Of a DNA stretch of 64,000 nt, positions 1 to 64,000 are shown in pieces; positions within the stretch are counted from its first letter, which is position 1, and each line of letters starts with the position of its first letter. The notes under the pieces are model-generated. The model was not told the origin of the DNA. It made no database searches and was given only the letters and a program-made list of their open reading frames with translations. The position numbers were made by a program, and so were the translations under genes. Source of the stretch: Terriglobia bacterium (GTDB lineage: Bacteria; Acidobacteriota; Terriglobia; UBA7540; JAPUME01); assembly GCA_965237895.1 (NCBI GenBank), contig CBDEGR010000001.1, positions 25,253 to 89,252 of the forward strand, in the 5' to 3' direction.

Positions 1-1859
1 GTGAACTTCTCCCTCCTCCACTCCGCCCCGGAGGCCAAGTGCACGCGATCGTTGAGGGGGTAGGAAACGTCGAAATTGAGATTGGTTTCGTCCTGCCGGT
101 AGATGCCGGGCCGGAACGATGTCGGCGTGTCGTAACCGACCGACGCATTTACCGTATCGAAAATGAACTGATTGATCTCGCTGGTGCCGTTGCTGACGCT
201 CGCGTCCCAGGTGAGGCCGCTGCTGGCGAACCCGCGGAGGCCGCCGACCAGCGAGTAGTCGATCAGATCCCCGCCGAACTGCGGCGTGAATCCTCCAGGA
301 AACCGGCTGTGGAGGGTGAAGCAGTTCGGGTCGGCCTCGACCGCGGAGAGAGCGGCCGCGTCGGGGACGTGGTTCGGGACCGGTATCGTGGGGCAGCCGC
401 CGGCGCCGGCCACACCGGTGTTCGCCCAAACTCGATCGCCCACGAGGAGCGACGGGACGCCAGCTGTTCCGGGAAGGCCTGCGACTTGGCCGTTGGCGTC
501 ATAAACGATAGCGCCACGGTGATCAGACTCGGTCAGGTCGAGTTCTTTGGGGTTGGGGAAATTCGTGATCTCGCCGTCGGCGTTGTACACGTTGAGCAGA
601 GAGGTGGGGTGAAGTCTGGAACCGCGGAAGACCCCGCCCCGCGTGTGTGGATTCCGGAAGTAAAAGCCACCGGTCACCTTGCGGGACGCGTAGTTGCCGT
701 GACCGTAGAGTTGAAAACGATCGTCGAACAGATGGCCGAAGTTTGCGAACAGCTTGAAGTCGTGGTTGTTTCTCGGAGACCCCCAAACCTGCGCCGTGTC
801 GCGCAGATTCGTATTGCCTGCGTTGATGATGTCCAAGGCGTCCTGGCGCTGGATGGCACGGTTAGTCGGTGCGGCGGTGCCGTACTCCATGCTGAGGTTG
901 CCAAAACCGTTCGATCCAAGCGGGAACCCGACGTTGCCGGCTACGGAAAACGTCCGGCCGTGTCCGCCGATTCCGTTACACGAGTGCTTGATGTCGCCGA
1001 TGATGCCCGACCCGCACGTCGCCGGGTTCCCCGGATTGGCATCGAAGAAGCCCCCGGTTTGGACTTCCAGGCTGCCTCCCGAGGGATCGTTCTTCAGTTG
1101 GAAGTTCATGACTCCGGCGATGGCGTCCGAGCCGTATTGCGCCGCCGCGCCGTCGCGCAGCACCTCGACCTGCCGAATGGCAATCGATGGAATGGTGGAG
1201 ATGTCCGGCCCCTGCGAGCCGTCGGCGATGCCATTTCCCAGCCAAGTGATGACTGCTGAGCGGTGGCGGCGCTTGCCGTTGACCAGGACCAGCGTGTGGT
1301 CGGGCGCCAAGTTGCGCAAGTTAGCCGGACGGACGACGGTCCCCGCATCGCTGATCGGCTGAGTGTTGATGTTGAAGGAGGGGATGACAGTCCGCAGCTG
1401 GGTTACCAAGTCCCTACTCCCCTGGCGAGCGAGGTCCTCGGTACGGAGTACGTCCACGGGCACGGTGGACTCGATCGCTGACCGTGGCTCGGCGCGGCTG
1501 CCGACGACCACGACGGACTGGGTGAAGACGGCCAATTCGAGCGCAAAGTTTCGCAGGACCGATTGGCCGGCAATCAGTTCGACGTCATCGGCGATGCCAG
1601 TCTCGAAGCCGGGAGTCTCAGCCGTAATCTTGTAGACCCCTGGATCCAGAGTCAATTCGTATGCGCCGGCGGCATCCGTCGAACCAGTCACCTCAGCTCC
1701 GGTGGCGTTGTTGGTCGCCGTTATTTCCGCGCCTGGGATGACTGCGCCGGAATCATCGGCTACCTCTCCGTGCAAGGTAGCCGTTTGCTGAGCGTACGAG
1801 ACTCCGGAAACCTCAACCAGGAGCAGCACTATTATGACAACAAGACTTCTTCCAAACAT
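1..1859 (-). CDS. TonB-dependent outer-membrane receptor, N-terminal part (carboxypeptidase-regulatory-like domain + plug + start of barrel); 3' end runs off the window
   Basis: Absent from the ORF track because it has no in-window stop. Hand translation of the minus strand from ATG 1859-1857 gives MFGRSLVVIIVLLLVEVSGVSYAQQTATLHGEV (signal peptide), then VVVVGSRAEPRSAIESTVPVDVLRT, LVLVNGKRRHR and AAQYGSDAIAGVMNFQLK (plug-type motifs). The + ORF 39..1259 is its antisense shadow. Confidence 0.8.
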   Translation of the reverse strand, partial: MFGRSLVVIIVLLLVEVSGVSYAQQTATLHGEVADDSGAVIPGAEITATNNATGAEVTGSTDAAGAYELTLDPGVYKITAETPGFETGIADDVELIAGQSVLRNFALELAVFTQSVVVVGSRAEPRSAIESTVPVDVLRTEDLARQGSRDLVTQLRTVIPSFNINTQPISDAGTVVRPANLRNLAPDHTLVLVNGKRRHRSAVITWLGNGIADGSQGPDISTIPSIAIRQVEVLRDGAAAQYGSDAIAGVMNFQLKNDPSGGSLEVQTGGFFDANPGNPATCGSGIIGDIKHSCNGIGGHGRTFSVAGNVGFPLGSNGFGNLSMEYGTAAPTNRAIQRQDALDIINAGNTNLRDTAQVWGSPRNNHDFKLFANFGHLFDDRFQLYGHGNYASRKVTGGFYFRNPHTRGGVFRGSRLHPTSLLNVYNADGEITNFPNPKELDLTESDHRGAIVYDANGQVAGLPGTAGVPSLLVGDRVWANTGVAGAGGCPTIPVPNHVPDAAALSAVEADPNCFTLHSRFPGGFTPQFGGDLIDYSLVGGLRGFASSGLTWDASVSNGTSEINQFIFDTVNASVGYDTPTSFRPGIYRQDETNLNFDVSYPLNDRVHLASGAEWRREKF

Positions 1860-1969
1860 GGTCAACTCCTGAAAAAGAGATAACGAGCAGGCAACCACTA
1901 CACTACTGAAACCCAGGCTATACCATTTTCTCTGCATTGACAAGTGACCAGACCGATCTTTTGTACCAA

Positions 1970-3627
1970 CCGGAATTTCCATTTTGAGCTTCCCCTTCAC
2001 CCGAAAACCTATGCCTGCTACCCTGTCGTGTCAACCGCAAACAGCTCTGGCCTCTTTGAGGTGGTTGTGCGGCACATTTTGGCTGTTCCTCGGAGTCGCT
2101 GTGCGGGTTTCGCCTGCCCAGCCTGCCTCGCCGCTGACACTTATCCGGCCCGACCACTTCTGAGCACCTAAAATTACCCTCTCTCCTGGGTCGCTAGCCG
2201 TCTGGCAGCGGCAGTGCCGAGATCGTTCGCAGCATGCTGCTGAACAGCCTCCGGCTCAAGTGCCCTTCGGCCAGCAAAAGCCAGTAATATCGCGCATGTT
2301 TCACCAGCCGTCCTCCCGTTTTCACCAACCGCTGCTGCAAGCTCGTCAGCGACCAGTTCCCGATTCTCTGTGGCAGCACCAGTCGCCGCCAGAGGTTGCC
2401 GAGATTATAGGCAATGATGGTGAGCCACAGCCGCACCTCGTTCGACCGGAACCGGTGACAACTGAGCCGCGTCATCTTCACTGCCTGCTTGCCTTCCTTG
2501 ATCCACTGCTCTGCTGTGCCGCGCTTGTTGTAAAACCGCACCACCGCCCGACTTGGAAGCGTCAAGTTCGTCACAATGAATCCTACTCGCGGGAACAGCT
2601 CCCCTGGATGATGCTCCACCTTGGCCACCACCCTGCGTGCTGTCTTCCAACTGGCCGCTTGGTATAGAAAGCCCTTGAACTCCACCAACGGCTTCTTGCT
2701 GGGTCTCCCCACCGGCCGAGTCAGCAACTCCTCAATGTCCCGCTGTAGGCTGTCGTTAGCCGGGATGCGGATGGCGTACTTGACCTCCCGCTCCTCCAGA
2801 GCCTCGTAAATCTCCGGCTTGGCAAAGGCCGCGTCGGCACGAAACACCACTTCCTTGCCCAGCTTCTGCTGCCGCTCGATCTCCGGCAGGAGAAGTTCTT
2901 CCCAGTCATCGGCGCTGTGCACGTTGCCCGGTCGCAGCTTGGCCGCCAGACAGTCACCCTCGCGATTGAACAGCAACAACGGGTGATAGCAGCTCGACTC
3001 GAAATGCCCGTTGTAGGCACTCTGCTCCTGCTGGCCGTAGACCGGAATCTCGGTCGAGTCCATGTCCAGCACCACCCGTTGCGGGGAATCCATAGCTTCC
3101 GCCCTGGCGATTAAATCCCGGTTGATCGCTGCCAAACCAGCCAGGTTCTCATCTTGCGTCAGTAGTTCTGTCTCGAACGATTGCAGCCGGGAAGTCAACG
3201 CGGCTCCTCGCTCCCAGATCTTTTCTGAACCGATCAGCCGGAACGTCGGATCTTGAGAGAGCCGTTCCGCGTCATTCATATCTTCGTAACCCGCCAAGCG
3301 GCTGTACACGGACTGGCGCAGGAGGTCAGCAAAGGGCAACCGTGTGTTCTTTCCCCGAGGATCGGCCAAGTGCTGTTTGATGAGTTCCCCGAATCCCAAA
3401 TGTTCGTCTAATTCGCGCACGAGGATCAGGCCGCCGTCGGAAGTAACCCGCGACCCCTGGAAATCGACCTTCAATGCAGCATTGAAAGAGAACTGAAAGG
3501 GCTGATTTTGCCTCTCACCCACTGGGTTTCTACCTCCGGAAGCTGTATTGACGCTGGAACCGGCATAAATATTGGGGTCGGAGGTCAGTATAAGGTTAGC
3601 TTTGGAGTTTTAAAACGGAAATCCGGG
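1970..3627 (-). mobile_element. IS1380-family insertion sequence (about 1.66 kb)
   Basis: Single 442-aa transposase. It is flanked by imperfect terminal inverted repeats CCGGAATTTCCATTTTGAG (1970-) and, reverse-complemented, CCGGATTTCCGTTTTAAAA (ending about 3627). The size fits IS1380. Confidence 0.7.
2194..3522 (-). CDS. IS1380-family DDE transposase
   Basis: N-terminus FNAALKVDFQGSRVTSDGGLILVRELDEHLGF and the overall 442-aa layout are typical of IS1380/IS4-superfamily transposases. Confidence 0.85.
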   Translation of the reverse strand: MGERQNQPFQFSFNAALKVDFQGSRVTSDGGLILVRELDEHLGFGELIKQHLADPRGKNTRLPFADLLRQSVYSRLAGYEDMNDAERLSQDPTFRLIGSEKIWERGAALTSRLQSFETELLTQDENLAGLAAINRDLIARAEAMDSPQRVVLDMDSTEIPVYGQQEQSAYNGHFESSCYHPLLLFNREGDCLAAKLRPGNVHSADDWEELLLPEIERQQKLGKEVVFRADAAFAKPEIYEALEEREVKYAIRIPANDSLQRDIEELLTRPVGRPSKKPLVEFKGFLYQAASWKTARRVVAKVEHHPGELFPRVGFIVTNLTLPSRAVVRFYNKRGTAEQWIKEGKQAVKMTRLSCHRFRSNEVRLWLTIIAYNLGNLWRRLVLPQRIGNWSLTSLQQRLVKTGGRLVKHARYYWLLLAEGHLSRRLFSSMLRTISALPLPDG

Positions 3628-3940
3628 CTTTAATGCCTTGTACCGCGGTCGCATGCGGATTCCGCGTCACTACCTCAAGCGGGTCGACCTCATCGGTAGA
3701 AATAGAGAGAAAAAGATTCCAATTGCCAGTTCGGCAGCTATCCCGGCAATGCACCAGAACACATCCCACCGGGGCCTGATTACTTGTCCACCAACTGCCG
3801 AACCGCCTCGGCATGCTTGGGGTTGTTCAGGTCAGCTTCGAGAATTTCGAGATTCATCGTTTTTTGAAGTCCTGCCCCGCCGCATTCTCCGACTGGGTCG
3901 CCGCCGCAAGCCTGAACGTCCACCGCCGTGCGATACCGGC

Positions 3941-4903
3941 TCAGAACCGGTACTTCAGTTTGACGGTCACTGCCATGTAGCGGAGGCCGCCGAACTCAAG
4001 GTTGGAGTCAAACGGGGTGACGCCGTCCGCCTGGACCGGGGCGTGGCTGCGGATGAGGTTCCACGTCGCGTCATGGCTGAGGGTGTCGAACGCGGCCCAG
4101 CGCGCCTTCGCACCAATCGACACACGCTTCGTCAAGGCGTAGTCAACGCCGGCCATCAACTGGAAGCCGAAGACGTTCTTGCTCGCCGCCGTATCGATGT
4201 AGCTGACCGTGCCGGCGGCAGCGCGCTTGGCCGCCTCAGGCCAGTCGGGGTCGAAGGCGATCTGCAGGTACTCCGCATCCGGCTTTCGAACGAACCCGTT
4301 GAAGTAGCGAAGGCTTGTTCTGGCCCAGCCGAGGCCGACGCCTGCGTAGGGCGTCCAGGGTGAATCGTTCACGAAGTCGTAGTACGCGTTGGCGAAGACC
4401 TGGTGGGCCTTGTAGTCTCTAATCCCCTCGCGCGGCGGATCGTCGTTGCTCCACTCGGTGTTCTTGCCCTGGAGCGACACATTGGAGGTCGCACCGAGCG
4501 CCGCAGTGTCATTTCCATGGTACCGGTTGAGGTATTCCACTTCGAAGCGCGGCTTGCCAGCCATGTATCCGAAGCTGAGGCTGCTCACGAACCCGGCGCC
4601 CGCTTCGAACTCGTTGGACGTGAGCTGCTGCGCGATGTTGTTGACGCAGGCCGGGTCGCTGGTGGGCGGGGAAACCGACGCCGGATAGAGGAGACGGTCG
4701 CATCGCGTCGGGTGGTTGACGCCGCTCAGGCTAAAGGTGACGGTGGATGCGATCGACACCCCCGTCTCGATGCCTACGTAGAAGCCGTGCCGGTCGTCCT
4801 GGGCGCTCGCGGAGCCCGCAGCGCCCAGCATCGCGAGGCACAGCACCACCGAGAGCCGACCGGACAGTCGGAAACGACGTATCATTACCATGAAGATGAC
4901 CAT
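3941..4903 (-). CDS. Outer-membrane beta-barrel protein (OmpA-like/porin-family barrel)
   Basis: Signal peptide ending AGSASAQ, alternating aromatic/Gly beta-strand pattern, C-terminal KLKYRF with terminal Phe (OMP sorting signature). Confidence 0.7.
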   Translation of the reverse strand: MVIFMVMIRRFRLSGRLSVVLCLAMLGAAGSASAQDDRHGFYVGIETGVSIASTVTFSLSGVNHPTRCDRLLYPASVSPPTSDPACVNNIAQQLTSNEFEAGAGFVSSLSFGYMAGKPRFEVEYLNRYHGNDTAALGATSNVSLQGKNTEWSNDDPPREGIRDYKAHQVFANAYYDFVNDSPWTPYAGVGLGWARTSLRYFNGFVRKPDAEYLQIAFDPDWPEAAKRAAAGTVSYIDTAASKNVFGFQLMAGVDYALTKRVSIGAKARWAAFDTLSHDATWNLIRSHAPVQADGVTPFDSNLEFGGLRYMAVTVKLKYRF

Positions 4904-5163
4904 GGGTACACCCTCCTACAGGGAAACTGCTCGAAGATCTGTACGCCAGGATTTCCATTTTGGCATCTCGGCACGCACAGCATAGCCGAGTCGCGGCTGC
5001 GCTGCAACGGTCTTCGCACCGCTTTCAGGTTGGATCCTTCTATCCTCGCCGGTCCGGCCTTCAGATCGGGTCTGATCACTGGCAAGTGCGCCAATTTGCA
5101 ACAGAACCCAATCCATGTCCCAGCGCCTTTGGGTATGGGGACCTGTACCACCACCGTCCTCCA

Positions 5164-8100
5164 TCAAAGCTGGGCCTCCGCGTCGGGATTTCCGGCGGCG
5201 AGGGAATTCATGTAGGCGAGGCATAGCTCGTGGGAACAGTACACGCCCCCATAGGTGGCCTTCTCTTCGCGTTCGACGATCGGAAAGGTCGAGTAGATAT
5301 AGCGGATGTCGTCGCGGTCTGTGACGCCGTAGAGATGGAAGAACACGGCATCCAGCTTGGCGCGCAAATGCAGGCGCCGGGCCTCGTCCCAGGTGAAGGG
5401 CGGCTTTACCTCGCCCGCCTTATCGACATAGCCCATATCGCGGGCGAAGGGCGCCATGTCATGAGCGGTGTAGGTCAACTCAAGAACGGCCTCTCGGACA
5501 ATCTCACTGGCCGTCTTGGTGCCGAAGCAGATGGTTTCGTAGCGGGCGGGCGGGACGACGGGGAGTTGCTCGATGATGAAGAGATTCAGAGTCTGACCCT
5601 GAACTTTCTGGCGTGTCACAAAATCCAGAATTGTCGCGTTGAGATTGGCTGCCAATAGCCATTCGGCGCGACCGGCAGCTTCTGGCTTGAGGATGGGTAC
5701 TTTGTTGCCGAAGCCGACCGTCGGTAAGAGCGCTGCGATAAATGTCCTGACGTTTGTGGGTGCGTTAATCTCCTTGAAGCCGAGAACCCAATCCGACTCG
5801 ACGGTCCAGCCACATTCCGAAGCGGGAACCCAGAACTGCGGATCGGGAAGCCAATCCGCATTCCGGTGCTGCTCCGGTGTGGCCGGTTCGGGCTGAGCGG
5901 GCCGGTGCTGGTTCTCGGGGTTGACGGTGATGCTGGCGGCGCGGTGGTCGAACAGGTGGATCATGCGGCCGACATAGAGAGGCACCCAGTCTCCGGACGG
6001 ACTGGAGAAGCGGTTACCGCCGACGGGATACGCGCCTTCCTGCTCTTCCAGCTCCGCTCGCGTGCGGAACAGGCCGGAGTCGTTGGTCATGTGGAACATG
6101 GTCGAGTATTTCACCGGCCACGCCTTCACTTCCTCGCCCGATGAGCGATCGACCAGTACCGGCAGGCGGCCGTAGATCGCGGTCGTCAGATTCGGCGTCG
6201 CGGCGGGAACGGAAGATCGGCGCGGTGCCGGTGTTGGGGTTGACGCGCGCGAAAGCCTCGGCCGTCAGCGGAAAACAACGCTCCGGGTCGTCAAGCTCGG
6301 ATACGTTATGAAGATAGAACGCGCATTGCGCGGGCTCGGATGTGGGCGACGGACTGGCAACGAATACGCAGAACTTGAATGATGCATGAACGTCGGGAAA
6401 GAAAACTTTCTTGTTCTCGAAATCATACAGCGCCCGCAGCCGCCCTTCCGTCGCCACGCCCTTGAAGAACCGCGCCGCCGTCTTGTCGGAGGCGATGCCG
6501 GACGGAGTGAGAAGTCCGACCATGCCGTCGGGCTTCACGATATTCATGGCGCGCTCGACGAACAAGGAATAGAGATTTATGTCGCCGCCAGACAGCAGGG
6601 GATAGTCGCCGCCGGCGCGGGCCATGCGGACTGCGGCCGTGGCGCGCTCATTGGCTTCGGCGAAGTCGCGGGAAAGCGGGTCTCCAGCTTTCTCCAGATC
6701 GGCGATCATGCGTTTGCGGTCGGCTGCGCGCGGGGCCAGGGCGATCTGACGGCGCCGCGCCGCGAACCACTCGACCTGTTGCAGCTTCATCCGGTCCCAG
6801 GGCGGATTGCCGATCACGGCGTCGAAACCGCCGTGCAGCCCGGCGCTTTCCCACGCCGACCACACGCCGGGAAAAGCTACTTGCCAATTGAAAAAGCGTT
6901 CGTCGTCGAGGAGTGACCGTGCTTCGTCGAGCAGCCCGGCAAACTGCTTACCGTCCCCGGTTTCCGTTAAGACCTTAATCTTGCCCGAGGCAATGCTGAT
7001 CGGATCGCCGAAGATGCCGGCGTAGTAGGCGTAAAGCATCGCCTTGTCGTCGCGATCACGGATGTTCAGCCAATCGAAGGCATGGATCAGGGAGAGGAAG
7101 GCATTCAATGGCGTCGTCATCTCCTCGATCTCGGCGAACACTTCCGCGGAACGATGAGCCTCGGCGATCTCGGCGTCGGTCAGTCCCTCAATGATCTGCA
7201 TGGGAGCCGCGGCGCGCGTGGCCCGTTTTACCGGACCTTCCAAAAAGAGCGATCCACCCTGCTCTGTCGCCTTGTCGATGCCGGTGCGTACCCATGAACC
7301 GGACAGGCTGTCGCCGCAGCGGAGGTGATGATCCAGGAAGCTCAACGGTGCGCCCACCGTGAAGGTGTGCAGCCAGAGCGCGACCTTGGCCAGTTCGACG
7401 GCCATGGGGTTTTTATCGACGCCATAGACGCAGCGCTTGAGAACCATGCGCCGGACGATATGCCGGTCGTCGAGCTGTTCCGCATCGATGGTCCAGCCGC
7501 GTTTCTCGGCGTTGGCCATGATCTTGTTGCGGATCACGTCGATCCTCTCGGTCAGAGGCGAAATGTAGTCGTCCACCGAAGCTTCCGCCTCGGCCAGGGC
7601 CGTTATCACCCGGTCGGCGAGATGGTCCACGAGGTTAACCAGAAAGTGCCCCGAACCCATGGCAGGGTCGCAGATTTTCAGTTCGAGCAGTCTCTCGGCC
7701 GGATCGAGCTGCTTCAATTGGCCTATCCGGCGATCCTCAGGCAGATGGCTTGTAGCAAGCTCGGCATTTTTTGCAGTGAAATCGTCCATGCGCGATCGGA
7801 CCAGCGGTTCGATCGTTTCCTTGAGGATCAGGCCGACCAGATCGTCGGGCGTGTAGTAGCTGCCCGATCCCTTCCGCGCGAAGACGTTGGGACGAACAGC
7901 AATCGCGCCGTCCTCGCGGACGATCTCGTGTTCGAGCAAGCGCTCGTAGATCGAGCCGAGCTGCTGAACGCCGAGATCGCGATAGTTGATGTAGCGGCGG
8001 CCATTGGGGGTTTGTTCAAACGAAAGCGCATCGATGGCCTCGGCCATGACCTCATCGCCGAGTCGGATGCTGGCGAGTAGCGGTACGCGTTGCCGGTCGA

Positions 8101-9226
8101 AAAGCCCGCCGTTGTAGGGCGGCAGGCCGATGGAGGCGTCGCCTTGATCGATGGCCCGGCAAAGATCGTCGATGGCCGACCAGTAGCGGGCGGCGCTCGC
8201 GGAGAAGACGTCATCACGGTCTTTGCGCTGCCCGACATCACCGCGCACCTTATCGCGTAGCGCGTAGTCGTCGTAGCTCGTGTTGCGAACGGGCAGCAGG
8301 TCGCGGTCCTCGGCATAGAGGATGAACAGGAGGCGGTAGAGAAGAATCAGGGCGGCTTCGCGCACTTTCGGCAACGGCGCCGCAGGCACGGCGGCGGCGA
8401 GGGCGCGGGCAAGCCCAGGAAAGACCCGCTCGAAGACCAGAGCGGAAAGACTGGCGGCGACGCGTTCCTCGTAAAACCGGCCTTCCTCGATAGCGCGCTG
8501 GTGGAACGTGCGCGGGTCGGTCGGCCCGGCAAGGAAAGCCTCCCGCCGGAAGACGAGCACGAACACCTTCAGCCAGTGACGGCGATGGGCTTCCGTGAGG
8601 GCGAATAAACCGTCGGTATGGCCGGAGAGATCGAGAAGCGCCGCGAGATCCATCTCGAAAAACTGCTCCGAGACGGACCTGGCCCCTTGGTAGTAGAGCC
8701 GCCATCTTGTGCCGTTGGTGAGAATGCCCCAGCGGAGTTTGCCGGTGGTCAAATCGTCCACCCGCCGAAGATAACGGAGCATCTGGGTCGAGGGCGCGGT
8801 CTCCTCGCCCCGGCGCCCGGAGCGGCGATCCAGTGGGCGCCCCCAGCGCTTGGACTCGACGACCGCGAGGCCGAACTCGTAGCGCTTCCATTCCTCGGTG
8901 AAGCCGTTGGCACGGTCCTTAGCGGCGGCGTCTGTGAACAGCAGGCCGTCGGGTACGTCCTCGCGGCCGTGAGCGGAGAGGTTCTGCTGGCGAAGATGCG
9001 TCGTCCACCCGAGTTGAGCAAGGACAGGCCAGATCAGATCGTCTTCGGTCTGGCTTTCATTGGGCGTCTGCGTCATTGGGAAGCGGTTGAAAATGTTACG
9101 GGCGGAGGCTTCGAAGGCGTCGAGCGCGTCGGCGTCAAGTTCCCGCCAGTCGTCCAGACGAGCGACCGCATCGCGAAGGAAATCGTTGGCGAAGAGACTT
9201 CCCTGGAATGGGGTATCGATGCTCAT
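5164..9226 (-). pseudogene. Type IIG restriction-modification fusion (N-terminal PD-ExK nuclease + gamma-class N6-adenine methyltransferase + specificity region), interrupted by one frameshift near 6175-6185
   Basis: VVESKRW (ExK), GSYYTPDDLV, DPAMGSGHFLV (AdoMet motif I), GNPPWDRM (motif IV NPPW). ORFs 6014..9259 and 5164..6129 overlap. The reading ..RSRRDAE continues as ..TTAIYGRLPVLVDRSSGEEVKAWPVKY in the other frame, so a 1-nt indel splits the gene. Start chosen at ATG 9226 (MSIDTPF). Confidence 0.8.
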
Positions 9227-9469
9227 CCGTTGCCGATCCTCTGGTCGCTCCGAAAGCACCGCTTCTCCTGGTGTTCTGTCTCAGGCATGATGCGGCTCGT
9301 AGCGCTCAACCTTGATCTGGTCCTGCGTATGGCGCGCCTGGGCGAGGTCGTAGGCGGCGTTCTTGTCTAGGGGGCGTGGGAGGATATAAGGCGCAGACTG
9401 ATTATCCAAGTCTCATTTGGAACTAAAAAATGACTGCACGCTCAAACCTCAAAATCTTGGAGGCCGCGT

Positions 9470-9571
9470 TGACCTGACCGACCCTTTTTGTACCAAGTGG
9501 AAAGAGTAGAGAATCCACTTGAGGAGGAAGTCAGGTCAAGAAGTTGGGCCATTTTTGGCGGGGGCAAGTCA
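9470..9571 (+). mobile_element. 102-bp miniature derivative of the IS3-family element found at 31516..32775 (both ends, no transposase)
   Basis: TGACCTGACCGACCCTTTTTGTACCAAGTGG + hairpin + GAGGAGG matches the left end of the full IS. GGGGGCAAGTCA(GTTGG) matches its right end GGGGGCAGGTCA(GTTGG). Confidence 0.55.
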
Positions 9572-9629
9572 GTTGGGTTTTGACCGGACTCAAGGTCCTG
9601 GCAAGGGGTAGGGAAAGTGGGTCCCCTGG

Positions 9630-9866
9630 CTCGACCAAGCGCGTTCTCACGACGAGCGGAGCTGTTGCAGTTCGAAAACCATTACTGTAACAACGTGCTG
9701 CGCAGCCCGTAGGGCATGGCCGTGACAGCAACTACCGTCAAGAAACCGTCAGAAAACCCGCCCCTCAAGCGGGCTAACCGTAGGCGTTGCGAGCGAAAGC
9801 AGACGCCCCAAAACCGTGTAAAAGTAACGAAAGGAAGGAGTTGGGAGAAAACCATGGAAGACGCCA
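9630..9866. repeat. About 240-bp repeat (integrase 5' end plus upstream region), inverted copy at 34785..35021
   Basis: Hand alignment: GCAGTTCGAAAAC..CAGCCCGTAG(G/A)GCATGGC..ACTACCGTCAAGAAACCGTCAGAAAAC..GTAGGCGTTGCGAGCGAAAGCAGACGCCCCAAAACCGTGTAA. Roughly nine in ten positions are identical by eye. Confidence 0.8.
9716..9865 (+). pseudogene. Tyrosine-integrase N-terminal stub
   Basis: MAVTATTVKKPSENPPLKRANRRRCERKQTPQNRVKVTKGRSWEKTMEDA matches the N-terminus of the integrase pseudogene at 34934, then diverges. The sequence near 9950-10015 (AGCACAG..GACCTG..TTTTTGGCACAG) resembles the region just after the intact integrase stop (61985-62035). Confidence 0.6.
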
Positions 9867-10004
9867 GCTTGACTCCTAAATGGCTACCTCTCCTCTTCTC
9901 CTTTCACTCTCTCCCTTATTTTTCATAGCTTTACACTCATTCAGGGATTCTGCTTTCGCTCAGCACAGAACCCTTTTGGGCTGCTTGACCTGCATTTCTG
10001 ACAC

Positions 10005-10814
10005 ATTTTTGGCACAGCAGGAGATATTGTCAACTTACGGTGCGAAGGTCGGACCTGTGCGCGATCGGCGCGAGTCGGTCAACCTACCGTGACCGCTTCC
10101 CAAGTCGCGAAAGAACGTGCCCTCACCAGCCGATGGTGAACCGATTTTAGTCTGTGCCTCGCCAATCTGAAGAGATTCAGAACGACACCGTGAACCGAGA
10201 GGAAGAGTTGAGCCTGCCGTGGCGACTTGAACCGTCGCATCTGACGTTCCCGTTGTCGGGTCGGTTGATGTGAAACTTCAACTCGATTGTTGGCGTACTG
10301 TTCTGTGTCATGGTTTACCGTAGGCATGATCGTCCGGAGTGCTGCACCGTAACTCTTCAACTTTTCGGTAACCAGGCGAAACGGAACCCTCCCTTGACCT
10401 CTCAAGAGTTTGCGAAAGAAGCGCTCCGCTGCACGACGGTTGCGTCGCGACTGGACGAGGATGTCGATCACGTCGCCGTCTTGATCGACGGCACGCCACA
10501 AATAGTGCCTCTTACCGTTGATCGTGACGAACACTTCGTCCAGGAACCAGGTATCGCCGAGTCGACCTTGCCGTCGTCTCAATCGCCGAGCGTAATCTGG
10601 TCCAAACTTTACGCACCAGCGGCGGATTGTCTCGTAGGAGACCACAATACCTCGCTTCGCCAGCAGATCCTCGGCATCTCGCAGGCTGATACCGAATCTG
10701 TAGCAGAGCCAGACTGCGTGACTGATGATCTCGGAAGGGAATCGGTGTCTGCTGTAGCGCTCTCTCATCTCGTTAGTCTGACACCGGGAGCGTTAACGTG
10801 ACAATACCCTGCAA
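10005..10814 (-). mobile_element. IS6-family insertion sequence (about 0.8 kb)
   Basis: Single IS6/IS26-like transposase. Terminal inverted repeats GGCACAGCAGGAGATATTGTCAAC (10005-) versus the reverse complement of GTGACAATACCCTGCAAC (10797-10814). Confidence 0.6.
10079..10768 (-). CDS. IS6-family transposase
   Basis: 229 aa. HRFPSEIISHAVWLCYRF, WFLDEVFVTINGKRHYLWRAVDQDGDVIDILV, NNRVEVSHQPTRQRERQMRRFKS are typical IS26-like motifs. Confidence 0.9.
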   Translation of the reverse strand: MRERYSRHRFPSEIISHAVWLCYRFGISLRDAEDLLAKRGIVVSYETIRRWCVKFGPDYARRLRRRQGRLGDTWFLDEVFVTINGKRHYLWRAVDQDGDVIDILVQSRRNRRAAERFFRKLLRGQGRVPFRLVTEKLKSYGAALRTIMPTVNHDTEQYANNRVEVSHQPTRQRERQMRRFKSPRQAQLFLSVHGVVLNLFRLARHRLKSVHHRLVRARSFATWEAVTVG

Positions 10815-10838
10815 CAGGTCTCCAGGTCTACGGAGCCA

Positions 10839-11054
10839 GTGAAAGTGAAGGAGCCGCACTTTCCAGTGTTGCGCGCGTGGCGGGGTACCCCGTCCTACGC
10901 CAAGCGGTATGAGCTGTTTTGTCAACGGTTGGTGCGCGAGCGCTTGTACGATGCGGCCTGCTTCCTGCTATTCAATGAAAAACGCGGCCGGAAGGGATGG
11001 TACGCCGAGCCGTCGGACGAACTGACCTTCCAGTACTCTTTGCGGCGTCGTTGA
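10839..11054 (+). CDS. Short orphan ORF, probably the C-terminal remnant of a gene cut by the IS6
   Basis: 71-aa ORF with a GTG start lying immediately beside the IS6 end. No motif that I can name with confidence. Confidence 0.25.
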   Translation: MKVKEPHFPVLRAWRGTPSYAKRYELFCQRLVRERLYDAACFLLFNEKRGRKGWYAEPSDELTFQYSLRRR

Positions 11055-11093
11055 AGGGTCGCGTTGCTGCGCTCGTCCGGCAAGACGAGCTAG

Positions 11094-11267
11094 GCGGCTA
11101 ACGTGCCGCCTGATCCACTGTGGGAGAGTCTCGCCCAAAACCATTCGTTCATCGACGGCAACAAGATGAACGGCCTGCCTGCTGCGCGGCTGGCTCCGGA
11201 CGATCGTGCTCATGCTGAGCCTCTATTCCGGCAAGTTTTGAAGCGAATGACGTTTTCATTCTCGTAA
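11094..11267 (+). pseudogene. Doc/Fic-family toxin remnant
   Basis: Hand translation gives ..LWESLAQNHSFIDGNKMNGLPAARL.., which resembles the Doc motif HPFxDGNKR. It is bounded by in-frame stops (57 codons) and has no start codon. Confidence 0.35.
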
Positions 11268-11330
11268 AGAGGCACAAGTTCGTATCATCCGGCGCGGCGC
11301 GAGAATCCCTCGCCTTAAGGCGAGGGTGAT

Positions 11331-12149
11331 TCAAGTTTGAGGTGGTCGTGTCTGTTTTTCTCCACTTTGCGGCGGAGAGACAAACAACGGATTGTCGAGA
11401 AATTTCCGCGACGCGTAATTGCCGAGATCGAAAAAGATGATCGCCTTGAGGTAGCGCAGGGCTTCGTCCTCGAACACCGAGTTCGCCCAGTCGTATCCTG
11501 AGTTCACGGTCTTCATCGTCGTGCGGTCGATGGTTACTTTGTATCCGCTCGACAGCGACGACAGCACGGTAAAACTGCCCGCGATGGAGACGTCGTTCAG
11601 TTCGATGACGGCGTAGTTGTCACGGGCTTCCGTCATCTGATTCTGCTTGCGGATCTTTCGCAGCAACTTCTGCCGAACGGACGCCTTCGCGTCCTGTGTG
11701 TGCGTCGGAATCCTGCCGCCGACCTCGCTCAGGTTCGGCATAATGGAAAACACTTCGAGGAACGCGGTGGAGCCGTCCAGTCGGTCCACGATGATGTCGC
11801 ACTCTTTACGCCCATGTCGCACAGCGCGGATGATGTTCTCGTAGACGAGCCGCACGTAGTACCGGTACACGATGACTTCAGCGAAAGTCGCTTCGCTGTT
11901 GCGCCAGTTCGCAGCATGATCTCGGAACGCTTTGACGAACGTCCGGGCATCGTCAAGCTGATATTCGTGAATGTCGGTGAGGAACTGCAGCAGATCGTAG
12001 TAGTTGCGCGGAGGAATCTTCCGACCTTCGTCATTGCATCGATAGTAGAAGCGTTGGTGCTTCTGGAAGTAGTCCAGTTCGAGCAATTCCTTTAATGGGA
12101 ACAAACGCTCCAAATCTGTGATGGCGTCGGACACGACGAAATCGTCCAT
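11331..12149 (-). CDS. Hypothetical protein (272 aa), lower-GC islet
   Basis: Long clean ORF in a region with no competing frame. No recognisable motif. ECDIIVDRLDGSTAFLEVFS is only vaguely nuclease-core-like. Confidence 0.5.
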   Translation of the reverse strand: MDDFVVSDAITDLERLFPLKELLELDYFQKHQRFYYRCNDEGRKIPPRNYYDLLQFLTDIHEYQLDDARTFVKAFRDHAANWRNSEATFAEVIVYRYYVRLVYENIIRAVRHGRKECDIIVDRLDGSTAFLEVFSIMPNLSEVGGRIPTHTQDAKASVRQKLLRKIRKQNQMTEARDNYAVIELNDVSIAGSFTVLSSLSSGYKVTIDRTTMKTVNSGYDWANSVFEDEALRYLKAIIFFDLGNYASRKFLDNPLFVSPPQSGEKQTRPPQT

Positions 12150-12298
12150 TGCTACGCTGCCGCCACTCGCGCGGCCTTACCGCTGGCGTTGCTCAAGCAT
12201 CTGTTAACCATGACAAGGTCCTTTTTCGATGTAGACGCGTGGTAGACCATGCATATATTAGTATATTACCCCAAGCACGTCCACTCCTCGGTAGTGGG

Positions 12299-13168
12299 TC
12301 AGTTTGAATTTCTTTTTCTGTAGGGGCCACGCTTTGCCGGTATGCGATCTGGTATCAGCCTTATGATTTCTTCCAAGTCCCAAACATGGTCGGTAACGCC
12401 AGCAGCCATAGCAGGGGTAACGCGCAATGTCTGGTGGATACGGGCAAAATTGTAGTACATGTAGAACAAGGCGACCGCAGCCGCGTGGTTTTCAATCTTT
12501 TTACTGAAAGCGTTCGTTAGGCGCGTGAACCGGCGCATGGACATTCTCATTGTGAGGTTCTGTCTCTCCACAAAGCTAGTTGAGACGTGTCTCGCATTGG
12601 GTTTTCCCATAATCCGCTCACGCTTGGTTCCGACGCACTCTCCGGGGCTATACTTCGTGTCAACTTCCGATCCTGAGCCGTAGATTTTCACCAATTGAGA
12701 GAAGTCAACGTCTGCCCCAAACGCTTGTTCAACAGCGGTCAAATACGACTTGTGTCCGTCCGTGGTCAATTGAACGCGGTATCGCAGCCTGCCTGCAAGA
12801 TCACGCATTAGAATTGTTGCAGCGTCTGCCGAACGATCAGAGATCAACCATGACGGGATTAATTTCGTATCCGCGTCCAGTGCGACCCAAGTCCAGACGG
12901 AACTGCGACCTTTACCCATTTCATCAAGCGTGACGTTCTTATCCTTTGCGCCTACGAAGCTCCAGATTTCATCCACTTGGATACGTCGGCAAGGAAGGTT
13001 GCGAAGTGCCCGGTCCTGATAATCTTCGCAAGCAGGACCGAGTTCCATCAGCAGCTTCGTGATTGTGTTTTTCGCGATGCCAGTCATGCGGACTGTCGAG
13101 CGGATAGAATTTCCTTCGACTAGGGCAGCCACGATATGAGTGCGCTTGGATATGGTCAGCTTATTCAT
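12299..13168 (-). CDS. IS1-family DDE transposase (single-ORF form)
   Basis: HTH NSIRSTVRMTGIAKNTITKLL, then IQVDEIWSFVG, LTTDGHKSY, VERQNLTMRMSMRRFTRLTNAFSKKIENH (IS1 InsB-like D, D, E blocks). Start chosen at ATG 13168 (MNKLTIS). Confidence 0.75.
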   Translation of the reverse strand: MNKLTISKRTHIVAALVEGNSIRSTVRMTGIAKNTITKLLMELGPACEDYQDRALRNLPCRRIQVDEIWSFVGAKDKNVTLDEMGKGRSSVWTWVALDADTKLIPSWLISDRSADAATILMRDLAGRLRYRVQLTTDGHKSYLTAVEQAFGADVDFSQLVKIYGSGSEVDTKYSPGECVGTKRERIMGKPNARHVSTSFVERQNLTMRMSMRRFTRLTNAFSKKIENHAAAVALFYMYYNFARIHQTLRVTPAMAAGVTDHVWDLEEIIRLIPDRIPAKRGPYRKRNSN

Positions 13169-13213
13169 ACTGACCATTATACATAAGCGTTCATGCAACG
13201 TCAAGAGAAAAAG

Positions 13214-14293
13214 TTACATCGAAACAAGCCGCGGGAAGTTTATGATGTTCGGGAGATACATTGCCCGAAAGTTCGATTCCTTTTCTGCCAGCAGGTCTCC
13301 CATTTGTTTTGCGCTGTAGCCAAGCTTGCTCATATGAAACTCTATCAACCGTTCCAGTGCCCTGGGCCTCTCAAAGGGAATGTTGGTTTCAGGTGGTTCT
13401 CGAAAGCTGTGGGTGCGCTTGCGGAGATTTATCAGTAGGTAGCGCCTCTGTGATGGTGTGATTGTGCCGAGCTGATATGCCCGCTGAACCAAGGAGGACA
13501 TCGAAACTTTCCATTCGCGCTTTAGAGCGGCCAATTTTGGAAGATTCAATCTATTCAGATAGGGCTTAATCTCGCGTGTTGGAAGCAAAAACTCTGCCGA
13601 AAACCGTTTTGCCTCATCCTCCATATTGGGAGTCGGAAACTTGTGCATGATTACGTGACCAAGTTCATGAGCAAGCGTGTTTCGATCACGATCTGCGCTG
13701 ATTTCTGGGTGGCTATTAGAGAAAAATATTGGGGGACACATCTCGGTCCATTCGCTGATAGCATCAGCTTTGCGGGTACCAAAATTAAACCGGACTATGA
13801 TGCCTCCATTGCTTTCGATGGCATCGATAAGATTTCGGATCGGGCCGGATGGTAGCCGCCATGCTCCCCGGACAAGCTGTGCGATCTTTTCAATATCGTT
13901 CCCATATTCCTGGGGGTCCATATATTGAAAGCCTACGCGTGAATCAAGTTCAGCGGAGCGAAGAAGCCTTTTGATGTGGTTGCGCTTAATATTCAATTGG
14001 GCGTGGAGTTTCCTGAGAATTTTGATGCCGAGCCCTTGCTGTTTTCTGTGGTAGAAAATGCTGGAACCAAACCCGTACACAGTATCCTTCTGAGAAAAGA
14101 AGTGTACTGGATATTCCAATGACAGAGCGATTTGTTCCAGAAGTTCATCCGGCATCTGTATCATGCGATTTTCAATTTTTGAGATGGTCCCTTGGCGCAC
14201 ATGGACAGGTAGCTTGCGTACCAAGGCTGCTTGCGTAAGGCCACGCGCCTCCCTAGCCAGAACGAGCACGTCTGGGTTGAATTCAACCATCAT
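13214..14293 (-). CDS. XRE-type HTH fused to an ImmA/IrrE (COG2856) zinc metallopeptidase
   Basis: N-terminal LVLAREARGLTQAALVRKL..GTISKIENR (HTH_XRE). HExxH as TLAHELGHVIMH, followed by EDEAKRFSAEFLLP. Confidence 0.85.
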   Translation of the reverse strand: MMVEFNPDVLVLAREARGLTQAALVRKLPVHVRQGTISKIENRMIQMPDELLEQIALSLEYPVHFFSQKDTVYGFGSSIFYHRKQQGLGIKILRKLHAQLNIKRNHIKRLLRSAELDSRVGFQYMDPQEYGNDIEKIAQLVRGAWRLPSGPIRNLIDAIESNGGIIVRFNFGTRKADAISEWTEMCPPIFFSNSHPEISADRDRNTLAHELGHVIMHKFPTPNMEDEAKRFSAEFLLPTREIKPYLNRLNLPKLAALKREWKVSMSSLVQRAYQLGTITPSQRRYLLINLRKRTHSFREPPETNIPFERPRALERLIEFHMSKLGYSAKQMGDLLAEKESNFRAMYLPNIINFPRLVSM

Positions 14294-14895
14294 GCAGTCC
14301 CGCTTTGCAGCCTACGCTGCGCTACGCCTCTAACTTGGACCAATCGAGTTGGGTTATCCTTAAAGGCCCTTTCGGTCTCAGCGATTGAGATTACTTTCGG
14401 GTTCGGCATGAACAGTTCAATATCCACATCCAACACAGCGCCATCCCGCGACGCGATACGCACATCACGGATGGTGGTCTGTAACGGATTCAGCCGATAC
14501 CCTAGCGTCGCCCGTTGAGCTTTCGGGGGGATGCCAGGCAATTCAGCCCCGGCCTCGTAGAGTCGAATGAATTTCGTGCGTACATTCGAGGGGTCTTTTG
14601 TTTCATTCAGTTTTTTAAGGCGCAACAAAATTTTCTCTTCGATTTCAACGAGAGTGTGGCCGTTCCGAACCTCAATGATCCGCACCCCGTCAGTCCCCGA
14701 TGGAAACTCTACGTGCGCTCGGTGACATGCGAGGTCATGGATAATGCAGGCCCTGCTCCTGGGCGAGAGGATCGCTTGTTCGGGGAAGCCCTCGAAATAG
14801 TTAAAGGCGGGCATGGCTCCGATCCGCCACAAAGCATCGGCGACTGGTTCCAAAAGGCGAACAGTTTCGGCTTCTGTGAGTCTTTTTCGATTCAT
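14290..14895 (-). CDS. Hypothetical protein, upstream operon partner of the XRE-ImmA fusion
   Basis: Stop overlaps the next start (ATGA at 14290-14293). Start chosen at ATG 14895, preceded by GGAGGA. No recognisable domain. Confidence 0.55.
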   Translation of the reverse strand: MNRKRLTEAETVRLLEPVADALWRIGAMPAFNYFEGFPEQAILSPRSRACIIHDLACHRAHVEFPSGTDGVRIIEVRNGHTLVEIEEKILLRLKKLNETKDPSNVRTKFIRLYEAGAELPGIPPKAQRATLGYRLNPLQTTIRDVRIASRDGAVLDVDIELFMPNPKVISIAETERAFKDNPTRLVQVRGVAQRRLQSGTA

Positions 14896-14993
14896 GTATC
14901 CTCCGCGCAACGTATTCATCCTAAGCATCATACATGAAATGATGCAAATATCAATAGTAAATTATTCCAGGAATTATTCCACAATGGATGGGT

Positions 14994-15293
14994 CTAAGAC
15001 TTCCACCTCTTCTTGGCTGCGTTCCGTGCAATCTGGGACCGTCGACGCGCGGATAACTTCTTGGCGCGGGCCCTCCCGCCCTTCTGCCCGCCGAGCCGTC
15101 CCAGGGCGACCGCGTGGGGATTCTTCTCCGGCTCCGGGTCAAGCGGGTCTCCGGTCAGCTTCTCCCCGATGGACTTCTCGACTATCGAGCGTGCAACCGT
15201 TACGAAGTCGTGATCCTTTGGCTTGCTTGAGCGGCTTGGCATGGTCCGAGTATGGCAGACGCCTCTAGGCTGGTCAACCCTGGCAGAATTCAA
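14994..15293 (-). CDS. Small basic protein with C-terminal LGRLGGQKGGRARAKKL motif
   Basis: 99-aa ORF (alternative start ATG 15242). The Lys/Arg-rich tail is of a type often seen in small accessory ORFs. Function unknown. Confidence 0.4.
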   Translation of the reverse strand: MNSARVDQPRGVCHTRTMPSRSSKPKDHDFVTVARSIVEKSIGEKLTGDPLDPEPEKNPHAVALGRLGGQKGGRARAKKLSARRRSQIARNAAKKRWKS

Positions 15294-15343
15294 ATTGACC
15301 CACTACCCACTCCTCGACTGAATCCTTACCGCTTGGGGAATTA

Positions 15344-15685
15344 CTAGCCTTTCCCGAGCAGCTTGCCGATCTTCTTCTCCTGCTCAGCAAACTGCGATTG
15401 TATGTTCTTGTTGGTGATGTCGATGTCCTTCTTGGTTGCCATGTTCTTCTCCACCTCATCAATACGTCCACCCAAAATATGAACGTCCTTGTGGAGCGGG
15501 GTGAGGCCTTCTTCAGCTCGCGATTCCGGGTCCATGCCCGCCTGCAAACAACGGGTCACGTCTGAAACCTCTGCGGCCTCGAAGTAAGCTTCTGTGTTCC
15601 AGTCTGCACAATCGGCTTGCGCATGTAGCGTGGCCGCAAGCCCCAAGGCAACATAAACTGCAACAAGACGGGTCATCGGTTTCAT
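15344..15685 (-). CDS. Small secreted protein
   Basis: Signal peptide MKPMTRLVAVYVALGLAATLHAQA. Start overlaps the stop of the upstream gene by 4 nt. GLTPLH resembles an ankyrin-repeat fragment. Confidence 0.5.
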   Translation of the reverse strand: MKPMTRLVAVYVALGLAATLHAQADCADWNTEAYFEAAEVSDVTRCLQAGMDPESRAEEGLTPLHKDVHILGGRIDEVEKNMATKKDIDITNKNIQSQFAEQEKKIGKLLGKG

Positions 15686-16287
15686 GGTTTGTTTTTATTT
15701 GGAAAATTTGGGCAGGCGGGAAGCGTGTCTGGTGAACTTTCCGGGCATGTTTCGAGGATTGCGTCTAGCGCATCAGCCTCGCGGCGGTCAATGGTGAGAT
15801 TATAGGCCCTCCGAACGTCGATAACACGCCACGCGAACCAACACCTGTTCTCGTCCGGCCTCCAGTCCGCCGCGTCCTTCGCCACCTTCAGGTTGCGGTT
15901 CAGGTGCGGAGCAGAAAGCGTCAGATTGCGAATGTCTCGGGCAAATTCGCGCTTGCGTTCCGGCGAGACCGAGCACAGGCCGGAATCATGCGCCTCGCTC
16001 CGGGCAACGATATGCTCGATATCAGTTTCGGTGAGCTCCCCGAACGTTTCGCAGGTGTAAGGCGAATAGACGCCCCCAAGGCGATCGGCAATCTGCGGTT
16101 CGACGGATTGCGGATAGCTGTATTCGTCCGCGTTGTAGGGTGCGCATCGTTCTTCTGGAGCGACAACGAGGCCCCGCCATTCCTCGCCGGACTCGGAGAA
16201 AGATAGCTGCCCTGCAAAACCCAAGGTGAAAAAGACTGCAAGGACCCTCGGGAGAGCACAACTATGGTGAATCAGACCGGTTCTCAT
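15682..16287 (-). CDS. Secreted DUF1524/GmrSD-C-like (His-Me finger) nuclease
   Basis: Signal peptide. TETDIEHIVARSEAHDSGLC..RDIRNLTLSAPHLNRNLKVAKDAADWRPDENRCWFAWRVIDVRRAYNLTIDRREADALDAILETC follows the DUF1524 pattern (D-x-(D/E)-H ... N-L ... N..K ... W.P ... C). Confidence 0.65.
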   Translation of the reverse strand: MRTGLIHHSCALPRVLAVFFTLGFAGQLSFSESGEEWRGLVVAPEERCAPYNADEYSYPQSVEPQIADRLGGVYSPYTCETFGELTETDIEHIVARSEAHDSGLCSVSPERKREFARDIRNLTLSAPHLNRNLKVAKDAADWRPDENRCWFAWRVIDVRRAYNLTIDRREADALDAILETCPESSPDTLPACPNFPNKNKP

Positions 16288-16517
16288 TCACAGACCTGGC
16301 CGTCCCCGTCACGGTCGTTCATGTACTGGTAAGCGGGGTGATCCTTCGTGATGGGAGTCTTGAGTCCACAGGCCCGGGCCTCGGCGCAAGTGATCTTGCC
16401 GTTCTTATTCGCGTCGCACTTCTCAAGATAATCCTCGCCTTCTTCCTTCTCCGGTTCTTGCGCGGCGAGCATCATGCACAGCATCCCCGCCATGATCAAT
16501 CGCATAGCGTTCTTCAT
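16284..16517 (-). CDS. Secreted Excalibur (Ca-binding) domain protein
   Basis: Signal peptide. CDANKNGKITCAEARACG and C-terminal DRDGDGQVCE (DxDxDGxxCE Excalibur signature). Confidence 0.7.
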   Translation of the reverse strand: MKNAMRLIMAGMLCMMLAAQEPEKEEGEDYLEKCDANKNGKITCAEARACGLKTPITKDHPAYQYMNDRDGDGQVCE

Positions 16518-16875
16518 TTCATTCCTCCTGGATTTCGGTAGTCACAATGGCAATGATTTCTCTCTAAACAGTTCAGATTTTGATTCTCTCACATGCCCGG
16601 GCCGCAGAAAACAGACGAAAGAGATGGTGGTGCTGCGCGGACTCAGAGACTCCAGCTGACGCTGGGGCGAACTGTTGCGCAAGGGCGTTCTCCACTCCAG
16701 GGTGGGGAATTCCCAGGAGGATCCAGAAAAATCGATCCCTTTCGAAGCCCTCTGACTCGATGGGTTAACTCGGACAGAAGGGGTGGCGAGCCAAGCCGCG
16801 TTCATAACTCCTGGGATTCTCCTAGCATCCTGACTCGGATATGCTAGCGCCTGGAGAGAGGAGAATAGCCCACAT

Positions 16876-17300
16876 TTGAAGCCGATAAATAAAATATCAA
16901 GGCTGATCCGCATAGCTACTGCCGTGCTCGTGGCGGGTGGCCTCGCCATCATGGTGCTCTCGGCACAGGACGATCTCGACACAGTCAGGCAAGCTGCTGA
17001 CCAAGGAGACGCCGAAGCACAGTATAACTTAGGACTCATGTATGCCGCAGGACGATGCCGAAGCGGTGCGCTGGTTCCGGCTCGCTGCCGATCAGGGCTA
17101 CGCCGAAGCGCAGGTCTTCCTCGGGCTCATGTACGACAATGGCGAAGGCGTGCCGCAGGACGATGCCGAAGCGGTGCGCTGGTACCGGCTGGCCGCCGAT
17201 CAGGGTCACGCCATTGCCCAATTCAACCTCGGAGTCATGTACAACAATGGGCAGGGTGTCCTCAAGGATTCCGTGCTCGCGCATATGTGGTTGAACATCG
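16876..17300 (+). pseudogene. Sel1 (TPR-like) repeat protein, frameshifted near 17043 and 3'-truncated by IS3 debris near 17300
   Basis: Signal anchor, then GDAEAQYNLGLMYA (frame 1). This continues as PQDDAEAVRWFRLAADQGYAEAQVFLGLMYDNGEGVPQDDAEAVRWYRLAADQGHAIAQFNLGVMY in frame 2. The reading then runs into antisense IS3 orfA. Confidence 0.7.
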
Positions 17301-17304
17301 CAAG

Positions 17305-17585
17305 CGCCATTCTCCCGTTCCAGTTCCTTCAGACGCCTCACCTGATCCACTCGTAAGCTCCCGTACTCCTTCCGCCATCGGTAATAGGTCTGCTCCGTAA
17401 TTCCCAACTTCCGACAGACCCCTCCCGTTGTCTGGCCCTTGGCCAGCTCCACTTCCGCCTCTCGTAGATGTCGGATGATCTGTTCGGCTGCATATCGCTT
17501 CTTCGGCATTCCTCCCCCCTTCCATGTCCAGTCCGTACCCTAACCTCTAACTTATCAACTGGACCGATTTAAGGGGGGCAGGTCA
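17305..17585 (-). mobile_element. IS3-family remnant (left end + first ~68 codons of orfA)
   Basis: Terminus TGACCTGCCCCCC (reverse complement, ending at 17585). orfA MPKKRYAAEQIIRHLREAEVELAKGQTTGGVCRKLGITEQTYYRWRKEYGSLRVDQVRRLKELEREN stops abruptly. Confidence 0.7.
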
Positions 17586-17621
17586 GCAGGTTTCTCCGGT
17601 GGATCTGATTTGCCGGACCTG

Positions 17622-18080
17622 TCAGACACCTTGAGTCGAAAGTCTGGTTGTCAAAATCAGTTCGTCTAGCGCCAAAAAAACCAAGGAGAGCGGAGGCCAG
17701 AAAGTTTTTTCACCATCGTCAACAAGAACGGTGTATTTCAAGGCGTGCTTCTTGTGTTGATCCGATAATCCATCCACTACCGCAGTAGTGTCATCAGTTA
17801 CAGACACGCCTTTGTTTTTTAATTCAATCAACAAAGCCAATAAGTTGTGCCTATAATCAAACTTTCTGAGTTGGACTTCGGGGAAACCACGTTTGAGCAA
17901 GGCTGCTTTAAGAAATAGTTCGGCTGCATGAGATGCAAGGAAGTAGAGAGGAATTGCTGTTAATTTGGTTGGGCGGCCATCGCTATCCAATTCAACATGG
18001 CTCCGCAACTGTTCAGCGCTTGCACGAAAATCGGCACCGTTCAGATAATATGCGACTGCAAGTGGTACGTTGTCTTTCAT
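17622..18080 (-). CDS. Orphan HEPN-domain protein
   Basis: SHAAELFLKAALLKRGFPEVQLRKFDYRHNLLALLIEL follows the classical HEPN helix pattern (E..LKA.L ... R-x5-H.L..L). Start chosen at ATG 18080 (MKDNVPL). Confidence 0.5.
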   Translation of the reverse strand: MKDNVPLAVAYYLNGADFRASAEQLRSHVELDSDGRPTKLTAIPLYFLASHAAELFLKAALLKRGFPEVQLRKFDYRHNLLALLIELKNKGVSVTDDTTAVVDGLSDQHKKHALKYTVLVDDGEKTFWPPLSLVFLALDELILTTRLSTQGV

Positions 18081-18172
18081 ACTTTGTAGCTTCCTCCCGA
18101 GCTGCAGCCAAGCCGTGGGCCTGCTTAGCCAGACTTGTCGACCTCGAGATCCTTGGCCCTTGCTGGACAATA

Positions 18173-18469
18173 TCAGTCTTCGACATCATTCATTCCCCGA
18201 GCGGCCCTTCGCGCCATCGCGAGCGTCACCAATCCCTCATCTGGCCTCTCTTGGCTTGCCTTCAGCCGCCCTGCGCGGCTTTCCGGTTTGCGATGTTTGC
18301 CCATGCTTTGCCTCCGCTCATCCCTGAGCTTCCCGTTAAAGCTCTCCACATAGCCATTCTCCCAAGGACTGCCAGGCTCGATGTATAGTGTCCTGACACC
18401 CACGGCCTTAAGCCAGTCCCAGATCGCCTGAGCTGTGAACTTCGGTGAAAAATTCCGTCGTTTTACCAT
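18173..18469 (-). pseudogene. IS3-family orfB (integrase-core) C-terminal remnant
   Basis: FTAQAIWDWLKAVGVRTLYIEPGSPWENGYVESFNGKLRDE parallels FTARLVRDWLERVGVKTLFIEPASPWENGYVESFNGKFRDE of the intact orfB at 31913..32761. The remainder is degenerate. Confidence 0.7.
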
Positions 18470-18759
18470 GGTTGTAAGGTCATCTCATCTGCGCAGAACC
18501 CACCTTACAACGCTGTCCGATTTTTCTGGTCCACTTCAGAGACCGGACAATGTTGTTCAAAACCGCTCGTTCTTCGCAACTGAGAATGATGGTAGGTGCC
18601 TGACGTGCCATGTCAAGCAAAAGAAGTCAATGCACTACGTAAGTAAACTTATTTAATGAACGAAACACTAGGTAATCCATTCGGCCTCGCGACTTGGTCC
18701 AGCCGAGCGGTGCGAGGGCGTGGTTACACGAAGGCCGAACCAGCCGATGCCGTCGTTAG

Positions 18760-20040
18760 CTACCGGACGATGAGGACCTGACCGGCATAGATCCGGCTGT
18801 TGCGCAACCTGTTCAGCCTCATCAGCTCGCGGATCCCGAGGCCGAACATCCCGGCGATGCGCGACAGCGTGTCGCCCCATTGGACGCGATACCCGCCATC
18901 GCTACTGACTTGGCCCGAGCCGGGACCAACGACCAGCGTCTCACCCGCGAAGATCCGGTCCGAGGGAAGCCGGTTGAACGCCATTAACGCTCTGACGGAA
19001 GTTCCATACCGCCAGGCGATCTCCGACAGCGTGTCGCCCGGACGGACACGATACCTCCGCCCGTCACCGCCTTCTTTGGGGGCTCTCGCCATGATGCTCA
19101 CGGCTGGGTAGCTGAAATCCAGGGGCTGGTCAAGCGTCAGCGGACCGAAGTAGCGCTCGTAGTCCTGGTAGACGTGGACGGCGGCCAGGAACTCCGGGTA
19201 AAAGTTCTTCGAGGCGTACTTGAATGCGCGCCCCCTGTACTTGCGGATGATCTCCGCCATGTCGGATCCGTGCAGGCTGCGCGCGCGCAGCATTCCCGCC
19301 CGTCCGTGGTTATAAGCGGTGATCGCAAGGGGCCAGGATTGGAGTTGCTCATAGTTCCCTCGGAGTAGCTTCGCCGCCGCGCGCGTGGCGATCGCCGGGT
19401 TCAGACGGTCGTCGCGGCCGCGAGCCACACGCATGTACCGACGGCCGGTCGCTCGGGTGAACTGCCAGATGCCGGCGGCGCCCGCATGGGAATACGCTGC
19501 GTTCTCATAGGACGACTCGACCAGGGGCAGCAGCGCCAGGATCGGCGGCACTCCTTCGCTCTCGAGCAGCTCTTCGAAATAGGGAAGGTACCGGCCCGAG
19601 CGAATGACCCCGGCGCGGAAACGCTCCTTGATACCGCGTTGCATGTGGATCCGGTTCATCAGAATGGCGATATTGCTCGCCGTCATGCGCACGCCTTCGG
19701 CTTCGATCCGGTTGTAAAAGACCCGCGCCTGCGCGCTGAGTCCTTCGGGTGTGTCAATACCCCGCCGCACCTCGTTCAGCAGGCGGCGCACACGCGCGAC
19801 GCCCGACCGGCGCGATTTCTCGTCGACGACATCGTAGATCAGATTGACCCGCTCGGTGTCGTGGATGATGAGGTCGTCCTCGCCATAGATCGTGAAGACC
19901 TTTTCCCAGGACGCGATCCGATCTTCGAGCCCGGTTTCCGGAAAACCCGGAATTTCGGCCAGGGCGGACACTGGAGAAATCGCCTTAACGACGAGGAGTG
20001 GAAGCAGCCAACCGAAGATTTTCATTTGGGAATTATACAC
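18760..20040 (-). CDS. mltD: Membrane-bound lytic murein transglycosylase D-like (SLT domain + 2 LysM)
   Basis: Signal peptide. LVESSYENAAYSHAGAAGIWQF (SLT catalytic Glu motif). Two LysM repeats (YRVRPGDTLSEIAWRYGTSVRALMAFNRL; YRVQWGDTLSRIAGMFGLGIRELMRLNRL). Confidence 0.85.
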   Translation of the reverse strand: MYNSQMKIFGWLLPLLVVKAISPVSALAEIPGFPETGLEDRIASWEKVFTIYGEDDLIIHDTERVNLIYDVVDEKSRRSGVARVRRLLNEVRRGIDTPEGLSAQARVFYNRIEAEGVRMTASNIAILMNRIHMQRGIKERFRAGVIRSGRYLPYFEELLESEGVPPILALLPLVESSYENAAYSHAGAAGIWQFTRATGRRYMRVARGRDDRLNPAIATRAAAKLLRGNYEQLQSWPLAITAYNHGRAGMLRARSLHGSDMAEIIRKYRGRAFKYASKNFYPEFLAAVHVYQDYERYFGPLTLDQPLDFSYPAVSIMARAPKEGGDGRRYRVRPGDTLSEIAWRYGTSVRALMAFNRLPSDRIFAGETLVVGPGSGQVSSDGGYRVQWGDTLSRIAGMFGLGIRELMRLNRLRNSRIYAGQVLIVR

Positions 20041-20136
20041 GATTTTACCTAATCAAACTTTTGCTGGGCTTGATGTTCCGCTTGTGATTCTTGAGGTACT
20101 GCCAACCGCTTGGAGGGGAAACAGGGCCGGTGAGAA

Positions 20137-20233
20137 CTGCTCTGTTTTGTACTTTCGGATCGACATGCCCGGCTTTCCTCCTTCGTGAGATTCTCTCTCT
20201 TTCCACTTGGTACAAAAAGGACCGGTCAGGTCA
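20137..20233 (-). mobile_element. IS3-family left-end remnant (IRL, hairpin, SD and ~10 orfA codons)
   Basis: The reverse complement reads TGACCTGACCGGTCCTTTTTGTACCAAGTGGAAAGAG..GAAGGAGG..ATGTCGATCCGAAAGTACAAAACAGAGCAG (MSIRKYKTEQ). This parallels 31516-31620 of the full IS3 (MSIKKHKPEQ). Confidence 0.65.
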
Positions 20234-20343
20234 GCCTGCATAGCGATTTGGACCACAGTTAGCAGGGACTCCGTGTTCTAGTGTCGGTTCCGTCCCCATT
20301 GCAGACTTACTAAACATCGCTCGTTTGTGCGTCACGTGCATAA

Positions 20344-22617
20344 TCATGATTTGAACTGATACGGAAAGGCTGCGATCCGCACCCACTGGCCGGAGCGCAA
20401 CCGCACCGCCCTGAAAGGTTCCAGCCGATTCGCATCCACCTCGGTGCCCCGGGTGGAATTCAGGTCCTCGACCCAGATCGCTCCGTCAACGAGTCGCAAT
20501 CGCAGGTGACGCCGCGATACTTGAGGATGGCGAATCTCCACGTGACACAACTCCCTGGCCCTGCCGATCACCAGACCCTCAGCGGACGTGAACAGGTCTC
20601 GACGCAGGGGGATGGGTTCCGAGCCATCCAGAGGGATCAGTGTTCCCACCGCCCTGGCGGGGACAACGGCCGCCGGGGGCGGCACAGGTCCAGCCCGATT
20701 TTCTTCGCCCAAGGCCCCGGGAGCGTCTTCATGGGCGCGAGCGGCTCCCCTCATCGAGTCCCTACCCGGACGAAACTTGACCAGCGCGAACCCCGCAACC
20801 AGTAGCAGAATCGCTGCCACGATCCATAGAATCATTTGCTGAGCCGGGCGGAGCGACTCGCCGGGTTCCGGCAAGGGAAGATCCGGCTTGCCCGGGTCTG
20901 GCGCAGGCTTTGGCTCCGGGGCAGGTTCTTCTTGCGGTTGCGGTGCCGGTACCGGCTTCGGCGAGGGCGTAGGTCTTGGGGGCGGTTCAGGCTCCGGTTG
21001 CGGTGCGGGCTCGGCCTCCGGTTCCGGCTCAGGCTCAATCGGATTCCAGTAGCCCGGTATGCCGATGGCGTCCATGGCCGTGTGCGTGGCCGCCCACTCC
21101 GGCGAGGATTCGCCGTAGTGGATTTCGGCCACAGCCGCGAACGCGTATCGCGCCGCCTCGAAACCGGCGTTCGGCGTGAGCAGATCGGAGGCCGCGCGCC
21201 CGAATATTCTCAGCGCCTTCGCCAACCCCACGCCCTGCACCTCGGGCCCGGAACGCAGGCGAGGGTGCTGGCCGCCCATGGCCAACAGGTAATAGCCCTG
21301 GTTCATGATCGACGAATTGATGTGAACGCCGCCGTTGTCAACGCTGACGTGTCGGTAGTCGTCGAAATGGTCGGGATACGGCTTGCCGGTTTGGGGATCC
21401 ATGAGGCTTGGAGGATCTCTCATATCTCGCATCACACCGCCGGGATGGCGGAGTTGCCAGACCCGCGCCGGGACATCCGCCGGCAGTACCGTGCCGCCAT
21501 TCTCCAGCCAAGCTCGGAACGTCACGCCAACCGCGTCGGCAATGGCCTCGTTCAGGGCGCCCGGTTGCGACTTGTAGATGAGGCCGCTGCCCCAGTGGAT
21601 GATTGCGTGGCCGATCTCGTGACCGATGATCTCGCTATAGTCCAACGCGGCGCTCGGCAATAAGAACGCGTTCAAGCCGCCGTGCCAGAAGGCATTGAAG
21701 GCATCGCCGATACACTGAGGCGGGGGAGCCGTGGGATGGACGCGCACACCGATAAAGCCGTGCAACGTGCCGCCGCGGTCGTCGAGGCTGTCCATGTCTA
21801 GGGTAGCCTCGAGAAACCGATAGACCTCGCCGAACCTTTCGAACAGCCGCTCGACCTCGGCGTTGCCGCGGTGAGACACCTCACTTCGGATATGTCTCTT
21901 CATGGCGCGTCGCGCCAGTCGTAGGGAACGCTGCCAACCGACCACGCGGCGAACCTTGCGATCGCGGCAAGCGGCGCCGAAGTCGTACACGCGGCGGTCG
22001 AGTCCCGGGTGCGTCAGCGAAAAGCGCTGCAAGACGGTTCCTTTGTGCGCATCGACGTACACCCGTTCGAAGCTGACTTGCTCCTCTTCCGGAAACCAAC
22101 CTTCCAGTTCGTAGCTGAGCTTGAGTTCGTCCCCGTCCGGCCAGAACACGAGCCGGCCGGTGGGTGGATGGGCATCGGATGCGTGAGCGGCGGCCAGGAC
22201 ATCATCGAGTCCGAGAGTCGGATCAGCAGAAGGCGGATCGGGAAATGGCGTGTGGTGGCCAAGCAGATGAACGGGCTTGCGGTCGCCGTTCAGGAGCAAT
22301 CGGGATTCCCTGTGAACCACGGGCAGCTCCGCGAGGGTCTGGGCAAGGTTGTAGATGGCGTGGCCGCGCAGGCGGCGCGGCTCGCCTGCGACCTTGAGCC
22401 GGTCGCTGGCGGCCAAGCCAAGCCGCCGGTGCAGTGCTCCGGCCGCCCAACTCGAAACGGCGGCATCATCCGTCAGCCGGGACGCTCCGCGTGAGAAATC
22501 CAGCCGAGTGCCTGGGCGGTGCCGGCCGTCTTCTTGAGCCTGTGCTTCTCCAAAAGCAGCCAAGCACAAGAGCACCGCAGCCAGGCAGCGGCCACGCAGT
22601 TTACTGCGGGGATTCAT
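20344..22617 (-). CDS. Bitopic protein: secreted thermolysin-family (M4) metalloprotease with its own FTP/PepSY pro-region, Pro-rich linker, TM helix, cytoplasmic FHA domain
   Basis: Signal peptide CLAAVLLCLAAFGEAQA. HEIGH followed exactly 20 residues later by the Glu of GALNEAIAD (thermolysin spacing). GGVHINSSIMNQGYYLL. PEPEPEAEPAPQPEP linker. TM MILWIVAAILLLVAGFALV. FHA GLVIGRARELCHVEIRHPQVSRRHLRLRLVDGAIWVEDLNSTRGTEV. Start chosen at ATG 22617. Confidence 0.85.
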   Translation of the reverse strand: MNPRSKLRGRCLAAVLLCLAAFGEAQAQEDGRHRPGTRLDFSRGASRLTDDAAVSSWAAGALHRRLGLAASDRLKVAGEPRRLRGHAIYNLAQTLAELPVVHRESRLLLNGDRKPVHLLGHHTPFPDPPSADPTLGLDDVLAAAHASDAHPPTGRLVFWPDGDELKLSYELEGWFPEEEQVSFERVYVDAHKGTVLQRFSLTHPGLDRRVYDFGAACRDRKVRRVVGWQRSLRLARRAMKRHIRSEVSHRGNAEVERLFERFGEVYRFLEATLDMDSLDDRGGTLHGFIGVRVHPTAPPPQCIGDAFNAFWHGGLNAFLLPSAALDYSEIIGHEIGHAIIHWGSGLIYKSQPGALNEAIADAVGVTFRAWLENGGTVLPADVPARVWQLRHPGGVMRDMRDPPSLMDPQTGKPYPDHFDDYRHVSVDNGGVHINSSIMNQGYYLLAMGGQHPRLRSGPEVQGVGLAKALRIFGRAASDLLTPNAGFEAARYAFAAVAEIHYGESSPEWAATHTAMDAIGIPGYWNPIEPEPEPEAEPAPQPEPEPPPRPTPSPKPVPAPQPQEEPAPEPKPAPDPGKPDLPLPEPGESLRPAQQMILWIVAAILLLVAGFALVKFRPGRDSMRGAARAHEDAPGALGEENRAGPVPPPAAVVPARAVGTLIPLDGSEPIPLRRDLFTSAEGLVIGRARELCHVEIRHPQVSRRHLRLRLVDGAIWVEDLNSTRGTEVDANRLEPFRAVRLRSGQWVRIAAFPYQFKS

Positions 22618-24082
22618 CAGATTCGCCCGCCGGCGCTGCCCGTGAACCGACGACAACGGGCACACGGAGTAGTATTTCCCCTGTCTCGGCATCGAATATC
22701 GTCCGTTCCTCGCCTCGATCGATCAGGACTACGCCTTCCCAGGCCAGACGATAGCCGCCGCCTGCCACCCGAAAGATGACCAAGGTCCCCTCGTCCAACG
22801 CTTCGATCCGTTTGCCGGTCGAGTCTGCGGCAAGGGCGATGGTGGCGGGGTAGTCATGGGCGGGGCGGGGATCGATGTCGATTGCCGGGGCGGGGTGGCC
22901 CTGGATCTTGACGATGCGCCGGCCCTCCGCAATCACCGCCACCTCGGCAGCGAACACCCGGATGTCTTTATGTTTCTGCCTCAATCGGCTGATGGTCTTG
23001 CCGACCATTCGGCGTCCCTTACCAGCCGGTTCCAGGGTGTCCTGGTTGCCGATCCTGCCCGCCTTGCGCAACGCATCGGCGACGGTCTCCGGCACGGTGC
23101 TTCCGGGTTCAACCTCGCGGTCAATTTCGATTTCCACGCGCTCGATGGGCACGGGAATGCCCTCGGGCGGAGTCTCTTCGGCGCTTCGCGACTCTTCCGT
23201 CGACCGCGCCCGGTCATTCGGGTCGGATTCCTCCGTCTCCTGGCGTGGCGCCGCCGCGGGGAGAGGCTGCGCCCTCAGGTTCAGCAACAAGACTGAGGCC
23301 AGCACGGCGAGCAGGAGTGCGCCGATTACCCACCAACGCCGGTTACGCCTGGGAGCGGCGACTTCCGCCAAGATGGCCGTGGTGTTGTCGTGGCGCTGCA
23401 GCCGCTCGAGTTTGTCGGCAAAGCGCGCTTCCAGCTCGCGCCCAGGATTGGATGACTCAAAGACCGCGAGGATTTCGTCGGGCGAGAAGATCTCCCAGAA
23501 GCCGTCGCTGCACACGGCGAACCGCCTGCCTTCCACTAGGTCCCAGCGCTCGACTTGCGCCTCAGGCGCGTCTCGGCCGCCGATCTGCGTGAAGAGCTTC
23601 TTCTGATCCGGATGGGTGGCGAGCGCCTCCTCGGCGATGACGCCGCGCAGCACGTTCAGTTGGGCAATGGAGTGGTCCAGCGTTCGCCGGGCGAGCCCCG
23701 TGCCGGAGAACTGCATGACACGGCTGTCGCCGGCATGGATGGAGGTGACTTCCGCGCCGCGCCCCAGCAGCGCCACCAGTGTAGAGCGGGGATCCAGTCC
23801 CGGCTCGTCCCCCGCCCTGTTCACGGCGGCGTGGCATTCGCGCACCAGATCGGTCAGGAAGGCTTCAGCTTCCAGGTCCTCGCTTCGCGAGTTCCAGCAG
23901 CGCTCGGCGGTCTCGATGACTGTCTGCGCCGCGAGAGCGCCTCCGCGATGTCCGCCGAGGCCATCGGCCACCACCAGGAGAAAGGCGTCTCCGCCAGGCG
24001 ACCGAAGGACCTTCATTCGATCCTGGTTCTCGCACCGGTGCCCGATGTGCGTGAATCCGTGCGCCGTCATCGTAGAGATCAT
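22601..24082 (-). CDS. Bitopic protein: cytoplasmic PP2C phosphatase, TM helix, extracytoplasmic FTP/PepSY-like (M4 pro-peptide-like) module
   Basis: PP2C motifs LLVVADGLGGHRGG, AVCSDGFW, HDNTTAIL. TM WWVIGALLLAVLASVLLL. The ectodomain VADALRKAGRIGNQDTLEPAGKGRRMVGKTISRLRQKHKDIRVFAAEVAVIAEGRRIVKIQGH ... RLAWEGVVLIDRGEERTIFDAETGEILL parallels the pro-region of the downstream M4 protease. Start ATG 24082. Its stop overlaps the M4 start by 17 nt. Confidence 0.8.
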   Translation of the reverse strand: MISTMTAHGFTHIGHRCENQDRMKVLRSPGGDAFLLVVADGLGGHRGGALAAQTVIETAERCWNSRSEDLEAEAFLTDLVRECHAAVNRAGDEPGLDPRSTLVALLGRGAEVTSIHAGDSRVMQFSGTGLARRTLDHSIAQLNVLRGVIAEEALATHPDQKKLFTQIGGRDAPEAQVERWDLVEGRRFAVCSDGFWEIFSPDEILAVFESSNPGRELEARFADKLERLQRHDNTTAILAEVAAPRRNRRWWVIGALLLAVLASVLLLNLRAQPLPAAAPRQETEESDPNDRARSTEESRSAEETPPEGIPVPIERVEIEIDREVEPGSTVPETVADALRKAGRIGNQDTLEPAGKGRRMVGKTISRLRQKHKDIRVFAAEVAVIAEGRRIVKIQGHPAPAIDIDPRPAHDYPATIALAADSTGKRIEALDEGTLVIFRVAGGGYRLAWEGVVLIDRGEERTIFDAETGEILLRVPVVVGSRAAPAGESDESPQ

Positions 24083-24167
24083 CGGTTCTCGCTCGTGGTC
24101 GTCCAAATGTGGCGAAGATCGACCCGCCGGAGCATCCTGCACTGAACCCACGTCTCCGGACCACGGG

Positions 24168-24196
24168 TTGAGCCGCCCTCGAACGTCTGCTATTAT
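24168..24196 (+). promoter_or_regulatory. Candidate sigma70-type promoter for the kinase gene
   Basis: TTGAGC - 17 nt - TATTAT in the 240-bp divergent intergenic region between the PP2C and kinase genes. Confidence 0.3.
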
Positions 24197-24321
24197 ACTC
24201 CTCACGCCTTGCGGTGTAATATCGCTACTCGGTGGAGCGTCCGATTGCCGTGATTCGCGGCGAACCCGCCCAAGTTTTGCTCCAGCGCGGATAAGCTCAA
24301 TCGCAGAAAGAGAGGGATGCC

Positions 24322-26151
24322 TTGCAGACGGAAGGCCGGTCGCGGAATGCGTTGCCGCCCGGCACCGTGCTGAACGGTGTTTACCGGGTCGAGGTGGAGG
24401 TGGGCCAGGGGGGCTTCGGCATCGTGTACCGGGCACAGCACAACGAGTTGGGCTATCGGGTCGCAATCAAGGAGTACCTGCCGGCGGAGTTGGCCGTACG
24501 CGAGGGCCGCTCCGTCCACCCCCGCAGCGTGGACTGCCGCGAACAATACCAAGAGGGCCTGCGCCGCTTCCTGGAGGAGGCGAAACAACTCATCCAGTTC
24601 CGAGCTCATCCAAGCATCGTCTCCTGCCGGGACTTCTTCCGGGCCAACGGCACGGCGTACCTGGTGATGGAGTACGAAGAGGGCCTGCCGCTGTCCGAGT
24701 TGCTGCAGGTACGGGAGGAGGAGGGAAGGCCCTTCGGCGAGGCGGATTTGCGGAAGGTGATGGTGCCGCTGCTGGAGGGTTTGGCGCGCGTGCATGCAGC
24801 GGGGGTGCTGCACCGGGACGTCAAGCCGGCGAACATCCTGGTGCGGCGGGAGGACGAGCGTCCGGTGCTGATCGACTTCGGCGCGGCGAAGCAGAACTTT
24901 GCGGAGCACAGCAAGTCGCTGGCGCCGGTTACGGCAGGGTACGCGGCCATCGAGCAGGTGGGGGAGGGCAAGCTGGGCCCGTGGACGGACCTGTACGCGG
25001 CCGGGGCGGTGATGTGGCGCATGGTGGCGGGAGGGAACCGGCCGTTCGAGCCGCCGAATCCGGTGAAGGTGGAGAGTCGGACCCATGCGGTGTTGCGGGA
25101 AGAGGCGGACCCGCTGCCGTCGGCGCGGGAGTTGGGTAGGGGGCGGTTTTCGGAGCGAGTGCTGGGAGCGATCGACCAGTGTCTGGAGTTGCGGGAAGCG
25201 GACCGGGTGCAGGACTGTGGGGAGTTACTGGGTCTGCTGGATGCGAAGAGGAAACGCGACGAGGGGAGGCAGAAGTTCACCGCCGCGGACGGGAGCGTAT
25301 GGGAAGGCCCCGTTGTGGACGGCCAGCGGCAAGGTCACTGGGTCGCTCGCCGGGCGGACGGGACCGTAGGAGAAGGACCCTTTGTGGACGGTCAGCGACA
25401 CGGCGACTGGGTCTGGCGCTTTGCGGACGGGAGCGTGTACGACCTCTCCTATATGACCGGAAAGCGGGTCTCCTCCGTCCGGCGGGGGGTGGCGCCGGCG
25501 GCAGCGGAGCCGCGGCCTGATAAGGCAGAAGCCAAACCCTCGCGTGCCGCATGGAAGTTTTCGAGGCGTTGGAAGTGGATTGCGGCGGGGTTCGCGATGC
25601 TAGCAATTAGCTCGAACCAGTTTCTTCAGAATCTGAACCGCGGCGAGGGTAGGCAAAAGTTCACCACCGCAGACGGGAGCGTATGGGAAGGACCCTTTGT
25701 GGACGGCAAAAAGCATGGCAACTGGGTCGTACGCTTGGCGGACGGGACCGTAGCGGAAGGTCCCTTTGTGGACGACAAGCGGCACGGCGACTGGGTCGAG
25801 CGCTTTGCGGACGGGACCGTAGGGAAAGGTCCCTATGTGGACGACAAGCGGCACGGCGACTGGGTTGTTCCCTTGGCGGACGGGTCCGTACAGGAAGGTC
25901 CCTATGTGGACGACAAGATGCACGGCCGCTGGGTCATTCGCTTGGCGGACGGGTCCGTAGCGGAAGGTCCCTTTGTGGACGACAAGATGCACGGCCGCTG
26001 GGTCATTCGCTTGGCGGACGGGACCGTACAGGAAGGTCCCTATGTGGACGGCAAGCAGCACGGCAACTGGGTCTGGCGCAAGGCGGACGGGACCGTGTAC
26101 GACGTCTCCTATAGGAACGGCGAGCAGGTCTCCTTCGTCCGGCGGAAGTAA
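24322..26151 (+). CDS. Hanks-type Ser/Thr protein kinase with two MORN-repeat blocks separated by a TM helix
   Basis: GQGGFGIVY, VAIK (Lys50), HRDVKPANIL (Asp166), DFG, APVTAGYAAIE. MORN block 1 (res 315-388), TM WKWIAAGFAMLAISS, MORN block 2 (res 442-609, six 23-aa repeats GP(F/Y)VDxK.HG.WV.R.ADG(T/S)V.E). TTG start as in the ORF track. Confidence 0.9.
   Translation: MQTEGRSRNALPPGTVLNGVYRVEVEVGQGGFGIVYRAQHNELGYRVAIKEYLPAELAVREGRSVHPRSVDCREQYQEGLRRFLEEAKQLIQFRAHPSIVSCRDFFRANGTAYLVMEYEEGLPLSELLQVREEEGRPFGEADLRKVMVPLLEGLARVHAAGVLHRDVKPANILVRREDERPVLIDFGAAKQNFAEHSKSLAPVTAGYAAIEQVGEGKLGPWTDLYAAGAVMWRMVAGGNRPFEPPNPVKVESRTHAVLREEADPLPSARELGRGRFSERVLGAIDQCLELREADRVQDCGELLGLLDAKRKRDEGRQKFTAADGSVWEGPVVDGQRQGHWVARRADGTVGEGPFVDGQRHGDWVWRFADGSVYDLSYMTGKRVSSVRRGVAPAAAEPRPDKAEAKPSRAAWKFSRRWKWIAAGFAMLAISSNQFLQNLNRGEGRQKFTTADGSVWEGPFVDGKKHGNWVVRLADGTVAEGPFVDDKRHGDWVERFADGTVGKGPYVDDKRHGDWVVPLADGSVQEGPYVDDKMHGRWVIRLADGSVAEGPFVDDKMHGRWVIRLADGTVQEGPYVDGKQHGNWVWRKADGTVYDVSYRNGEQVSFVRRK
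25645..26148 (+). repeat. Coding tandem repeat, 69-bp period (MORN units); a shorter copy of the same block lies at 25264..25485
   Basis: Adjacent units at about 25909-26046 are almost identical at the nucleotide level (GACGACAAGATGCACGGCCGCTGGGTCATTCGCTTGGCGGACGGG.CCGTA..GGAAGGTCCCT.TGTG). Confidence 0.9.
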
Positions 26152-26180
26152 TGGCTTACCTTTGGGCCGGCCCGTGCCGC

Positions 26181-27185
26181 TCAAATGCCGAGAATGGCGA
26201 GCAGCACGCTGGCGATCATGGACTCGCCGCCCGACCCATCGACAAACCGCCCCCGGCCGGCCTTGGCGAGTTCCCGCAGGAACGGTTCCGAGTTGCCGGA
26301 TTGCTCCCACGCCATGACCGCGGAAACATGCTGTCCGTCGGCCGCCGCAAACGCCCGAGCCGTCTGCAGGGCCGCGGCTTCCTTTTCGGGATAGGCTGGA
26401 TTATCCGTCACCGCGATGATGTAGCGGCGCTGGCTGACGGAACGCCAGTTCAGCGCCACGGCCCGGTCCAAGGCCATTGCCAGCGCTTCGGGATTATCGC
26501 GGTTTCTCCCGGCATAGGGATCACGCATATTTGGCCTCAGCGTTTCCACAAAGCGCTCCAGGGGCGCTAGGTTCGACGTCTCTACGATTTCCTGGACGTG
26601 AAGCGGCTGCTGCCAACGCCTGTCACCGAAGGCCACGACGCCGATGCCGGTGGAGGGCGTTAGCCTGTCCAACACCTTGGCCAGGTTCTCGATTTCCCGC
26701 TTCAGCCCTTCGACATGATCCTCCATGCTGGCGGTCACGTCCAGGCAGATCACCAGGTCGAGATCGGGAATCCGCACCTTGGCCAGCGTTTTCGCTAGGT
26801 CGCTGGCTCTTTCCTTGACTTGGTCGAGTTGCCGCTCAGCTTCGTTGAGCCGCCGCTCCGTTTGATTGCGATGGAGTTCCGCCTCGTCGCGCTGGCGTGC
26901 CAGCCTCTCGCCTTCATCGTCAGCCCCCTTGCGTTCCCGTGCCAGCTTCTCGGCTTCGTCACGCTGACGCTCCGCTTGATCTCGCTGGCGCCGGGCCGCG
27001 TCGCGCTGCTGTCTGGTCTCTTCGAGCGTCACCTTGACGTTCTTGATGCGTTCCCTGGAATCCCCGGTGTTGGGGAAGAACGGCAGCACCATCACCGCCA
27101 ACAGGATGAAGGCGCCCATGCCGGATGCGAACAGGTCCAGCGCGGACATGGAGAAGATGTTGATCTCCCGGCTGCGCCGCTTCAA
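26181..27185 (-). CDS. ExbD/TolR-like N-terminal TM anchor + charged coiled coil + von Willebrand A (vWA) domain
   Basis: MKRRSREINIFSMSALDLFASGMGAFILLAVMVL resembles the ExbD/TolR N-terminus, including an Asp at the TM entrance. RQ/RD/AE heptad-rich segment. vWA start DLVICLDVTASM (MIDAS-like DxTxS), GVVAFGD, IIAVTDN. Confidence 0.7.
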   Translation of the reverse strand: MKRRSREINIFSMSALDLFASGMGAFILLAVMVLPFFPNTGDSRERIKNVKVTLEETRQQRDAARRQRDQAERQRDEAEKLARERKGADDEGERLARQRDEAELHRNQTERRLNEAERQLDQVKERASDLAKTLAKVRIPDLDLVICLDVTASMEDHVEGLKREIENLAKVLDRLTPSTGIGVVAFGDRRWQQPLHVQEIVETSNLAPLERFVETLRPNMRDPYAGRNRDNPEALAMALDRAVALNWRSVSQRRYIIAVTDNPAYPEKEAAALQTARAFAAADGQHVSAVMAWEQSGNSEPFLRELAKAGRGRFVDGSGGESMIASVLLAILGI

Positions 27186-28681
27186 CGGCTCCCGTCCTTG
27201 AGAAAGTGCACCACAAGATCAATGTCGCCCAGTGTGAGACGCGACCCGTCCCGGACGACGAGCGCTTCTCCGGGCTTCAACCTGACGCCGTCGAGACTCG
27301 TGCCGTTCAAGCTGTTCATGTCTTCGATGGTCATGGCGTCGCCGTCCACGCGGAGGCGGGCATGCTCGCGGGAAATGCTGTCCACGCCGATGACGTAGTC
27401 CGCATTGGCGGAAGAGCGGCCGATCACCTGGCCGGCTTCCGATCTGGCGAGGGCGTTGCCGTTGACCTTGACGCGCAGTTCCTGCTCGAGCGGCCCCACG
27501 CCGGCCAGAATCACGTCGGAGAAGGTGACGTTGCCGCGCTCCAGGCGGCTACGGGCCGCCGACAGCTCTTGGTCGGATTCACGCAGCCTGCGCTGGCGCG
27601 CGCGAAACTGCCGTCTTACCAGAACTCCGGCCACCAGGAACAGGGCTCCCAGAACGATGCCGATGAACCACTGTCGGCGGCGCAATTCCTCCTGTTCCCG
27701 CTGCCGCTGTGCGAGCTCTTCATCCTTGCGGTGGCTTTCCTCTTGGTGCCGTTCTATTTGCTCTTCCAGGTCTTTCTGCGACTGCGACTGCTCTTTCAGC
27801 GCCTGTTGCTTGCTGGCCAGCTCCTGACTTTGCCTCCGCAGGTGTTCTTCCAGTGCCGCCTTGTTCGCTTCGAGTTCCTGCACCTGCTCCTGATTCTGCT
27901 GTTGGTTCTCGCTCGACGCTGCCTTGAGCTGCTCGAGTTTCTGCTCCAGCGCGGCTTTCTCCTCTTCCACCTGTTGTCTTTCCTGCTCCAGCGCTGCCGT
28001 TCCCTCTTCCAGCTCTTTCCCCGTTTTCTCTGCCTGCAAGAGCTGATCTTGCAGAGAAGGGCAGACTTCGCCGCTGGTCTCAAACTCGACTGCCTGCGCT
28101 TTCAGGAAGGCCACGAGGGCCGACAGGGCGCCGCTGACGCCCAAATTCGCATCGCCGCCGCCCGGGCTGCTCGGCTTGCTCTGGCTGATGGCCAGGAGTT
28201 CATCGCAGTTGTTCATGAGCGGCGCCGCGGCCTCGTCCTCCCCAACGATGGAAGTGAATCGATAGCGGACTTGCTCATCCTTCCCTTTGAAGATGGAGTG
28301 CAGCGTGCCTTTGCGCCGAGTCCCTTCCGGAACCAGGAGGTACACTCGTCGGCCCTCTCCCGATGCTTCCAGAGCAACCGTCACCGGCTCGCCGCCCAGA
28401 CCCGGGACCGAAAGCAGCGCCAGATCGGCGTCCGCTTCGCGGGCCTTCACGGTAGCCACCAACCGGGCGCCCGTGGCCGGATCGTGGACCAGGTACTGGC
28501 CTCCGCGCGAAACCAAGCGATGACTGGTCAACAGCAGTCCGTCTGCCATCAGCACGCTCACGCCCGCCGCCGCTTCCTCGCCGCGCTTTTGCACCACGAG
28601 GCGGAATGCGGTCTCGGCCATGGCGGGCGCCGCCGTCGCCAGAATCGATGCGAGGACCAGGAGCTTTTGGATTCTGTTCAT
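27182..28681 (-). CDS. Bitopic protein: signal peptide, trypsin-like (S1C-fold) module lacking the catalytic Ser motif, long coiled coil, TM helix, cytoplasmic FHA
   Basis: LLLTSHRLV and ADADLALLSVPG match the His and Asp regions of HtrA-like proteases. The GNSGGP position reads EDEAAAPLMNNCDELLAIS. About 130 aa are E/Q/K-rich coiled coil. TM WFIGIVLGALFLVAGVLV. FHA QVIGRSSANADYVIGVDSISREHARLRVDGDAMTIEDMNSLNGTSLDG. Confidence 0.7.
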   Translation of the reverse strand: MNRIQKLLVLASILATAAPAMAETAFRLVVQKRGEEAAAGVSVLMADGLLLTSHRLVSRGGQYLVHDPATGARLVATVKAREADADLALLSVPGLGGEPVTVALEASGEGRRVYLLVPEGTRRKGTLHSIFKGKDEQVRYRFTSIVGEDEAAAPLMNNCDELLAISQSKPSSPGGGDANLGVSGALSALVAFLKAQAVEFETSGEVCPSLQDQLLQAEKTGKELEEGTAALEQERQQVEEEKAALEQKLEQLKAASSENQQQNQEQVQELEANKAALEEHLRRQSQELASKQQALKEQSQSQKDLEEQIERHQEESHRKDEELAQRQREQEELRRRQWFIGIVLGALFLVAGVLVRRQFRARQRRLRESDQELSAARSRLERGNVTFSDVILAGVGPLEQELRVKVNGNALARSEAGQVIGRSSANADYVIGVDSISREHARLRVDGDAMTIEDMNSLNGTSLDGVRLKPGEALVVRDGSRLTLGDIDLVVHFLKDGSR

Positions 28682-28693
28682 TTCAGGTACCGT

Positions 28694-29458
28694 CTAGGGT
28701 TTGATTTCTTGTCCGTCCGGGCGGAACACGATCACGGTGGCATTGTCTTGCGACGGCAGGGCGTGCGCTTCGACGGCTTGCAGGATGGCGCCGACCAGGC
28801 CGGCGGAAGATGACGGGCCATCGGCGATTTCACGCAGCTCTTCGAGTGAGCACGTCTCCACCCCGTCGCTGGCCAATACCACAAGGTCTCCGGGTTGGAG
28901 CGGCAGAGGGTCCGGCGGCGCGTCGACCCGTTCGATGTCTTCTCCCAGCACGGCCTCCAGCAACCGGGATCGCTCGGCGTCTTCGGCGGCTTCCTGGACC
29001 GTGATCTCGCCGGCCGCGGCGCGTCGGTCGAGGACGCCTCCGATGGAGTGATTCTCGTTCAAGCGATGCACCTCGCGGTTGCGCAACAACCACAGCGGGC
29101 TATCGCCTACACTCACCCACTGCAGCGAATTCCCATCCACGGCGGCGGCTACCAGCGTCGTGCCCATGCCGGCCAAGTGCGGCTCCGCCTCGATACGGTC
29201 GAACAGTGCGAGGTTCGCCGCCTGGAGCGCTCGGAGCAAGCGCTCCCTGGAGCCTGGATCGCGGGCTTCGACAAACGCATCGCGGAAGCTCTCGACCACG
29301 GTGGCGCTGGCTGCATCGCCCGCGGCATGCCCGCCGATGCCATCTCCCAGCAGCAGCAGGTGATAACCGTTGGGCCAGGACAGGCAGGCCGCCCGGTCCT
29401 GCTGAGACTCCCGTTGCCCCTGTATCTGCCCCCAGGCGATGTCGGCCGCCACCGTCAC
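28694..29458 (-). CDS. Soluble PP2C-family Ser/Thr phosphatase
   Basis: LLLLGDGIGGHAAGDAAS, MGTTLVAA, VVLASDGV, QDNATVIVF. Confidence 0.9.
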   Translation of the reverse strand: MTVAADIAWGQIQGQRESQQDRAACLSWPNGYHLLLLGDGIGGHAAGDAASATVVESFRDAFVEARDPGSRERLLRALQAANLALFDRIEAEPHLAGMGTTLVAAAVDGNSLQWVSVGDSPLWLLRNREVHRLNENHSIGGVLDRRAAAGEITVQEAAEDAERSRLLEAVLGEDIERVDAPPDPLPLQPGDLVVLASDGVETCSLEELREIADGPSSSAGLVGAILQAVEAHALPSQDNATVIVFRPDGQEIKP

Positions 29459-30147
29459 TCACCCGGTTCTTCCTGGTCCAGCCATGTGAACTCGTCGTCG
29501 CAAAACGCTATGAATCGCAAGGTCGTTTCGCCCAGGGCAATCCGGCTTCCGGGAGGCAAGGGGGTCGTCTCCAGTACGGGATTCTCGTCAAGATACACCA
29601 GATTGACGCCTTGCCCCTGCTGAACGTAGAACCGATTTCCCCTGGGGTCGTAGGTGAGAACGGCGTGGTCGTTCCGAGAAATCTGCTGGTCGCCGAAGTT
29701 CAGGCGCACGCGGCAGGTCTCGCCTCGGCCGATGCCGTTCTGTCCGTTGCCCAAGCGCACAGAGGAACCCTTGCCCGGGCCATCCACCACCACCAGCCAG
29801 CCGACGACCGGATCCGCCATTCCCGGCTCGTCGCCGCCCTCGGCCCCCTTGCCCGGGGCCCGCCGCCGTCCCCCTGCAATCACGGTCCTCGGATCTCTGC
29901 CTTCCTGGGTATCGCCGCGCGCTCCGCCGCCCGCGGAGCGGGTCACCGGTTTCGTCGGCGCCTCTTCCGGGAACAAGGAGCTGCGCTGTGACCGCGACGG
30001 CGGCGCCGTCGGATCATCGCCTGAGGAAGCACTGCCCGGCCCGGCCGCCTTGTCCGATTCACGGTTCGCAAGTCGCGGCGCATCCTCCGGCAGCGGTGTG
30101 GATGGGATATCGACGGGCACGCCGTCCGGGCCCAGTTTCTTCGCCAT
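29455..30147 (-). CDS. FHA-domain protein with ~120-aa disordered Pro/Ser/Thr-rich N-terminus
   Basis: GWLVVVDGPGKGSSVRLGNGQNGIGRGETCRVRLNFGDQQISRNDHAVLTYDPRGNRFYVQQGQGVNLVYLDENPV. Its stop overlaps the PP2C start (ATGA). Confidence 0.85.
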   Translation of the reverse strand: MAKKLGPDGVPVDIPSTPLPEDAPRLANRESDKAAGPGSASSGDDPTAPPSRSQRSSLFPEEAPTKPVTRSAGGGARGDTQEGRDPRTVIAGGRRRAPGKGAEGGDEPGMADPVVGWLVVVDGPGKGSSVRLGNGQNGIGRGETCRVRLNFGDQQISRNDHAVLTYDPRGNRFYVQQGQGVNLVYLDENPVLETTPLPPGSRIALGETTLRFIAFCDDEFTWLDQEEPGE

Positions 30148-30187
30148 GTCAAGCTCCCTTCTTCATTATTATCCACATATTCACCAT

Positions 30188-31009
30188 CTACTGCCTACTA
30201 TTCCTCTCCTCATAGAGGCGATTGATCAAGTTGTCCAGGCAATACTGGCCGGCGCTGTTGAGCGCGGCTTCCTCCTTTCCCTGGGCCATGTGCAGCAGGA
30301 ACACGAGCACCGCCGACATGATCAAGGCGACCAGCGTGGTGCTGAAGGCGATTCCCAGCTTGGTGGTCATTGCGGCGAACCAGGCTTTGACTTCGTTGGA
30401 CGAGTCCAGGTCGGGCATGTCGCCGGCCGCCGACAGCGCCAGGGCGATCCCAACGACCGTGCCGATAAAGCCCAAGGTCGGGATGAGCCAGACCAGATAC
30501 CGCAGCATATTGTACTTGAGCTCGATCTCGTGCTGCATCAGTTCGAGGCTCGAGTTCATCAGACTGTTGGCTTGATCAATGGACTGGCTGATCTGAAACT
30601 GTTGCACGATCCGGACGATCAGGCGCTGCAGCCGGAAATAACGCGCCTGCTTGACCTTCATGACGTTCCGGTAGAAGGGGATGAGGTCCTTGGCCCGGAG
30701 CATGGTGCTTTCGTCTTCCGGAAGAAGGCCCTTGCCGAACTGCTCCGCTTCGCCGGTGGCGCGGTGAAAGCGAACCCAGAGTTCGCCTAGCCCGAAGAAG
30801 CACATAAGCCACATGACGTTCTGAATCGTCAGCGGATAGATGTTGCTGGCGCGGTCGAGGAGCAGGGCCGAAGCCTGGATCTCACCGGAACCCGCCTCCG
30901 GCCAGGGGAGCGCGAAGGTCAGCAACCCGATGACGGCGCACCCGGCGAGCACCGCCGCCAAGGCCACGATGACCCGGTATTGCTGTTCGTCACCTTCCAG
31001 TGGATTCAT
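30188..31009 (-). CDS. MotA/TolQ/ExbB-family proton-channel protein
   Basis: Four predicted TM segments. YLVWLIPTLGFIGTVVGIALAL and LGIAFSTTLVALIMSAVLVFLL match the conserved C-terminal MotA_ExbB helices. Confidence 0.8.
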   Translation of the reverse strand: MNPLEGDEQQYRVIVALAAVLAGCAVIGLLTFALPWPEAGSGEIQASALLLDRASNIYPLTIQNVMWLMCFFGLGELWVRFHRATGEAEQFGKGLLPEDESTMLRAKDLIPFYRNVMKVKQARYFRLQRLIVRIVQQFQISQSIDQANSLMNSSLELMQHEIELKYNMLRYLVWLIPTLGFIGTVVGIALALSAAGDMPDLDSSNEVKAWFAAMTTKLGIAFSTTLVALIMSAVLVFLLHMAQGKEEAALNSAGQYCLDNLINRLYEERNSRQ

Positions 31010-31024
31010 GTAATCTTCCTGCGA

Positions 31025-31375
31025 TCAGGCTTCGACTTCTCCGGTTTCGACATTTCGGCGCGGCTTGACGGAGACTGGCTCGTAGGCCGGGATCGACGCC
31101 TCGTCGGGGAAAGACCTCCCTTTCAGTATGTCGGTCAGGGCAACCTCGCACTTGCCGAACCGGAGCTTTGCGTCCGAGTCCACGTAGCCCTGCTTGTGGG
31201 ACGCCCACTTACCGTTGCGCAGTACGCGAGTCCCCCGGAGAGAGTTCCGGTCCGTTAAGTAGCAGCGTCCACCGCGGGTCAACGTCAGCTCAGCGTGCAT
31301 CCGGCTCACCGAAATGTCGTCGAGCCGGATGTCGGCGTTCCTGCTGCGGCCAATCGTAAGTGTTTGAAATGCCAT
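31025..31375 (-). CDS. Stand-alone FHA-domain protein (116 aa), first gene of the minus-strand operon
   Basis: LTIGRSRNADIRLDDISVSRMHAELTLTRGGRCYLTDRNSLRGTRV. AGGAAG SD for the next gene lies 15 nt downstream. Confidence 0.85.
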   Translation of the reverse strand: MAFQTLTIGRSRNADIRLDDISVSRMHAELTLTRGGRCYLTDRNSLRGTRVLRNGKWASHKQGYVDSDAKLRFGKCEVALTDILKGRSFPDEASIPAYEPVSVKPRRNVETGEVEA

Positions 31376-31589
31376 CCTTCCACCCCATGGCTATTGCCCC
31401 CTCCAGGTATTCTAGTCCTTTTCCCATCCTGATCCTAGTCAAGGTTGCTCTCGCGATTCCGGGCCAGGAAAGGGAACTTGATGGCCATGCCATGCGCTAA
31501 AGTAGCGTGGCATTCTGACCTGACCGGCTCTCCAGGAGTTTTGTACCAGCTGAAGTGAGATAAAATCTCACCAAGGAGGCCAGCTGGTC

Positions 31590-31868
31590 ATGTCCATCAA
31601 GAAGCACAAGCCGGAACAGATCGTAACAGTACTGCGGCAGATAGAAGTGCAGATGGCGAACGGAAAGACGGCCCCGCAAGCCTGTAAAGAGGCGGAAATC
31701 CACACTCAGACCTATTACCGCTGGCGGAAGGAGTACGGCGGTCTAAAGATGGATCAGGCCAAGCGGTTGAAGGTCCTCGAGCAGGAGAACACTCGCTTGA
31801 GGAGGGCGGTTGCAGACCTGACCTTGGACAAGCAGATTCTGCAGGAGGTCACAAGGGGAAACGGCTAA
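31590..31868 (+). CDS. IS3-family transposase OrfA (HTH)
   Basis: MSIKKHKPEQIVTVLRQIEVQMANGKT..THTQTYYRWRKEYGGLKMDQAKRLKVLEQENTRLRRAVADL (leucine zipper). Confidence 0.9.
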   Translation: MSIKKHKPEQIVTVLRQIEVQMANGKTAPQACKEAEIHTQTYYRWRKEYGGLKMDQAKRLKVLEQENTRLRRAVADLTLDKQILQEVTRGNG

Positions 31869-31912
31869 GCCCGGCGCGTCGCCGGCAGTGGGCGGCGCAT
31901 GTCTGTAAGGCG

Positions 31913-32761
31913 TTGGGTGTCTCGGAACGCCGGGCTTGTCGAGTGCTCAGCCAACCCCGGTCCACCCAGCGCCATCGATGCATCGCTGCTCCCGACGAGG
32001 ATGCCCTGACGAGGGCCATCGTCACCCTGGCCGGTCGGTTTGGTCGCTATGGCTATCGTCGGGTCACGGCCTTGCTGCGGCGAGCCGGGTGGAGGGTCAA
32101 CCATAAGAGAGTGGAGCGCATCTGGAGGCGGGAGGGACTGAAAGTGCCGAAGAAACAGCCCCGCAGAGGCTGGCTGTGGTTGAACGATGGGTCGTGCTTT
32201 CGGTTAAGACCGTGCTGGCAGGATCATGTCTGGGCGTACGATTTTGTGGCAGATCGAACCCACGATGGTCGTCCACTGAAGATCTTGACGGTGGTGGATG
32301 AATACACGCGAGAGTGTTTGGCGATCGACGTAGAACGGCGAGCTGATTCGATGAGTGTCTTGGAACGGCTAGCAGCCTTGTTTGTGGAGCGGGGAGTTCC
32401 CGATTACCTTCGCTCGGATAATGGGTCCGAGTTCACCGCTCGGTTGGTACGGGACTGGCTGGAACGGGTAGGGGTGAAAACCCTGTTCATCGAGCCTGCG
32501 AGCCCCTGGGAAAACGGGTATGTGGAATCGTTTAACGGGAAGTTTCGAGACGAGTTTCTGAATGGAGAGATCTTTTACACCTTGCGGGAAGCGAAGGTGT
32601 TGATTGAGGGATGGCGGCGGGAGTATAACAGAGTTCGCCCGCACAGCGCGTTGGGCTACCGGCCGCCAGCCCCGGAAGTGATCCTGCCGTTACCGCCGGG
32701 TTCCGCTCCGCTCCACCCGGCTGCAACGGAGTATGGACTAACATGGAAGGTGGACCAATAA
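31913..32761 (+). CDS. IS3-family transposase OrfB (rve integrase core); probably expressed as an OrfAB frameshift fusion
   Basis: YGYRRVTALLRRAGWRVNHKRVERIWR, VWAYDFV, LRSDNGSEFTA, PWENGYVESFNGKFRDE, RPHSALGYRPP. Confidence 0.9.
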   Translation: MGVSERRACRVLSQPRSTQRHRCIAAPDEDALTRAIVTLAGRFGRYGYRRVTALLRRAGWRVNHKRVERIWRREGLKVPKKQPRRGWLWLNDGSCFRLRPCWQDHVWAYDFVADRTHDGRPLKILTVVDEYTRECLAIDVERRADSMSVLERLAALFVERGVPDYLRSDNGSEFTARLVRDWLERVGVKTLFIEPASPWENGYVESFNGKFRDEFLNGEIFYTLREAKVLIEGWRREYNRVRPHSALGYRPPAPEVILPLPPGSAPLHPAATEYGLTWKVDQ

Positions 32762-33044
32762 CCGGGGGCAGGTCAGTTGGCGCGTGGGTTTGGTTCATCG
32801 CCCCGGTTGCCGCCGGGGCGTTTCGCTGTACGGCTTTCCTAAGTCTAGCACTAGAACTCGACCGCCGCGCCGACCTGGAACCCGCCGCCTGTTGGCGCGA
32901 CCGTCATCGAGTCCATCACGGCACGTCTGACCACAGAGCTGATCGGGGCAAGACTGTCACTTATGAACTGTGATGAGTTTTATGCGGGTGTGCATAAACA
33001 AGATTTAGAGGGCGCATCGCAGGGCTCAATGGAGGTATCAGATC

Positions 33045-33410
33045 ATGTCAATTGCCGGTGAGGCTTTGAACGGCGTTGGACTGTGGATCACTCGAAGTGA
33101 ACGGAAGCAGGAGCGTGATGACGCAGCTGTGCGGAGCGTTCTGACCGCCGTGAACACGACCAAACGCTATCTAGCTCGTCGCGAGCGCGGCGAACCGATC
33201 GATCGTGAAGCCGAAGCCGAGTTGGTCGAACTCTGGACGGCAGCATCGATCCATATCCGCCGAACCGACCCGGACCTAGCAATAAGGCTCCAAGATAAGG
33301 CTGATTATTGGACGAATCCGGAGAACTGGACAGTTGAAGAAATCGCCGACAACGGAATCCGGATCGACGACATTGCCGAGGAAGGCAGGCGGCTTCTCAG
33401 CGCCGTTTAA
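33045..33410 (+). CDS. Hypothetical protein (121 aa)
   Basis: ORF preceded by GGAGG. Lower-GC DNA. No recognisable motif. Confidence 0.45.
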   Translation: MSIAGEALNGVGLWITRSERKQERDDAAVRSVLTAVNTTKRYLARRERGEPIDREAEAELVELWTAASIHIRRTDPDLAIRLQDKADYWTNPENWTVEEIADNGIRIDDIAEEGRRLLSAV

Positions 33411-33426
33411 CAAAGGAGGAACACAA

Positions 33427-33786
33427 ATGAAAAATTATGCCCAGCTGATCACGCTTGTAGGTGTCGTTGTTGGTGCTTGGCTTGGGTATCTCTACTCTAG
33501 CTCTTTGTCTCAGAAACAGAACCTTGCAAACTATCGCTACGCAGCCTATCAGGATTTTATCAGAGTCAATTTCCTCGATTACGGAGGCGACCCGAACAAA
33601 CTCGACACAGAGAAAGAGAAGCAGTTTGATGCTTACCATCGAGTCGCAGTATTCAGCTCCGCATCGGTGGTGAAGGAGGTTGCAAGTTTCTTAACCGTGG
33701 CGGGTCAGCGAGGCAATACCTGCGATGAAACCGATCGGAAGCAAGCAGATCTCAAGATGCACCAGGCAATTCGCCGCGAGGTTTAA
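33427..33786 (+). CDS. Hypothetical small membrane protein
   Basis: AAAGGAGGA SD 8 nt upstream of ATG 33427. One N-terminal TM (LITLVGVVVGAWLGYLY). Confidence 0.5.
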   Translation: MKNYAQLITLVGVVVGAWLGYLYSSSLSQKQNLANYRYAAYQDFIRVNFLDYGGDPNKLDTEKEKQFDAYHRVAVFSSASVVKEVASFLTVAGQRGNTCDETDRKQADLKMHQAIRREV

Positions 33787-34934
33787 TTGAGATCGCCGGA
33801 TCAGTTATTGGATTGTTTAATCGTAGTGAACCAGGATCCGCACCACCGCCAGCTTGGTGTTGTCGTACAGCATGGGTCGCGGTACTCCGCCGAAGTACGC
33901 GAACGCTTGATTGTGCCCTTCCAGAAACGCCCCCGGCGCTCAGCCGGGTCGCAAAGGTGTGCCGCAACTCGTACAGCGAGAAATGGGGCAACCCGGCACG
34001 CTGCAGCGTCCGGTCCCACAGCTTGGTCACCCTCGTGATGTGCGGCTTGCGCGAGTTCCTCCGCGGGCTCGGGAACAGATAGTCGGAATCGCCGCTCTGC
34101 TTCATCTGCGAGGCGAACGCTTCGCGGACTCGGTCCGTCATCGGCATGTCCGCGATGCCGTTCACCGTCTTGGAATCCGGCAGATGCACGATCCCGTTCT
34201 GCAGGTCGACCTGTTCCTTTCGCATCGGGATCAACTCCCGATAGGGCCGCAGCCCCATCTCCACCATGATCACGATGATGTTGCGCAAGTACACAGATGC
34301 ACAGGCTTCCAGCCGCACCTGCTCCGAGGCGCTCAGATAGTGCGGCTTGCGCGTCGTACCCGCCAGCGCGACCGGAAACTCCACACTGCCGCACGGATTG
34401 ACCGCCAGCCGCCGCTTCTTCACCGCCACGTTCAGGATGCGGCGTCAGGATGCGAAGCTCCTGATGCACGGTGGCCGGCTTGAGCCGACCGCGAAGTTGC
34501 AGCCCCAACTTGGTGTGCACCCGCTTGCCTGTGTTCAATCTCGTCATCAGATACGCTTCTATATCTTCCACTGTGATGTCCGAGAGTCTCTTCTCGCCGA
34601 ACCGAGGCCTGAGGAACTTCAACGCGCTGAGGTTTTGCCGGTGGGTCTTCTCGCTCCGGAAGGGCGGTTGGGAGCGCTTCTCCAGGAACCAGTCTGCCCA
34701 CTGGTTGAAAGTGATCCCACCGTCCGGCGCGGCACTCGGCAGCAACCCCTCGTCGCGAGCCACCAACCGCTTGCGCAGCAGCCAGGCGTCTTCCACTGTT
34801 TTCTCCCAACTCCTTCCTTTCGTTGCTCTTACACGGTTTTGGGGCGTCTGCTTTCGCTCGCAACGCCTACGCCTAGCCCGCTTGATGGGTGAGTTTTCTG
34901 ACGGTTTCTTGACGGTAGTTGCTGCTACAGCCAT
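33752..34934 (-). pseudogene. Tyrosine integrase, at least two frameshifts (near 34435 and near 33930)
   Basis: The N-terminal two fifths are read in ORF 33801..34934 (..FNQWADWFLEKRSQPPFRSEKTHRQNLSALKFLRP..). The catalytic half is in ORF 33752..34429 (..[31 protein letters not shown]). The final LGH/Y segment is lost to another frame. It is a paralog of the intact integrase at 60848. Confidence 0.8.
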
Positions 34935-35021
34935 GCTCTACGGGCTGCACGGCACGTTGTTGCAGTGATAGTTTTCGAACTGCAATAGCCCGGCTCGCCG
35001 TAAGGACGTGCTTCGTCGAGA
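34785..35021. repeat. Inverted copy of the repeat at 9630..9866
   Basis: See 9630..9866. Confidence 0.8.
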
Positions 35022-35266
35022 TGGGTTGCCGACTTCGCAGAAGGTCCGGAGAGCGAAATCAGAGGCAGTTCGAGGGCCGGACCGAGGTGGTTCGCCGCCT
35101 CAAACCGCGTATAATTGCGCGGTACGATGCGAACAGCGAGAATTGACCGGACCGAGGAATTCATGCGAATCGTGATGGAGTTCCTGTGGTCGTTCTGATG
35201 ACAAGCGGCTCCTACGTTCCCCGGTGCTGCTCCTCATGACTTTCTAGAGGTGCGCGTGTGCCAAGA

Positions 35267-36220
35267 CTAGTCGTCCTTGGCTGCCATGTGCGCGCACCAT
35301 CCACAAAATGGCGATGAGTCAAGTTCTTCCGGGGGGATGGGGTTTCCGCATACCGCGCAATCGTGTTCTGCTTCATGTTCACATAGGGCGCAGCGCCGCT
35401 CATCTATAACATATGATCCTTGCCCGCACTCGGGGCATGAGACATACGGAGTCTCGTTGCCGTCTGTGGCCGACAGGTACATATCCCAAGAGAGTGCTTC
35501 CTCAATGGCTCTGGGCACAAAAAATTCAGCATTTTCGGTCTCACCGCAACAACGACATTGGAGGTCGGTTTCATACGAAAACTTGGAAGAAAGCAAATCC
35601 GGTTTGAGGAGATCTGACCCACAATTGGCACACTTCAGTGTCAGGACACCCCTGCTCAGAGCTTCTGATTGCCATTCAAGACACTCAAGCAGCTTCGAGC
35701 ATTCGGCTTTCTCTGCATGATGAACCTCGGTGATCTCCAACATCAACTTCCAAATTTTATCGTTCAGCAACTCTTGTGGATTCTCTTCCAATTCGGTCGC
35801 AATAAAATTCCGAACCAGTACGAAAGAATCGGCAATGACTCCTTCTAATGCCTTCTGAGACAACTGGGGATAATAATGCTCCACGTCGTTCCGCGCTTCA
35901 TTGATCCGTTTAAAACGAGCCCAATCCGTCGCAATTCCCAACTTCTCAAACCATTTTCTTATCTGCTGAATGCCCGCAGTTTTCTTTCCCTCTCCTACAA
36001 ACGAAACATTGCCATCCGCGTCTTGCCTGGGAACCACTTTGGCTTTCATCAGAACATCGTTGGTGCCACTAGGTGAAAGGCGTCTGAGGGCTTCTTTGTA
36101 AAGGAGGAGGATGCCGGCGTGGATATTTCTAACTGCCGAGAGAAGGCGAGCGTGGGTGCCAGAGCAATAGTCATCCACACCGAGCTCAATTGCCTGCACT
36201 GCGTTCTCAAGAAGGTCCAT
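35267..36220 (-). CDS. HEPN (HepT/DUF86-like RNase motif) domain fused to three C-terminal zinc ribbons
   Basis: INEARNDVEHYY fits the R-x4-H-x-Y HEPN/HepT motif and lies late in a ~150-aa helical N-domain. The C-terminal half has six CxxC pairs (CANC, CRCC, CPEC, CALC, CAVC, CGWC). Confidence 0.55.
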   Translation of the reverse strand: MDLLENAVQAIELGVDDYCSGTHARLLSAVRNIHAGILLLYKEALRRLSPSGTNDVLMKAKVVPRQDADGNVSFVGEGKKTAGIQQIRKWFEKLGIATDWARFKRINEARNDVEHYYPQLSQKALEGVIADSFVLVRNFIATELEENPQELLNDKIWKLMLEITEVHHAEKAECSKLLECLEWQSEALSRGVLTLKCANCGSDLLKPDLLSSKFSYETDLQCRCCGETENAEFFVPRAIEEALSWDMYLSATDGNETPYVSCPECGQGSYVIDERRCALCEHEAEHDCAVCGNPIPPEELDSSPFCGWCAHMAAKDD

Positions 36221-36654
36221 TTATGCTCAATCCTTCTAATGTCACATCGTCTAAGTCTGTTCTCTGGCTTCGCATAGATCTTAGATTTGAGCCGGAATTT
36301 CCATTATGACCTCCCGGCTGTGGCAATGATTCGCCTGTTGGCTTGAGTTGGAGCACATTTTTACTGCTTTCCTATTCAGGAGGCAAGATCGCCGTATCCA
36401 GGTGAGACAAGATCGCCGGATTCCCTCATTTTCAGGCAGGTTGATCCACACCTCGCCGCCCCCGCACCTATTTCTCGGATCGTCTTTTCTGCTCGCAGGC
36501 TCCAGCTACACATCAGGCACTGGGTAGGGCAGCAATCCTCCGCACCATCGCTCCGGGTCACCAGAACCAACGCCAGTAGCGCAACCCCCGCCCAATTCCG
36601 CCCCGCCATCCAAGCCCGGAACAGTAAGACCGGAGACTCGGTGTATATTGAGAG

Positions 36655-37407
36655 TCATTTGAATTTATCGCCGATCGCGTCGCTCAGCACATCCTTAACA
36701 AAATCAGGAAGCTTTTTCCGAGCATGTTTTGACAGCTCAACGAGGCGATCATATGCGGATATTTCGCCACCTGACCAAACGACATCAAGGCGTCGAATGA
36801 GTCGCAAGGCGACATGAACGTAATTCTCGGGAGTGGCCCAATAGCATGATTGACATACTTCAATCAAAAGGTCTGTTGTCCAATTCTTGCAGTGTTCGCA
36901 TGACCACGACTTTGCTCGATTGCAGGAACCGCACACGAGCATGAATTGAGCGGGGTCTAGTTCCCCTGCTGGCTCACCGGAGACCTCAAATGGAACACAA
37001 TGATCGATTTGCAGATAGCGCGGTTCGTATTTTGTGAAACAAATACTACAACGCGATCCATAGAGTTCAACCAAGGTTCCCTTGAAGTTCTTCGGCCACG
37101 CCTTGCGACCCCCAAGTTTTCCACCTTTGATCTCGGCAGGATCGCCGAATCGATAGGCACCTATTTTTCGGCCATGTGCTCCCGTTACACGAAACGTTTC
37201 CAACGGAATGCCTTGCTCCCGCACATCACGTGCGGCTCGCGGCGGGTGATCATACCCGTATTTTTCGCTCAACTCTTCAGTTGTGATGGAACCATGCTTC
37301 AGAATGTGATCGATGACGGTCTTCGCACGCTTCGCCGTGACAGCTCTTAGGCGACTAAGGAATTCTTTTGGGAGTTGCGGTTTCTGTGTGCGTTTTTTCT
37401 TTGCCAT
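36655..37407 (-). CDS. HNH-type restriction endonuclease (N-terminal wHTH + HNH/Cys4 core)
   Basis: CSICFTKYEPRYLQIDHCVPFEV...FMLVCGSCNRAKSWSCEHC (HNH beta-beta-alpha-Me with flanking Cys pairs). Lies 12 nt downstream of the methyltransferase. Confidence 0.75.
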   Translation of the reverse strand: MAKKKRTQKPQLPKEFLSRLRAVTAKRAKTVIDHILKHGSITTEELSEKYGYDHPPRAARDVREQGIPLETFRVTGAHGRKIGAYRFGDPAEIKGGKLGGRKAWPKNFKGTLVELYGSRCSICFTKYEPRYLQIDHCVPFEVSGEPAGELDPAQFMLVCGSCNRAKSWSCEHCKNWTTDLLIEVCQSCYWATPENYVHVALRLIRRLDVVWSGGEISAYDRLVELSKHARKKLPDFVKDVLSDAIGDKFK

Positions 37408-37419
37408 TGTCGGGCTTCC

Positions 37420-38316
37420 TTATCGCAGTACAAACTCATTGGCATGCCTGGCTCGCTCAAGTGATGCAGTAAGAGCCGATGATAAATACAGTGATTCGTA
37501 CGTAACATCTGATCGACCCAAAAGCGTCGCCTGCGTCGATCTACCAGCACGTATTTCCAGTTGATTCAGTTTCAGGAAGCCTGGAAGTGGTTCGCCGTAC
37601 GTTTTTGTCCCGGTTCGACCATCGTACGACACTGCGAACATGATGTTTCGATCATGGAGCTTTGAAAGCTCATCGCAGAATTCATCGTGATCGACTTTTG
37701 GAAGATAACGCTGATCACGATTTCCGCAGACGCCCTGGTATGGTGGGTCCATGTAGATGAGGTCATCTTTGGTGCAGTCGTTGAGAACTGTTTTGTAATC
37801 CCAAGACGTGAGCTGCGTTCGTTGGCGCAATAGAGCGGAGGCATGGTTGATTCGTCGGCGCATTTCCGTTGGGCGGGCTCCCTTGCGTCGATTGTCTGGT
37901 GTATTGTTGAATTCACCGTTCGCGTTGTACCGGATCGCTGCCTTAACGCATCTGGCAAGTAGGTACAAGAAGTCGGCAGGTTCGTGCTGGTCATTGAAGC
38001 GCTTGCGCACCTCATTAAAATACTCACGTTCCCGACCAAGTTGATCGTTCCATAGATGCGTGTATTGATCGGCGAGTCTTTCAGGTTTATATATGATTTC
38101 CCTCCACAATTGAATCAGCGGAGAATGTGCGTCGTTGATCCAAAATTGATCGACGGAGCGGCGTGCAGCAACCGCAATGGACACTGCGGAGGAACCAGCA
38201 AATGGCTCTACGATGCGGAATATGGTGGATGGGAAATGTTGCAGGATCGTAGGGGCGATCCGCCGTTTGCTTCCCTGATAGGGGATCGGTTGCGGTACAT
38301 TGCTAGGACCGTTCAT
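37420..38316 (-). CDS. Dam-like (D12 class) N6-adenine DNA methyltransferase
   Basis: IPYQGSKRRIAP..IVEPFAGSSAV (motif I region) and LIYMDPPYQG (motif IV DPPY). Confidence 0.9.
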   Translation of the reverse strand: MNGPSNVPQPIPYQGSKRRIAPTILQHFPSTIFRIVEPFAGSSAVSIAVAARRSVDQFWINDAHSPLIQLWREIIYKPERLADQYTHLWNDQLGREREYFNEVRKRFNDQHEPADFLYLLARCVKAAIRYNANGEFNNTPDNRRKGARPTEMRRRINHASALLRQRTQLTSWDYKTVLNDCTKDDLIYMDPPYQGVCGNRDQRYLPKVDHDEFCDELSKLHDRNIMFAVSYDGRTGTKTYGEPLPGFLKLNQLEIRAGRSTQATLLGRSDVTYESLYLSSALTASLERARHANEFVLR

Positions 38317-38358
38317 ACGTCCACTCTCGCCCCTACTTGGTGGCGGCTGTTGTCAGGA

Positions 38359-38457
38359 TCATTCCTTCAGCGAGGCTTCGCGGATCGCCTTCACCGGACC
38401 GGCAAGATCAGAGAAGACTTCAGTAACGGGAACCAACTCGCCGCGTTTACGCCACAT
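38359..38457 (-). CDS. 32-codon mini-ORF directly upstream of the R-M pair; paralog of 39404..39589
   Basis: Hand translation: MWRKRGELVPVTEVFSDLAGPVKAIREASLKE. GGAGAATAAAAGCCC precedes the ATG. The leader and first ~22 codons are repeated at 39520-39640. Confidence 0.4.
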   Translation of the reverse strand: MWRKRGELVPVTEVFSDLAGPVKAIREASLKE

Positions 38458-38760
38458 GGGCTTTTATTCTCTCATGTTCCTCAGACAAGCCAGCGACACC
38501 ACCCATCACCAGCTCGATGGTCAGTCCATTGGGAAACTGTGGAAAACTTAAAAATCAAGAGGTTCGAAATTGAGCGAAAAAAGCAGGATGACAAACGGGC
38601 GACCATTCTCCGAAAGTGAAAAGAAAACCCTGGAAAGCGTGGCGTTCATTCTGGAGGGGGCTTCCGAGCTTGTGTCCAGGATAGATCCTTTTCCCCTCTC
38701 CGAGTTTGGACGCGAGCCACCTGGGAAAGAAGAGCGGCCCGCTGGCGGTTTGATACGTTT

Positions 38761-39267
38761 TTATGTACTGACCTTAAACTCTTTGCGCCATCGAGCATTC
38801 ATCCTTTTTACTTGACTGACCTTCATCCAATGAGTGCGTCCAAACGTGTCTGATATGCCGATGTGAGACATGTTCATTTTTAGAAAACATTTCGAATCAT
38901 AGGGGAAAGGTAAAAAAATGCGTTCGCCAACTCCAAGAGTATGGGGAAGCCTTCCACTCACTGGGTTCTCATAGTCGGGAATAATAGTTGCGAATTCCTG
39001 CTTCCGTGTAAGCCACTTAAAAAGACAAGTTTTCTTTAGAGTAATAAGAGAGAGGGTGGTGTTGCCAGGACCATGATTTACGGCCGAGATGCCAATATTC
39101 GTAGGGCCTACCTCTTCAACTCCTGCTGTCATTATCGGACCTATGATGGCAGTGACTCTTACGCAAGGCTTGAGTACTATGTCTCTGTAAATATTCCAGC
39201 CAAGCGACAGGGATGCCGTGACAAAGGAAAGCACACTGATGAAAAGAGCTGTGTCAGGGTTAGGCAT
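38761..39267 (-). CDS. Hypothetical membrane-anchored protein
   Basis: AAGGAGGA SD before ATG 39267. N-terminal TM ALFISVLSFVTASLSLGW. The rest looks beta-rich. No known motif. Confidence 0.5.
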   Translation of the reverse strand: MPNPDTALFISVLSFVTASLSLGWNIYRDIVLKPCVRVTAIIGPIMTAGVEEVGPTNIGISAVNHGPGNTTLSLITLKKTCLFKWLTRKQEFATIIPDYENPVSGRLPHTLGVGERIFLPFPYDSKCFLKMNMSHIGISDTFGRTHWMKVSQVKRMNARWRKEFKVST

Positions 39268-39403
39268 CTTCCTCCTTCTACGCCACCCGAGGCTCCCCGA
39301 ATCCCGTCGATCCCCCAAACCGTAACGCCCTTGAGACAGACCTAGCGACTCGGGCCATAGCCCCGATCCGGCCCGCGCGGCTGCTGTATTTGCCGGATAT
39401 AGT

Positions 39404-39589
39404 TCAGCCCCCGCTCAACACTGCGGCGATCTCTCTGTAGTCCTCCGCCAAGAGCTTGACTTGCCCTTCGATCTGCCTGACCTGCTGCTGCAAGTCTTCG
39501 GTCAGCTCGACGGGCCGCATTGACTGCGGGCCGCCTAGATCGGAGAGGGCATCACCGATGGGAATCAAGCCGCTTCGTTTACGCTGCAT
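39404..39589 (-). CDS. 61-aa mini-protein, paralog of 38359..38457
   Basis: MQRKRSGLIPIGDALSDLGGPQ.. versus MWRKRGELVPVTEVFSDLAGPV... Shared upstream CTTGTCTG..ATG.GAGAATAA..GCC leader. Confidence 0.5.
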   Translation of the reverse strand: MQRKRSGLIPIGDALSDLGGPQSMRPVELTEDLQQQVRQIEGQVKLLAEDYREIAAVLSGG

Positions 39590-39680
39590 GGCTTATTCTC
39601 CCATGCGCCCCAGACAAGAGGACTACAGGGCTAACGAGGGGGCTCACGCCCGGACGCTTTTGATCCAGCTGGCAAACGGT

Positions 39681-41069
39681 TCACTGACCTTGTTCAATAA
39701 CCTCAAGGACATTCCCATCTAAATCGGTCTTCGCCTTCACCCAGTTACTCACAACGCCGCCAAAAGCATTCTTGCCTCGAAATGTAGTTCGAACTACCAG
39801 GTGGTCCCCCATGTCCCAATACACCGTCTTCACATGTTCATAGCTTCCGGGATCATTCATCGAATCTTTGATAACTTTCGTGAGCTCCCGATGAGACCCA
39901 TCCCAAAGACTGCTGAATCCTTTCTCAATGCGCTCTTTCCGGGCTGCCGCCTTCTTTTCCAAGTAATCCTGAGCGCTCTTCCCATGTCCGACATAGAGCA
40001 CCGCCTTGGAAGACTTCTCAGAAACGAATGAAACATCAATCTCAGCCAGATGAGCTACCCAATATCTGCCGTCCGTGCCGTCCAAAGTATCAGGCGCTCC
40101 GAATATGCCATTGACCCACAACTCGTAAGGAACCTTCTTTCCAACACCATTGGACAGAAAATTCTCAGCTTCCGCCTGTTGCTGTTCCCCTGTTTTGCGA
40201 GCCGCCTCCCGTGCGAGCAAAATCTGTGAAGTCTCCTGCGGGAATTCCTTAGCTTTTGCGCGCGCTTCGTACAAAGCTTGCATTGCGCGATTTTCGTAGG
40301 CGACTTGCAGGGAGTAAATTGCGTTGGCAAAGGCGAACCCGGCGCCACTAGCTTGGTAGTCGGCTTCACCTTCCCGGGCGGCGGTCCCAACTTCGAGTGC
40401 AGCTTCGCGCGCTATGGTGACGTTCATATCGGCATCGACTACTTTGCGAGCGGCGGCTCTGGCTTGGGTAGCTTCCTCCGCGCTGTAATAGATCATTTCT
40501 CCCTGCGCCGCCGCATAGGCTGTGGCGTCGGCATAATGGAGGGCTAATTCGTGGGCTGCTGCTTTGCGATCCACGGCCGCGTCGCCGCCGTCAATTTCGG
40601 CATCCACGGCCTCAACCGCCGCAGTCAGTGTGCGGGCTTTTTTGGCATACGCGGTAATGGCTGCCTGGACTACTACATCCTCAACGTAGGCGACGGTGGC
40701 GAAAGCTAATGCGTTTTTGTAAACGGCTGCTTCGGCATCATCGGCTTGCAATGTGGTGGCGCGGGCTTCGTCCTTGCGTTTGGCTGCGGCAGATTCGGCG
40801 GCTTCAAGTGCGGTTAAGGCTTCGGTAGCGATGGCGTCCCTTATAGCGGGGTCCATACCGGCGGCCATGATGGCGTCCGCATCATAGGCGGTGTCGTAGT
40901 CTTCCAGTGCGCTGACGATGTCGTCGCGTGTGACCTTCAATGCGGTACCAACCAGCATAGCTCTACTCCCCCCCTGTGCTGACGACGTCCCTCGCGTTTG
41001 CTCTTCATCATCCTGGCAGGAGGATCCCCCTACCACGAGCGCGAATAGGACAATCTTTGTCAGTTTCAT
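39681..41069 (-). CDS. Ala-rich putative lipoprotein with a conserved-looking C-terminal globular domain
   Basis: MKLTKIVLFALVVGGSSC (lipobox-like). About 300 aa are A/E/D-rich helical. C-terminus WDGSHRELTKVIKDSMNDPGSYEHVKTVYWDMGDHLVVRTTFRGKNAFGGVVSNWVKAKTDLDGNVLEV. Start chosen at ATG 41069. Confidence 0.55.
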   Translation of the reverse strand: MKLTKIVLFALVVGGSSCQDDEEQTRGTSSAQGGSRAMLVGTALKVTRDDIVSALEDYDTAYDADAIMAAGMDPAIRDAIATEALTALEAAESAAAKRKDEARATTLQADDAEAAVYKNALAFATVAYVEDVVVQAAITAYAKKARTLTAAVEAVDAEIDGGDAAVDRKAAAHELALHYADATAYAAAQGEMIYYSAEEATQARAAARKVVDADMNVTIAREAALEVGTAAREGEADYQASGAGFAFANAIYSLQVAYENRAMQALYEARAKAKEFPQETSQILLAREAARKTGEQQQAEAENFLSNGVGKKVPYELWVNGIFGAPDTLDGTDGRYWVAHLAEIDVSFVSEKSSKAVLYVGHGKSAQDYLEKKAAARKERIEKGFSSLWDGSHRELTKVIKDSMNDPGSYEHVKTVYWDMGDHLVVRTTFRGKNAFGGVVSNWVKAKTDLDGNVLEVIEQGQ

Positions 41070-41130
41070 TTTCTTTCCTGAGGGTGAGCGAAACTTAGCA
41101 TTGAAGGATTGCGCCGCTGCTATCGCGGGC

Positions 41131-41742
41131 TTATTGCCCATCGTCTTCAAGCACATCTTTGATACTATCCACGATCTTGAACCCGGCATCATGAAGCGCC
41201 TTGACGGTCGCCTCGTAATTCGCACCCGGCAAGAAATAGTCCGGCCCGTCTCCGGTGATCGATCCCATATCGTCGGGGACCCCAGCGTAGCACCACACAA
41301 TCTCATTTCTGAAATTACCCTTCCCGAACACCACATCCATTAGCAGCTTCAAGTAGTGGCTGGCGGTGGGGTCGCAGTGCAGGTACAGCGACCCACTAGG
41401 ATTCAGCAGGCGGTGCATCTCGCGCATCCGCTGCGCCATCATGCCGAGATAAGCGGCCATGCCGTCAGAGTGAGCCAGCCGCACTGCCTCAATCACATGA
41501 TACAGTGCCGGGTCGCTATACCGTTGCCGTTCCAGCCACAGTCGGTCCACATCATCGAACGTCCAGAAATCCTTGAAGGATGCCCCGGCGACCTGGCTCC
41601 CAATCGGAGCAGAGTAGGTCTTTTTGCTGTTGAACGGCGGGTCCAGGTAAATCAGGTCTACGCTGGAGGAATTCATACCCCGCATGATCTCCAGGTTATC
41701 CCGGGTCCACAGCGTGCGGTTTTTCCAGTTAGGGCTCCCCAT
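41131..41742 (-). pseudogene. N4/N6 DNA methyltransferase, N-terminal half only (AdoMet-binding half missing)
   Basis: SSVDLIYLDPPFNSKKTY (motif IV DPPF), LNPSGSLYLHCD, FRNEIVWCY. It then switches to unrelated sequence and stops. No FxGxG motif. Confidence 0.55.
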
Positions 41743-41912
41743 GCGGTGGTATGATAAGAATGGAGAGAAGGAGCGTCAAGTATCTTTTATAAGCCCCCTA
41801 GCTTAAGTAGGCCTGTGAAACCCCAACGTCTAGGGGGCAGGACCGGAAGTGCGGACAGGGTCTGGTCCCAAAACTCGCCCGCGAACTGGCAGCCTGGGAA
41901 AGCTGCTTGGGG

Positions 41913-42440
41913 TTATTCTCGACCTAAGCCAGGCCTTGAAGCCAGTGGCTGGCCTCTCTCTGTGGACGGCGGCTTTGCTGGTTCAGGCAGGCGGACTCCC
42001 TTTCTCCATTTCCAGGGCGGGACGAATGTACCTGCCCAAAGACCACGTTTAGCCCTCCTGGCCGCTTGTTCTTGGCGGACGTGCCGCTTGGAGTATTTCC
42101 GGTAGGCCAGGGCGTAGCCCTGTTCCACGAGCCATTTGTTGAGGTTGGTGGTACCCACCCAACAAGTAGCCAATCGCCGGCCGTCCTGCATCCATCTCTC
42201 CACTTCACACCGTACTTCTTTCTGGCCGAGCAGCAGCTTCTCCAACGCGCCAACCGCTTTGGCGTCGGCGTCGTAGAGCTGTCCCTCGGAGTCTCTGCAC
42301 ACTTGTTCATTTTCAGGGGCGTCGATCCCTGCAAGGCGTACTTTTCGGCCTTTCCCTGGGATGTGTCCCTCAAACCACAAGGTGTCCCCGTCGACGACTA
42401 GGGGAACTCCCTTGATGATACGGGGTCTTTTCTTTTTCAT
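41913..42440 (-). CDS. Staphylococcal-nuclease (SNase/thermonuclease) homolog
   Basis: VVDGDTLWF..VRLAGIDAPE..WLVEQGYALAYRKY..AARRAKRGLWAGTF. Confidence 0.8.
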   Translation of the reverse strand: MKKKRPRIIKGVPLVVDGDTLWFEGHIPGKGRKVRLAGIDAPENEQVCRDSEGQLYDADAKAVGALEKLLLGQKEVRCEVERWMQDGRRLATCWVGTTNLNKWLVEQGYALAYRKYSKRHVRQEQAARRAKRGLWAGTFVPPWKWRKGVRLPEPAKPPSTERGQPLASRPGLGRE

Positions 42441-42578
42441 CTTGCGCCAGCACTTAGAGGGAAGGCCCCGAAGTTCACATAATGAAATTTTATCGGAAGT
42501 TGGGGTCTGGTTGCTTCGATTTTTAGGATTCGATCAGGTGGGCGGTTTTTTCCAATCGTTACCACACCTACCGGCAGG

Positions 42579-43487
42579 TCATTCCACCTCCCATTCAATT
42601 AATGCCGGCATTTTCTTGCGAAAGCTAAGCTTCGTCCACATGGCCGAATGATCGCTCCAGCCCTTTTTCCGCCATTCGTGGTAGTAGCCGCAGTTCGCAA
42701 CCTCGAAGTGCCTTGAGACGAAGGTGTGGTCGAAACATCGCGGGTTGTTCTGCGTCGTGTAGTGTGTGACGGGGGTGGCCGTCTCAAAGCCGTGAAGGTC
42801 ACGATAGGCGTCGCGCAGACCATGCTGCGACGCGCCAGCAAGCACTGAACGCACTCCATTGGTCCACTCGACTCTCCGGCGCTTGTCGCCGAACTTCGTG
42901 TACCAGCCCCGGATGGACGTACCTCGGTCCTCATGAATCTTTTCTCTGAAAGGGACGATCTGTCCGGATTGCCGGAACCGCTTCGGCTCGTTGAAGTCTC
43001 CGGTCAGAATGCGAGGCGAGTCGATCCCCCGGCGTAGCGCTGCCGACAGGACGTTGAACGTGTCGATCTTTCGCCAGCCATTGCCGGAACCGTTGGGGAT
43101 ATGCACGGTGAACACGTCGATGTCTTGCTCGCCGGGCACGGAGACCGTGGCCCGCGCCAGCAGCTCCGGGTAGGGCGCGCGGCGGCGCCAGCGGTTGCCG
43201 CCGGCCGTTACCGGCCAGCGACTCGCAATCACGCACTGATAGCGTTTCCGCTTCAAACTGCGGATTGGCGGTAGACTGCGCATCGCCGTGGGCGGGGCGT
43301 CCGTGCTGCCCCAATAGATATGGACAAGACCGATGTCGGCAAGGCGGCCCGCCATATCGTCCGCAAGGCTCGTCGTTACCTCTTGCAACGTCAGGGTGTC
43401 AGGACTTACAGACCTGATGGCCTCGACGATGTTGTCGAATTGACCGGACAGGGATTGAAAGTGGACGTTCCAGGACAGGATCAGCAT
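42579..43487 (-). CDS. Endonuclease/exonuclease/phosphatase (EEP) family protein
   Basis: MLILSWNVH.., TLQEV, DVFTVHIPNGSG, ILTGDFNEP, SDHSAMW (EEP catalytic blocks). Confidence 0.75.
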   Translation of the reverse strand: MLILSWNVHFQSLSGQFDNIVEAIRSVSPDTLTLQEVTTSLADDMAGRLADIGLVHIYWGSTDAPPTAMRSLPPIRSLKRKRYQCVIASRWPVTAGGNRWRRRAPYPELLARATVSVPGEQDIDVFTVHIPNGSGNGWRKIDTFNVLSAALRRGIDSPRILTGDFNEPKRFRQSGQIVPFREKIHEDRGTSIRGWYTKFGDKRRRVEWTNGVRSVLAGASQHGLRDAYRDLHGFETATPVTHYTTQNNPRCFDHTFVSRHFEVANCGYYHEWRKKGWSDHSAMWTKLSFRKKMPALIEWEVE

Positions 43488-43799
43488 GGGAACATCTCCT
43501 TAGTAGAGGCGGCCGAGGCAATCAATGCTCCTCGTTGATTCATCAGACACCCCCCAAATCGGTGAGCCTGTCCGGTCAGGCTGCGTTGTACCAATCCCTA
43601 GCATACCAGAGTATCCCAATACCCTTCCGAGCCTCGATTTTCCTCTCAGAGACCGCAGGCCCCCCTGTGGGGAACTGAGATTTTGAGCCAGATCCCGAGA
43701 AAAAAGAGGTCCGTAATTGCTCTGTGCTTCGTTTTCTCAGGGTCCGACGACCCGTAGCACCCCAAAATCTCACTAGATCCGGCGCTGGCCAGATGCGTC

Positions 43800-44039
43800 T
43801 CAGTGTTCGCTGCCAAGTCGCTTGCCCTCAACTATCCACCGATCCCCAACCTGCTCTACCTTGGAGATCTCGAATTTCCCTCGGGTGCCCTGTTGCTTCG
43901 AGTAACGGGAAACTTTTACACCTGTTCGCATAGTGAAACGCGTTCCATGAGGAATTTCCTCAACACCAATGACTACGGCAGTGGCAATGACTGGATCGGT
44001 CCCCAGCAAAAGGACTATCTCACTGTTGGTTAGTTTCAT
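43800..44039 (-). CDS. Hypothetical small protein
   Basis: 79-aa ORF in lower-GC DNA. No motif. Confidence 0.3.
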   Translation of the reverse strand: MKLTNSEIVLLLGTDPVIATAVVIGVEEIPHGTRFTMRTGVKVSRYSKQQGTRGKFEISKVEQVGDRWIVEGKRLGSEH

Positions 44040-44513
44040 CGTGAAGTCCCGAAAATCCTTGAGCTTTGCTGGGTAGACTGCGTTTTCCCGGCCCCTGACG
44101 TGCCTCAGACCCTAAAGTTGCTTCCTGCGCCTCTGAGGGGTTCTCGGGGCCTTCGCCCGCCGACGGGCTGCTGCTTTCAGGCTTTTTTGCAAGCAGCAAC
44201 TCAACTGTGCGGCTTGTCTCCTTTGCTCGTGACGATGGCTTGTCGCTGAAAATAGAGCTTACCACGACACATGATTACGGCATCCATTCGGAGACTTGTT
44301 CCACAGGGGGATATGCAATTACGGTGATCCGTTGGGATAGCCTGTCGATGATTATGTGAATTGACTTGCAGACCGGTACAATCGGTACCAATTGGACCAA
44401 GTTAGTGTGCATTTCGATGGCTGGATCGAGCTGGTGGCGCTGTACTACTGGAACGCCAGTCGGATAGAGTCGGCAGCGGATGCCTGATTGCGCGAGCAGA
44501 TCGAGGTCACCGC

Positions 44514-44966
44514 ATGATTCCCCATCTCCAGGGACGCGAGAAGGCACTGGAGCCGTTGGGCTGGACGGGGCGAAAAGCCGAATGGATTGCCTTGGCCTGT
44601 CTGCATAGCGGCGGCCTCTTCACCCGGGCACAACTCTGCTTCCATCTCCGGATGAACCGTTGGCAGGCCCTTCGATTTGTCCAGGCCGTTGTCAGCAGGG
44701 GGGTTGCCGCCGAAGACAGCCTGGAGAACCAGAAAGTGTGCCACATCTTCAGCCGGCGGATGGACGACTACGCGGTGGTTTCTTCCCCGGTCCACGCGAG
44801 ATTCTATTCCTTCCAGCTCCCCTCTTCGCCGCGCCAGGCGCGGCGGCAATCTGCAATCTACCTGACTCCCATCCATATCCCTCAGTCCCGCCGGTTCCGG
44901 CAAGCATTTCCGATTCGCAGCTCAAAGCGGAGAGCGTGTGACATGAAGAAGATCGACTCGGTGTAG
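44514..44966 (+). pseudogene. Degenerate paralog of the 56064..57056 gene (replication-relaxation-like wHTH protein)
   Basis: MIPHLQGREKALEPLGWTGRKAEWIALACLHSGGLFTRAQLCFH versus MIEHLHDREKKLEPFGWRGREAEWIALVCLHSGVFTRAQFCFY. The reading then decays, with alternative-frame ORFs 44660.. and 44677... Confidence 0.6.
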
Positions 44967-45033
44967 GCACGCACCGGAGCCTGCGGTTTGCCGAGGCTCC
45001 GGCAAGGCAGGGCCGAAGGTGGAAAGGGGAAAC

Positions 45034-45063
45034 CCCGATCGCGCTAACGATCGGGATTTTTTT
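45034..45063 (+). terminator. Rho-independent terminator candidate
   Basis: CCCGATCG-CGCTAA-CGATCGGG (8-bp stem, 6-nt loop) followed by ATTTTTTTA. Confidence 0.55.
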
Positions 45064-45149
45064 ATGGCGGCCCCGGTTAGAGGGCACAACCACAGCATAG
45101 CCGGCGTGCCACGCAAGAGGGCCGTTGTTCCACCCCCGGGCGGGGTGCG

Positions 45150-45599
45150 ATGGCCAGAGAAGTGGTGTTACGGCAGTTGTCTTGCCGCTGGCCGGGTTGC
45201 GGGTTGGTGTTTTACATCTGCAGTTCCTGCTACCGGGGGCATCGCTACTGCGGGGACAGGTGCCGAAAGAAAGCAAGGCGGGAACAGCGGCGGCGGGCCA
45301 ACCAGCGACACCAGCAAAGCCGGGAGGGACGGCTCGATCACCGCGACCGCCAGCTGGCCTACCGGGACCGCTGCCGTCGCCGGCGCGTGACGGATCATAC
45401 TTCCGCCGGCAAGGGCCGATCGGTCAAGATCGTGGAGCCATCGAGGGAAACGGGAAGGAGCGCTTCATTGGCGGAGGAATTGCAAGATCGGCCCCGGTTT
45501 GAGCGGCTGCAAAGCGCCATCCGGCCGGTTTGCATCCTGTGCGGGCGTGGTGGGCGCGTCGGCGTGAAGAGAATCGGCCCGGAGAGGCAGAAATCATGA
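45150..45599 (+). CDS. Cys-rich zinc-finger / Arg-rich protein
   Basis: CRWPGCGLVFYICSSCYRGHRYCGDRCRKKARREQRRR, plus a second CILCGR pair near the C-terminus. Confidence 0.6.
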   Translation: MAREVVLRQLSCRWPGCGLVFYICSSCYRGHRYCGDRCRKKARREQRRRANQRHQQSREGRLDHRDRQLAYRDRCRRRRVTDHTSAGKGRSVKIVEPSRETGRSASLAEELQDRPRFERLQSAIRPVCILCGRGGRVGVKRIGPERQKS

Positions 45600-45787
45600 T
45601 TCGAGAAGAGGAAGAAGGGGGAGAGAAGTATCTATCGGTCGAAACCGAGGACGATTTTCACGAGGTGCTGAAGCGAGGCCATCCCATCGAGGTGACCTGT
45701 GAGCTGGCCGAGAAGATCGGCTTGCGTTTCGAGGACGTGGGGGAACTGGGCGACATCATCGAGGCGCACAAGGACGCCTGCCGATAA
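45597..45787 (+). CDS. Small acidic protein
   Basis: ATGA overlap with the preceding stop. MIREEEEGGEKYLSVETEDDFHEVLKRGHPIEV... Confidence 0.45.
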
Positions 45788-45789
45788 TC

Positions 45790-46860
45790 ATGACGAAAAA
45801 TCAGGACCGCTCCGAACAATACGTACGCCAGGTTGCAGACGAACTCATGGAACAGATCAAGGCGGGCGTGGCGCCGTGGCAGAAACCGTGGAAGCCGGGT
45901 GAGAAATGCATCTCGGAGAACCTCGCGACCGGCAAATCCTACACCGGCGGCAACAGCATCTACCTGATGTCGCGCGGCATCCGTCAGGGCCACGGAGATA
46001 ACCGCTGGGGAACCTACAAGCAGATCGAGACGGCGGGCGGCCACGTCCGCAAAGGGGAACGCGGCACCAAGGTGCTGTTTTACACCGATCGTGCCCGGAC
46101 CCCGGCCAAAGACGAGGCCGGAAAGCCGCTGAAGGACAAGGACGGCAAGCCGGTCTATGAGGAGTATCGACGCAGCCATCCCGTCGTGCGGCAGTACACG
46201 GTGTTCAACGTCGAGCAAGCCGACGGACTGAACCTGCCGCCGCGCGAAGCGCAAGCGCCGCCGGAGTGGAAGGCGCACGAGAAAGCGGAGATTGCGATCC
46301 GAAAGAGCGGCGTCAAGATAAGCCACGTTGCCGGAGATCAAGCGTACTACAGCCTCGACACAGATCGCGTGACGCTACCCGAACGCGGACAGTTTGCGAA
46401 GGCCATCGGCTACTACCAGACGGCGCTGCACGAACTGGGCCACGCCACCGGCCACGAAAGCCGCTTGAATCGGAAAACGCTGCAAGAAGGTATTGCGCAG
46501 GGATTCGGGAGCGAAGCCTACGCGCGCGAAGAACTGCGGGCAGAGATCAGCGCCATGATGACGGGCCAACGAGTAGGCGTCGGACATGACGGCGGGCGCG
46601 GCGCAGCCTACGTCGAGAACTGGCTCAAGGTGCTGCAGAAGGAGCCGCGCGAGATTTACCACGCGGCCAGCGAAGCGCAGAAAATCTCCGACTACCTCAC
46701 CCAACCGATGCGCGATCGAGCTGCCGAACAGGAAAAGAAGCAGGGAGAGCTGGCGCAGAAGTACTCCCACGCAGCCGGGCCGCAGATCAGCCACACACCC
46801 AGCCCCCAGGCGAAAGCGAAAGCACAGGAATTGGAACGGGACGCAGGCTCCAGTCGCTAG
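45790..46860 (+). CDS. ardC: ArdC-like antirestriction protein (N-terminal ssDNA-binding domain + zincin metalloprotease domain)
   Basis: APWQKPW, NLATGKSYTGGNSIYL, WGTYKQIETAGGHVRKGERGTKVLFY. HExxH as ALHELGHATGH. Confidence 0.85.
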   Translation: MTKNQDRSEQYVRQVADELMEQIKAGVAPWQKPWKPGEKCISENLATGKSYTGGNSIYLMSRGIRQGHGDNRWGTYKQIETAGGHVRKGERGTKVLFYTDRARTPAKDEAGKPLKDKDGKPVYEEYRRSHPVVRQYTVFNVEQADGLNLPPREAQAPPEWKAHEKAEIAIRKSGVKISHVAGDQAYYSLDTDRVTLPERGQFAKAIGYYQTALHELGHATGHESRLNRKTLQEGIAQGFGSEAYAREELRAEISAMMTGQRVGVGHDGGRGAAYVENWLKVLQKEPREIYHAASEAQKISDYLTQPMRDRAAEQEKKQGELAQKYSHAAGPQISHTPSPQAKAKAQELERDAGSSR

Positions 46861-46877
46861 CCCGGTGAGGATCACAG

Positions 46878-47786
46878 ATGTTTGACCGACTCGACATCCT
46901 GACCCGAGACGACAGCCGCAGTCGTACACCTATCCCCACCCGTTCGCGTTCCGACCGGGAACGCGAGCAGCCTCGCATGGGACATCGGCGCGAGCACGAA
47001 CCGCGCCAGGACAAACGCGGCTTTCAGGAGCGCGTCGAAGGGGCGCTGGCCGACGTAGGGATGTATCGCAACGTCTCCTACCGCGACCTGGTGGAGTCGC
47101 AATTCGGGGGACATCCCTACACGGCGCGGCGGGCTGTCGATCGCATGATACGAGACGGCCATATGCAGGAACACCAGACAAAGGGGCCGAGGGGCGGCAC
47201 ATACAAAGTGCTCACCTTGACCGAGGCCGGGGCGCGGAAAGCGCGCGATTACGCCGTCGAGCAGGGATTCGACAAGGAACAGCAAACCTGGTCCGGGCTG
47301 GTGAAGCGTGGCGAGTTGAGCCACGACACCGCCGTTTACCGGGCGGCTCGGATAGAGCAGCGGCGCCTTCTGCAACAAGGGGCCAGGATCCGTCGAGTAC
47401 GGATTGACGCCGAAATGAAAAAACAGGTGGCGCGGGCCACCGAAACGGCGCGGGCCACCGAAGGCAGGGCGGCGGCAGACGCAGCGCGGCGCAAGGCCGC
47501 TCAGGATTTAGAGCTGCCCATCCAAAAGGGCCGGGTCGTCTATCCCGACGCGCAGATTGAATATCTGGACAGCGAGGGCCGCAGCGGGCGCGTCAACGTC
47601 GAGATTGCCTCGGAACACTACAGCGGCCGCACCATCACCGCCAAAGCACAGGCCGGATTCCAGATGCACGGCAGCGGTGGACGGGCAATCGCCGCGATTC
47701 GCCGGGTGCTCGGCAATGGAGGGCGCGACGGCAGAGGCGGCGGCGCACCCGCACGGGGTGGGCGAGAGGGCTCGATCGAGCTATAA
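46878..47786 (+). CDS. Replication-relaxation-like wHTH protein
   Basis: VSYRDLVESQFGGHPYTARRAVDRMIRDGHMQEHQTKGPRGGTYKVLTLTEAGARKA (wHTH pattern) and C-terminal YPDAQIEYLDSEGRSGRVNVEIASEHY. Assignment is by resemblance only. Confidence 0.45.
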   Translation: MFDRLDILTRDDSRSRTPIPTRSRSDREREQPRMGHRREHEPRQDKRGFQERVEGALADVGMYRNVSYRDLVESQFGGHPYTARRAVDRMIRDGHMQEHQTKGPRGGTYKVLTLTEAGARKARDYAVEQGFDKEQQTWSGLVKRGELSHDTAVYRAARIEQRRLLQQGARIRRVRIDAEMKKQVARATETARATEGRAAADAARRKAAQDLELPIQKGRVVYPDAQIEYLDSEGRSGRVNVEIASEHYSGRTITAKAQAGFQMHGSGGRAIAAIRRVLGNGGRDGRGGGAPARGGREGSIEL

Positions 47787-47789
47787 GCT

Positions 47790-48110
47790 ATGCAACCCTG
47801 GAAAGTCAGTATCGGACTCACCGTGACCGCTTCAGGCGTGGTTGCGATCTTCGGCTTGCCGGAACTCTCCTATCTCAAACCGCACTGGAAGGTCCTGCTC
47901 CGCGACTACGGGTTGACCATCACCCTCTATGGCGGACTGGCCGTTGTCTCGTTCGCTTTCTCGATCTATGCAGGCGCCCGCTCTTTAGGACTGGCCGATT
48001 TAGGGCGCAAGGTTGATCTGGTGGAGCGTTCGATCCGGCGCGGAGAGGGCGGCGACCCCGAACTCGCAGAGGCTTTGCACAATCAGTCAAAGGGGAAGTT
48101 TCCGGACTGA
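47790..48110 (+). CDS. Small membrane protein (2 TM)
   Basis: Two hydrophobic helices. Sits immediately before the pilin gene. Confidence 0.5.
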   Translation: MQPWKVSIGLTVTASGVVAIFGLPELSYLKPHWKVLLRDYGLTITLYGGLAVVSFAFSIYAGARSLGLADLGRKVDLVERSIRRGEGGDPELAEALHNQSKGKFPD

Positions 48111-48140
48111 CTACCAACCGAACCAACAAAGGAGCAAGTC

Positions 48141-48431
48141 ATGACTTCACGATTTCCCAAATTCCGTACCGCGGCGCTAATGACCGGCATGGGTTTGCTG
48201 ATGCAACAGGAGCTTTTAGCCCAGGGCGTGAGTCCGTGGCTTGATGCGATCAACGTGCTACAGACGGCCTTCACCGGCCCCATCGCGCGCGGGCTGAGCC
48301 TGATTGCCATTGTGGTGGGCGGACTGATGTTCGCATTTGGCGAGGGCGGCAGCAAGCGGGCTTTGGCCGGGATCATATTCGGATTAGGCATGGCGATGGG
48401 CGCAGCCAATTTCCTGACCTGGTTGTTCTGA
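48141..48431 (+). CDS. virB2: VirB2/TrbC-family T4SS pilin
   Basis: Long signal peptide, two hydrophobic helices (GLSLIAIVVGGLMFAFGEG; IIFGLGMAMGAANFLTWLF), size and position typical. Confidence 0.7.
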   Translation: MTSRFPKFRTAALMTGMGLLMQQELLAQGVSPWLDAINVLQTAFTGPIARGLSLIAIVVGGLMFAFGEGGSKRALAGIIFGLGMAMGAANFLTWLF

Positions 48432-48730
48432 TGCAGGGCGCGAAGACGTGGCCGGCCTATCCGGCCTTGAGCGCGCCGCTCACGATCATGGGAGTCGAGC
48501 GCCGCTGGTTTCTGCTCAGCGCCATGTTGGGGCTGGCCATGTGGAACGCCATCAACTCACTGGTGACGGGCGGCGTGATCTTCGTGGTGCTCTACGGCGC
48601 CGGCTGGTTTGCGTGGCGCGAGGACCCCAACATGGTTGAAATCCTGCGAGCCTCTACTCGTTTCAAGGCCCGCTACGATCCCGGCAAGTGGGCCGATTCC
48701 CCCTGGTATCTGCTAATCCGAGGGCGCTGA
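48431..48730 (+). CDS. virB3: VirB3/TrbD-family protein
   Basis: PLTIMGVERRWFLLSAMLGLAMW.., about 100 aa. TGATG overlaps on both sides. Confidence 0.75.
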   Translation: MQGAKTWPAYPALSAPLTIMGVERRWFLLSAMLGLAMWNAINSLVTGGVIFVVLYGAGWFAWREDPNMVEILRASTRFKARYDPGKWADSPWYLLIRGR

Positions 48731-51171
48731 TGAATGTGGACCAAGAACTATCCGACTACAACGCAGCAGGGGCGCTGGCCGAGGAAATCCCTTATTGGGG
48801 TTGGCTGGAGGACGGGCGAACCTGTTTGACCCGTTCCGGCGAACTGGTGAGCATAGCGCGGCTATCGCCCGCCGTGCTGGACGGGCGAACACCCGAACAG
48901 ATGGACACGGTGCTGGAGCGCTGGCAGCGGATGCTTTCCGGGGCCGATTCCTGGACGCGCATTTACTTCTATCTGTTTCGCCGGGCCCCTCGATTCGATC
49001 CCGGAGAGCTGGGCGAGCAATCCACCGTTGCCGCCATCTCGCAGCGGCGGCGGCGGTCTTTCCTGAGCAGGCGCGTGCAAGACATCCAGACCTATATTGC
49101 CTGGTGTCACGATCCCCGGCTCTCATCCGCCTCCAAAGGCCGGTCGAATCAAGCTTGGTGGAAATCCTACCTGCAGCACTGGCTTGCCCGGCGGCGCAAC
49201 CCGCATGAATCGGTCTATCTACTCACCGAGATTGAAGCGGCCGCGGGGCGCTTCCGCCAGTTGGTCGATGCCTCATGCGCCCTGGTATCGGACTTGACGC
49301 CGCTCGAGCTGCTGGACGCCGAGGCGGGATCAGGTGTCTTGAGCGAGCTCATCAATCGACCCGGCCGCCCCGGCGGCGGCTGGGAGGGAGCCACCGGAAG
49401 CGGCATGAACTGGCGGCTGGCCCGAAGCGAGCTGGAGGCCGAGCGGCGTTACCTACGCCTGGACGGCGAGCCCGTCATTCTGTACTCGCTGCTATCGCCC
49501 CCAGGTGGTGCGAGGGCAAACCTGTTGAACGACCTGTACCGCCTCGACGCCACCATGACCGTGGCGCTGGAATGGCGGCCCTGGGAGTTCGATTCAGCAC
49601 GGCGGAAGATACGCGGGGCGCAGCGGCATTACTTCTCGAAGCGCTACTCCATGATGGCTCACATGCAGGAGACCGAGGGCACCAGCTCGGCGATGGTCGA
49701 CAGCGCCGCCGATGCGGAATCCAGCCGCTTGGGGAATGCGCTGGTAGAACTTGAAACGGAAGGGATCGCCTACGGCGACCTGGCGCTCACCATCTCGCTG
49801 CACGGTGACCTGGAGCAGACCGAACGGCTGGACGGTGATATCCACCGCATCTTTGCCAGTCACGACGCCAAGGCGATCCGGGAAGGGTACGGCCAGTTGG
49901 CAACCTGGTTCTGCCGCATACCGGCGCAGCCGAGAAAGCGGCAGGTCCGATCCGTCTTTGTTTCGGCCGGAGCTGCAGCTTGCATGGCTCCGATATTTGG
50001 GCCGCCAAGTGGTAACCCACGGAGCGGCCACTTGCGACGCGACGCGCTGGCGATCCTGGAAACGCAGTGGAAGACGCCTTACTACTACGATCTGTTCCAC
50101 GGCGACGTGGGACACACCCTGGTGCTGGGGGCGACCGGCGCGGGCAAGAGCTTCACGTTGAACTTTTTGCTTGTGCAGGCTCTACAGTACGATCCCCGAG
50201 TTCTGATTCTCGATTTGGGCGGTTCCTACCGTTGGCTGACCCGCTTTCTGGGAGGCGGCTATCTGGAACTCTCCCCCGACGACGATGCCGGCGAGGGAGG
50301 CTTCCGCTTGCGGCCTTTCGCGCTGCCGGCAGGAGAGCGTACCTTTCAGTTTTTGACGGGCTGGATCACGCGCCTGCTCCGCATCGGCGGCTGGCAGGTG
50401 AGCGGGGAAGACCCCAGCGAGATCCGCGCCCGCATCGAGGACCTGTACGCGTTCGGGCCGGAGCGCCGCACCTTGGGGGTGCTGGTGAAGAGCTTGCCCT
50501 CCAAGATGTGGCCCGCGCTAGGGCGCTGGTACGGCGAGGGCGCTTGGGGAAAATACTTCGACAACCCGGCGGGCGAGAAAGACCTCGAGCTTGCCGACTG
50601 GCAGGTGATCGATCTGGCCGGAGCCGCCGAGCATGAGGACTTATGCGAGGCGGCGCTGTTCTATCTTCTGGAGCGGATGCGGCTGGCGCTGGAGAATCCA
50701 GCCGAGACGGCGCGTGTGAAGTTGATGGTGGTGGACGAAGCCTGGCGGTATCTCCGCGATCCGGCGGTGCTGAGCTATCTCGCCGAGGCCGCCAAGACCT
50801 GGAGGAAGAAGAATGCGGCCTTGATTATGGCGACGCAAAGCGCCGTGGACGTGACCGGCACCGCCGGAGCCGAGGCGTTGCTGGAATCCATGCCGACCAA
50901 GCTTTTCCTTGCCAACCCGGAGCTGCCGGCCAAGGCAGCCGACATCTTTCGCCTGAATCCCTCCGAGGTGGACACCATACGCGGTTTGATACCCAAGCGC
51001 GAGCTGTATCTGCGGCGGCCGGAGGCGGCCGGCAAACTTCGACTCGAAGTGGACCCGCAAAGCTACTGGCTCTATACCAGCTCGCCCCGCGACGCCCAGG
51101 CGCGGGCGGAGGCGGTAGAACTGCATGGTCTGGAGGGTGCGCTCGAATATCTAGCAAACCAACGGAGGTAG
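48730..51171 (+). CDS. virB4: VirB4/TrbE-family T4SS ATPase
   Basis: Walker A LVLGATGAGKSF, Walker B LMVVDEAW, ATQS. Start ATG 48730 overlaps the virB3 stop. Confidence 0.95.
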   Translation: MNVDQELSDYNAAGALAEEIPYWGWLEDGRTCLTRSGELVSIARLSPAVLDGRTPEQMDTVLERWQRMLSGADSWTRIYFYLFRRAPRFDPGELGEQSTVAAISQRRRRSFLSRRVQDIQTYIAWCHDPRLSSASKGRSNQAWWKSYLQHWLARRRNPHESVYLLTEIEAAAGRFRQLVDASCALVSDLTPLELLDAEAGSGVLSELINRPGRPGGGWEGATGSGMNWRLARSELEAERRYLRLDGEPVILYSLLSPPGGARANLLNDLYRLDATMTVALEWRPWEFDSARRKIRGAQRHYFSKRYSMMAHMQETEGTSSAMVDSAADAESSRLGNALVELETEGIAYGDLALTISLHGDLEQTERLDGDIHRIFASHDAKAIREGYGQLATWFCRIPAQPRKRQVRSVFVSAGAAACMAPIFGPPSGNPRSGHLRRDALAILETQWKTPYYYDLFHGDVGHTLVLGATGAGKSFTLNFLLVQALQYDPRVLILDLGGSYRWLTRFLGGGYLELSPDDDAGEGGFRLRPFALPAGERTFQFLTGWITRLLRIGGWQVSGEDPSEIRARIEDLYAFGPERRTLGVLVKSLPSKMWPALGRWYGEGAWGKYFDNPAGEKDLELADWQVIDLAGAAEHEDLCEAALFYLLERMRLALENPAETARVKLMVVDEAWRYLRDPAVLSYLAEAAKTWRKKNAALIMATQSAVDVTGTAGAEALLESMPTKLFLANPELPAKAADIFRLNPSEVDTIRGLIPKRELYLRRPEAAGKLRLEVDPQSYWLYTSSPRDAQARAEAVELHGLEGALEYLANQRR

Positions 51172-51175
51172 CACC

Positions 51176-52051
51176 ATGAAACTCATCATACTTGCCGTTC
51201 TGATATTGCTGACGGCAATACCCATCACCGCACAGGAAACACCGGAAGCGGCGGCTGCGCTCAGCGCCGCCAGCACGGCGGAAGCAGCAATAATCCGCGT
51301 GGGCGACAACCCGGATCGGATCATCCGCGTGCGCACCAGAGTGCGTCACACCACCGTGATCCAGCTTCCGGGACGCGAGAACATTCTTGACTTTGTGGTA
51401 GGCGATTCCGAGTACTGGCACTTAACTGGAGCGGCCAATCTCGCCTTTCTGAAACCGATCAGCGAGGGCGTCAATACCAACGTCGCCCTGGTCTGCGAAT
51501 CCGGGCGCATCTACTCCTTCCTTGTCTCCGAGCAGCCCGGCCAACCGCATTTAGTCGTGCGGATCGCCAGCGCGGCCGAGAGCGACCCCCGGATTTCACC
51601 CGGCGGGCATGAGCCCGTCTTTGTGGCGCGGGATCAGGTTGCAGGCTATCAACAGATGGCGGAGCAGGCGCGGCAAACCGCCGTGGCCGCGCAGGCCCAG
51701 GCGGAACAGCAGATCGCGGCAGTACGGCAGGAGGCCGAGGCAGAGATCAATTCCTTCCGGGCCGTCTATCCCACGCGCATAAAGTTTCCCTACCGGTTAG
51801 CCGACAAGGCGCGCAAGTGGCCGTTCCTGGTGCAAGGGATGTGGCACGACGGGCAATTCACCTATCTGCGCTCCAACGCTCAGGAGTCCCCGGCGCTCTA
51901 TGAGATCAAAGACGGCAAACCGGCGCTGGTAGCCTACGACCTGACCGAGGACGGTCTGTATGTCGCCCGGCACCTGCTGGGCGATGGATGGCTACAGATC
52001 GGAAAGGAAAAGGCTCAGTGGAAGGTTGAAAAACGGGAGCTTGAACCATGA
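51176..52051 (+). CDS. virB9: VirB9/TrbG-like outer-membrane core component
   Basis: Signal peptide. TTVIQLPGRENILDFVVGDSEYWHLTGAANLAFLKPISEGVNTNVALVCESGRIYSFLV follows the VirB9/CagX N-domain pattern. Confidence 0.7.
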   Translation: MKLIILAVLILLTAIPITAQETPEAAAALSAASTAEAAIIRVGDNPDRIIRVRTRVRHTTVIQLPGRENILDFVVGDSEYWHLTGAANLAFLKPISEGVNTNVALVCESGRIYSFLVSEQPGQPHLVVRIASAAESDPRISPGGHEPVFVARDQVAGYQQMAEQARQTAVAAQAQAEQQIAAVRQEAEAEINSFRAVYPTRIKFPYRLADKARKWPFLVQGMWHDGQFTYLRSNAQESPALYEIKDGKPALVAYDLTEDGLYVARHLLGDGWLQIGKEKAQWKVEKRELEP

Positions 52052-53382
52052 GCCAATGGAAACGGATCCACGAACAGGCGACCGGCGCTTTGCCGGTCGC
52101 CACCCTCACCAAATGGGGAGCAGCGTTGATTGCCTTGCTGCTCGCCGCGTTTCTGCTCACGCAATCCATCTTTAACTCCGCGCCGGAGGAAGTCGAAGTG
52201 GCGGCCACCGGGGGACAAGAACCGGCAGGACCCGGCGCGCAAGCGCAGGTTGCAGCCCGCATCCGCGAAGAAGGGTTGAGACAGGAGGCACAACGGCAAG
52301 CGGCGGAGCGAGACCTCCAACGGCGGCGGGAACTCGGAATTACCCCCCCGCGCGCCACCGCTTCGATGTTGCCGGGCGGCATTATCGGCGGCGATCCGAT
52401 CATGCCGTCGAGCGAAGCCGAGGCGGAATTGAGAGAGGTATTGCGCCTGGAAGAGATCGAGCGGCGCAACCGCTCACTCCGGTCCGCGCCGGTTGCGCAG
52501 ACCTACCGGGGAGTGAACGACACACCACCGTTGCAAGCGGCGGCGGAGAGTGCAGCGCCGGAGATCTCATCCGGCACGCAAACCGCGCAGGCGTTTGAGC
52601 CGCCCCCGGCCACAGGACAGAGCTTCCAACAATCGCTGGAGATGTTCCGGGAGGCCGTCACCGACCTGGAAGCCTCGCAAACCGATCCAGCTCAGGAGCC
52701 GCCGCCGGAGCATGAAGGAGAGTTGACCCTGCCACCCGGACTCGGAGCGGCGGCAGAGGCACTTGCCGCGCCGACGAAGGACTACGAGAATCCAACTCCG
52801 AGCGTCGAACCCGCAGACCCGCCCGGCTTCGAGCGAATCTATGAAGGCTCGTTCCTGGAGGCGGTGCTGGTGACCCAGCTTTCCGGCGACTTTCCCGGCC
52901 CGGTGCTGGCGGCGGTGTCGGTTCCGTTTTACTCCGCCGATCGGCAGAGAGTTTTGGTTCCCCGAGGATCGAGAGTGATCGGCACGGCGGCGGCTGTCAC
53001 CTCCCAGGATCAGTCCCGGCTGGTGGTGGGCTTTCACCGCTTGCTGTTTCCCGACGGCCGCTGGGTTGCCCTCGACTTTCACGGACTCAATCAAGTCGGC
53101 GAAGGAGCATTGAAGGACCAGGTGAACCGGCATTACCTCTCCATGTTTGCGGCTGTCGGAGCAGTCGGGGTGATCTCCGGCCTGACCTTGCAAGGCAGCG
53201 ATCCATATGCCGGTGGTGCCCAAGGTTTCCGCGCTGGCAGCGGGCAAGGACTGGGTCGGAGCGCCACCCAAATCTTGCAGCGCTTTCTGAATCGTTTTCC
53301 CACCATCACGATTCGCGCCGGTCACCGGCTGCGTATCTGGTTCACTTCCGACGTACTGGTTCTCCGTCCCGCAGGACGGTGA
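52048..53382 (+). CDS. virB10: VirB10/TrbI-family core component
   Basis: N-terminal TM, Pro-rich region. C-terminus FLEAVLVTQLSGDFPGPVLAAVSVPFYSADRQRVLVPRGSRVIG..GALKDQVNRHY..TITIRAGHRLRIWFTSDV. Confidence 0.85.
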   Translation: MSQWKRIHEQATGALPVATLTKWGAALIALLLAAFLLTQSIFNSAPEEVEVAATGGQEPAGPGAQAQVAARIREEGLRQEAQRQAAERDLQRRRELGITPPRATASMLPGGIIGGDPIMPSSEAEAELREVLRLEEIERRNRSLRSAPVAQTYRGVNDTPPLQAAAESAAPEISSGTQTAQAFEPPPATGQSFQQSLEMFREAVTDLEASQTDPAQEPPPEHEGELTLPPGLGAAAEALAAPTKDYENPTPSVEPADPPGFERIYEGSFLEAVLVTQLSGDFPGPVLAAVSVPFYSADRQRVLVPRGSRVIGTAAAVTSQDQSRLVVGFHRLLFPDGRWVALDFHGLNQVGEGALKDQVNRHYLSMFAAVGAVGVISGLTLQGSDPYAGGAQGFRAGSGQGLGRSATQILQRFLNRFPTITIRAGHRLRIWFTSDVLVLRPAGR

Positions 53383-53408
53383 ACCACAACCCTGAAAGGA
53401 GACATACC

Positions 53409-54296
53409 ATGAGAATCCGAACCTGGCTGACTCTGTTTTTCCTGCCCCTGTTTGCGGGAGGCACCGCGTATGCCTTTTTCGACATCAGCGCTCCGTTCCA
53501 ACGGGCCTTGATGATCGCCAACCAAGTCACCCTGATCGCCAACCAGGTGGCGCAACTGGCAACCATGAATCAGCAGCTCGGCAAGCTGACCGAGCAGTTC
53601 ACCCACATCAAGGATTCCACCTTGGGGCAGGTGGGAGCGATCACCCAACCGTTCACCGATCTGGCTTCGGTGCCCGGCCGGCTCATCGGCACCGGCATGT
53701 CCTGGAAATCCGATTTTACCGGCGCAGCCGGTGAGCTGGCTACGGCGGTAGAACAGTTAAGCGACGGCACATCGTTCACAGGAGCATGGCGCACCAAGCT
53801 GCAACAGGCCGACCAGACATCGGAGCAGGACATCCTGACGGCATACGCTGATCTACCCGTTCGGCTGGCAACCCAAGCAGCCGAAAACTACCGCAACCAG
53901 CGCGAGCGCGGCGAGCAAGCCACCGTCCTCAACTACGCCGTGTCAGATGCGGCCTCGGAAGCGACGGAAGCGATCAAATCGGCGCTTGATTCCTACGACG
54001 GGCTTCGCTCCAACGCCAATAGATCCGTTACCGCACTCGGCCAGGCTCAGGTCGCGGGACTGGTCACGCAGGGACAGTTGACCGCCGCCATGGCGCAGTT
54101 GCAAGCATTCCAGGCAGCGCAGGATGCGGCGGAGGAACTGGAAACCGAGCGGCGCCGGCGCGAGCGCTTGAACGCGATCGTCGCAGCCCGGAGGCAAGGC
54201 CGGCAGATGTACAACGACCGGATGGCCGGGATTACGGCGCTATCCGACGGCGGAGCCAGTCTCAGGATGCGAGTGCACACCCTGTACGCCCCTTGA
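53409..54296 (+). CDS. VirB5/TrbJ-like secreted coiled-coil protein
   Basis: Signal peptide ending GGTAYA. ANQVTLIANQVAQLATMNQQLGKLTEQFTHIK heptads. Its position between virB10 and virB6 supports the call. Confidence 0.5.
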   Translation: MRIRTWLTLFFLPLFAGGTAYAFFDISAPFQRALMIANQVTLIANQVAQLATMNQQLGKLTEQFTHIKDSTLGQVGAITQPFTDLASVPGRLIGTGMSWKSDFTGAAGELATAVEQLSDGTSFTGAWRTKLQQADQTSEQDILTAYADLPVRLATQAAENYRNQRERGEQATVLNYAVSDAASEATEAIKSALDSYDGLRSNANRSVTALGQAQVAGLVTQGQLTAAMAQLQAFQAAQDAAEELETERRRRERLNAIVAARRQGRQMYNDRMAGITALSDGGASLRMRVHTLYAP

Positions 54297-54403
54297 TTCC
54301 GGGCGACGGAGGAGCGAGTCTCAGGACGCGAGTGCATCCCCGACATGACGGCCAGTGAGAAAGACCCGATTGGGGCGGAGAGCGCCCCATGAAGTAGGCA
54401 GCG

Positions 54404-55396
54404 ATGCAAATTCAAATCGATCCCAGCGTTCCCACCAACATCCCGCCCGGGCAACTCGACGACTTCAAGGGCTTCCTGGACACGGTGATGGACACCATTA
54501 TCGGCACCAGTGGGCCGACCTTGCTGAGCGCCGGACAAACCCTCTGGACCGGGCTGGCCGCCATCATGGTCGTCTGGACCGGGGTGCGGATTGCCTTATC
54601 CGGCAACTTCCAGCCCTGGGAGGTCATCAAGCTCATTATCGGCTTGTGGATTCCGTGGGCCATGCTGAACTTCTACGCCACCCCCCTTCCCCCGCCGGCA
54701 GACGCCTTCACCTTCCCGGGGGTGATCGTGGGCGGCGGGAACTGGCTGATGGACTTTTTCATCTCCGACATCAATACCGCCATGCGAACCGAATTATCCA
54801 TCATGATCAACAATCACTTGACCGGCATTCACGAGGCGTGGGACGCCTACGACCTTTATGACCTGATGACTTCCGGCGCCGGCGCCCTCAGCACGCTGTT
54901 TACGGCTACGGCGATGTTGATTTTCGTGGGGAGCTGTCTGGTTCTGCTCTATTGCATCACCTACGCGCAGGTGCTCTGGGCGCAGATTGCGATTGCCATT
55001 CTCATCTTTCTAGGGCCGCTCTTCATCCCCTGGCTGCTGTTTGAGCCGCTGTCGTTTCTGTTCTGGGGCTGGTTCCGATCCTTGATCGTTTTCAGCCTCT
55101 ACGGCGCTCTGGCCGGAGCCGTCATGCGGGTTTTCATGGGCGTCGGACTGGGCTATGTAACCACCTTTTCCAACACCACTCTCACCCTCGATGCGACCGC
55201 AATGGGAGGTTGGGTGCTGATTGTCCTGCCCTTGTTCGTGGCCGGTGTGCTGGCATCCCTCAAGGTCGGCGAGCTGGCCGGTATGCTGGTCACCGGAAGC
55301 GGCAGCGGCGGCTCCGGTCTGACGGGACTGGCAATGATGGCGGCCAGCGGCGGCAAGACGGCGGGCGCGGCAGGAGCCGCCAAGGTGGTGAAGTAA
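54404..55396 (+). CDS. virB6: VirB6/TrbL-family inner-membrane component
   Basis: Five to six TM helices and a Gly/Ser/Ala-rich C-terminal tail, as in TrbL. Confidence 0.8.
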   Translation: MQIQIDPSVPTNIPPGQLDDFKGFLDTVMDTIIGTSGPTLLSAGQTLWTGLAAIMVVWTGVRIALSGNFQPWEVIKLIIGLWIPWAMLNFYATPLPPPADAFTFPGVIVGGGNWLMDFFISDINTAMRTELSIMINNHLTGIHEAWDAYDLYDLMTSGAGALSTLFTATAMLIFVGSCLVLLYCITYAQVLWAQIAIAILIFLGPLFIPWLLFEPLSFLFWGWFRSLIVFSLYGALAGAVMRVFMGVGLGYVTTFSNTTLTLDATAMGGWVLIVLPLFVAGVLASLKVGELAGMLVTGSGSGGSGLTGLAMMAASGGKTAGAAGAAKVVK

Positions 55397-56061
55397 TGAG
55401 TAACGAAAAAGACGAAACCGGAAAGACCTACGCCGAGATCTGGGGCGAGGCAATTCACTCCAACCGGCACTTGCGCGTCCTGTCGATGGGCCTGGCCGGG
55501 CTCTGTCTGTTGCTGATAATAGTCATCATCCGCCTGTCGTCGGTGGAAGCTCCCCGGCCCATCGTCGTCCGCGTGGACGAGGTAGGCCGGGCCGAGGCGC
55601 TGTCCTATGAGACGGTCGAGGCCCAGGCCGATCCGCTGGACCCCACCACCAAGTATTTCCTCAATCGCTTCATCGACGACTACTACTCCCGGCGGCGGGC
55701 CACCGTCGCGCAGGCGTGGGCCCGCAGCCTCCGCTTTTTGACTACCGGGCTAGCCAACGAAGCCTTCCGGGCCGAAGGCCAGAATGTCGCCATGCTGGCG
55801 GCGGGAGTCGCAAGAGAAGAACTCCAGGTCGAGCGCGTGGTCTTACGGATTCAAGCCAACCAGGAGGAACCCCACGGCGCGACCGCCGATTTCGACCTGG
55901 TGCGCCTGGAGAACGCGGTCGAGACGGAGCGGGAGCGCTGGACGCTCTCCCTGCAGTTCATCTTCCTGGAGACGATCCCCCCCGAAATGATGGTTTTCAA
56001 TCCCATGGGAATCATCATCACCTATCTGCGAGGCGACCGGGCTTTGGTGACCGGCGGGTAG
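55396..56061 (+). CDS. virB8: VirB8/TrbF-like component
   Basis: Short cytoplasmic N-terminus, one TM (VLSMGLAGLCLLLIIVIIRL), NTF2-like periplasmic part (KYFLNRFIDDYYSR). TAATG overlap with virB6. Confidence 0.7.
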   Translation: MSNEKDETGKTYAEIWGEAIHSNRHLRVLSMGLAGLCLLLIIVIIRLSSVEAPRPIVVRVDEVGRAEALSYETVEAQADPLDPTTKYFLNRFIDDYYSRRRATVAQAWARSLRFLTTGLANEAFRAEGQNVAMLAAGVAREELQVERVVLRIQANQEEPHGATADFDLVRLENAVETERERWTLSLQFIFLETIPPEMMVFNPMGIIITYLRGDRALVTGG

Positions 56062-56063
56062 TG

Positions 56064-57056
56064 ATGATCGAGCATCTCCATGATCGAGAAAAGAAGCTGG
56101 AGCCGTTCGGCTGGAGGGGCCGCGAGGCGGAATGGATCGCGCTGGTCTGTCTCCATAGCGGCGTATTCACGAGGGCGCAATTCTGCTTCTACTTTGAGGG
56201 GTCTGAGAAGGAAATCGAAGCACCCGCCGGGCGGAAGCGGGCCGAGCGGTTCGTTCGCGCCCTGATCGAGAAAAAGATGGGCGTGGAGGACGACCGGGCC
56301 ATCTTTCCCGGCGGAGCGAGGGCCTGCCGGATATCCAACAAAGAGATTTACCGCAAGCTGGGAATTGAGAACGTCCGGCACCGCCGGGAGGCGGATGATT
56401 CCGTCATGCTCCGGCGGCTGCTCTCGCTCGACTACGTTCTGGAACACCCGGAGCTTCCCTGGCTTCCCACTGAGCAAGAAAAGGTCGCTTTCTTCGAGTT
56501 GTTTGGCATCGACCGCAAGCTTTTACCCTACCGGGTCTATCAGGGAGCCGTGGGGAAACAAACCCGCTACTTTGCCCTGAAACTTCCCATCGCGGTCGCT
56601 GCCAAAACCGCCACTTTTGTCTACGTCGATCCGGGCAAAGATACCGACACCGAACTGCGCTCCTGGGGCGCGGCGCACGAGTGGCTTTGGAGGGCCTTGC
56701 GGGGGAAAGGTATCCAGGTTCGTGCCGTCGTAATTGGAGCGGATCATACCGCCACAAGGCGGTCCAAGGCGGCGCTCCAGAGCTGGAGCAAGGGAGCGAG
56801 TGAGCAAGGCGTGCATAAAGCGGCAGGTCCGACCCAGGATGACCCGCCGGTGAAGGCCGAAATGCAGTACATCGAGAACGCTCTTGTCAAGTTGGACACG
56901 GCGATCGTTGCGAAGTACGGCGGGGTTAAGGGAATCTCAAAACGGTTGATCGAATTGAAAACACTTCCCAGGTCGAAGGGCGCAACCGGAGTCTCGATCG
57001 ACAGCTACGAGACGTGGGTTTCACGTCGTTTGAGGATGCCGGATGCAGACCTATGA
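56064..57056 (+). CDS. Replication-relaxation-like wHTH protein (intact paralog of 44514..44966)
   Basis: LEPFGWRGREAEWIALVCLHSGVFTRAQFCFYF..AERFVRALIEKKMG... Embedded between virB8 and the coupling protein. Confidence 0.5.
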   Translation: MIEHLHDREKKLEPFGWRGREAEWIALVCLHSGVFTRAQFCFYFEGSEKEIEAPAGRKRAERFVRALIEKKMGVEDDRAIFPGGARACRISNKEIYRKLGIENVRHRREADDSVMLRRLLSLDYVLEHPELPWLPTEQEKVAFFELFGIDRKLLPYRVYQGAVGKQTRYFALKLPIAVAAKTATFVYVDPGKDTDTELRSWGAAHEWLWRALRGKGIQVRAVVIGADHTATRRSKAALQSWSKGASEQGVHKAAGPTQDDPPVKAEMQYIENALVKLDTAIVAKYGGVKGISKRLIELKTLPRSKGATGVSIDSYETWVSRRLRMPDADL

Positions 57057-57141
57057 AACACACAAATGGAGTCCCCATAAGCGGTGCCATACAGGACTGT
57101 TTTTGTTGCGCCCCGTGCACGATGCCCGTGCCGATCCAGAA

Positions 57142-57384
57142 TGTCACACGCTCAGAGGGGGGGGTGTGACACGATTCGGCGAGTCGGTGTGACATGACTC
57201 ATTTTTCTATCTCGTTGTCCCACTGCAGCATGCCTGCAATAGCCCGGCCAGCCCGTGCCGCACCAGCGGAGAAGGGCAGGACGGGAGCGACCCCCCCCTT
57301 TTTGCCGCTGTATCGGCACGCGGGGAGGGGGGTGTGACAGGAGGTGTGACATCGCCCACCCCCCTCTTCAGGGGTCGCTCCCGT
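57142..57384. promoter_or_regulatory. Structured repeat region upstream of the coupling-protein gene (candidate oriT or operator)
   Basis: Five copies of GTGTGACA: 57142-57149 inverted, then 57164-57171, 57187-57194, 57332-57339 and 57344-57351. A perfect 14-bp inverted repeat ACGGGAGCGACCCC (57281-57294) / GGGGTCGCTCCCGT (57371-57384) brackets the last two copies. Confidence 0.45.
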
Positions 57385-57455
57385 CTAATTTATCCCTGCG
57401 GGAAGGCTCCGGACACCGACCCCAAGCGGGCGCTGACGCGCCGGAGGCAAGCCCC

Positions 57456-59495
57456 ATGAAAATGCGCTATCCGATCCTGATCTCTGGCGGGCTGTGCTGC
57501 TCTGTATGGGGTTTCATCTACCGGCCCTTCCCCATGCCCGGCGACGATCCGGCGCTCGACCTGGTGCTCTATCACACCCCCAGCTTCTACGGCTGGATCG
57601 TTCGCTGGTACTACGCCGCCCCCGCCGTCGCCCTCATTGTCGGCGGGCTGTTTCTTATCACGGTCTGGCGGGTCTGGTTTGAGGACATGGGCGGCAGTCT
57701 GACCGCTCTCAAATTGCTGCCCCCCTGGCCCCTGTCTCCCGACAAAGACGCCGGGCCGGGAATCGTTGTTGGAGAGGTTCACCACCCGGTCAAAGCCGTC
57801 GAAATGCCGAACCCTTCCTGGCTCATTATCCCGGAGCGGGGCCTCTATACCGGAGTGGCCATCTTCGGAGCCGTGGGGTCCGGCAAGACCTCGGCCTGCA
57901 TGCACCCGTTCGCCCAGCAAATCTTGTCCTGGCAGGCGGGCAATCCCCAGCGCCGGGCGGCCGGCCTGATCCTGGAAGTCAAGGGCGACTTCTGCCATGA
58001 CATCCGGAGAATCCTGGCCGATGCGGGCCGTGAGGAAGACTACATCGAGCTGGGAATGGAGGGCGGTTGGCAGTGGAATCCACTCTCGACAAAGTGGCTC
58101 GATTCATACTCGCTGGCCTACACCATTTCCTCACTTTTGAATCAACTCTTCGGCAAGGGCAAGGAGCCTTTCTGGCAGCAGGCTTACACCAACCTGGTCC
58201 GCTGGATCATCGAACTCTACCGGGTCTTTCCCGGCCAATGGGTCACCTTGCGGCAGGTCTACCACTGCGCCATCGACAAGGAACTGTTTGCGGCCAAGAT
58301 CAAACAGGCCGAGGCGTTTGTCCGTGAGCTTCAACAGGGAACACTGGTTATTTCCACCAAGGATTACACGAGCAACGTGCTGGCGCTGGGCGACGGGAAC
58401 TGGCAAATGAACAAACAGGATGATACCTTTCAGGCATACCACTCTCCGTCGCTCGAATCCCAGCTCAAAGAACTCCAAATCGACTATCAGGTGCAGTGGA
58501 CCGAGAGCGTAAGGTCCTCAGAGATTCGGCAGCGAGTCGAAGCCGTCAATCGCTGGTATCAACACGACTGGCGGATGATCGACAACAAAATCCGGTCGAG
58601 CATCGTGGAAGGGATCTCCGTTTTCTTGTCCATGTTCGATCTGCCGGACGTTGCCCGGGTGTTCTGTCCACCACCGCCCCCGGAGAAGGCGGCGCCGCAG
58701 GGCGTCAAGGGGGAGCCACAGAAAGACGAACAGCCGGGACTGGGTACGAGAGTGCGCCAGAGCTTGCCGCCCCTCGATGAGTTGATCGAATCGGGCAAGG
58801 TGCTGGCGCTGAATATGCCCGCAGGCAGCAACCCGGCGCTGGCCCGAGCTGTAGGCGTCATGCTCAAAAACGCCTGGCTGCAATCACTCTTACGGCGACC
58901 GGCGCAGATGAAGGCGGCGCCGGAGCGATACTTCCGGCCCGCCGTTTTCATCTGCGACGAATACCAGGCCTTCGCATCGGTCGGTGAGGACGATCCCTCC
59001 GGAGACGAGAAATCCTTCGCCCTCACCCGGCAATGCCGCTGTATCCCGATCGTCGCGACACAATCTATTTCCTCGCTGCGGTCGGTGCTCGGCAGCTCGG
59101 AAGCCTGGCGCACCCTGCTTCAAACGCTCCGCACCCGGATATTCCTTTCCTTGAGCGACGACGCCAGTGCTCAAATCGCCTCGGCGCTCTGCGGACAGGT
59201 CGCCAAGATCAAACCCTCCTACACCATCACCGAGTCTGCCAAGCAAAGCGAGGTGTCAATGCTCTCCGCGCAAGCCGGAGGCGGCCAGGGCAGCGTAGGG
59301 GCCAGCAAATCCTTCCGCGAGCAACGCGAGGCGGTGTTTCAGCCCCGCGAGTTAGCCCTGCTCTCCAACTGCCAGGCCATCTGCCTGCCCTACGACGGCG
59401 CCCGGTCACTGCCGGCAACCCGCGTGTACCTCAAGCCTCACTACCTGCCCCGCACGCTTCCCTACTGGCGGGCGAAGGCCGAGGGGAAGCTATGA
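57456..59495 (+). CDS. virD4: VirD4/TraG-family type IV coupling protein
   Basis: Two N-terminal TM helices. Walker A GAVGSGKTSA. VFICDEYQ (Walker B region), ATQSISSL. Start ATG 57456 (MKMRYPIL). Confidence 0.9.
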   Translation: MKMRYPILISGGLCCSVWGFIYRPFPMPGDDPALDLVLYHTPSFYGWIVRWYYAAPAVALIVGGLFLITVWRVWFEDMGGSLTALKLLPPWPLSPDKDAGPGIVVGEVHHPVKAVEMPNPSWLIIPERGLYTGVAIFGAVGSGKTSACMHPFAQQILSWQAGNPQRRAAGLILEVKGDFCHDIRRILADAGREEDYIELGMEGGWQWNPLSTKWLDSYSLAYTISSLLNQLFGKGKEPFWQQAYTNLVRWIIELYRVFPGQWVTLRQVYHCAIDKELFAAKIKQAEAFVRELQQGTLVISTKDYTSNVLALGDGNWQMNKQDDTFQAYHSPSLESQLKELQIDYQVQWTESVRSSEIRQRVEAVNRWYQHDWRMIDNKIRSSIVEGISVFLSMFDLPDVARVFCPPPPPEKAAPQGVKGEPQKDEQPGLGTRVRQSLPPLDELIESGKVLALNMPAGSNPALARAVGVMLKNAWLQSLLRRPAQMKAAPERYFRPAVFICDEYQAFASVGEDDPSGDEKSFALTRQCRCIPIVATQSISSLRSVLGSSEAWRTLLQTLRTRIFLSLSDDASAQIASALCGQVAKIKPSYTITESAKQSEVSMLSAQAGGGQGSVGASKSFREQREAVFQPRELALLSNCQAICLPYDGARSLPATRVYLKPHYLPRTLPYWRAKAEGKL

Positions 59496-60451
59496 GCGAC
59501 GGCCTGGAACTACTCAAGCCGTTCCTGCCCGGCCTGGAGGAAGTTCTGGAGGACCCGGAAGTGAGCGAGATCATGATCAACGGCCCGCACAACGTATGGA
59601 TCGAAGGACATGGGAAACTCTATTCCCACGAGGCCCCACTGCTGACCGCCTCAGCTCTGAATCGGGCGGCTATCCATATCGCGCGGCCGCTCGGCCTGGA
59701 CCCGGCCACGGCTCCCATTGTCGATGCTCGCCTGGAAGACGGATCGCGTGTGGCGATCTGCGTTCCGCCGGCGAGCCCGAAGGTAGCGATCACCGTGCGG
59801 CGCTTTGGTAAACGGGCATTCTCGGCGGCGGACCTGGTCGAACAAGGCGCACTTCCCGAAAACGTGCGGAGCGAAGCCGAGCGGGTGCTGTACTCCCGGC
59901 GCAACATCCTGGTTTCGGGCGGGACCGGATCGGGCAAGACCACGCTACTGAATGCGCTCATCGAATTGCTTCCCGATGACGAGCGCATCGTCGCCATCGA
60001 GGACACTTTGGAGCTTCGCATCGAGCACTCCAATTGCGTCCGCTTCGAGGCTCGCGGACTGGCAACAGGAGCCGTGACGATCCGGGACCTGGTACGCCAT
60101 GCCTTGCGTCACCGCCCGGATCACATCGTGGTGGGCGAGGTGCGCGGCGGGGAAGCCGCCGATCTGCTACAGGCCCTCAACACCGGCCACGGCGGCTCGC
60201 TCACCACCGTGCACGCCAACAACGCCGAGAGCGCCTTGTCACGGCTCGCCAGTTGCGCCATGCAGGGAGGCGGGGAGCTGCCCTGGGAGGTCACCTGCCG
60301 GGGCGTGGTGGACGGCATTGCGATGGTGATTCACATGACGCGCCGGGAGGGACGGCGCTTCGTGGAGGAGGCCTTGCGCGTCAAGGGTTATGACGCGCCA
60401 CGGAACCGCTGGCTCATTGAGCCGATCTGGGGAGGACACGATGAGGGATGA
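59492..60451 (+). CDS. virB11: VirB11-family T4SS ATPase
   Basis: SEIMINGP, Walker A VSGGTGSGKTTLLNAL, RIVAIEDT, IVVGEVRGGEA, TGHGGSLTTVHA. ATGA overlap with virD4. Confidence 0.95.
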   Translation: MSDGLELLKPFLPGLEEVLEDPEVSEIMINGPHNVWIEGHGKLYSHEAPLLTASALNRAAIHIARPLGLDPATAPIVDARLEDGSRVAICVPPASPKVAITVRRFGKRAFSAADLVEQGALPENVRSEAERVLYSRRNILVSGGTGSGKTTLLNALIELLPDDERIVAIEDTLELRIEHSNCVRFEARGLATGAVTIRDLVRHALRHRPDHIVVGEVRGGEAADLLQALNTGHGGSLTTVHANNAESALSRLASCAMQGGGELPWEVTCRGVVDGIAMVIHMTRREGRRFVEEALRVKGYDAPRNRWLIEPIWGGHDEG

Positions 60452-60635
60452 AGAAAAAATCATACGGGTGAAAACCTTCAAGGACTTCGAGCGAGAACTC
60501 GGCCGGTACGGTGACGAGACACTGGAAGTCCCGGCCTGGATCGCCGAGCAATACCACCGGCGAGTGGGACTAACGACACAATCGCAACGGATTCTCCGCG
60601 CGGAGTTCTCCCTGGTGGTTTTGTATGGAGAGTAG
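60441..60635 (+). CDS. Small hypothetical protein
   Basis: 64-aa ORF overlapping the virB11 stop. No motif. Confidence 0.4.
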   Translation: MRDEEKIIRVKTFKDFERELGRYGDETLEVPAWIAEQYHRRVGLTTQSQRILRAEFSLVVLYGE

Positions 60636-60642
60636 GGAGGGA

Positions 60643-60858
60643 ATGATGAGCCTTGACACAGAAGCAACGGATGCCCCGATCACGGTGAAGGCCGCAGCCT
60701 ACTTCTTGGGTGTCAGCCCCTCCCTGGTGTATGCTTATGTCGAGCGAAAGCAGATTCCCCATTACCGCATGATGGGCCGCTCGATCCGCTTCCGATTGTC
60801 GGAGCTGGCCGAGTGGCGTCAACAATTTCATGTCAATGGAGGAATCGATGAACAATAG
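60643..60858 (+). CDS. xis: Excisionase/AlpA-type (MerR-like) HTH DNA-binding protein
   Basis: ITVKAAAYFLGVSPSLVYAYVERKQIPHYRMMGRSIRFRLSELAEW. GGGAGGGA SD before ATG 60643. Confidence 0.75.
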   Translation: MMSLDTEATDAPITVKAAAYFLGVSPSLVYAYVERKQIPHYRMMGRSIRFRLSELAEWRQQFHVNGGIDEQ

Positions 60859-62011
60859 AAGAGGAAGACCGAAGATCCAGGGGGGGAGCATCTTCCAACG
60901 CAAGGGTTCCGCGTTTTGGTGGATGCGCTACCGGGACCGAGAAGGAAAGCTTCAGAGGGAATCAACAGGAACCGCAGATGAACAAGCAGCAAACCGCCTT
61001 CTGCGAGACCGGTTGGATGCCAGGGACGAGGGAAGGTTACCAGCCATTCTGGCCGGCAAGAAACTAACCTTTAACCAATGGGCTGATTGGTTTCTGGAAA
61101 GACGTTCCAAGCCTCCATTCCGCTCGGAAAAGACACACGCGGAAAATATCAATGCCCTCAAGTTTCTGCGGCCGGCATTCGGTGAAAGTCCCCTAAAGGA
61201 AATTATCGCAGACGCGATTGAGGATTACATCGCTCGGCGCTTGTGCTCAGGAAGGAGGGTACGCACGAAGTTCGGAACCCGGCTTGTGGGAAAGCTCAAG
61301 CCGGCAACCGTGCACCAGGAATTCCGCATTTTGAAGCGGATTCTGAATGTCGCGGTGAAGAAGAAATGTTTGGATACGAACCCCTGTAGTGCGGTTGAAT
61401 TCCCGGTTCCATTACGGAACGCAACCAGAAAGCCTCACTACATGACGGCAAGCGAGCAACAGCGGATTGAGTTTTCTGCACCCGATTACCTGCGTAACGC
61501 TATCGTCATTCTCACTGAGACGGGGCTCCGTCCCTACAAGGAGCTGATGCCCATGAAGAAATTGCAGGTGAATATGGAAAACCGTGTGGTTTATATCCCG
61601 GACTCCAAGACTGCAAACGGGATCGGTGAGATGCCGATTTCGGATTTGGCATACAGGGCGTTCCAAGCACAGATCGAAGCGACGCCAGCAAGCGAATATC
61701 TGTTCCCGACGCCACGCGCAAAATCCAGCAGGCCCTACATCAGATCACTGAAGAATATTTGGGCCGCGACACTGCGGCGTGCTGGCGTGCCGCATTTCCC
61801 GCTATACGAGTTGCGCCACACGTTTGCGACCCGGCTCAGTGCCGGGGGGGTGGCGGATCATTTCGTGACGCAGATGCTGCGCCAGGGAGACGCGGCGGTG
61901 TTCAAGCGCTACAGCCAGGCGAAGCTCAACATGATGCGAGAGGCATTGACCAAGCTCGACCGCCAGGCTAACGAACATCGACGGATTTCGAGCACAGCAA
62001 GGCCGACCTGA
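60848..62011 (+). CDS. int: Tyrosine recombinase/integrase (intact)
   Basis: TGLRPYKEL (Arg I), [15 protein letters not shown] (H-x-x-R), MLRQGDAAVFKRYSQ (catalytic Tyr). Two TTTTGGCACAG direct repeats immediately follow the stop. Confidence 0.9.
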   Translation: MNNRRGRPKIQGGSIFQRKGSAFWWMRYRDREGKLQRESTGTADEQAANRLLRDRLDARDEGRLPAILAGKKLTFNQWADWFLERRSKPPFRSEKTHAENINALKFLRPAFGESPLKEIIADAIEDYIARRLCSGRRVRTKFGTRLVGKLKPATVHQEFRILKRILNVAVKKKCLDTNPCSAVEFPVPLRNATRKPHYMTASEQQRIEFSAPDYLRNAIVILTETGLRPYKELMPMKKLQVNMENRVVYIPDSKTANGIGEMPISDLAYRAFQAQIEATPASEYLFPTPRAKSSRPYIRSLKNIWAATLRRAGVPHFPLYELRHTFATRLSAGGVADHFVTQMLRQGDAAVFKRYSQAKLNMMREALTKLDRQANEHRRISSTARPT

Positions 62012-62123
62012 ACGATTTTTGGCACAGTTTTGGCACAGTTTGAGGCCAACAGGTCGATTTTTCAAGCGCCATGGAAATAGGGTTTGTTGAGGCTGAAGGA
62101 GTTAGGTGTTAGGATGAACGTAC

Positions 62124-62200
62124 GACCCAGTAGCTCAGCAGGATAGAGCGACTGCCTCCTAAGCAGTAGGCCCCCGGTTCGAATCCGGGCTGGGTCACCA
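62124..62200 (+). tRNA. tRNA-Arg (anticodon CCT), CCA encoded
   Basis: Acceptor stem GACCCAG/CTGGGTC. D arm TAGCTCAGCAGGATAGAGCG. Anticodon stem ACTGC/GCAGT with loop CTCCTAA. T arm CCCGGTTCGAATCCGGG. ACCA end. Confidence 0.9.
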
Positions 62201-62313
62201 TTCTTTTCAACAATTTACGTTCCCCATGGAAAGTAGAATTGACCTTACTGTAGTGAATATTGTAGTGCATCCCCAACTCTTTTCGCAATCTTTAGCATCT
62301 CCGTCAGCCTGAA

Positions 62314-62743
62314 TTATTCCAGCTTCCCAACCGCCTCACGCTTGTGCTCCTCCGCGGGATGAACGTATCGCATGGTCATCTGAATACTGGTATGGCCGAG
62401 TAGAGCCGCCAAGGTAGGCAGGTCTATGCCCGCCATTGCTGCACGACTGGCAAAGGTATGGCGCAGATTATAAAGCCTGAAGTGCTCTCGGCTCCGGCCA
62501 CTCCTGGCCCTCCATCGCTAAGATGCTGGAAGAGTCGGCTTGGGAATCGCCCACCGAGCCGTTCAGGGCCTTTCCAAAAACCCCTCCTGCTAGGTCCCAG
62601 AACACCGCCCGTAACTCACTGAGAAACCTACGGCCATTTCGGGCCACACTTCTTTCCAGAAACATATGTTTTTCGATGACCCGCGTTGACTTTCCCTCGG
62701 GTGCAGAATAGGATAATCCCATCCATTTAGGATTGCTCCTCAT
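62314..62743 (-). pseudogene. Tyrosine-integrase remnant (C-terminal catalytic segment intact, upstream part frameshifted/truncated)
   Basis: Hand translation ending at stop 62316-62314: REHFRLYNLRHTFASRAAMAGIDLPTLAALLGHTSIQMTMRYVHPAEEHKREAVGKLE. Further upstream the reading moves to ORF 62468..62743 (..GKSTRVIEKH..). Confidence 0.7.
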
Positions 62744-62794
62744 GATTGGGAAGAAGATTTGGTGAATCCATCGGCTGTCGGAGCGCAGGTGCGA

Positions 62795-63568
62795 ATGTAC
62801 AACACGGTGAAGCAGAAACTGATGGAAGGCAAGCCCGTGATTGGCGGCACCATTACAATGTCAGACCCGAACATCTATTGCGCCATGGCCAACGCCGGTT
62901 TCGATTTCCTCTGGATCGAGATGCAGCACAGCCCGTTGACCTATAACGACGTGGCCAAGATGATCTGGGCCTGTAAGGACGCTCCGGCCATTCCTTTCAT
63001 TCGCGTGCCGGACGCCACCGAAGGCGACATCCAGAAAGCGACAGACATCGGCGCTCTGGGTATCGTCGTTCCCATGGTTCACACCGTCGAAAAGGCTCAG
63101 GATGCCGTCAAGTATGCGAAGTACCCGCCCTTGGGGCGTCGCAGCCGGGGCGGTGGTCAATACGGTGCGCTGTGGGGGAGGGATTACCGTGAGACCTTCA
63201 ACGACAACGTCATGATCGTCATCATGATTGAATCGCCCGACGGCGTTGCGATCGTGGATCAGATCGCCGCGGTTCCGGGCGTCGACGTGATCTTCGCCGC
63301 CAGCGGCGACCTGGGCAGCTTCACAGGATGGGAACGGAGCGACCCAAGGTACAAGGCGTTGGTTACCAAAATCCACGACGCGACTCTAAAAGCCGGCAAG
63401 AAGCTGGGTGGTCCTTCGGCTTGGGATGACCGCCACGGATTCAGTTTCTTCCAGGGCCCTAGCGAAGCGGGCCTCATCAAATCGGGAGCGCAGCTTGTGC
63501 TGGCCCCCGCTCAGGGTCCCGGCGGTGAGCAGGACCGTGATGTCGCTACCGGGGATGAACCAAAATAG
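62795..63568 (+). CDS. HpcH/HpaI-family aldolase
   Basis: KPVIGGTITMSDPNIYCAMANAGFDFLWIEMQHSP, IPFIRVP, GIVVPMV, YPPLGRRS, IVIMIES, VDVIFAASGDL. Start chosen at ATG 62795. Confidence 0.8.
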   Translation: MYNTVKQKLMEGKPVIGGTITMSDPNIYCAMANAGFDFLWIEMQHSPLTYNDVAKMIWACKDAPAIPFIRVPDATEGDIQKATDIGALGIVVPMVHTVEKAQDAVKYAKYPPLGRRSRGGGQYGALWGRDYRETFNDNVMIVIMIESPDGVAIVDQIAAVPGVDVIFAASGDLGSFTGWERSDPRYKALVTKIHDATLKAGKKLGGPSAWDDRHGFSFFQGPSEAGLIKSGAQLVLAPAQGPGGEQDRDVATGDEPK

Positions 63569-63769
63569 GGTTCTTGCCCGCGTAAGACGAATCCTGTGTG
63601 TTGATCGGCTTGAGACTGAGCCAGCCGCTTCCCCTCTAAGTGATTGAAAGCCGTAGGGCGGGAACCCGAAGAATGCAACAGAACACCTATTCCGTTGCGT
63701 TCATTCCCCACTTGATGACTTGCCCCACGGTGGGGCTTAGGATAGTCACAGGGGAGGGAAGGTTTCCCA

Positions 63770-64000
63770 ATGAACGATTTCTTATCACCAGACCTCCTCA
63801 AGTTTTTCCTACCCCTCGTTGGAGGAATCCTTGCCTGGTTTGTGAATGAAGGAAGGCGGCGGTCTTGGGAGGAGTCCCAGCGCAAAGAGGAACACTACAA
63901 ATTATTGCTTCGCACCCTTCAAGGATTCTACGTTGCCACGCAGGATCGTGCACCCAAGGAGGCTTTTCTCGAACAGGTAAATCTATGCTGGCTGTACTGT
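63770..64000 (+). CDS. Hypothetical membrane protein, 5' part (runs off window)
   Basis: GGAGGGAAGG before ATG 63770. MNDFLSPDLLKFFLPLVGGILAWFV (TM), open to the window end. Confidence 0.4.
   Translation, partial: MNDFLSPDLLKFFLPLVGGILAWFVNEGRRRSWEESQRKEEHYKLLLRTLQGFYVATQDRAPKEAFLEQVNLCWLYC

Follow-up and report, generated by a model that had tools for sequence, protein, structure and literature searches.

What do nine adjacent genes that bring phospho-signaling proteins together with a TolQ-like channel and protease modules encode, and do they belong together at all? The genes lie at positions 20344 to 31375 of the window (the whole 64,000-nucleotide stretch of Terriglobia bacterium DNA analyzed here).

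Results

Nine genes are packed in an operon-like order

All nine open reading frames listed by the first-pass annotation were found at the coordinates it gave, and profile searches agree with its count of four FHA domains, two PP2C phosphatases, and one each of Hanks-type kinase, vWA, MotA/ExbB and M4 protease domains. On the reverse strand, a six-gene operon opens with g9 (31025 to 31375), a small soluble FHA protein of 116 residues (Pfam FHA, 8.7e-13), and continues with g8 (30188 to 31009), g7 (29455 to 30147), g6 (28694 to 29458), g5 (27182 to 28681) and g4 (26181 to 27185). The kinase gene g3 (24322 to 26151) is on the forward strand, while g2 (22601 to 24082) and g1 (20344 to 22617) are on the reverse strand. 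The sequences of g1 to g5 are consistent with the five single-pass membrane proteins that had been claimed, and the overlaps and gene order bear out the operon-like packing.

The ORF coordinates themselves give the 4-nt overlaps at 27182-27185 and 29455-29458, but the 17-nt overlap at 22601/22617 holds only if translation of g1, whose ORF extends to 22692, starts from residue 26, the second Met, directly ahead of the signal peptide. For g2, the most likely start is Met129 (24082) rather than the long-ORF start at 24466, as judged from homologues that span only ~76% of the long ORF and from promoter-like sites at 24168-24220. These sites lie in the divergent g2/g3 intergenic region (24083 to 24321), one for each strand, and are consensus matches only: a sigma-70-like match at 24220-24192 on the reverse strand (10/12) and another at 24168-24196 on the forward strand (9/12, with TG). 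Beyond the end of g1 there is a terminator-like site (20236-20220).

A TolQ-like protein is paired with a vWA protein that carries a trans-pore helix

The g8 product is a TolQ/ExbB-like channel protein with three TM segments, predicted to form the pentamer (subunit "A") in a 5:2 motor. It matches Pfam MotA_ExbB (E 3e-10, 40.2 bits; cut-off 22.9), and its AF2 model (pLDDT 86) has TolQ (8vlw, TMt 0.71), E. coli TolQ and ExbB as the best PDB folds. Homologues number >2400, and T184, in a PTxGFxGT motif, and T224/T225 are invariant among 51 sequences.

A conserved helix and the AF2/Foldseek fold show g4, the predicted dimeric "B" subunit, to consist of a trans-pore helix and two long helices ahead of a vWA domain in the periplasm. 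Matches to Pfam VWA_2, VWA and Integrin_beta (8e-5 to 1e-3) fall just under the gathering scores; the vWA fold itself is modeled with pLDDT >90 and retrieves CMG2/BatB in Foldseek (6e-9). The MIDAS motif (D149-x-T-x-S153 plus D261) is invariant in 51 sequences, the first 40 residues are near-invariant across 78 loci, and Asp17 is invariant in 109/109 family representatives. In this layout, the trans-pore helix (N-in) bears the invariant Asp and is joined by a helical stalk of ~90 residues to the vWA head in the periplasm; the N-terminal helix with Asp17 resembles those of TolR, ExbD and MotB.

The earlier suggestion of an ExbD-like role for the vWA protein, as partner to the MotA/ExbB protein, is strongly supported: besides the invariance of Asp17, no ExbD or TolR gene is present in any neighborhood listed. 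The Pfam ExbD match anticipated for g4 was not obtained, and its ExbD-like character comes from the conserved N-terminal helix. When searched against PDB sequences, a TPH profile recovered no TolR, ExbD or MotB chains and the MotA-like alignment profile no ExbB, TolQ or MotA chains; the link of the pair to TolQ/TolR-type motors is drawn from position, the invariant Asp, genomic logic and fold. Modeled as a monomer, the TPH helix of g4 is of low confidence (AF2 pLDDT <50). A recent study has used AF3 to predict TPH-vWA proteins inside TolQ-like pentamers, with an Idiomarina example, as a new 5:2 motor to which no function was assigned (PMC12204202, Mol Biol Evol 2025). The motor pair is therefore not wholly undescribed, although the first-pass annotation had put forward the whole system as a candidate undescribed one; we found no paper on a TPH-vWA motor coupled to FHA, PP2C or kinase proteins or to protease modules.

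Signaling and protease modules surround the predicted motor pair

The g3 product is a Hanks-type Ser/Thr kinase (Pfam Pkinase, 2e-37) with the GxGxxG, Lys50, HRD and DFG motifs, a TM helix and MORN-like repeats in both its cytoplasmic and its extracytoplasmic part. The MORN profile was under threshold (E 0.17), but the periodicity behind that call is real, with seven 69-nt repeats (23 amino acids) at 25285-26151. Within the family, only the kinase domain is conserved (~50% coverage); the sensor region differs by lineage, and other lineages carry Sel1, PEGA or no sensor region at all. The soluble phosphatase g6 has intact metal-binding motifs (Pfam PP2C_2, 1.8e-12; SpoIIE, 5e-9) and an NCBIfam Stp1-type match (1.4e-35) under the equivalog cut-off. 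The soluble g7 product carries an FHA domain (Pfam FHA, 3e-8), and in an alignment of 54 homologues a motif at the N terminus and (F/L)CxxxF(T/S)W at the C terminus are conserved, as are two Thr-containing motifs of the disordered linker, PPT(R/K)P and EPxT(V/R)I.

The type-I membrane protein g1 starts with a signal peptide and a pro-region, which precede a thermolysin-like M4 protease in the periplasm (Pfam Peptidase_M4_C, 5e-33); a Pro-rich linker then leads to the TM helix, and an FHA domain (9e-14) lies in the cytoplasm. Its active-site motifs HEIGH, NEAIAD and GGVHINS are intact and align with thermolysin (phmmer, 1e-25), so g1 is an active-looking thermolysin-type protease. The type-II membrane protein g2 has a cytoplasmic PP2C domain (Pfam PP2C_2, 2.4e-15), a TM helix and a C-terminal periplasmic domain that, by sequence comparison, is a paralogue of the g1 M4 pro-region (FTP/PepSY-like). 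The M4 pro-peptide call made earlier finds little in the PepSY profile (E 0.11) but is sustained by the homology to the g1 N-terminal region (27% identity, E 2e-5); the Ketobacter g2 orthologue gives a weak FTP match.

In the type-I membrane protein g5, a signal peptide is followed by a periplasmic trypsin-fold domain (Trypsin_2, 7e-5, under the Pfam gathering threshold) and a coiled coil; past the TM helix, the cytoplasmic part carries an FHA domain (8e-16). The catalytic Ser is missing in all aligned homologues and the His in most, which identifies the module as a pseudoprotease and agrees with the earlier description of a Ser-less trypsin fold. Of the two protease modules once counted, one is thus predicted to be active.

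The cluster is conserved across phyla

Relatives were found in 456 of 185,579 species genomes; the best 80 loci were kept, and co-occurrence was counted in the 63 of them with full 10-kb flanks, which represent seven or more phyla. Within these 63 full-flank loci, the g7 family was present in 61, directly downstream of g8, the TPH (vWA-family anchor) protein in 60, the kinase (within 10 kb) in 59 and the g6 PP2C in 59. The g5 family was found in 47/63, a g9 homologue immediately ahead of the MotA-like gene in 43/63, and a collinear core in 37/63, while Idiomarina has all nine families on one strand in a single co-directional operon. The g1 family occurs in 25/63 (Gammaproteobacteria and Bryobacterales), and g2 is always found with it. 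Both are absent from Rhodothermales-type loci, so that the protease branch is accessory rather than core.

Identity between phyla reaches 76-82% in a patchy distribution, which points to horizontal transfer, and several genomes hold two paralogous copies. The nine genes are a real conserved, horizontally spread cluster, and their adjacency is not accidental. With the domains confirmed and the genes co-conserved, no named, characterized system was matched in PADLOC, NCBIfam or the literature.

Discussion

We consider it reasonably probable that a single envelope system, conserved and horizontally spread, is encoded here, that it has a predicted proton-driven 5:2 motor at its center, and that it works by the mechanism proposed below.

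The setting of the cluster raises the question of a Zorya-type anti-phage or anti-plasmid defense, in which the motor would sense envelope breach, Ser/Thr phosphorylation would signal, and the periplasmic protease would be the effector. In the window, an intact IS3-family element (orfA and orfB; Pfam rve_3, rve and HTH_21) lies to the right of the cluster on the forward strand (31590 to 32761). To the left of the cluster and an SLT/LysM gene, a degenerate inverted IS3 remnant was recognized on the reverse strand (17309 to 18469) by inverted repeats I1 and I2, 70-77% complementary to 31707-32554, and by orfA and orfB fragments with 52-74% identity in tblastn. The surroundings of the cluster in the window also include an ICE, a GmrSD_C protein and an R-M gene of Eco57I-like type, and at a related locus (L087) the flanks carry transposases and HsdM. 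The first-pass annotation had found this setting compatible with a conflict or defense role, with envelope surveillance or regulated proteolysis equally open, but the argument is specific to the window, as the loci of Alteromonas (with identical flanks in four species), Ketobacter and Rhodothermales lie among housekeeping genes. The patchy distribution, the high identity between phyla and the paralogous copies would suit defense, as would weak ZorA matches (PADLOC, 5e-6; NCBIfam ZorA_4, 8e-4) and the likeness of the kinase to the defense kinases mad6 and PD-T4-6. However, there was no system-level match in PADLOC, the kinase and PP2C matches are to generic domains, and the cluster holds no nuclease, NADase, pore-forming or other cytoplasmic abortive effector. 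Mobile elements speak the same way, with one match in 72,556 plasmids, none for the vWA anchor in phages and one weak partial match in 2.9 million viral contigs, and we regard a defense function as unlikely. Two analogies drawn earlier also fail: the TerY-P triad, since the vWA domain is predicted to be periplasmic and there are no Ter genes, and the PpkA-PppA-Fha1 switch of type VI secretion, since there are no Tss genes.

Still less probable, in our judgment, is a surface adhesion, gliding or export motor like the Agl-Glt focal-adhesion machinery, with the vWA head being or engaging an adhesin. In Myxococcus, the juxtamembrane FHA domain of the single-pass protein GltG has been modeled docking on the TolQ-like AglR pentamer, and a vWA domain occurs in the adhesin CglB (PMC11761067); vWA transducers have also been speculated to serve in gliding (PMC12204202). 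But the NCBIfam matches to GltG (24 bits against a cut-off of 650) and GltJ (18.5 against 450) are weak, no conserved Glt outer-membrane or periplasmic components, secretin or beta-barrel were present in the loci examined, and planktonic marine gammaproteobacteria are among the hosts. Accidental juxtaposition by IS activity of a TerY-P-like kinase/phosphatase/vWA triad and an unrelated TolQ-like gene, as the flanking IS3 copies and the opposite strand of the kinase gene might suggest, has a negligible probability and is refuted by co-conservation (59-61 of 63 full-flank loci among the best 80, in at least seven phyla and mostly without IS elements), by the Idiomarina operon and by the motor's trans-pore helix being borne by the vWA protein itself.

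In the envelope system that we favor, the membrane kinase g3 would sense an envelope or periplasmic cue through extracytoplasmic repeats that vary by lineage, and would then phosphorylate the Thr motifs conserved in the linker of g7, the phospho-sites we infer, and probably other components as well. The FHA domains of g9, g7, g5 and g1 would bind these phospho-threonines as their presumed targets, and this reading would assemble or activate the motor, of inferred stoichiometry, with its periplasmic partners; GltG on the AglR pentamer offers a precedent for an FHA domain next to a TM helix acting on a TolQ-like motor. Proton flow, the presumed use of ions, would turn or pull the vWA-headed axle g4, rotation being one conjectured movement, and the head would grip a periplasmic or outer-membrane ligand via its MIDAS site; the neighborhoods contained no conserved outer-membrane partner or ligand. 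The pseudoprotease g5 may bind peptides as an adaptor. The pro-region paralogue tethered to g2 would restrain the M4 protease g1, which would cut a putative target, and the two PP2Cs (g2 and g6) would reset the system. Candidate outputs are envelope surveillance or remodeling, or regulated periplasmic proteolysis.

Layout and domains of the cluster

Nine long ORFs, g1 to g9, lie at positions 20344-31375, exactly where the first-pass annotation had placed them, and Pfam confirmed the FHA, PP2C, kinase, MotA_ExbB and M4 domains claimed there. Peptidase_M4_C (5e-33) and FHA domains were found in g1, PP2C in the membrane protein g2 and in the soluble protein g6, Pkinase (2e-37) in g3, and FHA in g7, in the small protein g9 and in g5, which also gave a sub-threshold Trypsin_2 match. 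MotA_ExbB (PF01618) matched g8 with 40.2 bits against a cut-off of 22.9, and the vWA domain of g4 scored a little under the gathering score.

The genes g9-g8-g7-g6-g5-g4 form an operon on the minus strand, the kinase gene g3 lies on the plus strand and is convergent with g4, and g2-g1 form an operon on the minus strand with a terminator-like site past g1. Of the gene overlaps reported earlier, the 4-nt overlaps of g5/g4 and g7/g6 are borne out by the coordinates, while the 17-nt overlap of g2/g1 holds if g1 starts at its second Met, which directly precedes the signal peptide. The start of g2 is most likely Met129, at position 24082, since the long ORF is matched by homologues over only about 76% of its length. 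With this start, 240 bp of divergent sequence remain upstream, in which both strands carry promoter-like sites.

g8 and g4 resemble the two subunits of a TolQ-type motor

The AF2 model of g8 (pLDDT 86) had as its top PDB match in Foldseek the TolQ of A. baumannii (8vlw, TM 0.59/0.71), followed by E. coli TolQ and ExbB, with MotA, PomA and ZorA as poorer matches. Both the Pfam score and the AF2 fold place g8 among the A subunits of the MotA/TolQ/ExbB family. Three of its Thr residues, T184, T224 and T225, show no variation among 51 sequences. They belong to the motifs PTxGFxGT and AFxTT and are candidate counterparts of the Thr residues that line the pore in the last two TM helices of A subunits (T145 and T178 in TolQ).

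The partner protein g4 begins with a trans-pore helix (TPH). Residues 1-40 (MKxRxREINIFSMSALDLFASxxGAF…) are much better conserved than the remainder across 78 loci, and Asp17 was invariant in every set of aligned members (16/16, 51/51 and 109/109). An N-terminal TM helix with an invariant acidic residue, encoded together with an A subunit, is the mark of a B subunit, and g4 has it. Given its basic N-terminus (MKRRSRE), g4 is predicted to be N-in like TolR, ExbD and MotB, which would put the vWA domain outside the cytoplasm. The earlier description of g4 as ExbD-like is supported by the TPH with its invariant Asp17; Pfam ExbD did not match the N-terminus even at E 5. No ExbD/TolR family gene was found in any Pfam-annotated neighbourhood of the related loci.

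In the AF2 model of g4 (pLDDT 82), the TM helix is followed by a pair of helices, each about 45 residues long, and by a confidently modelled vWA domain that resembles CMG2, BatB and integrin beta-I in Foldseek. The motif D149-x-T-x-S153 and D261 are invariant, and from the alignment this indicates a putative MIDAS site. When the 60-residue helix region was searched against 1.84 billion representatives, it was found in 623 clusters (50% identity) and was N-terminal in every case. At least 63 of 109 sampled TPH-family members carry a vWA head (Pfam VWA), and other members have a coiled coil and an unannotated beta-rich head. Members of one head-swapped sub-family are encoded directly 3' of the MotA-like gene (at about 10800 in the related loci L046, L058, L066, L070, L072, L073, L079 and L080); they combine a coiled coil with a conserved Cys-containing beta-rich domain (…DVDLHVVDPxGxEFYF…GPGNEIWLHP…GRYRVCYKLF…) that has no Pfam match. 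Because the vWA domain is replaced by a beta-rich domain in this sub-family, the TPH protein would be a motor axle with interchangeable heads. An OmpA-domain neighbour in Ketobacter was considered as a candidate TPH protein of the MotB kind and rejected, since it is a lipoprotein and has no TPH.

With the TolQR-TolA and ExbBD-TonB systems, the cluster shares the TolQ/ExbB fold of g8 and, in g4, an N-in TM helix with an essential-type Asp; g8 also has the putative counterparts of the conserved TM2/TM3 Thr residues. It differs from them in having neither a TolA/TonB-type transducer nor an SHLS-motif helix, in a B subunit that bears a vWA head on a coiled stalk instead of the TolR/ExbD periplasmic domain, and in its wiring to Ser/Thr phospho-signalling. 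The sequences are also too diverged for a PDB sequence search: hmmsearch of the TPH and MotA-like profiles against PDB sequences returned chance matches (Orco, ATP synthase c) and no ExbD, TolR or ExbB. The connection of g8 and g4 to solved motors lies beyond sequence alone, and for g8 it is made by Foldseek on the AF2 model. Taken together, the features of g8 and g4 suggest that they form the A and B subunits in a predicted 5:2 motor whose axle bears its own periplasmic head.

The gene families recur together in distant genomes

For the g8 family, more than 2400 homologues are detectable. A scan of 185,579 species, with one genome for each, gave 456 relatives, of which the best 80 loci were analysed. 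These 80 include Rhodothermales and Bryobacterales, many Gammaproteobacteria (Alteromonas, Aliiglaciecola, Idiomarina/Pseudidiomarina, Pseudomonas sp. WN033, Cellvibrionaceae, SAR86 and Azotimanducaceae), and also Thermoanaerobaculia, Vicinamibacteraceae, Latescibacterota and Gemmatimonadota. The nearest relatives of the individual window genes differ, being found in Rhodothermales and Bryobacterales MAGs, and no housekeeping marker occurs in the window.

Gene content was determined by tblastn with the nine window proteins and counted for the 63 loci with full 10-kb flanks. A g7-type FHA gene was present in 61 of them, a g4-type anchor protein in 60, and the g6 PP2C and the Hanks kinase in 59 each; g5 was found in 47, g9 in 43, a second PP2C in 34 and the M4-FHA protease in 25. 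In 37 loci, MotA-FHA-PP2C-g5-g4 are collinear over no more than 5.5 kb, the g4-type gene lies immediately 3' of the MotA-like gene in some lineages, and in an Idiomarina sp. all nine families stand back to back on a single strand. The first-pass annotation had allowed that the genes might adjoin by accident. Recurrence of the nine families well outside close relatives (59-61 of 63 loci for the core), together with the Idiomarina arrangement, leads us to reject accidental adjacency. Several MAGs carry two paralogous copies on the same chromosome (L018/L038, L054/L057, L066/L067 and L081/L084), and the axle proteins of the L066/L067 pair have differing head domains. Identity reaches 76-82% between phyla which, with the two copies in some genomes, points to horizontal spread.

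Several neighbouring genes vary among the loci. A lytic transglycosylase gene with an SLT domain and two LysM domains (18760-20040, minus strand) lies immediately 3' of g1 in the window; no copy of an SLT/LysM gene was found in any related locus. On the plus strand at 16876-17400 is a fragment of a Sel1-repeat gene that contains two repeats of 108 nt (36 aa) and is seemingly frameshifted and interrupted by the IS3 remnant; it may be a decayed accessory component, since Sel1-repeat proteins or kinase-Sel1 fusions adjoin the motor cluster in many Rhodothermales loci. In Alteromonas, Ketobacter and a Cellvibrionaceae MAG, the cluster includes or adjoins a gene for an FHA-FHA-ABC transporter like the Mycobacterium Rv1747-type exporter (positions 1-1734 in L001/L002/L032/L051, 2866-5301 in L088 and about 18836 in L039); this gene is missing from the window and is thus a lineage-specific accessory. 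In one Bryobacterales genome (L003/L011, 16620-20690), an IS with an rve transposase splits the M4-FHA gene into a 317-aa N-terminal and a 490-aa C-terminal piece.

Signalling and protease modules

The kinase g3 has all of GxGxxG, Lys50, HRD and DFG. The MORN repeats assigned to it earlier are discernible as 23-aa MORN-like repeats (seven repeats of 69 nt) that flank the TM helix, but Pfam MORN matched them only at E 0.17. Elsewhere, the kinase domain is the sole conserved part of g3: Rhodothermales have a Sel1/TPR C-terminal part, Ketobacter a PEGA-like one and Idiomarina none, and this variation by lineage suggests that the C-terminal part is a lineage-specific sensor. Metal-binding motifs are retained in both PP2Cs, g2 and g6. 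Beyond its FHA domain, g7 has a conserved motif at its N-terminus, another, (F/L)CxxxF(T/S)W, at its C-terminus, and a disordered linker in which two Thr-containing motifs (…PPT(R/K)P… and …EPxT(V/R)I…) are conserved; we see these Thr motifs as candidates for both phospho-acceptors and FHA ligands.

A type-I membrane protein with a periplasmic trypsin fold, g5 had been described as lacking the catalytic Ser, and this proved correct. All aligned homologues have E/A/F/W/Y at the Ser position and most lack the His, so that g5 is without the His-Asp-Ser triad of active S1/DegP-type serine proteases and is a pseudoprotease. In g1, the motifs HEIGH, NEAIAD and GGVHINS are intact and align with thermolysin, giving the HExxH, downstream Glu ligand and active-site His of M4 proteases. 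The g1 pro-region has a paralogue in the periplasmic domain of g2 (27% identity, E 2e-5), the Ketobacter g2 orthologue gives a weak FTP match, and g1 and g2 always co-occur. From these sequence relationships we reasonably infer that the phosphatase-tethered pro-peptide of g2 may control the tethered protease g1.

Relation to named systems and to predicted TPH-vWA motors

The cluster gave neither a PADLOC system-level match nor an NCBIfam equivalog match; JetC, LmuB and SMC matches arising from coiled coils (PADLOC/NCBIfam) were rejected as compositional. It lacks a defining feature of each of the TerY-P, T6SS-TPP, Zorya and Agl-Glt systems, and we therefore file it under the 5:2 motor class.

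Neither of the two analogies drawn in the first-pass annotation held. Like the TerY-P triad, archaeal ArnA/ArnB and the Deinococcus DRA0331-0334 operon, the cluster genetically links vWA, kinase and PP2C, with or without FHA. In those systems, however, the vWA protein is cytoplasmic and serves as a phospho-substrate or FHA partner, whereas the vWA of g4 stands behind an N-in TM helix and is predicted to be periplasmic; of the ORFs scanned in the window, none belongs to a Ter family. In the PpkA-PppA-Fha1 pathway of type VI secretion, too, the assembly of an envelope machine is controlled by a Hanks kinase in the membrane, together with a PP2C and an FHA protein whose linker can be phosphorylated. 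The machine controlled here would instead be a TolQ-like motor. TagH/VI_FHA (TIGR03354) scored 21 bits against a cut-off of 120, and neither the window nor the related loci contain Tss genes.

Zorya likewise has a MotA/ExbB-family pentamer (predicted here), a non-flagellar B subunit, horizontal spread and a proposed coupling of an envelope event to a cytoplasmic response. Zorya is composed of ZorAB with ZorC/D or ZorE; in the cluster the ZorA matches are weak (23.8 bits, E 5e-6, covering the TM region), g8 at 273 aa lacks the long cytoplasmic tail of ZorA, and there is no ZorB peptidoglycan-binding domain and no match to ZorC, ZorD or ZorE. The Myxococcus Agl-Glt machinery (AglRQS + GltG) offers a single-pass protein whose FHA domain adjoins the TM helix and which, in a model, docks on a TolQ-like pentamer (PMC11761067). 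GltG has an N-in orientation and a C-terminal domain of the TonB-like kind, whereas g5 and g1 are type-I proteins with a C-terminal FHA. NCBIfam GltG and GltJ scored 24 bits against 650 and 18.5 bits against 450, and no other Glt families were found.

The closest precedent is 'Origin and Evolution of Bacterial Periplasmic Force Transducers' (Mol Biol Evol 2025, msaf138; PMC12204202, Fig. 4c-d), which describes putative 5:2 motors of TolQ-like and TPH-vWA proteins. There, TMH-tethered vWA proteins co-occur tightly with tolQ homologues and without tolR/exbD, carry a TolR/ExbD-like trans-pore helix including the conserved Asp, and are placed within the pentamer by AF3 models; an Idiomarina example is given, the function is stated to be unknown, and the proteins are widely present in Proteobacteria. 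Our cluster likewise has a gene for a TolQ-like protein and one for a TPH-vWA protein with the Asp, with no tolR/exbD nearby. It differs in two respects: that paper has 0 occurrences of kinase, phosphatase, FHA or protease partners, and its TPH-vWA genes are 'predominantly' heterologous pairs, whereas a single gene is found in the window and in 79/89 loci. Tandem heterologous pairs occur in 2/89 loci (L032 13994-15880, Alteromonas lipotrueae; L013 16616-18890, a Bryobacterales MAG), a rarity that the word 'predominantly' makes compatible with membership. Since Idiomarina and Pseudidiomarina loci belong to the present family, it is probably the same family as that of the paper or an overlapping one, going by the description, as the paper gives no accession.

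The proposal that the whole system is undescribed is narrowed accordingly. The motor core has this bioinformatic precedent from 2025, while its wiring to a kinase/PP2C/FHA set and to a protease/pro-peptide/pseudoprotease set appears undescribed: among open-access papers and bioRxiv, no description of the full system was found for FHA, PP2C or kinase combined with MotA, ExbB or TolQ. The system encoded by the locus is genuine and widespread, and experimentally it is untouched.

Genomic surroundings and the question of defence

The cluster could be a defence system, and its setting in this window is what brings that reading forward. To its left, genes of mobile elements and of defence are mixed across 2194-16287. 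The mobile ones are an IS4-like transposase (2194-3522), an IS6 transposase (10079-10768) and an IS1-like gene (12299-13204); with them stand an Eco57I-like type IIG R-M gene (6014-9259), an IrrE/M78 peptidase (13214-14293) accompanied by a small partner ORF, and a protein with a GmrSD_C nuclease domain (15682-16287). An IS3 remnant (17309-18469), degenerate and inverted, follows on this side, and an intact IS3 (31590-32761) lies to the right of the cluster. Inside the remnant, a 182-aa ORF at 17622-18170 on the minus strand, with no Pfam match, may be the gene annotated earlier as 'HEPN'.

Further right is an integrative conjugative element (ICE; 33801-62200) that ends near tRNA-Arg(CCT) (62124-62200). 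It encodes an integrase (33801-34934), an HNH/wHTH protein (36655-37407), a Dam methylase (37420-38316), an EEP nuclease (42579-43487), ArdC (45790-46860), a VirB4-like protein (48688-51171), VirB9 (CagX), VirB10 (TrbI) and VirB6 (TrbL), a coupling protein (T4CP; 57255-59495) and a VirB11-like ATPase (59033-60451).

The IS elements, the Eco57I-like R-M gene, the GmrSD_C protein and the ICE thus bear out the earlier description of mobile and defence-rich surroundings for this window, and L087 is likewise IS/R-M-rich, as are only some loci. Several other loci have non-defence flanks: these are identical in four Alteromonas species, a Rhodothermales locus adjoins gatB and tpiA, and the Ketobacter flanks are metabolic. 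Horizontal spread is compatible with defence without proving it. The MotA-like protein had one match in 72,556 plasmids and one weak partial match in viral contigs, the vWA anchor had no convincing phage match, and PADLOC recognised no system. We consider a defence system quite unlikely. The sole plasmid-borne relative of the MotA-like protein (NZ_CP125637.1, 163405-164076; 46% identity) is on a 1.33-Mb Rhizobium leguminosarum replicon.

The most likely working of the system and its implications

The components, their predicted topologies and their co-inheritance form the established part of the picture of a phospho-controlled TolQ-like motor. In the most likely working order, the kinase would phosphorylate the Thr motifs, and the FHA domains of the soluble g9 and g7 and of the membrane proteins g5 and g1 would read the phosphorylated sites, so that the motor and its periplasmic partners would be assembled or switched on. 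The motor would then turn or pull the vWA head against a ligand, the M4 protease would cleave or act on its target, and the PP2Cs would reset the system. Structural precedent comes from Myxococcus, where the juxtamembrane FHA domain of GltG docks, as a model, on the TolQ-like AglR pentamer (PMC11761067).

We also put forward, as a tentative and on balance unlikely reading, a mechano-proteolytic machine. A proton-driven TolQ-like motor gated by pThr/FHA would, via the vWA axle, put force on a periplasmic or outer-membrane ligand, and this force would control cleavage by the tethered thermolysin-like protease held by the phosphatase-tethered pro-peptide. If true, this would be the first 5:2 motor under Hanks-type phosphorylation control. 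Von Willebrand factor A2 undergoes force-dependent cleavage by ADAMTS13, and the machine would be a prokaryotic parallel to such force-dependent metalloprotease cleavage of a vWA-fold domain.

The known functional classes of 5:2 ion-driven motors are few, namely flagellar stators, Ton, Tol, gliding/T9SS and Zorya, and each founded a field. The locus would represent a further 5:2 class with a periplasmic effector head on the axle protein itself, in which the motor is genetically tied to eukaryote-like Ser/Thr signalling and to a tethered protease/pro-peptide pair. If the system is an envelope-breach sensor, it would extend the Zorya paradigm. Its interest is high because there are cultured carriers (Alteromonas, including A. 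stellipolaris and A. lipotrueae, Aliiglaciecola lipolytica, Pseudidiomarina mangrovi and Pseudomonas sp. WN033) in which simple mutants such as g4 D17N or a kinase-dead strain would be informative. Questions made testable in this way are the role of the predicted TPH-vWA motors, the post-translational switching of motor activity, and the targets of orphan FHA, PP2C and Hanks-kinase genes in Gram-negative bacteria.

Follow-up and report, generated by a model that had tools for sequence, protein, structure and literature searches.

Two overlapping genes on the minus strand of the window (the whole 64,000-nucleotide stretch of DNA analysed, from a Terriglobia bacterium) encode a predicted membrane-anchored phosphatase, PP2C-ECTO, and a predicted membrane-anchored protease, M4-FHA (Table 1). 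Their 17-nt overlap agrees with the initial annotation in open reading frames, starts, and coordinates, and tight spacing of the two genes is conserved in relatives (-17, -14, -4, -1, or +1 nt); translational coupling is plausible from this overlap. A consensus scan returned two sigma-70-like promoter matches, one ahead of PP2C-ECTO and one facing the kinase gene on the other strand, where 0.5 were expected.

Table 1. Features of the phosphatase/protease locus and its neighbours, with positions in the window.
Feature	Position	Strand	Details and basis
M4-FHA gene: signal peptide - PRO - M4 catalytic domain - Pro-rich stalk - TM - FHA	20344..22617	-	757 aa; ORF and start, Pfam
FHA domain, cytoplasmic	20374..20571	-	pThr-binding residues intact (GR, SRRH, NSTRGT); Pfam
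TM helix 2 (MILWIVAAILLLVAGFALV)	20779..20835	-	aa 595-613, KFRPGRDSMR next; hydropathy
Pro-rich (EP/KP-type) extracytoplasmic stalk	20848..21042	-	65 aa; sequence reading
M4 (thermolysin-like) catalytic domain	21043..21981	-	Pfam and motifs
GGVHINS of M4 domain	21313..21333	-	aa 429-435
Glu357 of M4 domain	21547..21549	-	
HEIGH motif of M4 domain	21607..21621	-	aa 333-337
PRO, the protease's own FTP/PepSY-type propeptide, more diverged	21982..22497 (boundaries approximate)	-	BLASTP, hhalign
Signal peptide, Sec-type	22537..22617	-	predicted cleavage after AQA; sequence reading
Overlap of PP2C-ECTO stop and M4-FHA ATG	22601..22617	-	17 nt; ORF coordinates
PP2C-ECTO gene: PP2C - TM - stalk - propeptide-like ectodomain (ECTO)	22601..24082	-	493 aa; ORF and start, Pfam
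ECTO, FTP + PepSY two-domain M4 propeptide homologue	22637..23167	-	AF2, Foldseek, hhalign, PDB profile
Extracytoplasmic linker, acidic, Pro-containing	23168..23272	-	sequence reading
TM helix 1 (WVIGALLLAVLASVLLLNL)	23273..23332	-	aa ~250-268, RRNRR before it, N-in; hydropathy and positive-inside rule
PP2C (PPM) phosphatase domain, cytoplasmic	23339..24082	-	aa 1-248; Pfam, motifs, profile
Sigma-70-like promoter match (ATTACA-17-TATAAT)	24192..24220	-	~110 nt upstream of PP2C-ECTO start; consensus match only
Divergent sigma-70-like promoter match, facing kinase gene	24168..24196	+	consensus match only
Hanks-type Ser/Thr kinase, divergent	24322..26151	+	MORN-like repeats either side of TM segment; Pfam Pkinase 129 bits
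Conserved companion genes	26181..31009	-	Pfam; synteny
TM-coiled-coil-VWA	26181..27185	-	Pfam
Trypsin-like(dead)-TM-FHA	27182..28681	-	Pfam
Soluble PP2C	28694..29458	-	Pfam
FHA protein	29455..30147	-	Pfam
MotA/ExbB-like	30188..31009	-	Pfam

As far as its sequence can tell, the PP2C domain is an active-looking phosphatase: it carries the metal-binding motifs ENQD, ADGLGGH, CSDGFWE, and HDNTT, it scores 57.9 bits against Pfam PP2C_2 (cut-off, 24), and its family profile matches the structures of Stp1, PstP, and PppA (E 1e-25 to 5e-35). Approximately 80 homologues share the PP2C-TM-ECTO architecture, with the metal motifs kept in 67 to 79 of 80 members, depending on the motif. The protein has no signal peptide and a single TM helix with 225 aa C-terminal to it; because RRNRR precedes this sole helix, the PP2C domain is predicted to lie inside and the C-terminal 225 aa outside. 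The length of the linker differs from homologue to homologue.

The initial annotation described the second product as a bona fide M4 protease joined, through a Pro-rich stalk and a TM helix, to a C-terminal cytoplasmic FHA domain, and this description stands. HEIGH and GGVHINS are both present, Glu357 follows His337 by exactly 20 residues, and the product matches Pfam Peptidase_M4_C (114.8 bits; cut-off, 24.4) and Pfam FHA (52.1 bits; cut-off, 20.7); the catalytic part of an AF2 model of a 70% identical homologue matched thermolysin, neutral protease, and aureolysin (E 1e-19 to 1e-13). A Pfam Trypan_PARP match on the stalk is compositional. Some 75 homologues have the architecture of the M4-FHA gene; HExxH and the downstream Glu are kept in 73 of 75 members (the remaining two have a 4-aa insertion), and the FHA GR...SxxH motif is kept in 75 of 75. 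Topology was assigned from hydropathy, the positive-inside rule, and signal peptide features: the Sec-type signal peptide read from the sequence (MNPRSKLRGRCLAAVLLCLAAFGEAQA), together with a single TM helix followed at once by K/R-rich sequence, places M4 outside and FHA inside. Natural fusions, described below, are topologically possible only if ECTO lies on the same side of the membrane as M4 and PP2C lies opposite them with FHA; they thus independently support the proposed placement of protease and FHA domain on opposite sides. By these sequence features, M4-FHA is an exported protease with an intact thermolysin-type active site and a predicted single TM helix anchoring it to a cytoplasmic FHA domain.

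The ectodomain of the phosphatase had been aligned by eye with PRO, and BLASTP recovered the same register (27% identity over 161 aa, E 4e-6); the two family profiles matched with 98.4% probability (E 6e-15). Against 30 classical propeptides, hhalign gave 99.2% for ECTO (E 1e-19) and 98.5% for PRO (E 4e-15), making ECTO the closer of the two to classical M4 propeptides. Its family profile also matched the pro-regions of thermolysin, vibriolysin MCP-02, and LasB in the PDB (E 9e-9 to 2e-5). An AF2 model of ECTO (pLDDT 90.8, pTM 0.82) had the propeptide chains 4k90_B, 3nqz_A, and 3nqy_A as its top Foldseek matches, with the C-terminal domain of YpeB fourth; matches to fungalysin and vibriolysin propeptide chains had a probability of 1.0 and TM of 0.5-0.6 over ~180 columns. 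Pfam FTP was detected in 67 of 78 ECTO homologues; the window ECTO alone fell below Pfam thresholds (no FTP match; PepSY, 13.4 bits versus a cut-off of 24), and PRO on its own had no Pfam match. At its C-terminal end ECTO carries the motif G-x-[IVL]-L-x-R-[VL]-P, which is conserved. Identity among ECTO domains is 40-65% across phyla (Acidobacteriota, Gammaproteobacteria), and a low-power estimate of dN/dS versus the closest relative is 0.44. Judged by profile, PDB sequence profile, and modelled fold, ECTO is a true homologue of the FTP+PepSY-type M4 propeptide.

We compared 20 related loci from Bryobacterales and gammaproteobacterial MAGs, Alteromonas, and Haliea, a sample that is not unbiased and consists mostly of MAGs or metagenome contigs. 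An M4 domain lay directly downstream of the PP2C-TM-ECTO unit, or was fused to it, in 13 of the 13 loci having that unit, and an ECTO-type domain was found at 18 of 20 M4-FHA loci; 16 further pairs had an equal longest contig, which is only a proxy for location on one contig. No result went against the three elements of the initial proposal, namely, the similarity of the ectodomain to propeptides, the opposite-side topology, and the co-occurrence of the two architectures.

One-polypeptide fusions of the form PP2C-TM-ECTO-M4-TM-FHA occur naturally in relatives (P0129, in two independent assemblies; L009, an ORF of 1159 aa; P0192; P0193; P0251; P0257). In these proteins, ECTO passes straight into the sequence where the mature domain starts (...GLERRVYDF), and neither a signal peptide nor a second propeptide intervenes; in at least three lineages, fusion has put ECTO exactly where the propeptide belongs. 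In an AF2 model of the ECTO-M4 segment of a fusion (pLDDT 91.9, pTM 0.86), both halves match the PDB chains expected of them. The proteases of two further loci (L008 and L003) have no propeptide of their own, the mature domain starting immediately after the signal peptide, and ECTO is therefore the only propeptide available there. Other relatives depart from the pairing: ECTO is anchored without PP2C in L015, L053, and L054, PP2C and TM-ECTO are separate genes in L051, L052 has PP2C without ECTO, and L006 has a solo M4-FHA paralogue (875..3424). The covalent PP2C-ECTO link is thus frequent and not obligatory. We found no paper in the literature that describes the ECTO/M4-FHA pair or its cluster, and the pairing of a phosphatase-borne propeptide with a tethered protease is conserved and apparently undescribed.

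The pair belongs to a conserved eight-gene cluster with kinase, FHA, PP2C, VWA, MotA, and dead trypsin-like proteins. A kinase is found in every related cluster, and synteny of the companion genes is seen in L001, L003, L004, L007-L009, L011-L013, L051, L053, and L054. The cluster contains no Ter or T6SS genes, and none of the PADLOC or NCBIfam system models fits it. A LysM/SLT lytic transglycosylase is encoded just downstream in the window.

We lean slightly towards reading the two products as the halves of a split, membrane-tethered M4 zymogen that is wired into Hanks-kinase/FHA/PP2C signalling. FTP and PepSY domains are described as preventing premature activation and inhibiting the protease (PMC5078317). 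Like other propeptides, ECTO would bind the M4 catalytic domain on the periplasmic side, serving as folding helper and inhibitor; its conserved C-terminal R-[VL]-P-x-x-[LIV] tail ends where fused relatives enter the mature domain, so that it would look like a propeptide after processing. Because the window protease keeps PRO, ECTO would not be needed there as sole foldase. Contact between ECTO and M4 outside would keep both membrane proteins together and hold PP2C beside FHA on the cytoplasmic face, as a two-chain, FHA-targeted phosphatase of the KAPP type; FHA would dock the pair onto pThr from the co-encoded kinase(s), and PP2C would erase that pThr. Release or destruction of ECTO upon protease activation would uncouple the phosphatase from its reader, and in the reverse direction phospho-dependent clustering could unite inhibitor and protease. 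The reciprocal trans-membrane read-out between protease and phosphatase put forward in the initial annotation would be a further possibility, somewhat weakened by the existence of ECTO-only, split, and PP2C-only relatives.

Mature M4 enzymes normally degrade their own released propeptide, and ECTO could be mainly a substrate or decoy: active M4 would cut the PP2C protein in its ectodomain or stalk and release or destabilise the phosphatase, with information passing from outside to inside only, as in regulated proteolysis. The habits of the M4 family, the accessible cut site offered by a long unstructured acidic/Pro linker, and the tight genetic linkage of PP2C-ECTO and M4-FHA would all fit. 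We nevertheless consider this unlikely as the main role, since a conserved folded FTP+PepSY core and C-terminal tail motif exceed the needs of a cleavage target and since ECTO must first serve as propeptide in fusions and PRO-less relatives; the substrate/decoy and propeptide readings are not mutually exclusive. It is rather unlikely that there is no trans-membrane coupling, with an ordinary propeptide/protease unit joined to signalling domains by gene fission and fusion, PP2C and FHA merely co-localising at a kinase complex, and the window ECTO a redundant leftover. The architecture is indeed highly plastic (fused, split, ECTO-only, PP2C-only), and the window protease already has PRO; against this, no other state is as common or as widespread as PP2C-TM-ECTO plus PRO-M4-TM-FHA in a rough NJ tree that lacks support values, ECTO is kept in both Acidobacteriota and Gammaproteobacteria at a dN/dS of less than 1, and the repeated independent fusions always have the same order and topology.

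ECTO might also be a PepSY-type regulatory domain for a partner other than M4 (the dead trypsin-like protein, the VWA protein, or a cell-wall hydrolase), with adjacency to the protease reflecting shared regulation only. YpeB, whose PepSY domain holds the cortex hydrolase SleB inactive (PMC13556211), sets a precedent, its C-terminal domain stands high in the ECTO Foldseek ranking, and the window has the LysM/SLT protein close by. We find such a partner unlikely, however: ECTO has the complete FTP+PepSY pair rather than PepSY alone, it is nearer to classical M4 propeptides than PRO is, its place in fusions and in PRO-less relatives is that of the propeptide, and the LysM/SLT protein had no tblastn match in any related locus mapped.

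Read as a split zymogen, the PP2C-ECTO/M4-FHA pairing may link proteolysis outside to phosphorylation inside. Its catalytic motifs are like those of the classical M4/M36 zymogens (thermolysin, vibriolysin MCP-02, P. aeruginosa LasB, and fungalysin), ECTO and PRO share the two-domain fold and the profile of their propeptides, and fused relatives keep the canonical propeptide-then-mature order. In contrast to these zymogens, the propeptide homologue here belongs to a different polypeptide, which is membrane-anchored and has a cytoplasmic PP2C ahead of it; the protease is anchored too, has a cytoplasmic FHA domain, and in the window carries a second propeptide in cis. The propeptides of thermolysin and LasB can work in trans, and lipases have a specific foldase, Lif. 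Like ECTO, these helpers and YpeB exemplify an extracytoplasmic, membrane-anchored domain that an adjacent gene provides for a single enzyme, but they carry no cytoplasmic signalling enzyme, and their clients have no FHA domain.

M. tuberculosis PstP has a cytoplasmic N-terminal PP2C domain, one TM helix, and a C-terminal outside domain, the same order as in PP2C-ECTO, and the PP2C profile matches PstP (2cm1). To our knowledge, the PstP ectodomain is not a protease propeptide, whereas for that of PP2C-ECTO both the fold and the genetic partner can be identified. Plant KAPP combines an anchor, a KI-FHA, and a PP2C. D. radiodurans DRA0334 combines KI-FHA and PP2C in a vWA-STPK-FHA-PP2C operon (bioRxiv 10.64898/2026.01.23.701218). 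Both resemble the window pair in bringing together FHA as reader and PP2C as eraser at the membrane beside a Ser/Thr kinase, and the DRA0334 operon shares a vWA gene with the window cluster. Both carry the two domains on one chain, as do the fused relatives; the window divides FHA and PP2C between two chains, with nothing evident to link them except the propeptide/protease pair outside, and the domain order is different. By combining vWA, Hanks kinase, PP2C, and FHA proteins, the window cluster resembles modules of vWA, Ser/Thr kinase, and PP2C (the TerY-P triad; the FHA-vWA network of ArnA/ArnB in Sulfolobus) and the threonine-phosphorylation pathway of T6SS (PpkA/PppA/Fha1), and the PP2C profile of the window family matches PppA (6jkv). 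Compared with these systems, the window cluster also has a MotA/ExbB protein and two TM-FHA proteins with protease(-like) domains, and its vWA protein is TM-anchored with an ExbD/MotB-like helix and probably periplasmic.

The initial annotation described two minus-strand genes overlapping by 17 nt, one encoding a thermolysin-type (M4) protease with an FHA domain and the other a PP2C phosphatase that displays a protease propeptide outside the membrane, and our ORF list and translations reproduce this overlap. The protease assignment holds as well: HEIGH occupies residues 333 to 337, and Glu357, within GALNEAIAD, lies exactly 20 residues past His337. This zinc-ligand pattern (HEXXH with Glu at +20) recurs in 73 of 75 members of the M4-FHA family, the remaining 2 having a 4-aa insertion, and GGVHxNS is found in 69 of 75. 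The catalytic Tyr/Asp/His equivalents are supplied by GLIYKSQ and DNGGVHINS; their counterparts in thermolysin are Tyr157, Asp226, and His231. By Pfam, Peptidase_M4_C scores 114.8 bits (cutoff, 24.4) and the N-terminal Peptidase_M4 domain 15.9 bits, under its cutoff of 22.4; in the model of a 70%-identical homologue, the whole catalytic unit fits thermolysin (TMt 0.73, E 5e-19). The active site is predicted to be intact and of the thermolysin pattern. The FHA domain (Pfam FHA, 52.1 bits; cutoff, 20.7) keeps the phosphothreonine (pThr)-binding Arg, Ser, His, and Asn (GR...SRRH...NSTRGT), a motif present in 75/75 family members, and its pThr pocket is likewise predicted to be intact. By the tests run, the product is a member of both the M4 and FHA families.

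Coordinates of features in the window
Feature	Coordinates	Strand	Remark
IS genes/fragments (rve, DDE_Tnp_1_4)	2194..3522; 17036..18469; 31913..32761		flank the cluster
Eco57I-like type IIG restriction-modification enzyme	6014..9259	(-)	left of cluster
IrrE/M78 peptidase gene	13214..14293	(-)	left of cluster
HEPN-like ORF	17622..18170	(-)	weak; left of cluster
LysM x2 + SLT lytic transglycosylase	18760..20040	(-)	303 nt downstream of M4-FHA gene
M4-FHA gene	20344..22617	(-)	757 aa; ORF list and translation
Protease stalk	20848..21042	(-)	Pro-rich, (EP)n/(KP)n type
PP2C-ECTO gene	22601..24082	(-)	493 aa; ORF list and translation
Divergent Hanks kinase	24322..26151	(+)	
TM-coiled-coil-VWA	26181..27185	(-)	
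Trypsin-like-coiled-coil-TM-FHA	27182..28681	(-)	
Soluble PP2C	28694..29458	(-)	
FHA protein	29455..30147	(-)	
MotA/ExbB-like	30188..31009	(-)	
Conjugative-element gene set	45790..62011	(+)	ArdC anti-restriction + zincin, VirB4/TraG-like ATPase, TrbI/VirB10, type IV coupling protein, tyrosine integrase

The protease begins with a Sec-type signal peptide ending in AQA (a lipoprotein signal was ruled out, the lipobox being absent), and its own propeptide (PRO) and catalytic domain are followed by a 65-residue Pro-rich stalk of the EP/KP type, a single hydrophobic helix (residues 595 to 613), and KFRPGRDSMR. The stalk is a spacer of the type by which TonB spans the periplasm; the cluster also encodes a MotA/ExbB homologue. 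The upstream product matches PP2C_2 at 57.9 bits (cutoff, 24), and in a family-profile search of PDB sequences its PP2C half matches Stp1, PstP, and PppA with E values down to 5e-35. Its metal-binding motifs (ENQD, ADGLGGH, CSDGFWE, and HDNTT) are all present, and by the tests run the product belongs to the PPM/PP2C family. This protein has no signal peptide; RRNRR precedes a single helix, after which about 225 residues form the extracytoplasmic C-terminal part (ECTO). Hydropathy and the positive-inside rule place PP2C and FHA in the cytoplasm and M4 and ECTO outside, the topology originally proposed. Fused relatives provide an independent check: each crosses the membrane twice and carries PP2C at one end and FHA at the other, an order that requires ECTO and M4 to share one face of the membrane and PP2C and FHA to share the opposite face.

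ECTO had been aligned by eye with PRO, and BLASTP recovers that alignment in the same register (27% identity over 161 residues, E 4e-6). The further assignment to the FTP (PF07504) and PepSY (PF03413) types fails by Pfam on the window sequence and stands by family profile and fold. For window ECTO alone, Pfam returned no FTP match and PepSY at 13.4 to 13.6 bits, under the cutoff of 24, and it gave nothing significant for window PRO; the homology of both to propeptides surfaces only through family profiles and structure. When each member of an alignment of PP2C-ECTO homologues was scanned, FTP was found in 67/78. Approximately 80 proteins with PP2C-(TM)-ECTO occur among 5.8 billion proteins, many with a precomputed FTP match; the family is small, given that window ECTO had only 94 matches at E ≤ 1e-3 among 1.84 billion representatives. 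One 2,022-aa protein (P0261) aligned with window ECTO at 17 distinct places, a pattern suggestive of FTP-like repeats in tandem.

For profile-profile comparison, the reference set comprised propeptides from 30 ordinary proteases of family M4 that lack FHA. With hhalign, the ECTO family matched these classical propeptides at 99.2% probability (E 1e-19, 144 columns), PRO matched them at 98.5% (E 4e-15), and ECTO matched PRO at 98.4% (E 6e-15); at the profile level, ECTO is nearer to the classical set than is PRO, the propeptide that the protease itself carries. An hmmsearch of PDB sequences with the ECTO family retrieved the pro-regions of thermolysin (9e-9), vibriolysin MCP-02 (4e-7), and pro-elastase LasB (2e-5). 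The AlphaFold2 model of window ECTO (pLDDT 90.8, pTM 0.82) has propeptide chains as its best three PDB matches (fungalysin 4k90_B and vibriolysin MCP-02 3nqz_A and 3nqy_A) and the PepSY protein YpeB as its fourth. These profile, PDB-sequence, and fold matches argue that ECTO is a complete, genuine two-domain (FTP+PepSY) M4 propeptide homologue. Strictly defined, a propeptide directly precedes its catalytic domain within one chain; this is the arrangement in the fused proteins P0129, L009, P0192, and P0193 and in P0091-type proteins, whereas window ECTO is a separate polypeptide and is classed as a propeptide homologue in trans. Stand-alone ECTO proteins all end 4 to 20 residues past a conserved G-x-[IVL]-L-x-R-[VL]-P motif, which puts their C termini close to the expected end of a processed propeptide. 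A dN/dS comparison with a 93%-identical relative is at most weakly supportive, the substitutions being too few.

The M4+FHA architecture forms a family of about 75 clusters, and we mapped 20 distinct loci, the window included, from Bryobacterales and gammaproteobacterial MAGs, Ca. Rariloculaceae, Alteromonas stellipolaris, and Haliea sp.; a profile search of genome contigs yielded at least 8 loci. The co-occurrence on which the original proposal depended is borne out: an M4 domain lies directly downstream of, or is fused to, PP2C-TM-ECTO in 13/13 loci, the spacing to M4-FHA in relatives being -17, -14, -4, -1, or +1 nt. The coupling of PP2C-TM-ECTO to M4 is obligatory-looking. Co-occurrence in the converse direction, from M4-FHA to ECTO, rests on individual locus look-ups; a search of metagenome contigs with the FHA tail gave 34 loci, all generic FHA and none with M4-FHA.

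The commonest architecture, that of the window, pairs PP2C-TM-ECTO with a protease comprising a signal peptide, PRO, M4, TM, and FHA (also L004 to L007, L010, L011, L013, and L016). In two loci (L008 and L003), the protease of the pair has no propeptide, its signal peptide being followed immediately by the mature start (IDRRIFDF or DRRVYDV). Others encode a single polypeptide, PP2C-TM-ECTO-M4-TM-FHA (P0129, a 1,159-aa ORF in L009, P0192, P0193, P0251, and P0257), or a protein without PP2C consisting of a lipoprotein signal, an ECTO-type propeptide, M4, TM, and FHA (P0091 and L012). An anchored ECTO alone stands upstream of PRO-M4-TM-FHA in L015, L053, and L054, PP2C and TM-ECTO are two genes in L051, and L052 is a PP2C-only variant; L006 also carries a solo M4-FHA paralogue (875..3424). 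In a rough neighbor-joining tree of catalytic domains, without support values, the commonest form occurs throughout, the fusions at three or more separate positions, and the propeptide-less and lipoprotein forms in one clade each. In the Bryobacterales locus L003 (9011..10534), the PP2C-ECTO frame breaks inside ECTO, the ORF ending at 10387 and the tblastn match continuing to 10534; the gene is either a pseudogene or affected by a frameshift or assembly error, and the protease of L003 itself lacks a propeptide.

In the fused relatives, the chain passes from ECTO through ...GEILLRLPVTLH-GLERRVYDF... directly into the mature domain, which starts at GLERRVYDF, with neither a signal peptide nor a second propeptide in between. 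We considered whether the fusions could be frameshift or assembly artifacts and rejected this, because the signal peptide and PRO expected from read-through are absent; P0129 is moreover present on two independent assemblies, and the fusions occupy at least three tree positions. ECTO therefore sits exactly at the propeptide position, and in these relatives it fills the propeptide role. An AlphaFold2 model of the P0129 ECTO-M4 segment is confident overall (pLDDT 91.9, pTM 0.86), one half matching M4 catalytic chains and the other propeptide chains. Relatives whose protease has no other propeptide suggest that ECTO acts as its chaperone and/or inhibitor.

The pair is part of a cluster conserved in related loci, together with the divergent Hanks kinase and the VWA, trypsin-like, soluble PP2C, FHA, and MotA/ExbB-like genes. 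In the trypsin-like protein, the catalytic Ser is absent (the GxSGG position reads GE[A/G]xAPLMNNC in 10/10 homologues aligned), and conservation of the catalytic His is likewise lost in that alignment. The protein thus appears catalytically dead, and the cluster would combine a live protease with a pseudoprotease, both anchored to FHA domains in the cytoplasm. The N-terminal TM helix of the VWA protein, REINIFSMSALDLFASGMGAFILLA, is near-invariant, Asp included, from Acidobacteriota to Gammaproteobacteria, more so than the VWA domain. A helix with such an Asp recalls ExbD, TolR, and MotB as partners of MotA/ExbB; by Pfam, the ExbD profile had no match on the VWA protein. The near-invariant helix and the co-occurring MotA/ExbB-like protein suggest an ExbB/ExbD-like, proton-driven pair with the VWA domain as its periplasmic output. 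Small groups of MotA, TM-VWA, and FHA (with or without a further VWA) but lacking the protease and PP2C-ECTO occur in the soil metagenome contigs L017 to L020 and L025, so that MotA/VWA/FHA may be a separable core module. The C-terminal domains of the kinases differ widely: the window kinase has a TM segment flanked by MORN-like repeats, and those in L003, L013, L051, L052, and L012 have Sel1, FGE-sulfatase, ankyrin, PEGA, or PG-binding domains; several related loci have 2 to 4 kinases. The LysM/SLT protein had no tblastn match in any related locus mapped.

IS copies flank the window cluster, which neighbors the conjugation genes and the type IIG restriction-modification gene, G+C falls to 0.50 to 0.54 at 12 to 18 kb and to 0.51 to 0.52 at 36 to 40 kb, and the cluster may be cargo of, or neighbor to, an integrative conjugative element. 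GmrSD_C and HEPN_Toprim (L016) or DruA (L052) lie near the loci of close relatives. On circumstantial grounds only, the setting is defense-island-like. PADLOC on the window gave generic domain matches with no fitting system model and NCBIfam gave no model above its curated cutoff for the cluster, which is thus not a named defense system or equivalog. In L053 (13107..14772), a diversity-generating retroelement (bAvd and reverse transcriptase) lies just downstream of the M4-FHA gene, beside an FGE-sulfatase fragment.

The explanation that we favor, with somewhat better than even confidence in its core, is that ECTO, tethered to the membrane, would bind the catalytic domain of the protease on the outer side and act as a trans-propeptide, both folding helper and inhibitor. 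This contact would hold the two membrane proteins together and thereby place PP2C next to FHA, yielding a two-chain phosphatase targeted by FHA, like KAPP or DRA0334. FHA would dock on pThr written by the co-encoded kinase, and PP2C would erase it. Protease activation, with ECTO released or degraded, might then uncouple reader from eraser; in the converse direction, phospho-dependent clustering might bring inhibitor and enzyme together. We hold any particular direction of signaling with far less confidence than this core.

Several other readings deserve mention. ECTO could be a cleavable decoy, which we consider unlikely, if less so than the next two. There may be no transmembrane coupling at all, a slightly less probable reading; the ECTO-only, PP2C-only, and split variants, together with the PRO kept by the window protease, speak against the PP2C-ECTO link being strictly required. 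Least probable of the three, ECTO could be aimed at another partner; in the loci mapped, its neighbor or fusion partner is the M4 domain. Extending the tethered-propeptide reading, the propeptide/protease contact could be a reversible dimerization switch by which a split FHA-PP2C (reader-eraser) unit is put together or taken apart in the cytoplasm, with protease latency and Ser/Thr phosphorylation controlling each other across the membrane. It would do so within an undescribed envelope system that has a MotA/ExbB-type motor, a stator partner bearing VWA, and the dead trypsin-like protein with its TM and FHA, a system maybe related to conflict or defense; we offer this broad version only tentatively and hold it doubtful.

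Bacterial Hanks-type kinase/FHA/PP2C circuits mostly lack known inputs and outputs, and the pair described here supplies a physical link, concrete and open to test, from a cytoplasmic pThr circuit to an extracytoplasmic enzyme: outside, a protease and the inhibitor domain of its own family, with a binding mode known from crystal structures; inside, a pThr reader with the matching eraser. The natural variants (fused, split, propeptide-less, ECTO-only, and PP2C-only) are ready-made genetic controls, and cultivable carriers (Alteromonas stellipolaris and Haliea) make the idea testable by standard genetics and biochemistry. If true, a protease propeptide would have been retained as a stand-alone, membrane-tethered regulatory module. 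Database names are generic ("M4 family metallopeptidase" and "protein phosphatase 2C domain-containing protein"), and our full-text literature search turned up no account of M4+FHA, of PP2C+propeptide, or of the cluster as a whole.

The arrangement can be likened to a classical M4 zymogen, except that here the propeptide has moved onto another membrane protein. The PP2C-TM-ECTO protein resembles PstP-type phosphatases, which have a PP2C-TM-ectodomain layout, and ECTO as a membrane-anchored keeper resembles YpeB-SleB (PMC13556211). The pair also resembles FHA-PP2C phosphatases (bioRxiv 10.64898/2026.01.23.701218). A KAPP-like phosphatase carries FHA and PP2C on one chain, as the fused relatives do in the order PP2C...FHA, whereas in the window they are on separate chains; the window pair thus possibly works like the KAPP family but is not a member. 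Finally, VWA, kinase, and PP2C genes are adjacent here as in TerY-P-type vWA-STK-PP2C(-FHA) modules, the PP2C genes being those of both the ECTO-bearing and the soluble protein. The TerY-P triad, however, has a soluble TerY-like vWA and a Ter context, whereas the window vWA starts with a TM helix in which an Asp is conserved, and Ter genes are absent, so that the likeness is a resemblance only.

Follow-up and report, generated by a model that had tools for sequence, protein, structure and literature searches.

A MotA/TolQ/ExbB-like protein and an Asp-bearing vWA anchor as candidate subunits of a proton-driven motor in a conserved kinase/FHA gene cluster

The question raised by this locus is which protein completes a MotA-type channel that is encoded without an ordinary MotB, TolR or ExbD partner. 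The locus lies in a 64,000-nucleotide stretch of DNA from a Terriglobia bacterium (hereafter, the window), in an operon of six genes located on a mobile element, all on the minus strand and running from 31375 to 26181. The second gene encodes the MotA-like protein and the last, separated from it by three others, encodes a membrane anchor with a vWA domain. With a probability of roughly 0.6, these two proteins together form a proton-driven motor like MotAB, TolQR and ExbBD, in which the Asp-bearing helix of the anchor probably stands in for MotB/TolR.

The gene 30188..31009 encodes a divergent MotA/TolQ/ExbB protein of 273 residues, putatively the proton-channel subunit. It matches PF01618 (MotA_ExbB) over residues 135-245 with E=3.4e-10 and 40.2 bits, the cut-off of this family being 22.9 bits. 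When its AF2 model (pLDDT 84, four transmembrane helices) was compared with the PDB, TolQ and ExbB ranked at the top, followed by MotA/PomA; the TM-score against TolQ (8vlw) was 0.71 on the target, with Foldseek E-values no better than about 4e-3. Its profile found no PDB sequence at E<=1, and among the phmmer references only E. coli MotA gave weak matches (E ~1e-3). Residues P177, G180, G183, T184, G187, T224 and T225 are invariant among 34 homologues, and they include a pore motif in TM3, P-x2-G-x2-G-T-x2-G-I, which aligns with the P..G..GT..GI of TolQ, and a Thr pair in TM4; the alignment also covers T145 of TolQ.

None of the nine proteins of the cluster matches the ExbD, TolR or MotB models. 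With E. coli TolR, ExbD and MotB as queries, phmmer gave no match at E<=1 to the ORFs of the window and of 80 related loci, whose flanks amount to about 1.6 Mb. The Pfam-annotated neighbourhoods likewise contained no such gene, which brings the related loci covered to about 90. An earlier note on this DNA, made from the letters alone, had assigned 30188..31009 to MotA/TolQ/ExbB and remarked on the missing ordinary partner, and both observations hold.

The candidate for this vacant place is encoded by 26181..27185, which begins with TTG, overlaps the upstream stop by 4 nt and gives a protein of 334 residues with the N-terminus MKRRSREINIFSMSALDLFASGMGAFILLAVMVL. The earlier note had described it as a single membrane helix followed by a coiled coil and a vWA domain, and the AF2 model (pLDDT 81) bears this out, with a transmembrane helix at residues 16-36, two long helices at 43-86 and 92-136, and an alpha/beta vWA fold at 142-332; in this monomer model the membrane helix itself is of low confidence (pLDDT 45-52). 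In the sequence, the trans-pore-type helix spans residues 11-34 (FSMSALDLFASGMGAFILLAVMVL; 27084..27155, minus strand) and carries an invariant Asp17, whose codon is 27135..27137. The charged helical stalk of about 95 residues (43-136; 26778..27059, minus strand) leads to the vWA domain (142-334; 26184..26762, minus strand), for which the top Foldseek matches were BatB (3ibs, E=3.4e-9), the anthrax-receptor vWA domain of CMG2/ANTXR and integrin beta I domains. The MIDAS is intact, and its columns D149-x-T151-x-S153 and T260-D261 are kept in the family. Pfam VWA matches are sub-threshold for the window protein (VWA_2, E=7.8e-5), and at E<=0.01 they were obtained for 43 (VWA) and 42 (VWA_2) of the 63 representatives scanned.

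The strongest signal of the anchor lies in its helix. A total of 707 homologues was collected, and 256 relatives were found among GTDB species representatives. Asp17 is kept in all 63 representatives, which share 22-50% overall identity with the window protein. Mean column identity is 0.94 for residues 11-26, well above the values of the vWA domain (0.35) and the stalk (0.10), and this 94% conservation is spread over every helical face. The profile of the helix alone retrieved 961 protein clusters out of 1.84 billion, a pattern thus far beyond chance, and among the 150 matches listed, every one stood at the N-terminus or close to it. A helix that merely anchors a protein in lipid would not be expected to be kept so strongly, which counts for a pore partner. 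The stretch from the membrane exit (Pro38) to the start of the vWA domain (residue 143) varies from 11 to 132 residues among relatives, which speaks against a stalk that bridges a set distance to the outer membrane.

The resemblance of this N-terminus to ExbD/TolR, also put forward in the earlier note, was not statistically detectable. The helix matched no ExbD, TolR or MotB entry at E<=10 in Pfam or in a profile search of the PDB, and hhalign gave probabilities below 1%, in a comparison of some 20 residues that is too short for a proper test. Since no sequence match is significant, the helix is not a demonstrable member of the ExbD/TolR/MotB family, and its placement has to be argued from comparative evidence.

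In 65 of 80 loci, drawn from at least five phyla, a MotA-like gene and the anchor gene are no more than 10 kb apart, and a helix gene is present in all five MotA-like-centred loci that extend far enough downstream, so that the co-occurrence of the two genes, for which the earlier note had asked, is observed from both sides. The gene order is common to Acidobacteriota, Rhodothermales, Gemmatimonadota, Gamma- and Alphaproteobacteria. The head, in turn, can be exchanged. At two loci (L086 and L088) the same helix and stalk carry a beta-rich head that is not a vWA domain, beside the same MotA-like gene, and at three more (L044, L050 and L066) a second paralogue has this form. Because heads swap beside the same MotA-like gene, it is the helix, and not the vWA domain, that goes with the motor. 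Some loci encode tandem pairs of differing helix proteins, which fit an inner subunit present in two copies. Taken as sequence comparison, this evidence supports the anchor helix as the inner subunit of the proposed motor.

It is quite unlikely, in our view, that the helix instead lies outside the MotA-like ring, where it would bind another membrane protein of the cluster (the 499-residue FHA protein, the M4-FHA protease or the kinase described below) or the exterior of the pentamer in the manner of TolA/TonB, the MotA-like protein acting alone or with an unlinked TolR/ExbD. Such a position would agree with the undetectable homology, and a published vWA family binds TolQR-type motors laterally (PMC12204202). 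It would also agree with some of the 15 loci in which no MotA-like gene is found within 10 kb: three of these lie too near a contig end to be judged and two belong to a genome or contig with a full cluster elsewhere, but in L015 and L023 the anchor adjoins the kinase, long PP2C and M4-FHA genes with no MotA-like gene nearby. However, the anchor helix is devoid of the SHLS/His motif of TolA/TonB-type side binders, when its sequence is set against the published description (PMC12204202), and an invariant intramembrane Asp together with all-face conservation is unusual for a peripheral helix. Moreover, no linked TolR/ExbD gene appears at the roughly 90 related loci, the membrane helix of the 499-residue protein is poorly conserved, and in several lineages (Azotimanducaceae, Alphaproteobacteria and a Rhizobium plasmid) the helix gene comes immediately after the MotA-like gene.

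The pair is embedded in genes of Ser/Thr signalling, in line with the FHA/kinase context that had been reported. The operon opens with a stand-alone FHA protein of 116 residues (31025..31375, minus strand; PF00498, E=8.7e-13), which ends 15 nt before the MotA-like gene and has a homologue directly upstream of that gene in 40 of 80 related loci, and also in L084, L086, L087 and L088. On the other side follow, all on the minus strand, an FHA protein of 230 residues (29455..30147; PF00498, E=3.1e-8, residues 139-206) with a Pro/Ser/Gly-rich N-terminal half, found in 58/80 loci, and a PP2C Ser/Thr phosphatase of 254 residues (28694..29458; PP2C_2, E=1.8e-12; NCBIfam Stp1/IreP-type PP2C, E=1.4e-35), whose gene overlaps the upstream one by 4 nt and recurs in 61/80. 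The fifth gene (27182..28681) encodes a membrane-spanning protein of 499 residues, with a homologue in 65/80 loci, that consists of a signal peptide, a degenerate trypsin-like domain, a coiled coil of about 140 residues, a transmembrane helix and a cytoplasmic FHA domain (E=8.3e-16, residues 419-485). Its Trypsin_2 match in Pfam is weak and under the cut-off (E=6.8e-5); among 58 aligned homologues the presumed catalytic Ser position is not kept, while C159, C207 and the phospho-Thr-binding GRS, SRxH and NGT motifs of the FHA domain are.

Convergent with the operon is a Ser/Thr protein kinase of 609 residues (24322..26151, plus strand; Pkinase, E=2.2e-37), a homologue of which lies within 10 kb in 73/80 loci. 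In its translation, a transmembrane segment is flanked on both sides by repeated Gly/Trp/Asp motifs of about 23 residues, which have no Pfam match. A second, longer PP2C phosphatase (22601..24466, minus strand; PP2C_2, E=2.4e-15, residues 137-331; 45/80 loci) bears a transmembrane segment and a C-terminal extension; because the ORF overlaps the kinase start, translation probably begins further downstream than the listed TTG. Next to it, a thermolysin-type (M4) metallopeptidase (20344..22692, minus strand; Peptidase_M4_C, E=5e-33; FHA, E=9.4e-14) combines an HExxH motif (HEIGH in the translation) with a Pro-rich linker, a transmembrane helix and a cytoplasmic FHA domain, and is present in 45/80 loci and in Alteromonas (L084, L087 and L088). 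It is highly improbable that all this is an ordinary Ser/Thr signalling operon in which a paralogue of ExbB and a vWA protein with a membrane anchor are found together by chance and without a shared function. Operons with vWA, kinase, FHA and PP2C genes and no MotA-like gene do exist, e.g., Deinococcus DRA0331-0334; yet synteny kept from Acidobacteriota to Alphaproteobacteria strongly disfavours an incidental association, as does the conservation specific to the helix.

The closest known counterpart was predicted in [quoted passage not shown] (Mol Biol Evol 2025; PMC12204202), where TolQ-like genes are paired with trans-pore-helix (TPH) vWA proteins. As in the present locus, the TolQ-like gene comes without tolR/exbD, the vWA protein is tethered to the inner membrane by an N-terminal helix with a conserved Asp, and at some loci two differing helix proteins stand in tandem. 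The seed of that study is Idiomarina loihiensis, and the vWA genes are described there as adjoining tolQ-like genes, mostly as heterologous pairs (PMC12204202). In the window, by contrast, three genes separate the pair and a single helix gene is present, and the kinase, phosphatase, FHA and protease context is conserved; that report makes no mention of FHA, PP2C or kinase genes. By their description, the Idiomarina proteins may belong to the same or a sister family. The claim of the earlier note that a vWA payload under FHA/kinase control would be a new variation was therefore overstated, the motor-plus-vWA idea being a published prediction; the FHA/PP2C/kinase/protease wiring, on the other hand, had not been described before.

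Other systems share parts of this design. The MotA-like protein has its best structural match and its Pro/Gly/Thr membrane motif in common with TolQR/ExbBD, and the anchor, like TolR/ExbD, is predicted to cross the membrane once with its N-terminus inside, to carry an Asp close to the cytoplasmic end of this helix and to have a periplasmic domain; however, the MotA-like protein has four membrane helices instead of the three of TolQ/ExbB, and the anchor has neither the ExbD/TolR periplasmic domain nor detectable sequence similarity. Unlike in Tol-Pal and Ton, TolA/TonB, TolB and Pal genes are lacking here, and the partner itself bears a long stalk and a binding head. The flagellar stators MotAB/PomAB likewise have a four-helix A subunit and a B subunit helix with an essential Asp, but the present locus has no OmpA-like peptidoglycan-binding domain, plug motif match, large torque-generating cytoplasmic domain or flagellar genes. 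The inner subunit of GldLM, the motor of gliding and type IX secretion, has a long periplasmic extension bearing the mechanical output, which we take to be comparable to the anchor, although GldM has no vWA domain, GldLM has no phospho-signalling module, and we know of no sequence relationship of GldL and GldM to the two proteins. BatA/BatB also place a vWA domain after an N-terminal membrane anchor, and BatB provides the nearest solved structure of a vWA domain; in the Bat operon the partners are MoxR and DUF58 and a MotA-like gene is absent, and to our knowledge no conserved Asp helix occurs in BatA/BatB.

Another example is the Agl-Glt machinery of Myxococcus, which combines the TolQR-like motor AglRQS, the inner-membrane protein GltG, whose cytoplasmic FHA domain is predicted to dock on it, and the vWA adhesin CglB (PMC11761067). 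The same combination of motor, FHA protein and vWA protein is seen here, and in NCBIfam the 31025..31375 FHA protein and the 499-residue protein match GltG and GltJ, weakly and far under the family cut-offs. In Agl-Glt, however, the vWA protein is an adhesin of its own in the outer membrane and the TolR-like subunits are canonical, whereas here the vWA domain is fused to the anchor.

The genetic setting brings a further alternative into view. The window is an integrative conjugative element, with T4SS genes, ArdC and an integrase beside tRNA-Arg, and restriction-modification and GmrSD-like genes are among its cargo. Elsewhere, homologous clusters have transposases and HsdM as neighbours or are split by IS elements, and the family is scattered patchily over phyla, with one copy on a conjugative Rhizobium megaplasmid. 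These features, and weak matches to ZorA models (PADLOC, E=5e-6), recall ZorAB of the anti-phage system Zorya, a MotAB-type complex re-used outside motility in mobile, defence-rich DNA. Accordingly, the Asp-dependent channel complex could act as a gated proton leak, or as the trigger of a signal, in a mobile-element defence or conflict system: a disturbance sensed by the vWA head or by the periplasmic proteases would lead to channel opening, and the response would be relayed or licensed by the kinase/FHA module. We consider this unlikely: the cluster encodes no nuclease or other recognisable effector, the PADLOC matches reach the domain level only, several homologous clusters lie amid housekeeping genes, and no phage record carries the system. 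In addition, the ZorA cytoplasmic tail, the ZorB peptidoglycan-binding domain and ZorC/D/E are all missing, and the long coiled coil belongs to the B-type subunit and is predicted on the periplasmic side.

In the proton-driven motor that we favour, five MotA-like subunits would ring two copies of the anchor helix, a 5:2 stoichiometry, so that Asp17 may form the proton-binding site within a ring of the conserved T184 and T224/T225. In published AF3 models that combine a TolQ-like pentamer with Asp-bearing trans-pore-helix vWA proteins, the Asp lies within such a Thr ring (PMC12204202). With its pair of Asp17 helices inside the MotA-like ring, the anchor would therefore replace MotB/TolR/ExbD in function. 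The stalk would form a periplasmic, dimeric coiled coil tipped by a metal-dependent vWA binding head, and proton flow would be converted into turning or pulling on the target bound by the head. Synteny suggests that the motor may be under FHA/kinase control: phospho-threonine marks on the cytoplasmic side would depend on the kinase and the PP2C phosphatases and be read by the FHA domains of the two soluble proteins flanking the motor gene and of two membrane-spanning readers, which would couple a periplasmic protease-like domain to a cytoplasmic FHA domain. A precedent for an FHA domain that is predicted to dock onto a TolQR-like motor from the cytoplasm is GltG with AglR5QS (PMC11761067).

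Features that had not been described so far are the conserved setting among FHA, PP2C, kinase and protease-FHA genes, the exchange of heads, and the carriage by an integrative conjugative element. In this family, motor activity would thereby be tied to Ser/Thr signalling across the membrane, and since a conjugative element carries the cluster as cargo, its role is probably one of envelope surveillance or a conflict function.

The operon studied here comprises six tightly packed minus-strand genes (31375..26181), separated by 15, 40, -4, 12 and -4 nt, which encode in order an FHA protein of 116 aa, a MotA/TolQ/ExbB-like protein of 273 aa (30188..31009), a second FHA protein of 230 aa, a PP2C phosphatase of 254 aa, a protein of 499 aa (27182..28681), and a protein of 334 aa (26181..27185), hereafter the anchor, in which an N-terminal TM helix and a charged helical region precede a vWA domain. 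A Ser/Thr kinase (24322..26151, plus strand) is convergent to the operon. Further on come a second, longer PP2C (22601..24466) and an M4 peptidase of the thermolysin type, which retains HExxH and is linked by a TM helix to an FHA domain (20344..22692, minus strand). We consider that the MotA-like protein and the anchor form an Asp-dependent complex of the MotAB type, with a probability of roughly 60%.

Some features of this neighbourhood deserve a brief description. The kinase carries many copies of a motif of about 23 residues, DG[ST]V.EGP[FY]VD[GD]K.HG.WV, on both sides of its predicted TM segment; the repeats look MORN-like by eye, and Pfam returned no repeat family for them. An IS3-family element with two ORFs (31590..32761) lies 214 bp upstream of where the operon begins; it may have displaced the operon's promoter or may supply it. 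An SLT-LysM lytic transglycosylase with two LysM domains (18760..20040) adjoins the cluster and was considered as a member, but it is missing from all of the 80 best loci related to the window and is therefore not part of the system.

The 499-aa protein starts with a signal peptide and a weak trypsin-like domain, continues through a long coiled coil and a TM helix, and ends in an FHA domain that retains the phospho-threonine-binding residues. Across 58 homologues, C159 and C207 of the N-terminal domain are invariant, and the residue at the catalytic Ser position varies. Given the signal peptide, the two conserved Cys residues and the loss of the would-be catalytic Ser, the sequence indicates that the trypsin-like domain is probably a periplasmic binding domain, a pseudo-protease rather than an active enzyme. 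Across the loci, the length of this protein stays near 480–500 aa; that of the anchor varies between 275 and 385 aa.

The assignment of the 273-aa protein to the MotA/TolQ/ExbB family, made earlier from the sequence, was confirmed by several lines of evidence. The Pfam family PF01618 matched residues 135-245 with 40.2 bits against a curated cut-off of 22.9 (E = 3.4e-10), and was present in all 120 MotA-like homologues among the matches listed. The AF2 model (pLDDT 84) has four TM helices, arranged as long TM hairpins with a small cytoplasmic helical domain, and its top 50 Foldseek matches were all TolQ, ExbB, MotA or PomA chains, the best being A. baumannii TolQ (8vlw), with TM-scores of 0.59 (query) and 0.71 (target); the E-values are modest, at about 4e-3. 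In the last two TM helices, the pore residues P177, G180, G183, T184, G187, T224 and T225 are invariant across 34 homologues, and hhalign paired the TM3 motif with TolQ residues 130-157, T145 included (E = 0.0043). The protein is divergent: searches of the PDB with the sequence and with the 34-member profile found no chain, and its family placement comes from the Pfam match and the fold comparison.

The anchor begins exactly as the earlier note had quoted, and the TM helix, the coiled coil and the vWA head described there were all found. In its AF2 model (pLDDT 81), a TM helix (16-36) is followed by two further helices (43-86 and 92-136) and by a vWA fold (142-332). The short tail MKRRSRE holds four basic residues, the hydrophobic stretch covers residues 11-34, and Asp17 lies near the cytoplasmic end of the helix. 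The head adopts a Rossmann-like alpha/beta fold whose closest solved structures are BatB, the anthrax-toxin-receptor vWA domain and integrin beta I domains (E down to 3e-9). The DxTxS motif noticed earlier corresponds to D149, T151 and S153; these three residues are conserved, as are T260 and D261. Of 63 representative relatives, 51 have D149 and S153, the remainder being nearly all gaps, and 60 have D261. The head therefore carries the D-x-S/T-x-S ... T ... D residues of a putative MIDAS metal site.

It was also claimed that no ordinary ExbD/TolR/MotB gene is present, and none was found among the cluster proteins or in the 80 related loci. Models of ExbD, TolR and MotB matched no cluster protein, and queries with E. 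coli TolR, ExbD and MotB left every ORF of the window and these loci unmatched at E ≤ 1. For the anchor itself, Pfam, ExbD (PF02472) included, gave nothing at E ≤ 10, whether the query was residues 1-60 or the full length; a 48-column profile of the first 48 residues found no ExbD, TolR, MotB, PomB or ZorB chain at E ≤ 10 among all PDB sequences; and hhalign of the helix with E. coli TolR, ExbD and MotB yielded probabilities of 0.3%, 0.1% and 0.5%. The sole PDB match of this profile, to 14 residues of insect odorant receptors, is attributed to chance, and an ‘EINI’ match of the helix to TolR (E = 0.2) is suggestive only. Neither the ExbD/TolR periplasmic fold nor an OmpA-like peptidoglycan-binding domain occurs in the anchor, which has a coiled coil and then a vWA domain instead. 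The ExbD/TolR-like N-terminus proposed in the earlier note thus has no profile match, an outcome which that note had itself named as counting against it, and the anchor is therefore not filed in the ExbD/TolR/MotB family. A helix of 20 residues, however, is a homology test of low power, so these searches say little on whether it works like ExbD, TolR or MotB. In its predicted topology the anchor resembles the inner motor subunits, with a single N-terminal TM helix, a cytoplasmic N-terminus and a conserved Asp, and it is likely to be functionally analogous to them.

The conservation of the helix was evaluated with 63 representatives of 50%-identity clusters, which overall are 22-50% identical to the anchor. 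Asp17 is present in all 63, and the mean column identity reaches 0.94 for residues 11-26, against 0.35 for the vWA domain and 0.10 for the stalk. Every position over approximately four helical turns is conserved, which is the pattern of a helix wholly enclosed by protein and unlike that of a lipid-facing anchor. Searched alone among 1.84 billion representatives, the helix profile retrieved 961 clusters at E ≤ 1e-3, with the match at or near the N-terminus in all 150 matches listed of the 961. A scan of 185,579 species genomes retrieved 256 relatives of the anchor, distributed over Acidobacteriota, Rhodothermales, Gemmatimonadota, Binatia, and Gamma- and Alphaproteobacteria.

Gene neighbourhoods were counted in the best 80 of these 256 loci, with a distance of 10 kb for the MotA-like gene. 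The pairing put forward by the earlier note recurs: the two genes share one operon here, and a MotA-like gene lies within 10 kb of the anchor in 65 of the 80 loci; the 499-aa protein (65 of 80), PP2C (61), the second FHA protein (58) and a kinase (73) are also frequent. Among the 15 loci lacking a MotA-like gene, three lie too near a contig end to tell (L007, L032, L062), L011 and L035 are extra copies (a genome or contig with a full cluster elsewhere; a chromosome shared with L008), and L058 is situated about 18 kb from L052 on one contig. The anchor directly adjoins the MotA-like gene in L033, L040, L041, L046, L049, L069, L079 and L086, and the helix gene comes immediately after the MotA-like gene in Azotimanducaceae, in Alphaproteobacteria and on a conjugative megaplasmid of Rhizobium leguminosarum. 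Seen from the MotA-like side, a helix gene is present in all five loci that are centred on a MotA-like gene and have sufficient sequence downstream, and an ExbD, MotB or OmpA-type partner was found in none of seven Pfam-annotated neighbourhoods. Long ORFs in L040 and L049 gave the appearance of a MotA-like/anchor gene fusion, which was rejected as an artefact: in GC-rich DNA, overlapping frames can run on without stops, and the MotA-like ORF ends at 9986, in another frame.

The head of the helix protein is exchangeable. On the Rhizobium plasmid (L086, beta-rich-head gene 9754..10491) and on a Tara contig (L088, 12925..13530), the helix and coiled coil bear a beta-rich domain in place of vWA, and in three further loci a protein with this head lies beside a helix-vWA paralogue (L044 9114..9884; L050 19961..20902; L066 5212..6114). 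The beta-rich C-terminal domain is characterized by the motif W..D[IV]DLHV.DP ... GPGNE.W ... PG.Y and has no significant Pfam match; DUF2135 was considered and set aside (E = 0.092). Because the heads are swapped, the constant pair is the MotA-like protein with the helix, and not with the vWA domain. The Rhizobium cluster (plasmid pRlBT01d, NZ_CP125637.1, 4018..17364, on a 1.33-Mb conjugative plasmid) encodes a PDZ-bearing kinase, a PP2C, an FHA protein, the MotA-like protein, the beta-rich-head helix protein, a 1610-aa low-complexity protein and a signal-peptide/vWA/TM/FHA protein. Here the vWA domain resides on the TM-FHA protein rather than on the helix protein, and this relocation is a hint of a partnership between the helix protein's head and the periplasmic domain of the TM-FHA protein.

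Among the other carriers, Alteromonas stellipolaris has, adjoining its cluster (L084, 1..734), an 834-aa protein with two FHA domains, an ABC-transporter ATPase and a permease, of which no counterpart was found in the window. Many carriers in loci L003-L080 are metagenome-assembled genomes whose names suggest marine sponges, such as Poriferihabitaceae and Spongiihabitans; the bins named RHO3, CAR3 and APA may be sponge-derived too. Cultured carriers are few, namely Alteromonas, Halioxenophilus, Corallincola and Pseudomonas sp. WN033.

The core of the proposal has a precedent. Inner-membrane-tethered vWA proteins, the trans-pore-helix (TPH) vWA proteins, have been described as co-occurring with tolQ-like genes that lack tolR/exbD, with a conserved Asp in the trans-pore helix, which AF3 places in a Thr ring (PMC12204202, Mol Biol Evol 2025). 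By description, the anchor shares the Asp-bearing helix without SHLS or His and the C-terminal vWA domain, and its family shares the tight co-occurrence with tolQ-like genes in the absence of tolR/exbD. The central idea of the earlier note, a MotA/ExbB-type channel that drives a vWA payload, was therefore already published as a computational prediction, and the novelty was overstated; the note's reading stands as a likely functional analogy, and the searches did not place the anchor in the ExbD/TolR/MotB family. The published proteins form mostly heterologous tandem pairs; the window has a single helix gene, and among the 80 loci nearest to it, 9 have two. That study, seeded on Idiomarina loihiensis, stresses adjacency and heterologous pairs and leaves FHA, PP2C and kinase genes unmentioned (PMC12204202), and no Idiomarina name appeared in our name-bearing homologue searches, including one seeded from Alteromonas. 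Full-text literature searches found no paper joining MotA/ExbB/TolQ with FHA, vWA and PP2C, and the Aravind-lab papers on vWA conflict systems, including a large survey, do not mention MotA, ExbB or TolQ. The cassette of FHA, MotA-like, FHA, PP2C, protease-like-TM-FHA and helix-vWA proteins appears to be undescribed, as do the accessory kinase/PP2C/M4-FHA module, the alternative head and the mobile-element context.

The cluster also differs from Zorya. ZorA has a long C-terminal cytoplasmic tail, whereas the MotA-like protein, of 273 aa, ends about 30 residues after TM4, and the PADLOC and NCBIfam ZorA models match only its channel helices, with 18-24 bits against a cut-off of 500. No matches to ZorB-E were found in the cluster, in which the peptidoglycan-binding domain of ZorB and ZorC/D or ZorE are likewise missing.

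From the parts list, the conservation and the synteny, we infer a proton-driven complex of the MotAB/TolQR type in which the helix-stalk-head protein would be the inner subunit and Asp17 would serve as the proton site within a Thr ring. By the positive-inside rule, the basic MKRRSRE tail would be cytoplasmic, and the stalk and vWA head periplasmic. Gating or read-out of the motor would fall to the kinase, the two PP2Cs and the cytoplasmic FHA domains; in the case of the Myxococcus protein GltG, AlphaFold modelling predicts that a TolQR-like pentamer has an FHA domain docked at its cytoplasmic face (PMC11761067). Since the stalk and linker vary from 11 to 132 residues across relatives, a fixed reach to the outer membrane is unlikely to be essential. 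A bolder reading, which we regard as rather improbable at present, is that the cluster represents a new class of 5:2 ion-driven motor, mobile and phosphorylation-gated, with a portable axle (the Asp helix and a variable coiled coil) that carries interchangeable heads, works against membrane-spanning protease-FHA proteins, and couples proton flow, mechanical envelope probing and Ser/Thr signalling. Under this bolder reading, for example, force-dependent exposure or cleavage of a vWA-bound partner could act as an envelope surveillance or anti-invader device.

The window is largely an integrative conjugative element (ICE). Its conjugative backbone (45658..62200, with conjugation genes at 45.8-60.5 kb) includes the ArdC antirestriction protein (45790..46860), a TraG/VirB4-like ATPase (48688..51171), CagX/VirB9 (51176..52051), TrbI/VirB10 (52048..53382), TrbL/VirB6 (54404..55396), a coupling protein (57255..59495) and a VirB11-type ATPase (59033..60451), and a tyrosine integrase (60830..62011) lies beside tRNA-Arg(CCT) (62124..62200). 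With this backbone and an integrase beside the tRNA gene, the motor cluster is probably cargo of the ICE. Other cargo comprises an Eco57I/MmeI-type restriction-methylase (6014..9259), an IrrE/M78 peptidase (13214..14293), and a GmrSD_C protein (15682..16287); two more DNA methylases and a number of IS elements also belong to it. A D12 adenine methylase (37420..38316) lies beside a Cys-rich wHTH protein (36655..37407), followed by an N6/N4 methylase fragment (41131..41742) and an EEP-family nuclease (42579..43487); IS6/IS240 and IS1-like transposases are found among the defence and mobile genes of 2194..16287 and 36655..43487. Two overlapping minus-strand ORFs of 225 and 377 aa (33752..34934), of which only an N-terminal SAM-like domain weakly matches Pfam, together resemble a single tyrosine integrase that a frameshift has split. 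Related clusters are flanked by transposases or HsdM in some genomes and by housekeeping genes in others. This context fits horizontal spread of the cluster, and a role in defence or conflict is possible.

Flagella, uptake by Ton, envelope maintenance by Tol-Pal, gliding with type IX secretion, and Zorya defence all run on known 5:2 motors. The cluster would be a further example, one with an adhesion-type vWA head, carried on a stalk, as a direct fusion to the proton-binding inner subunit. What it contributes beyond the TPH-vWA prediction is a conserved setting of phospho-signalling and protease genes, together with a head that is modular. With six core genes, culturable carriers (Alteromonas, Pseudomonas sp. 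WN033, Halioxenophilus and Corallincola, plus the Rhizobium plasmid) and a single obvious point mutation at Asp17, the system makes the published TPH-vWA hypothesis directly testable, and it suggests that phosphorylation control of a 5:2 motor could be studied here. A motor placed within a eukaryote-like kinase/phosphatase/FHA circuit would tie chemiosmotic mechanics to phospho-signalling across the inner membrane, and if a defence or surveillance role on conjugative elements proves true, conflict systems would have taken up MotAB-type machines a second time, independently.
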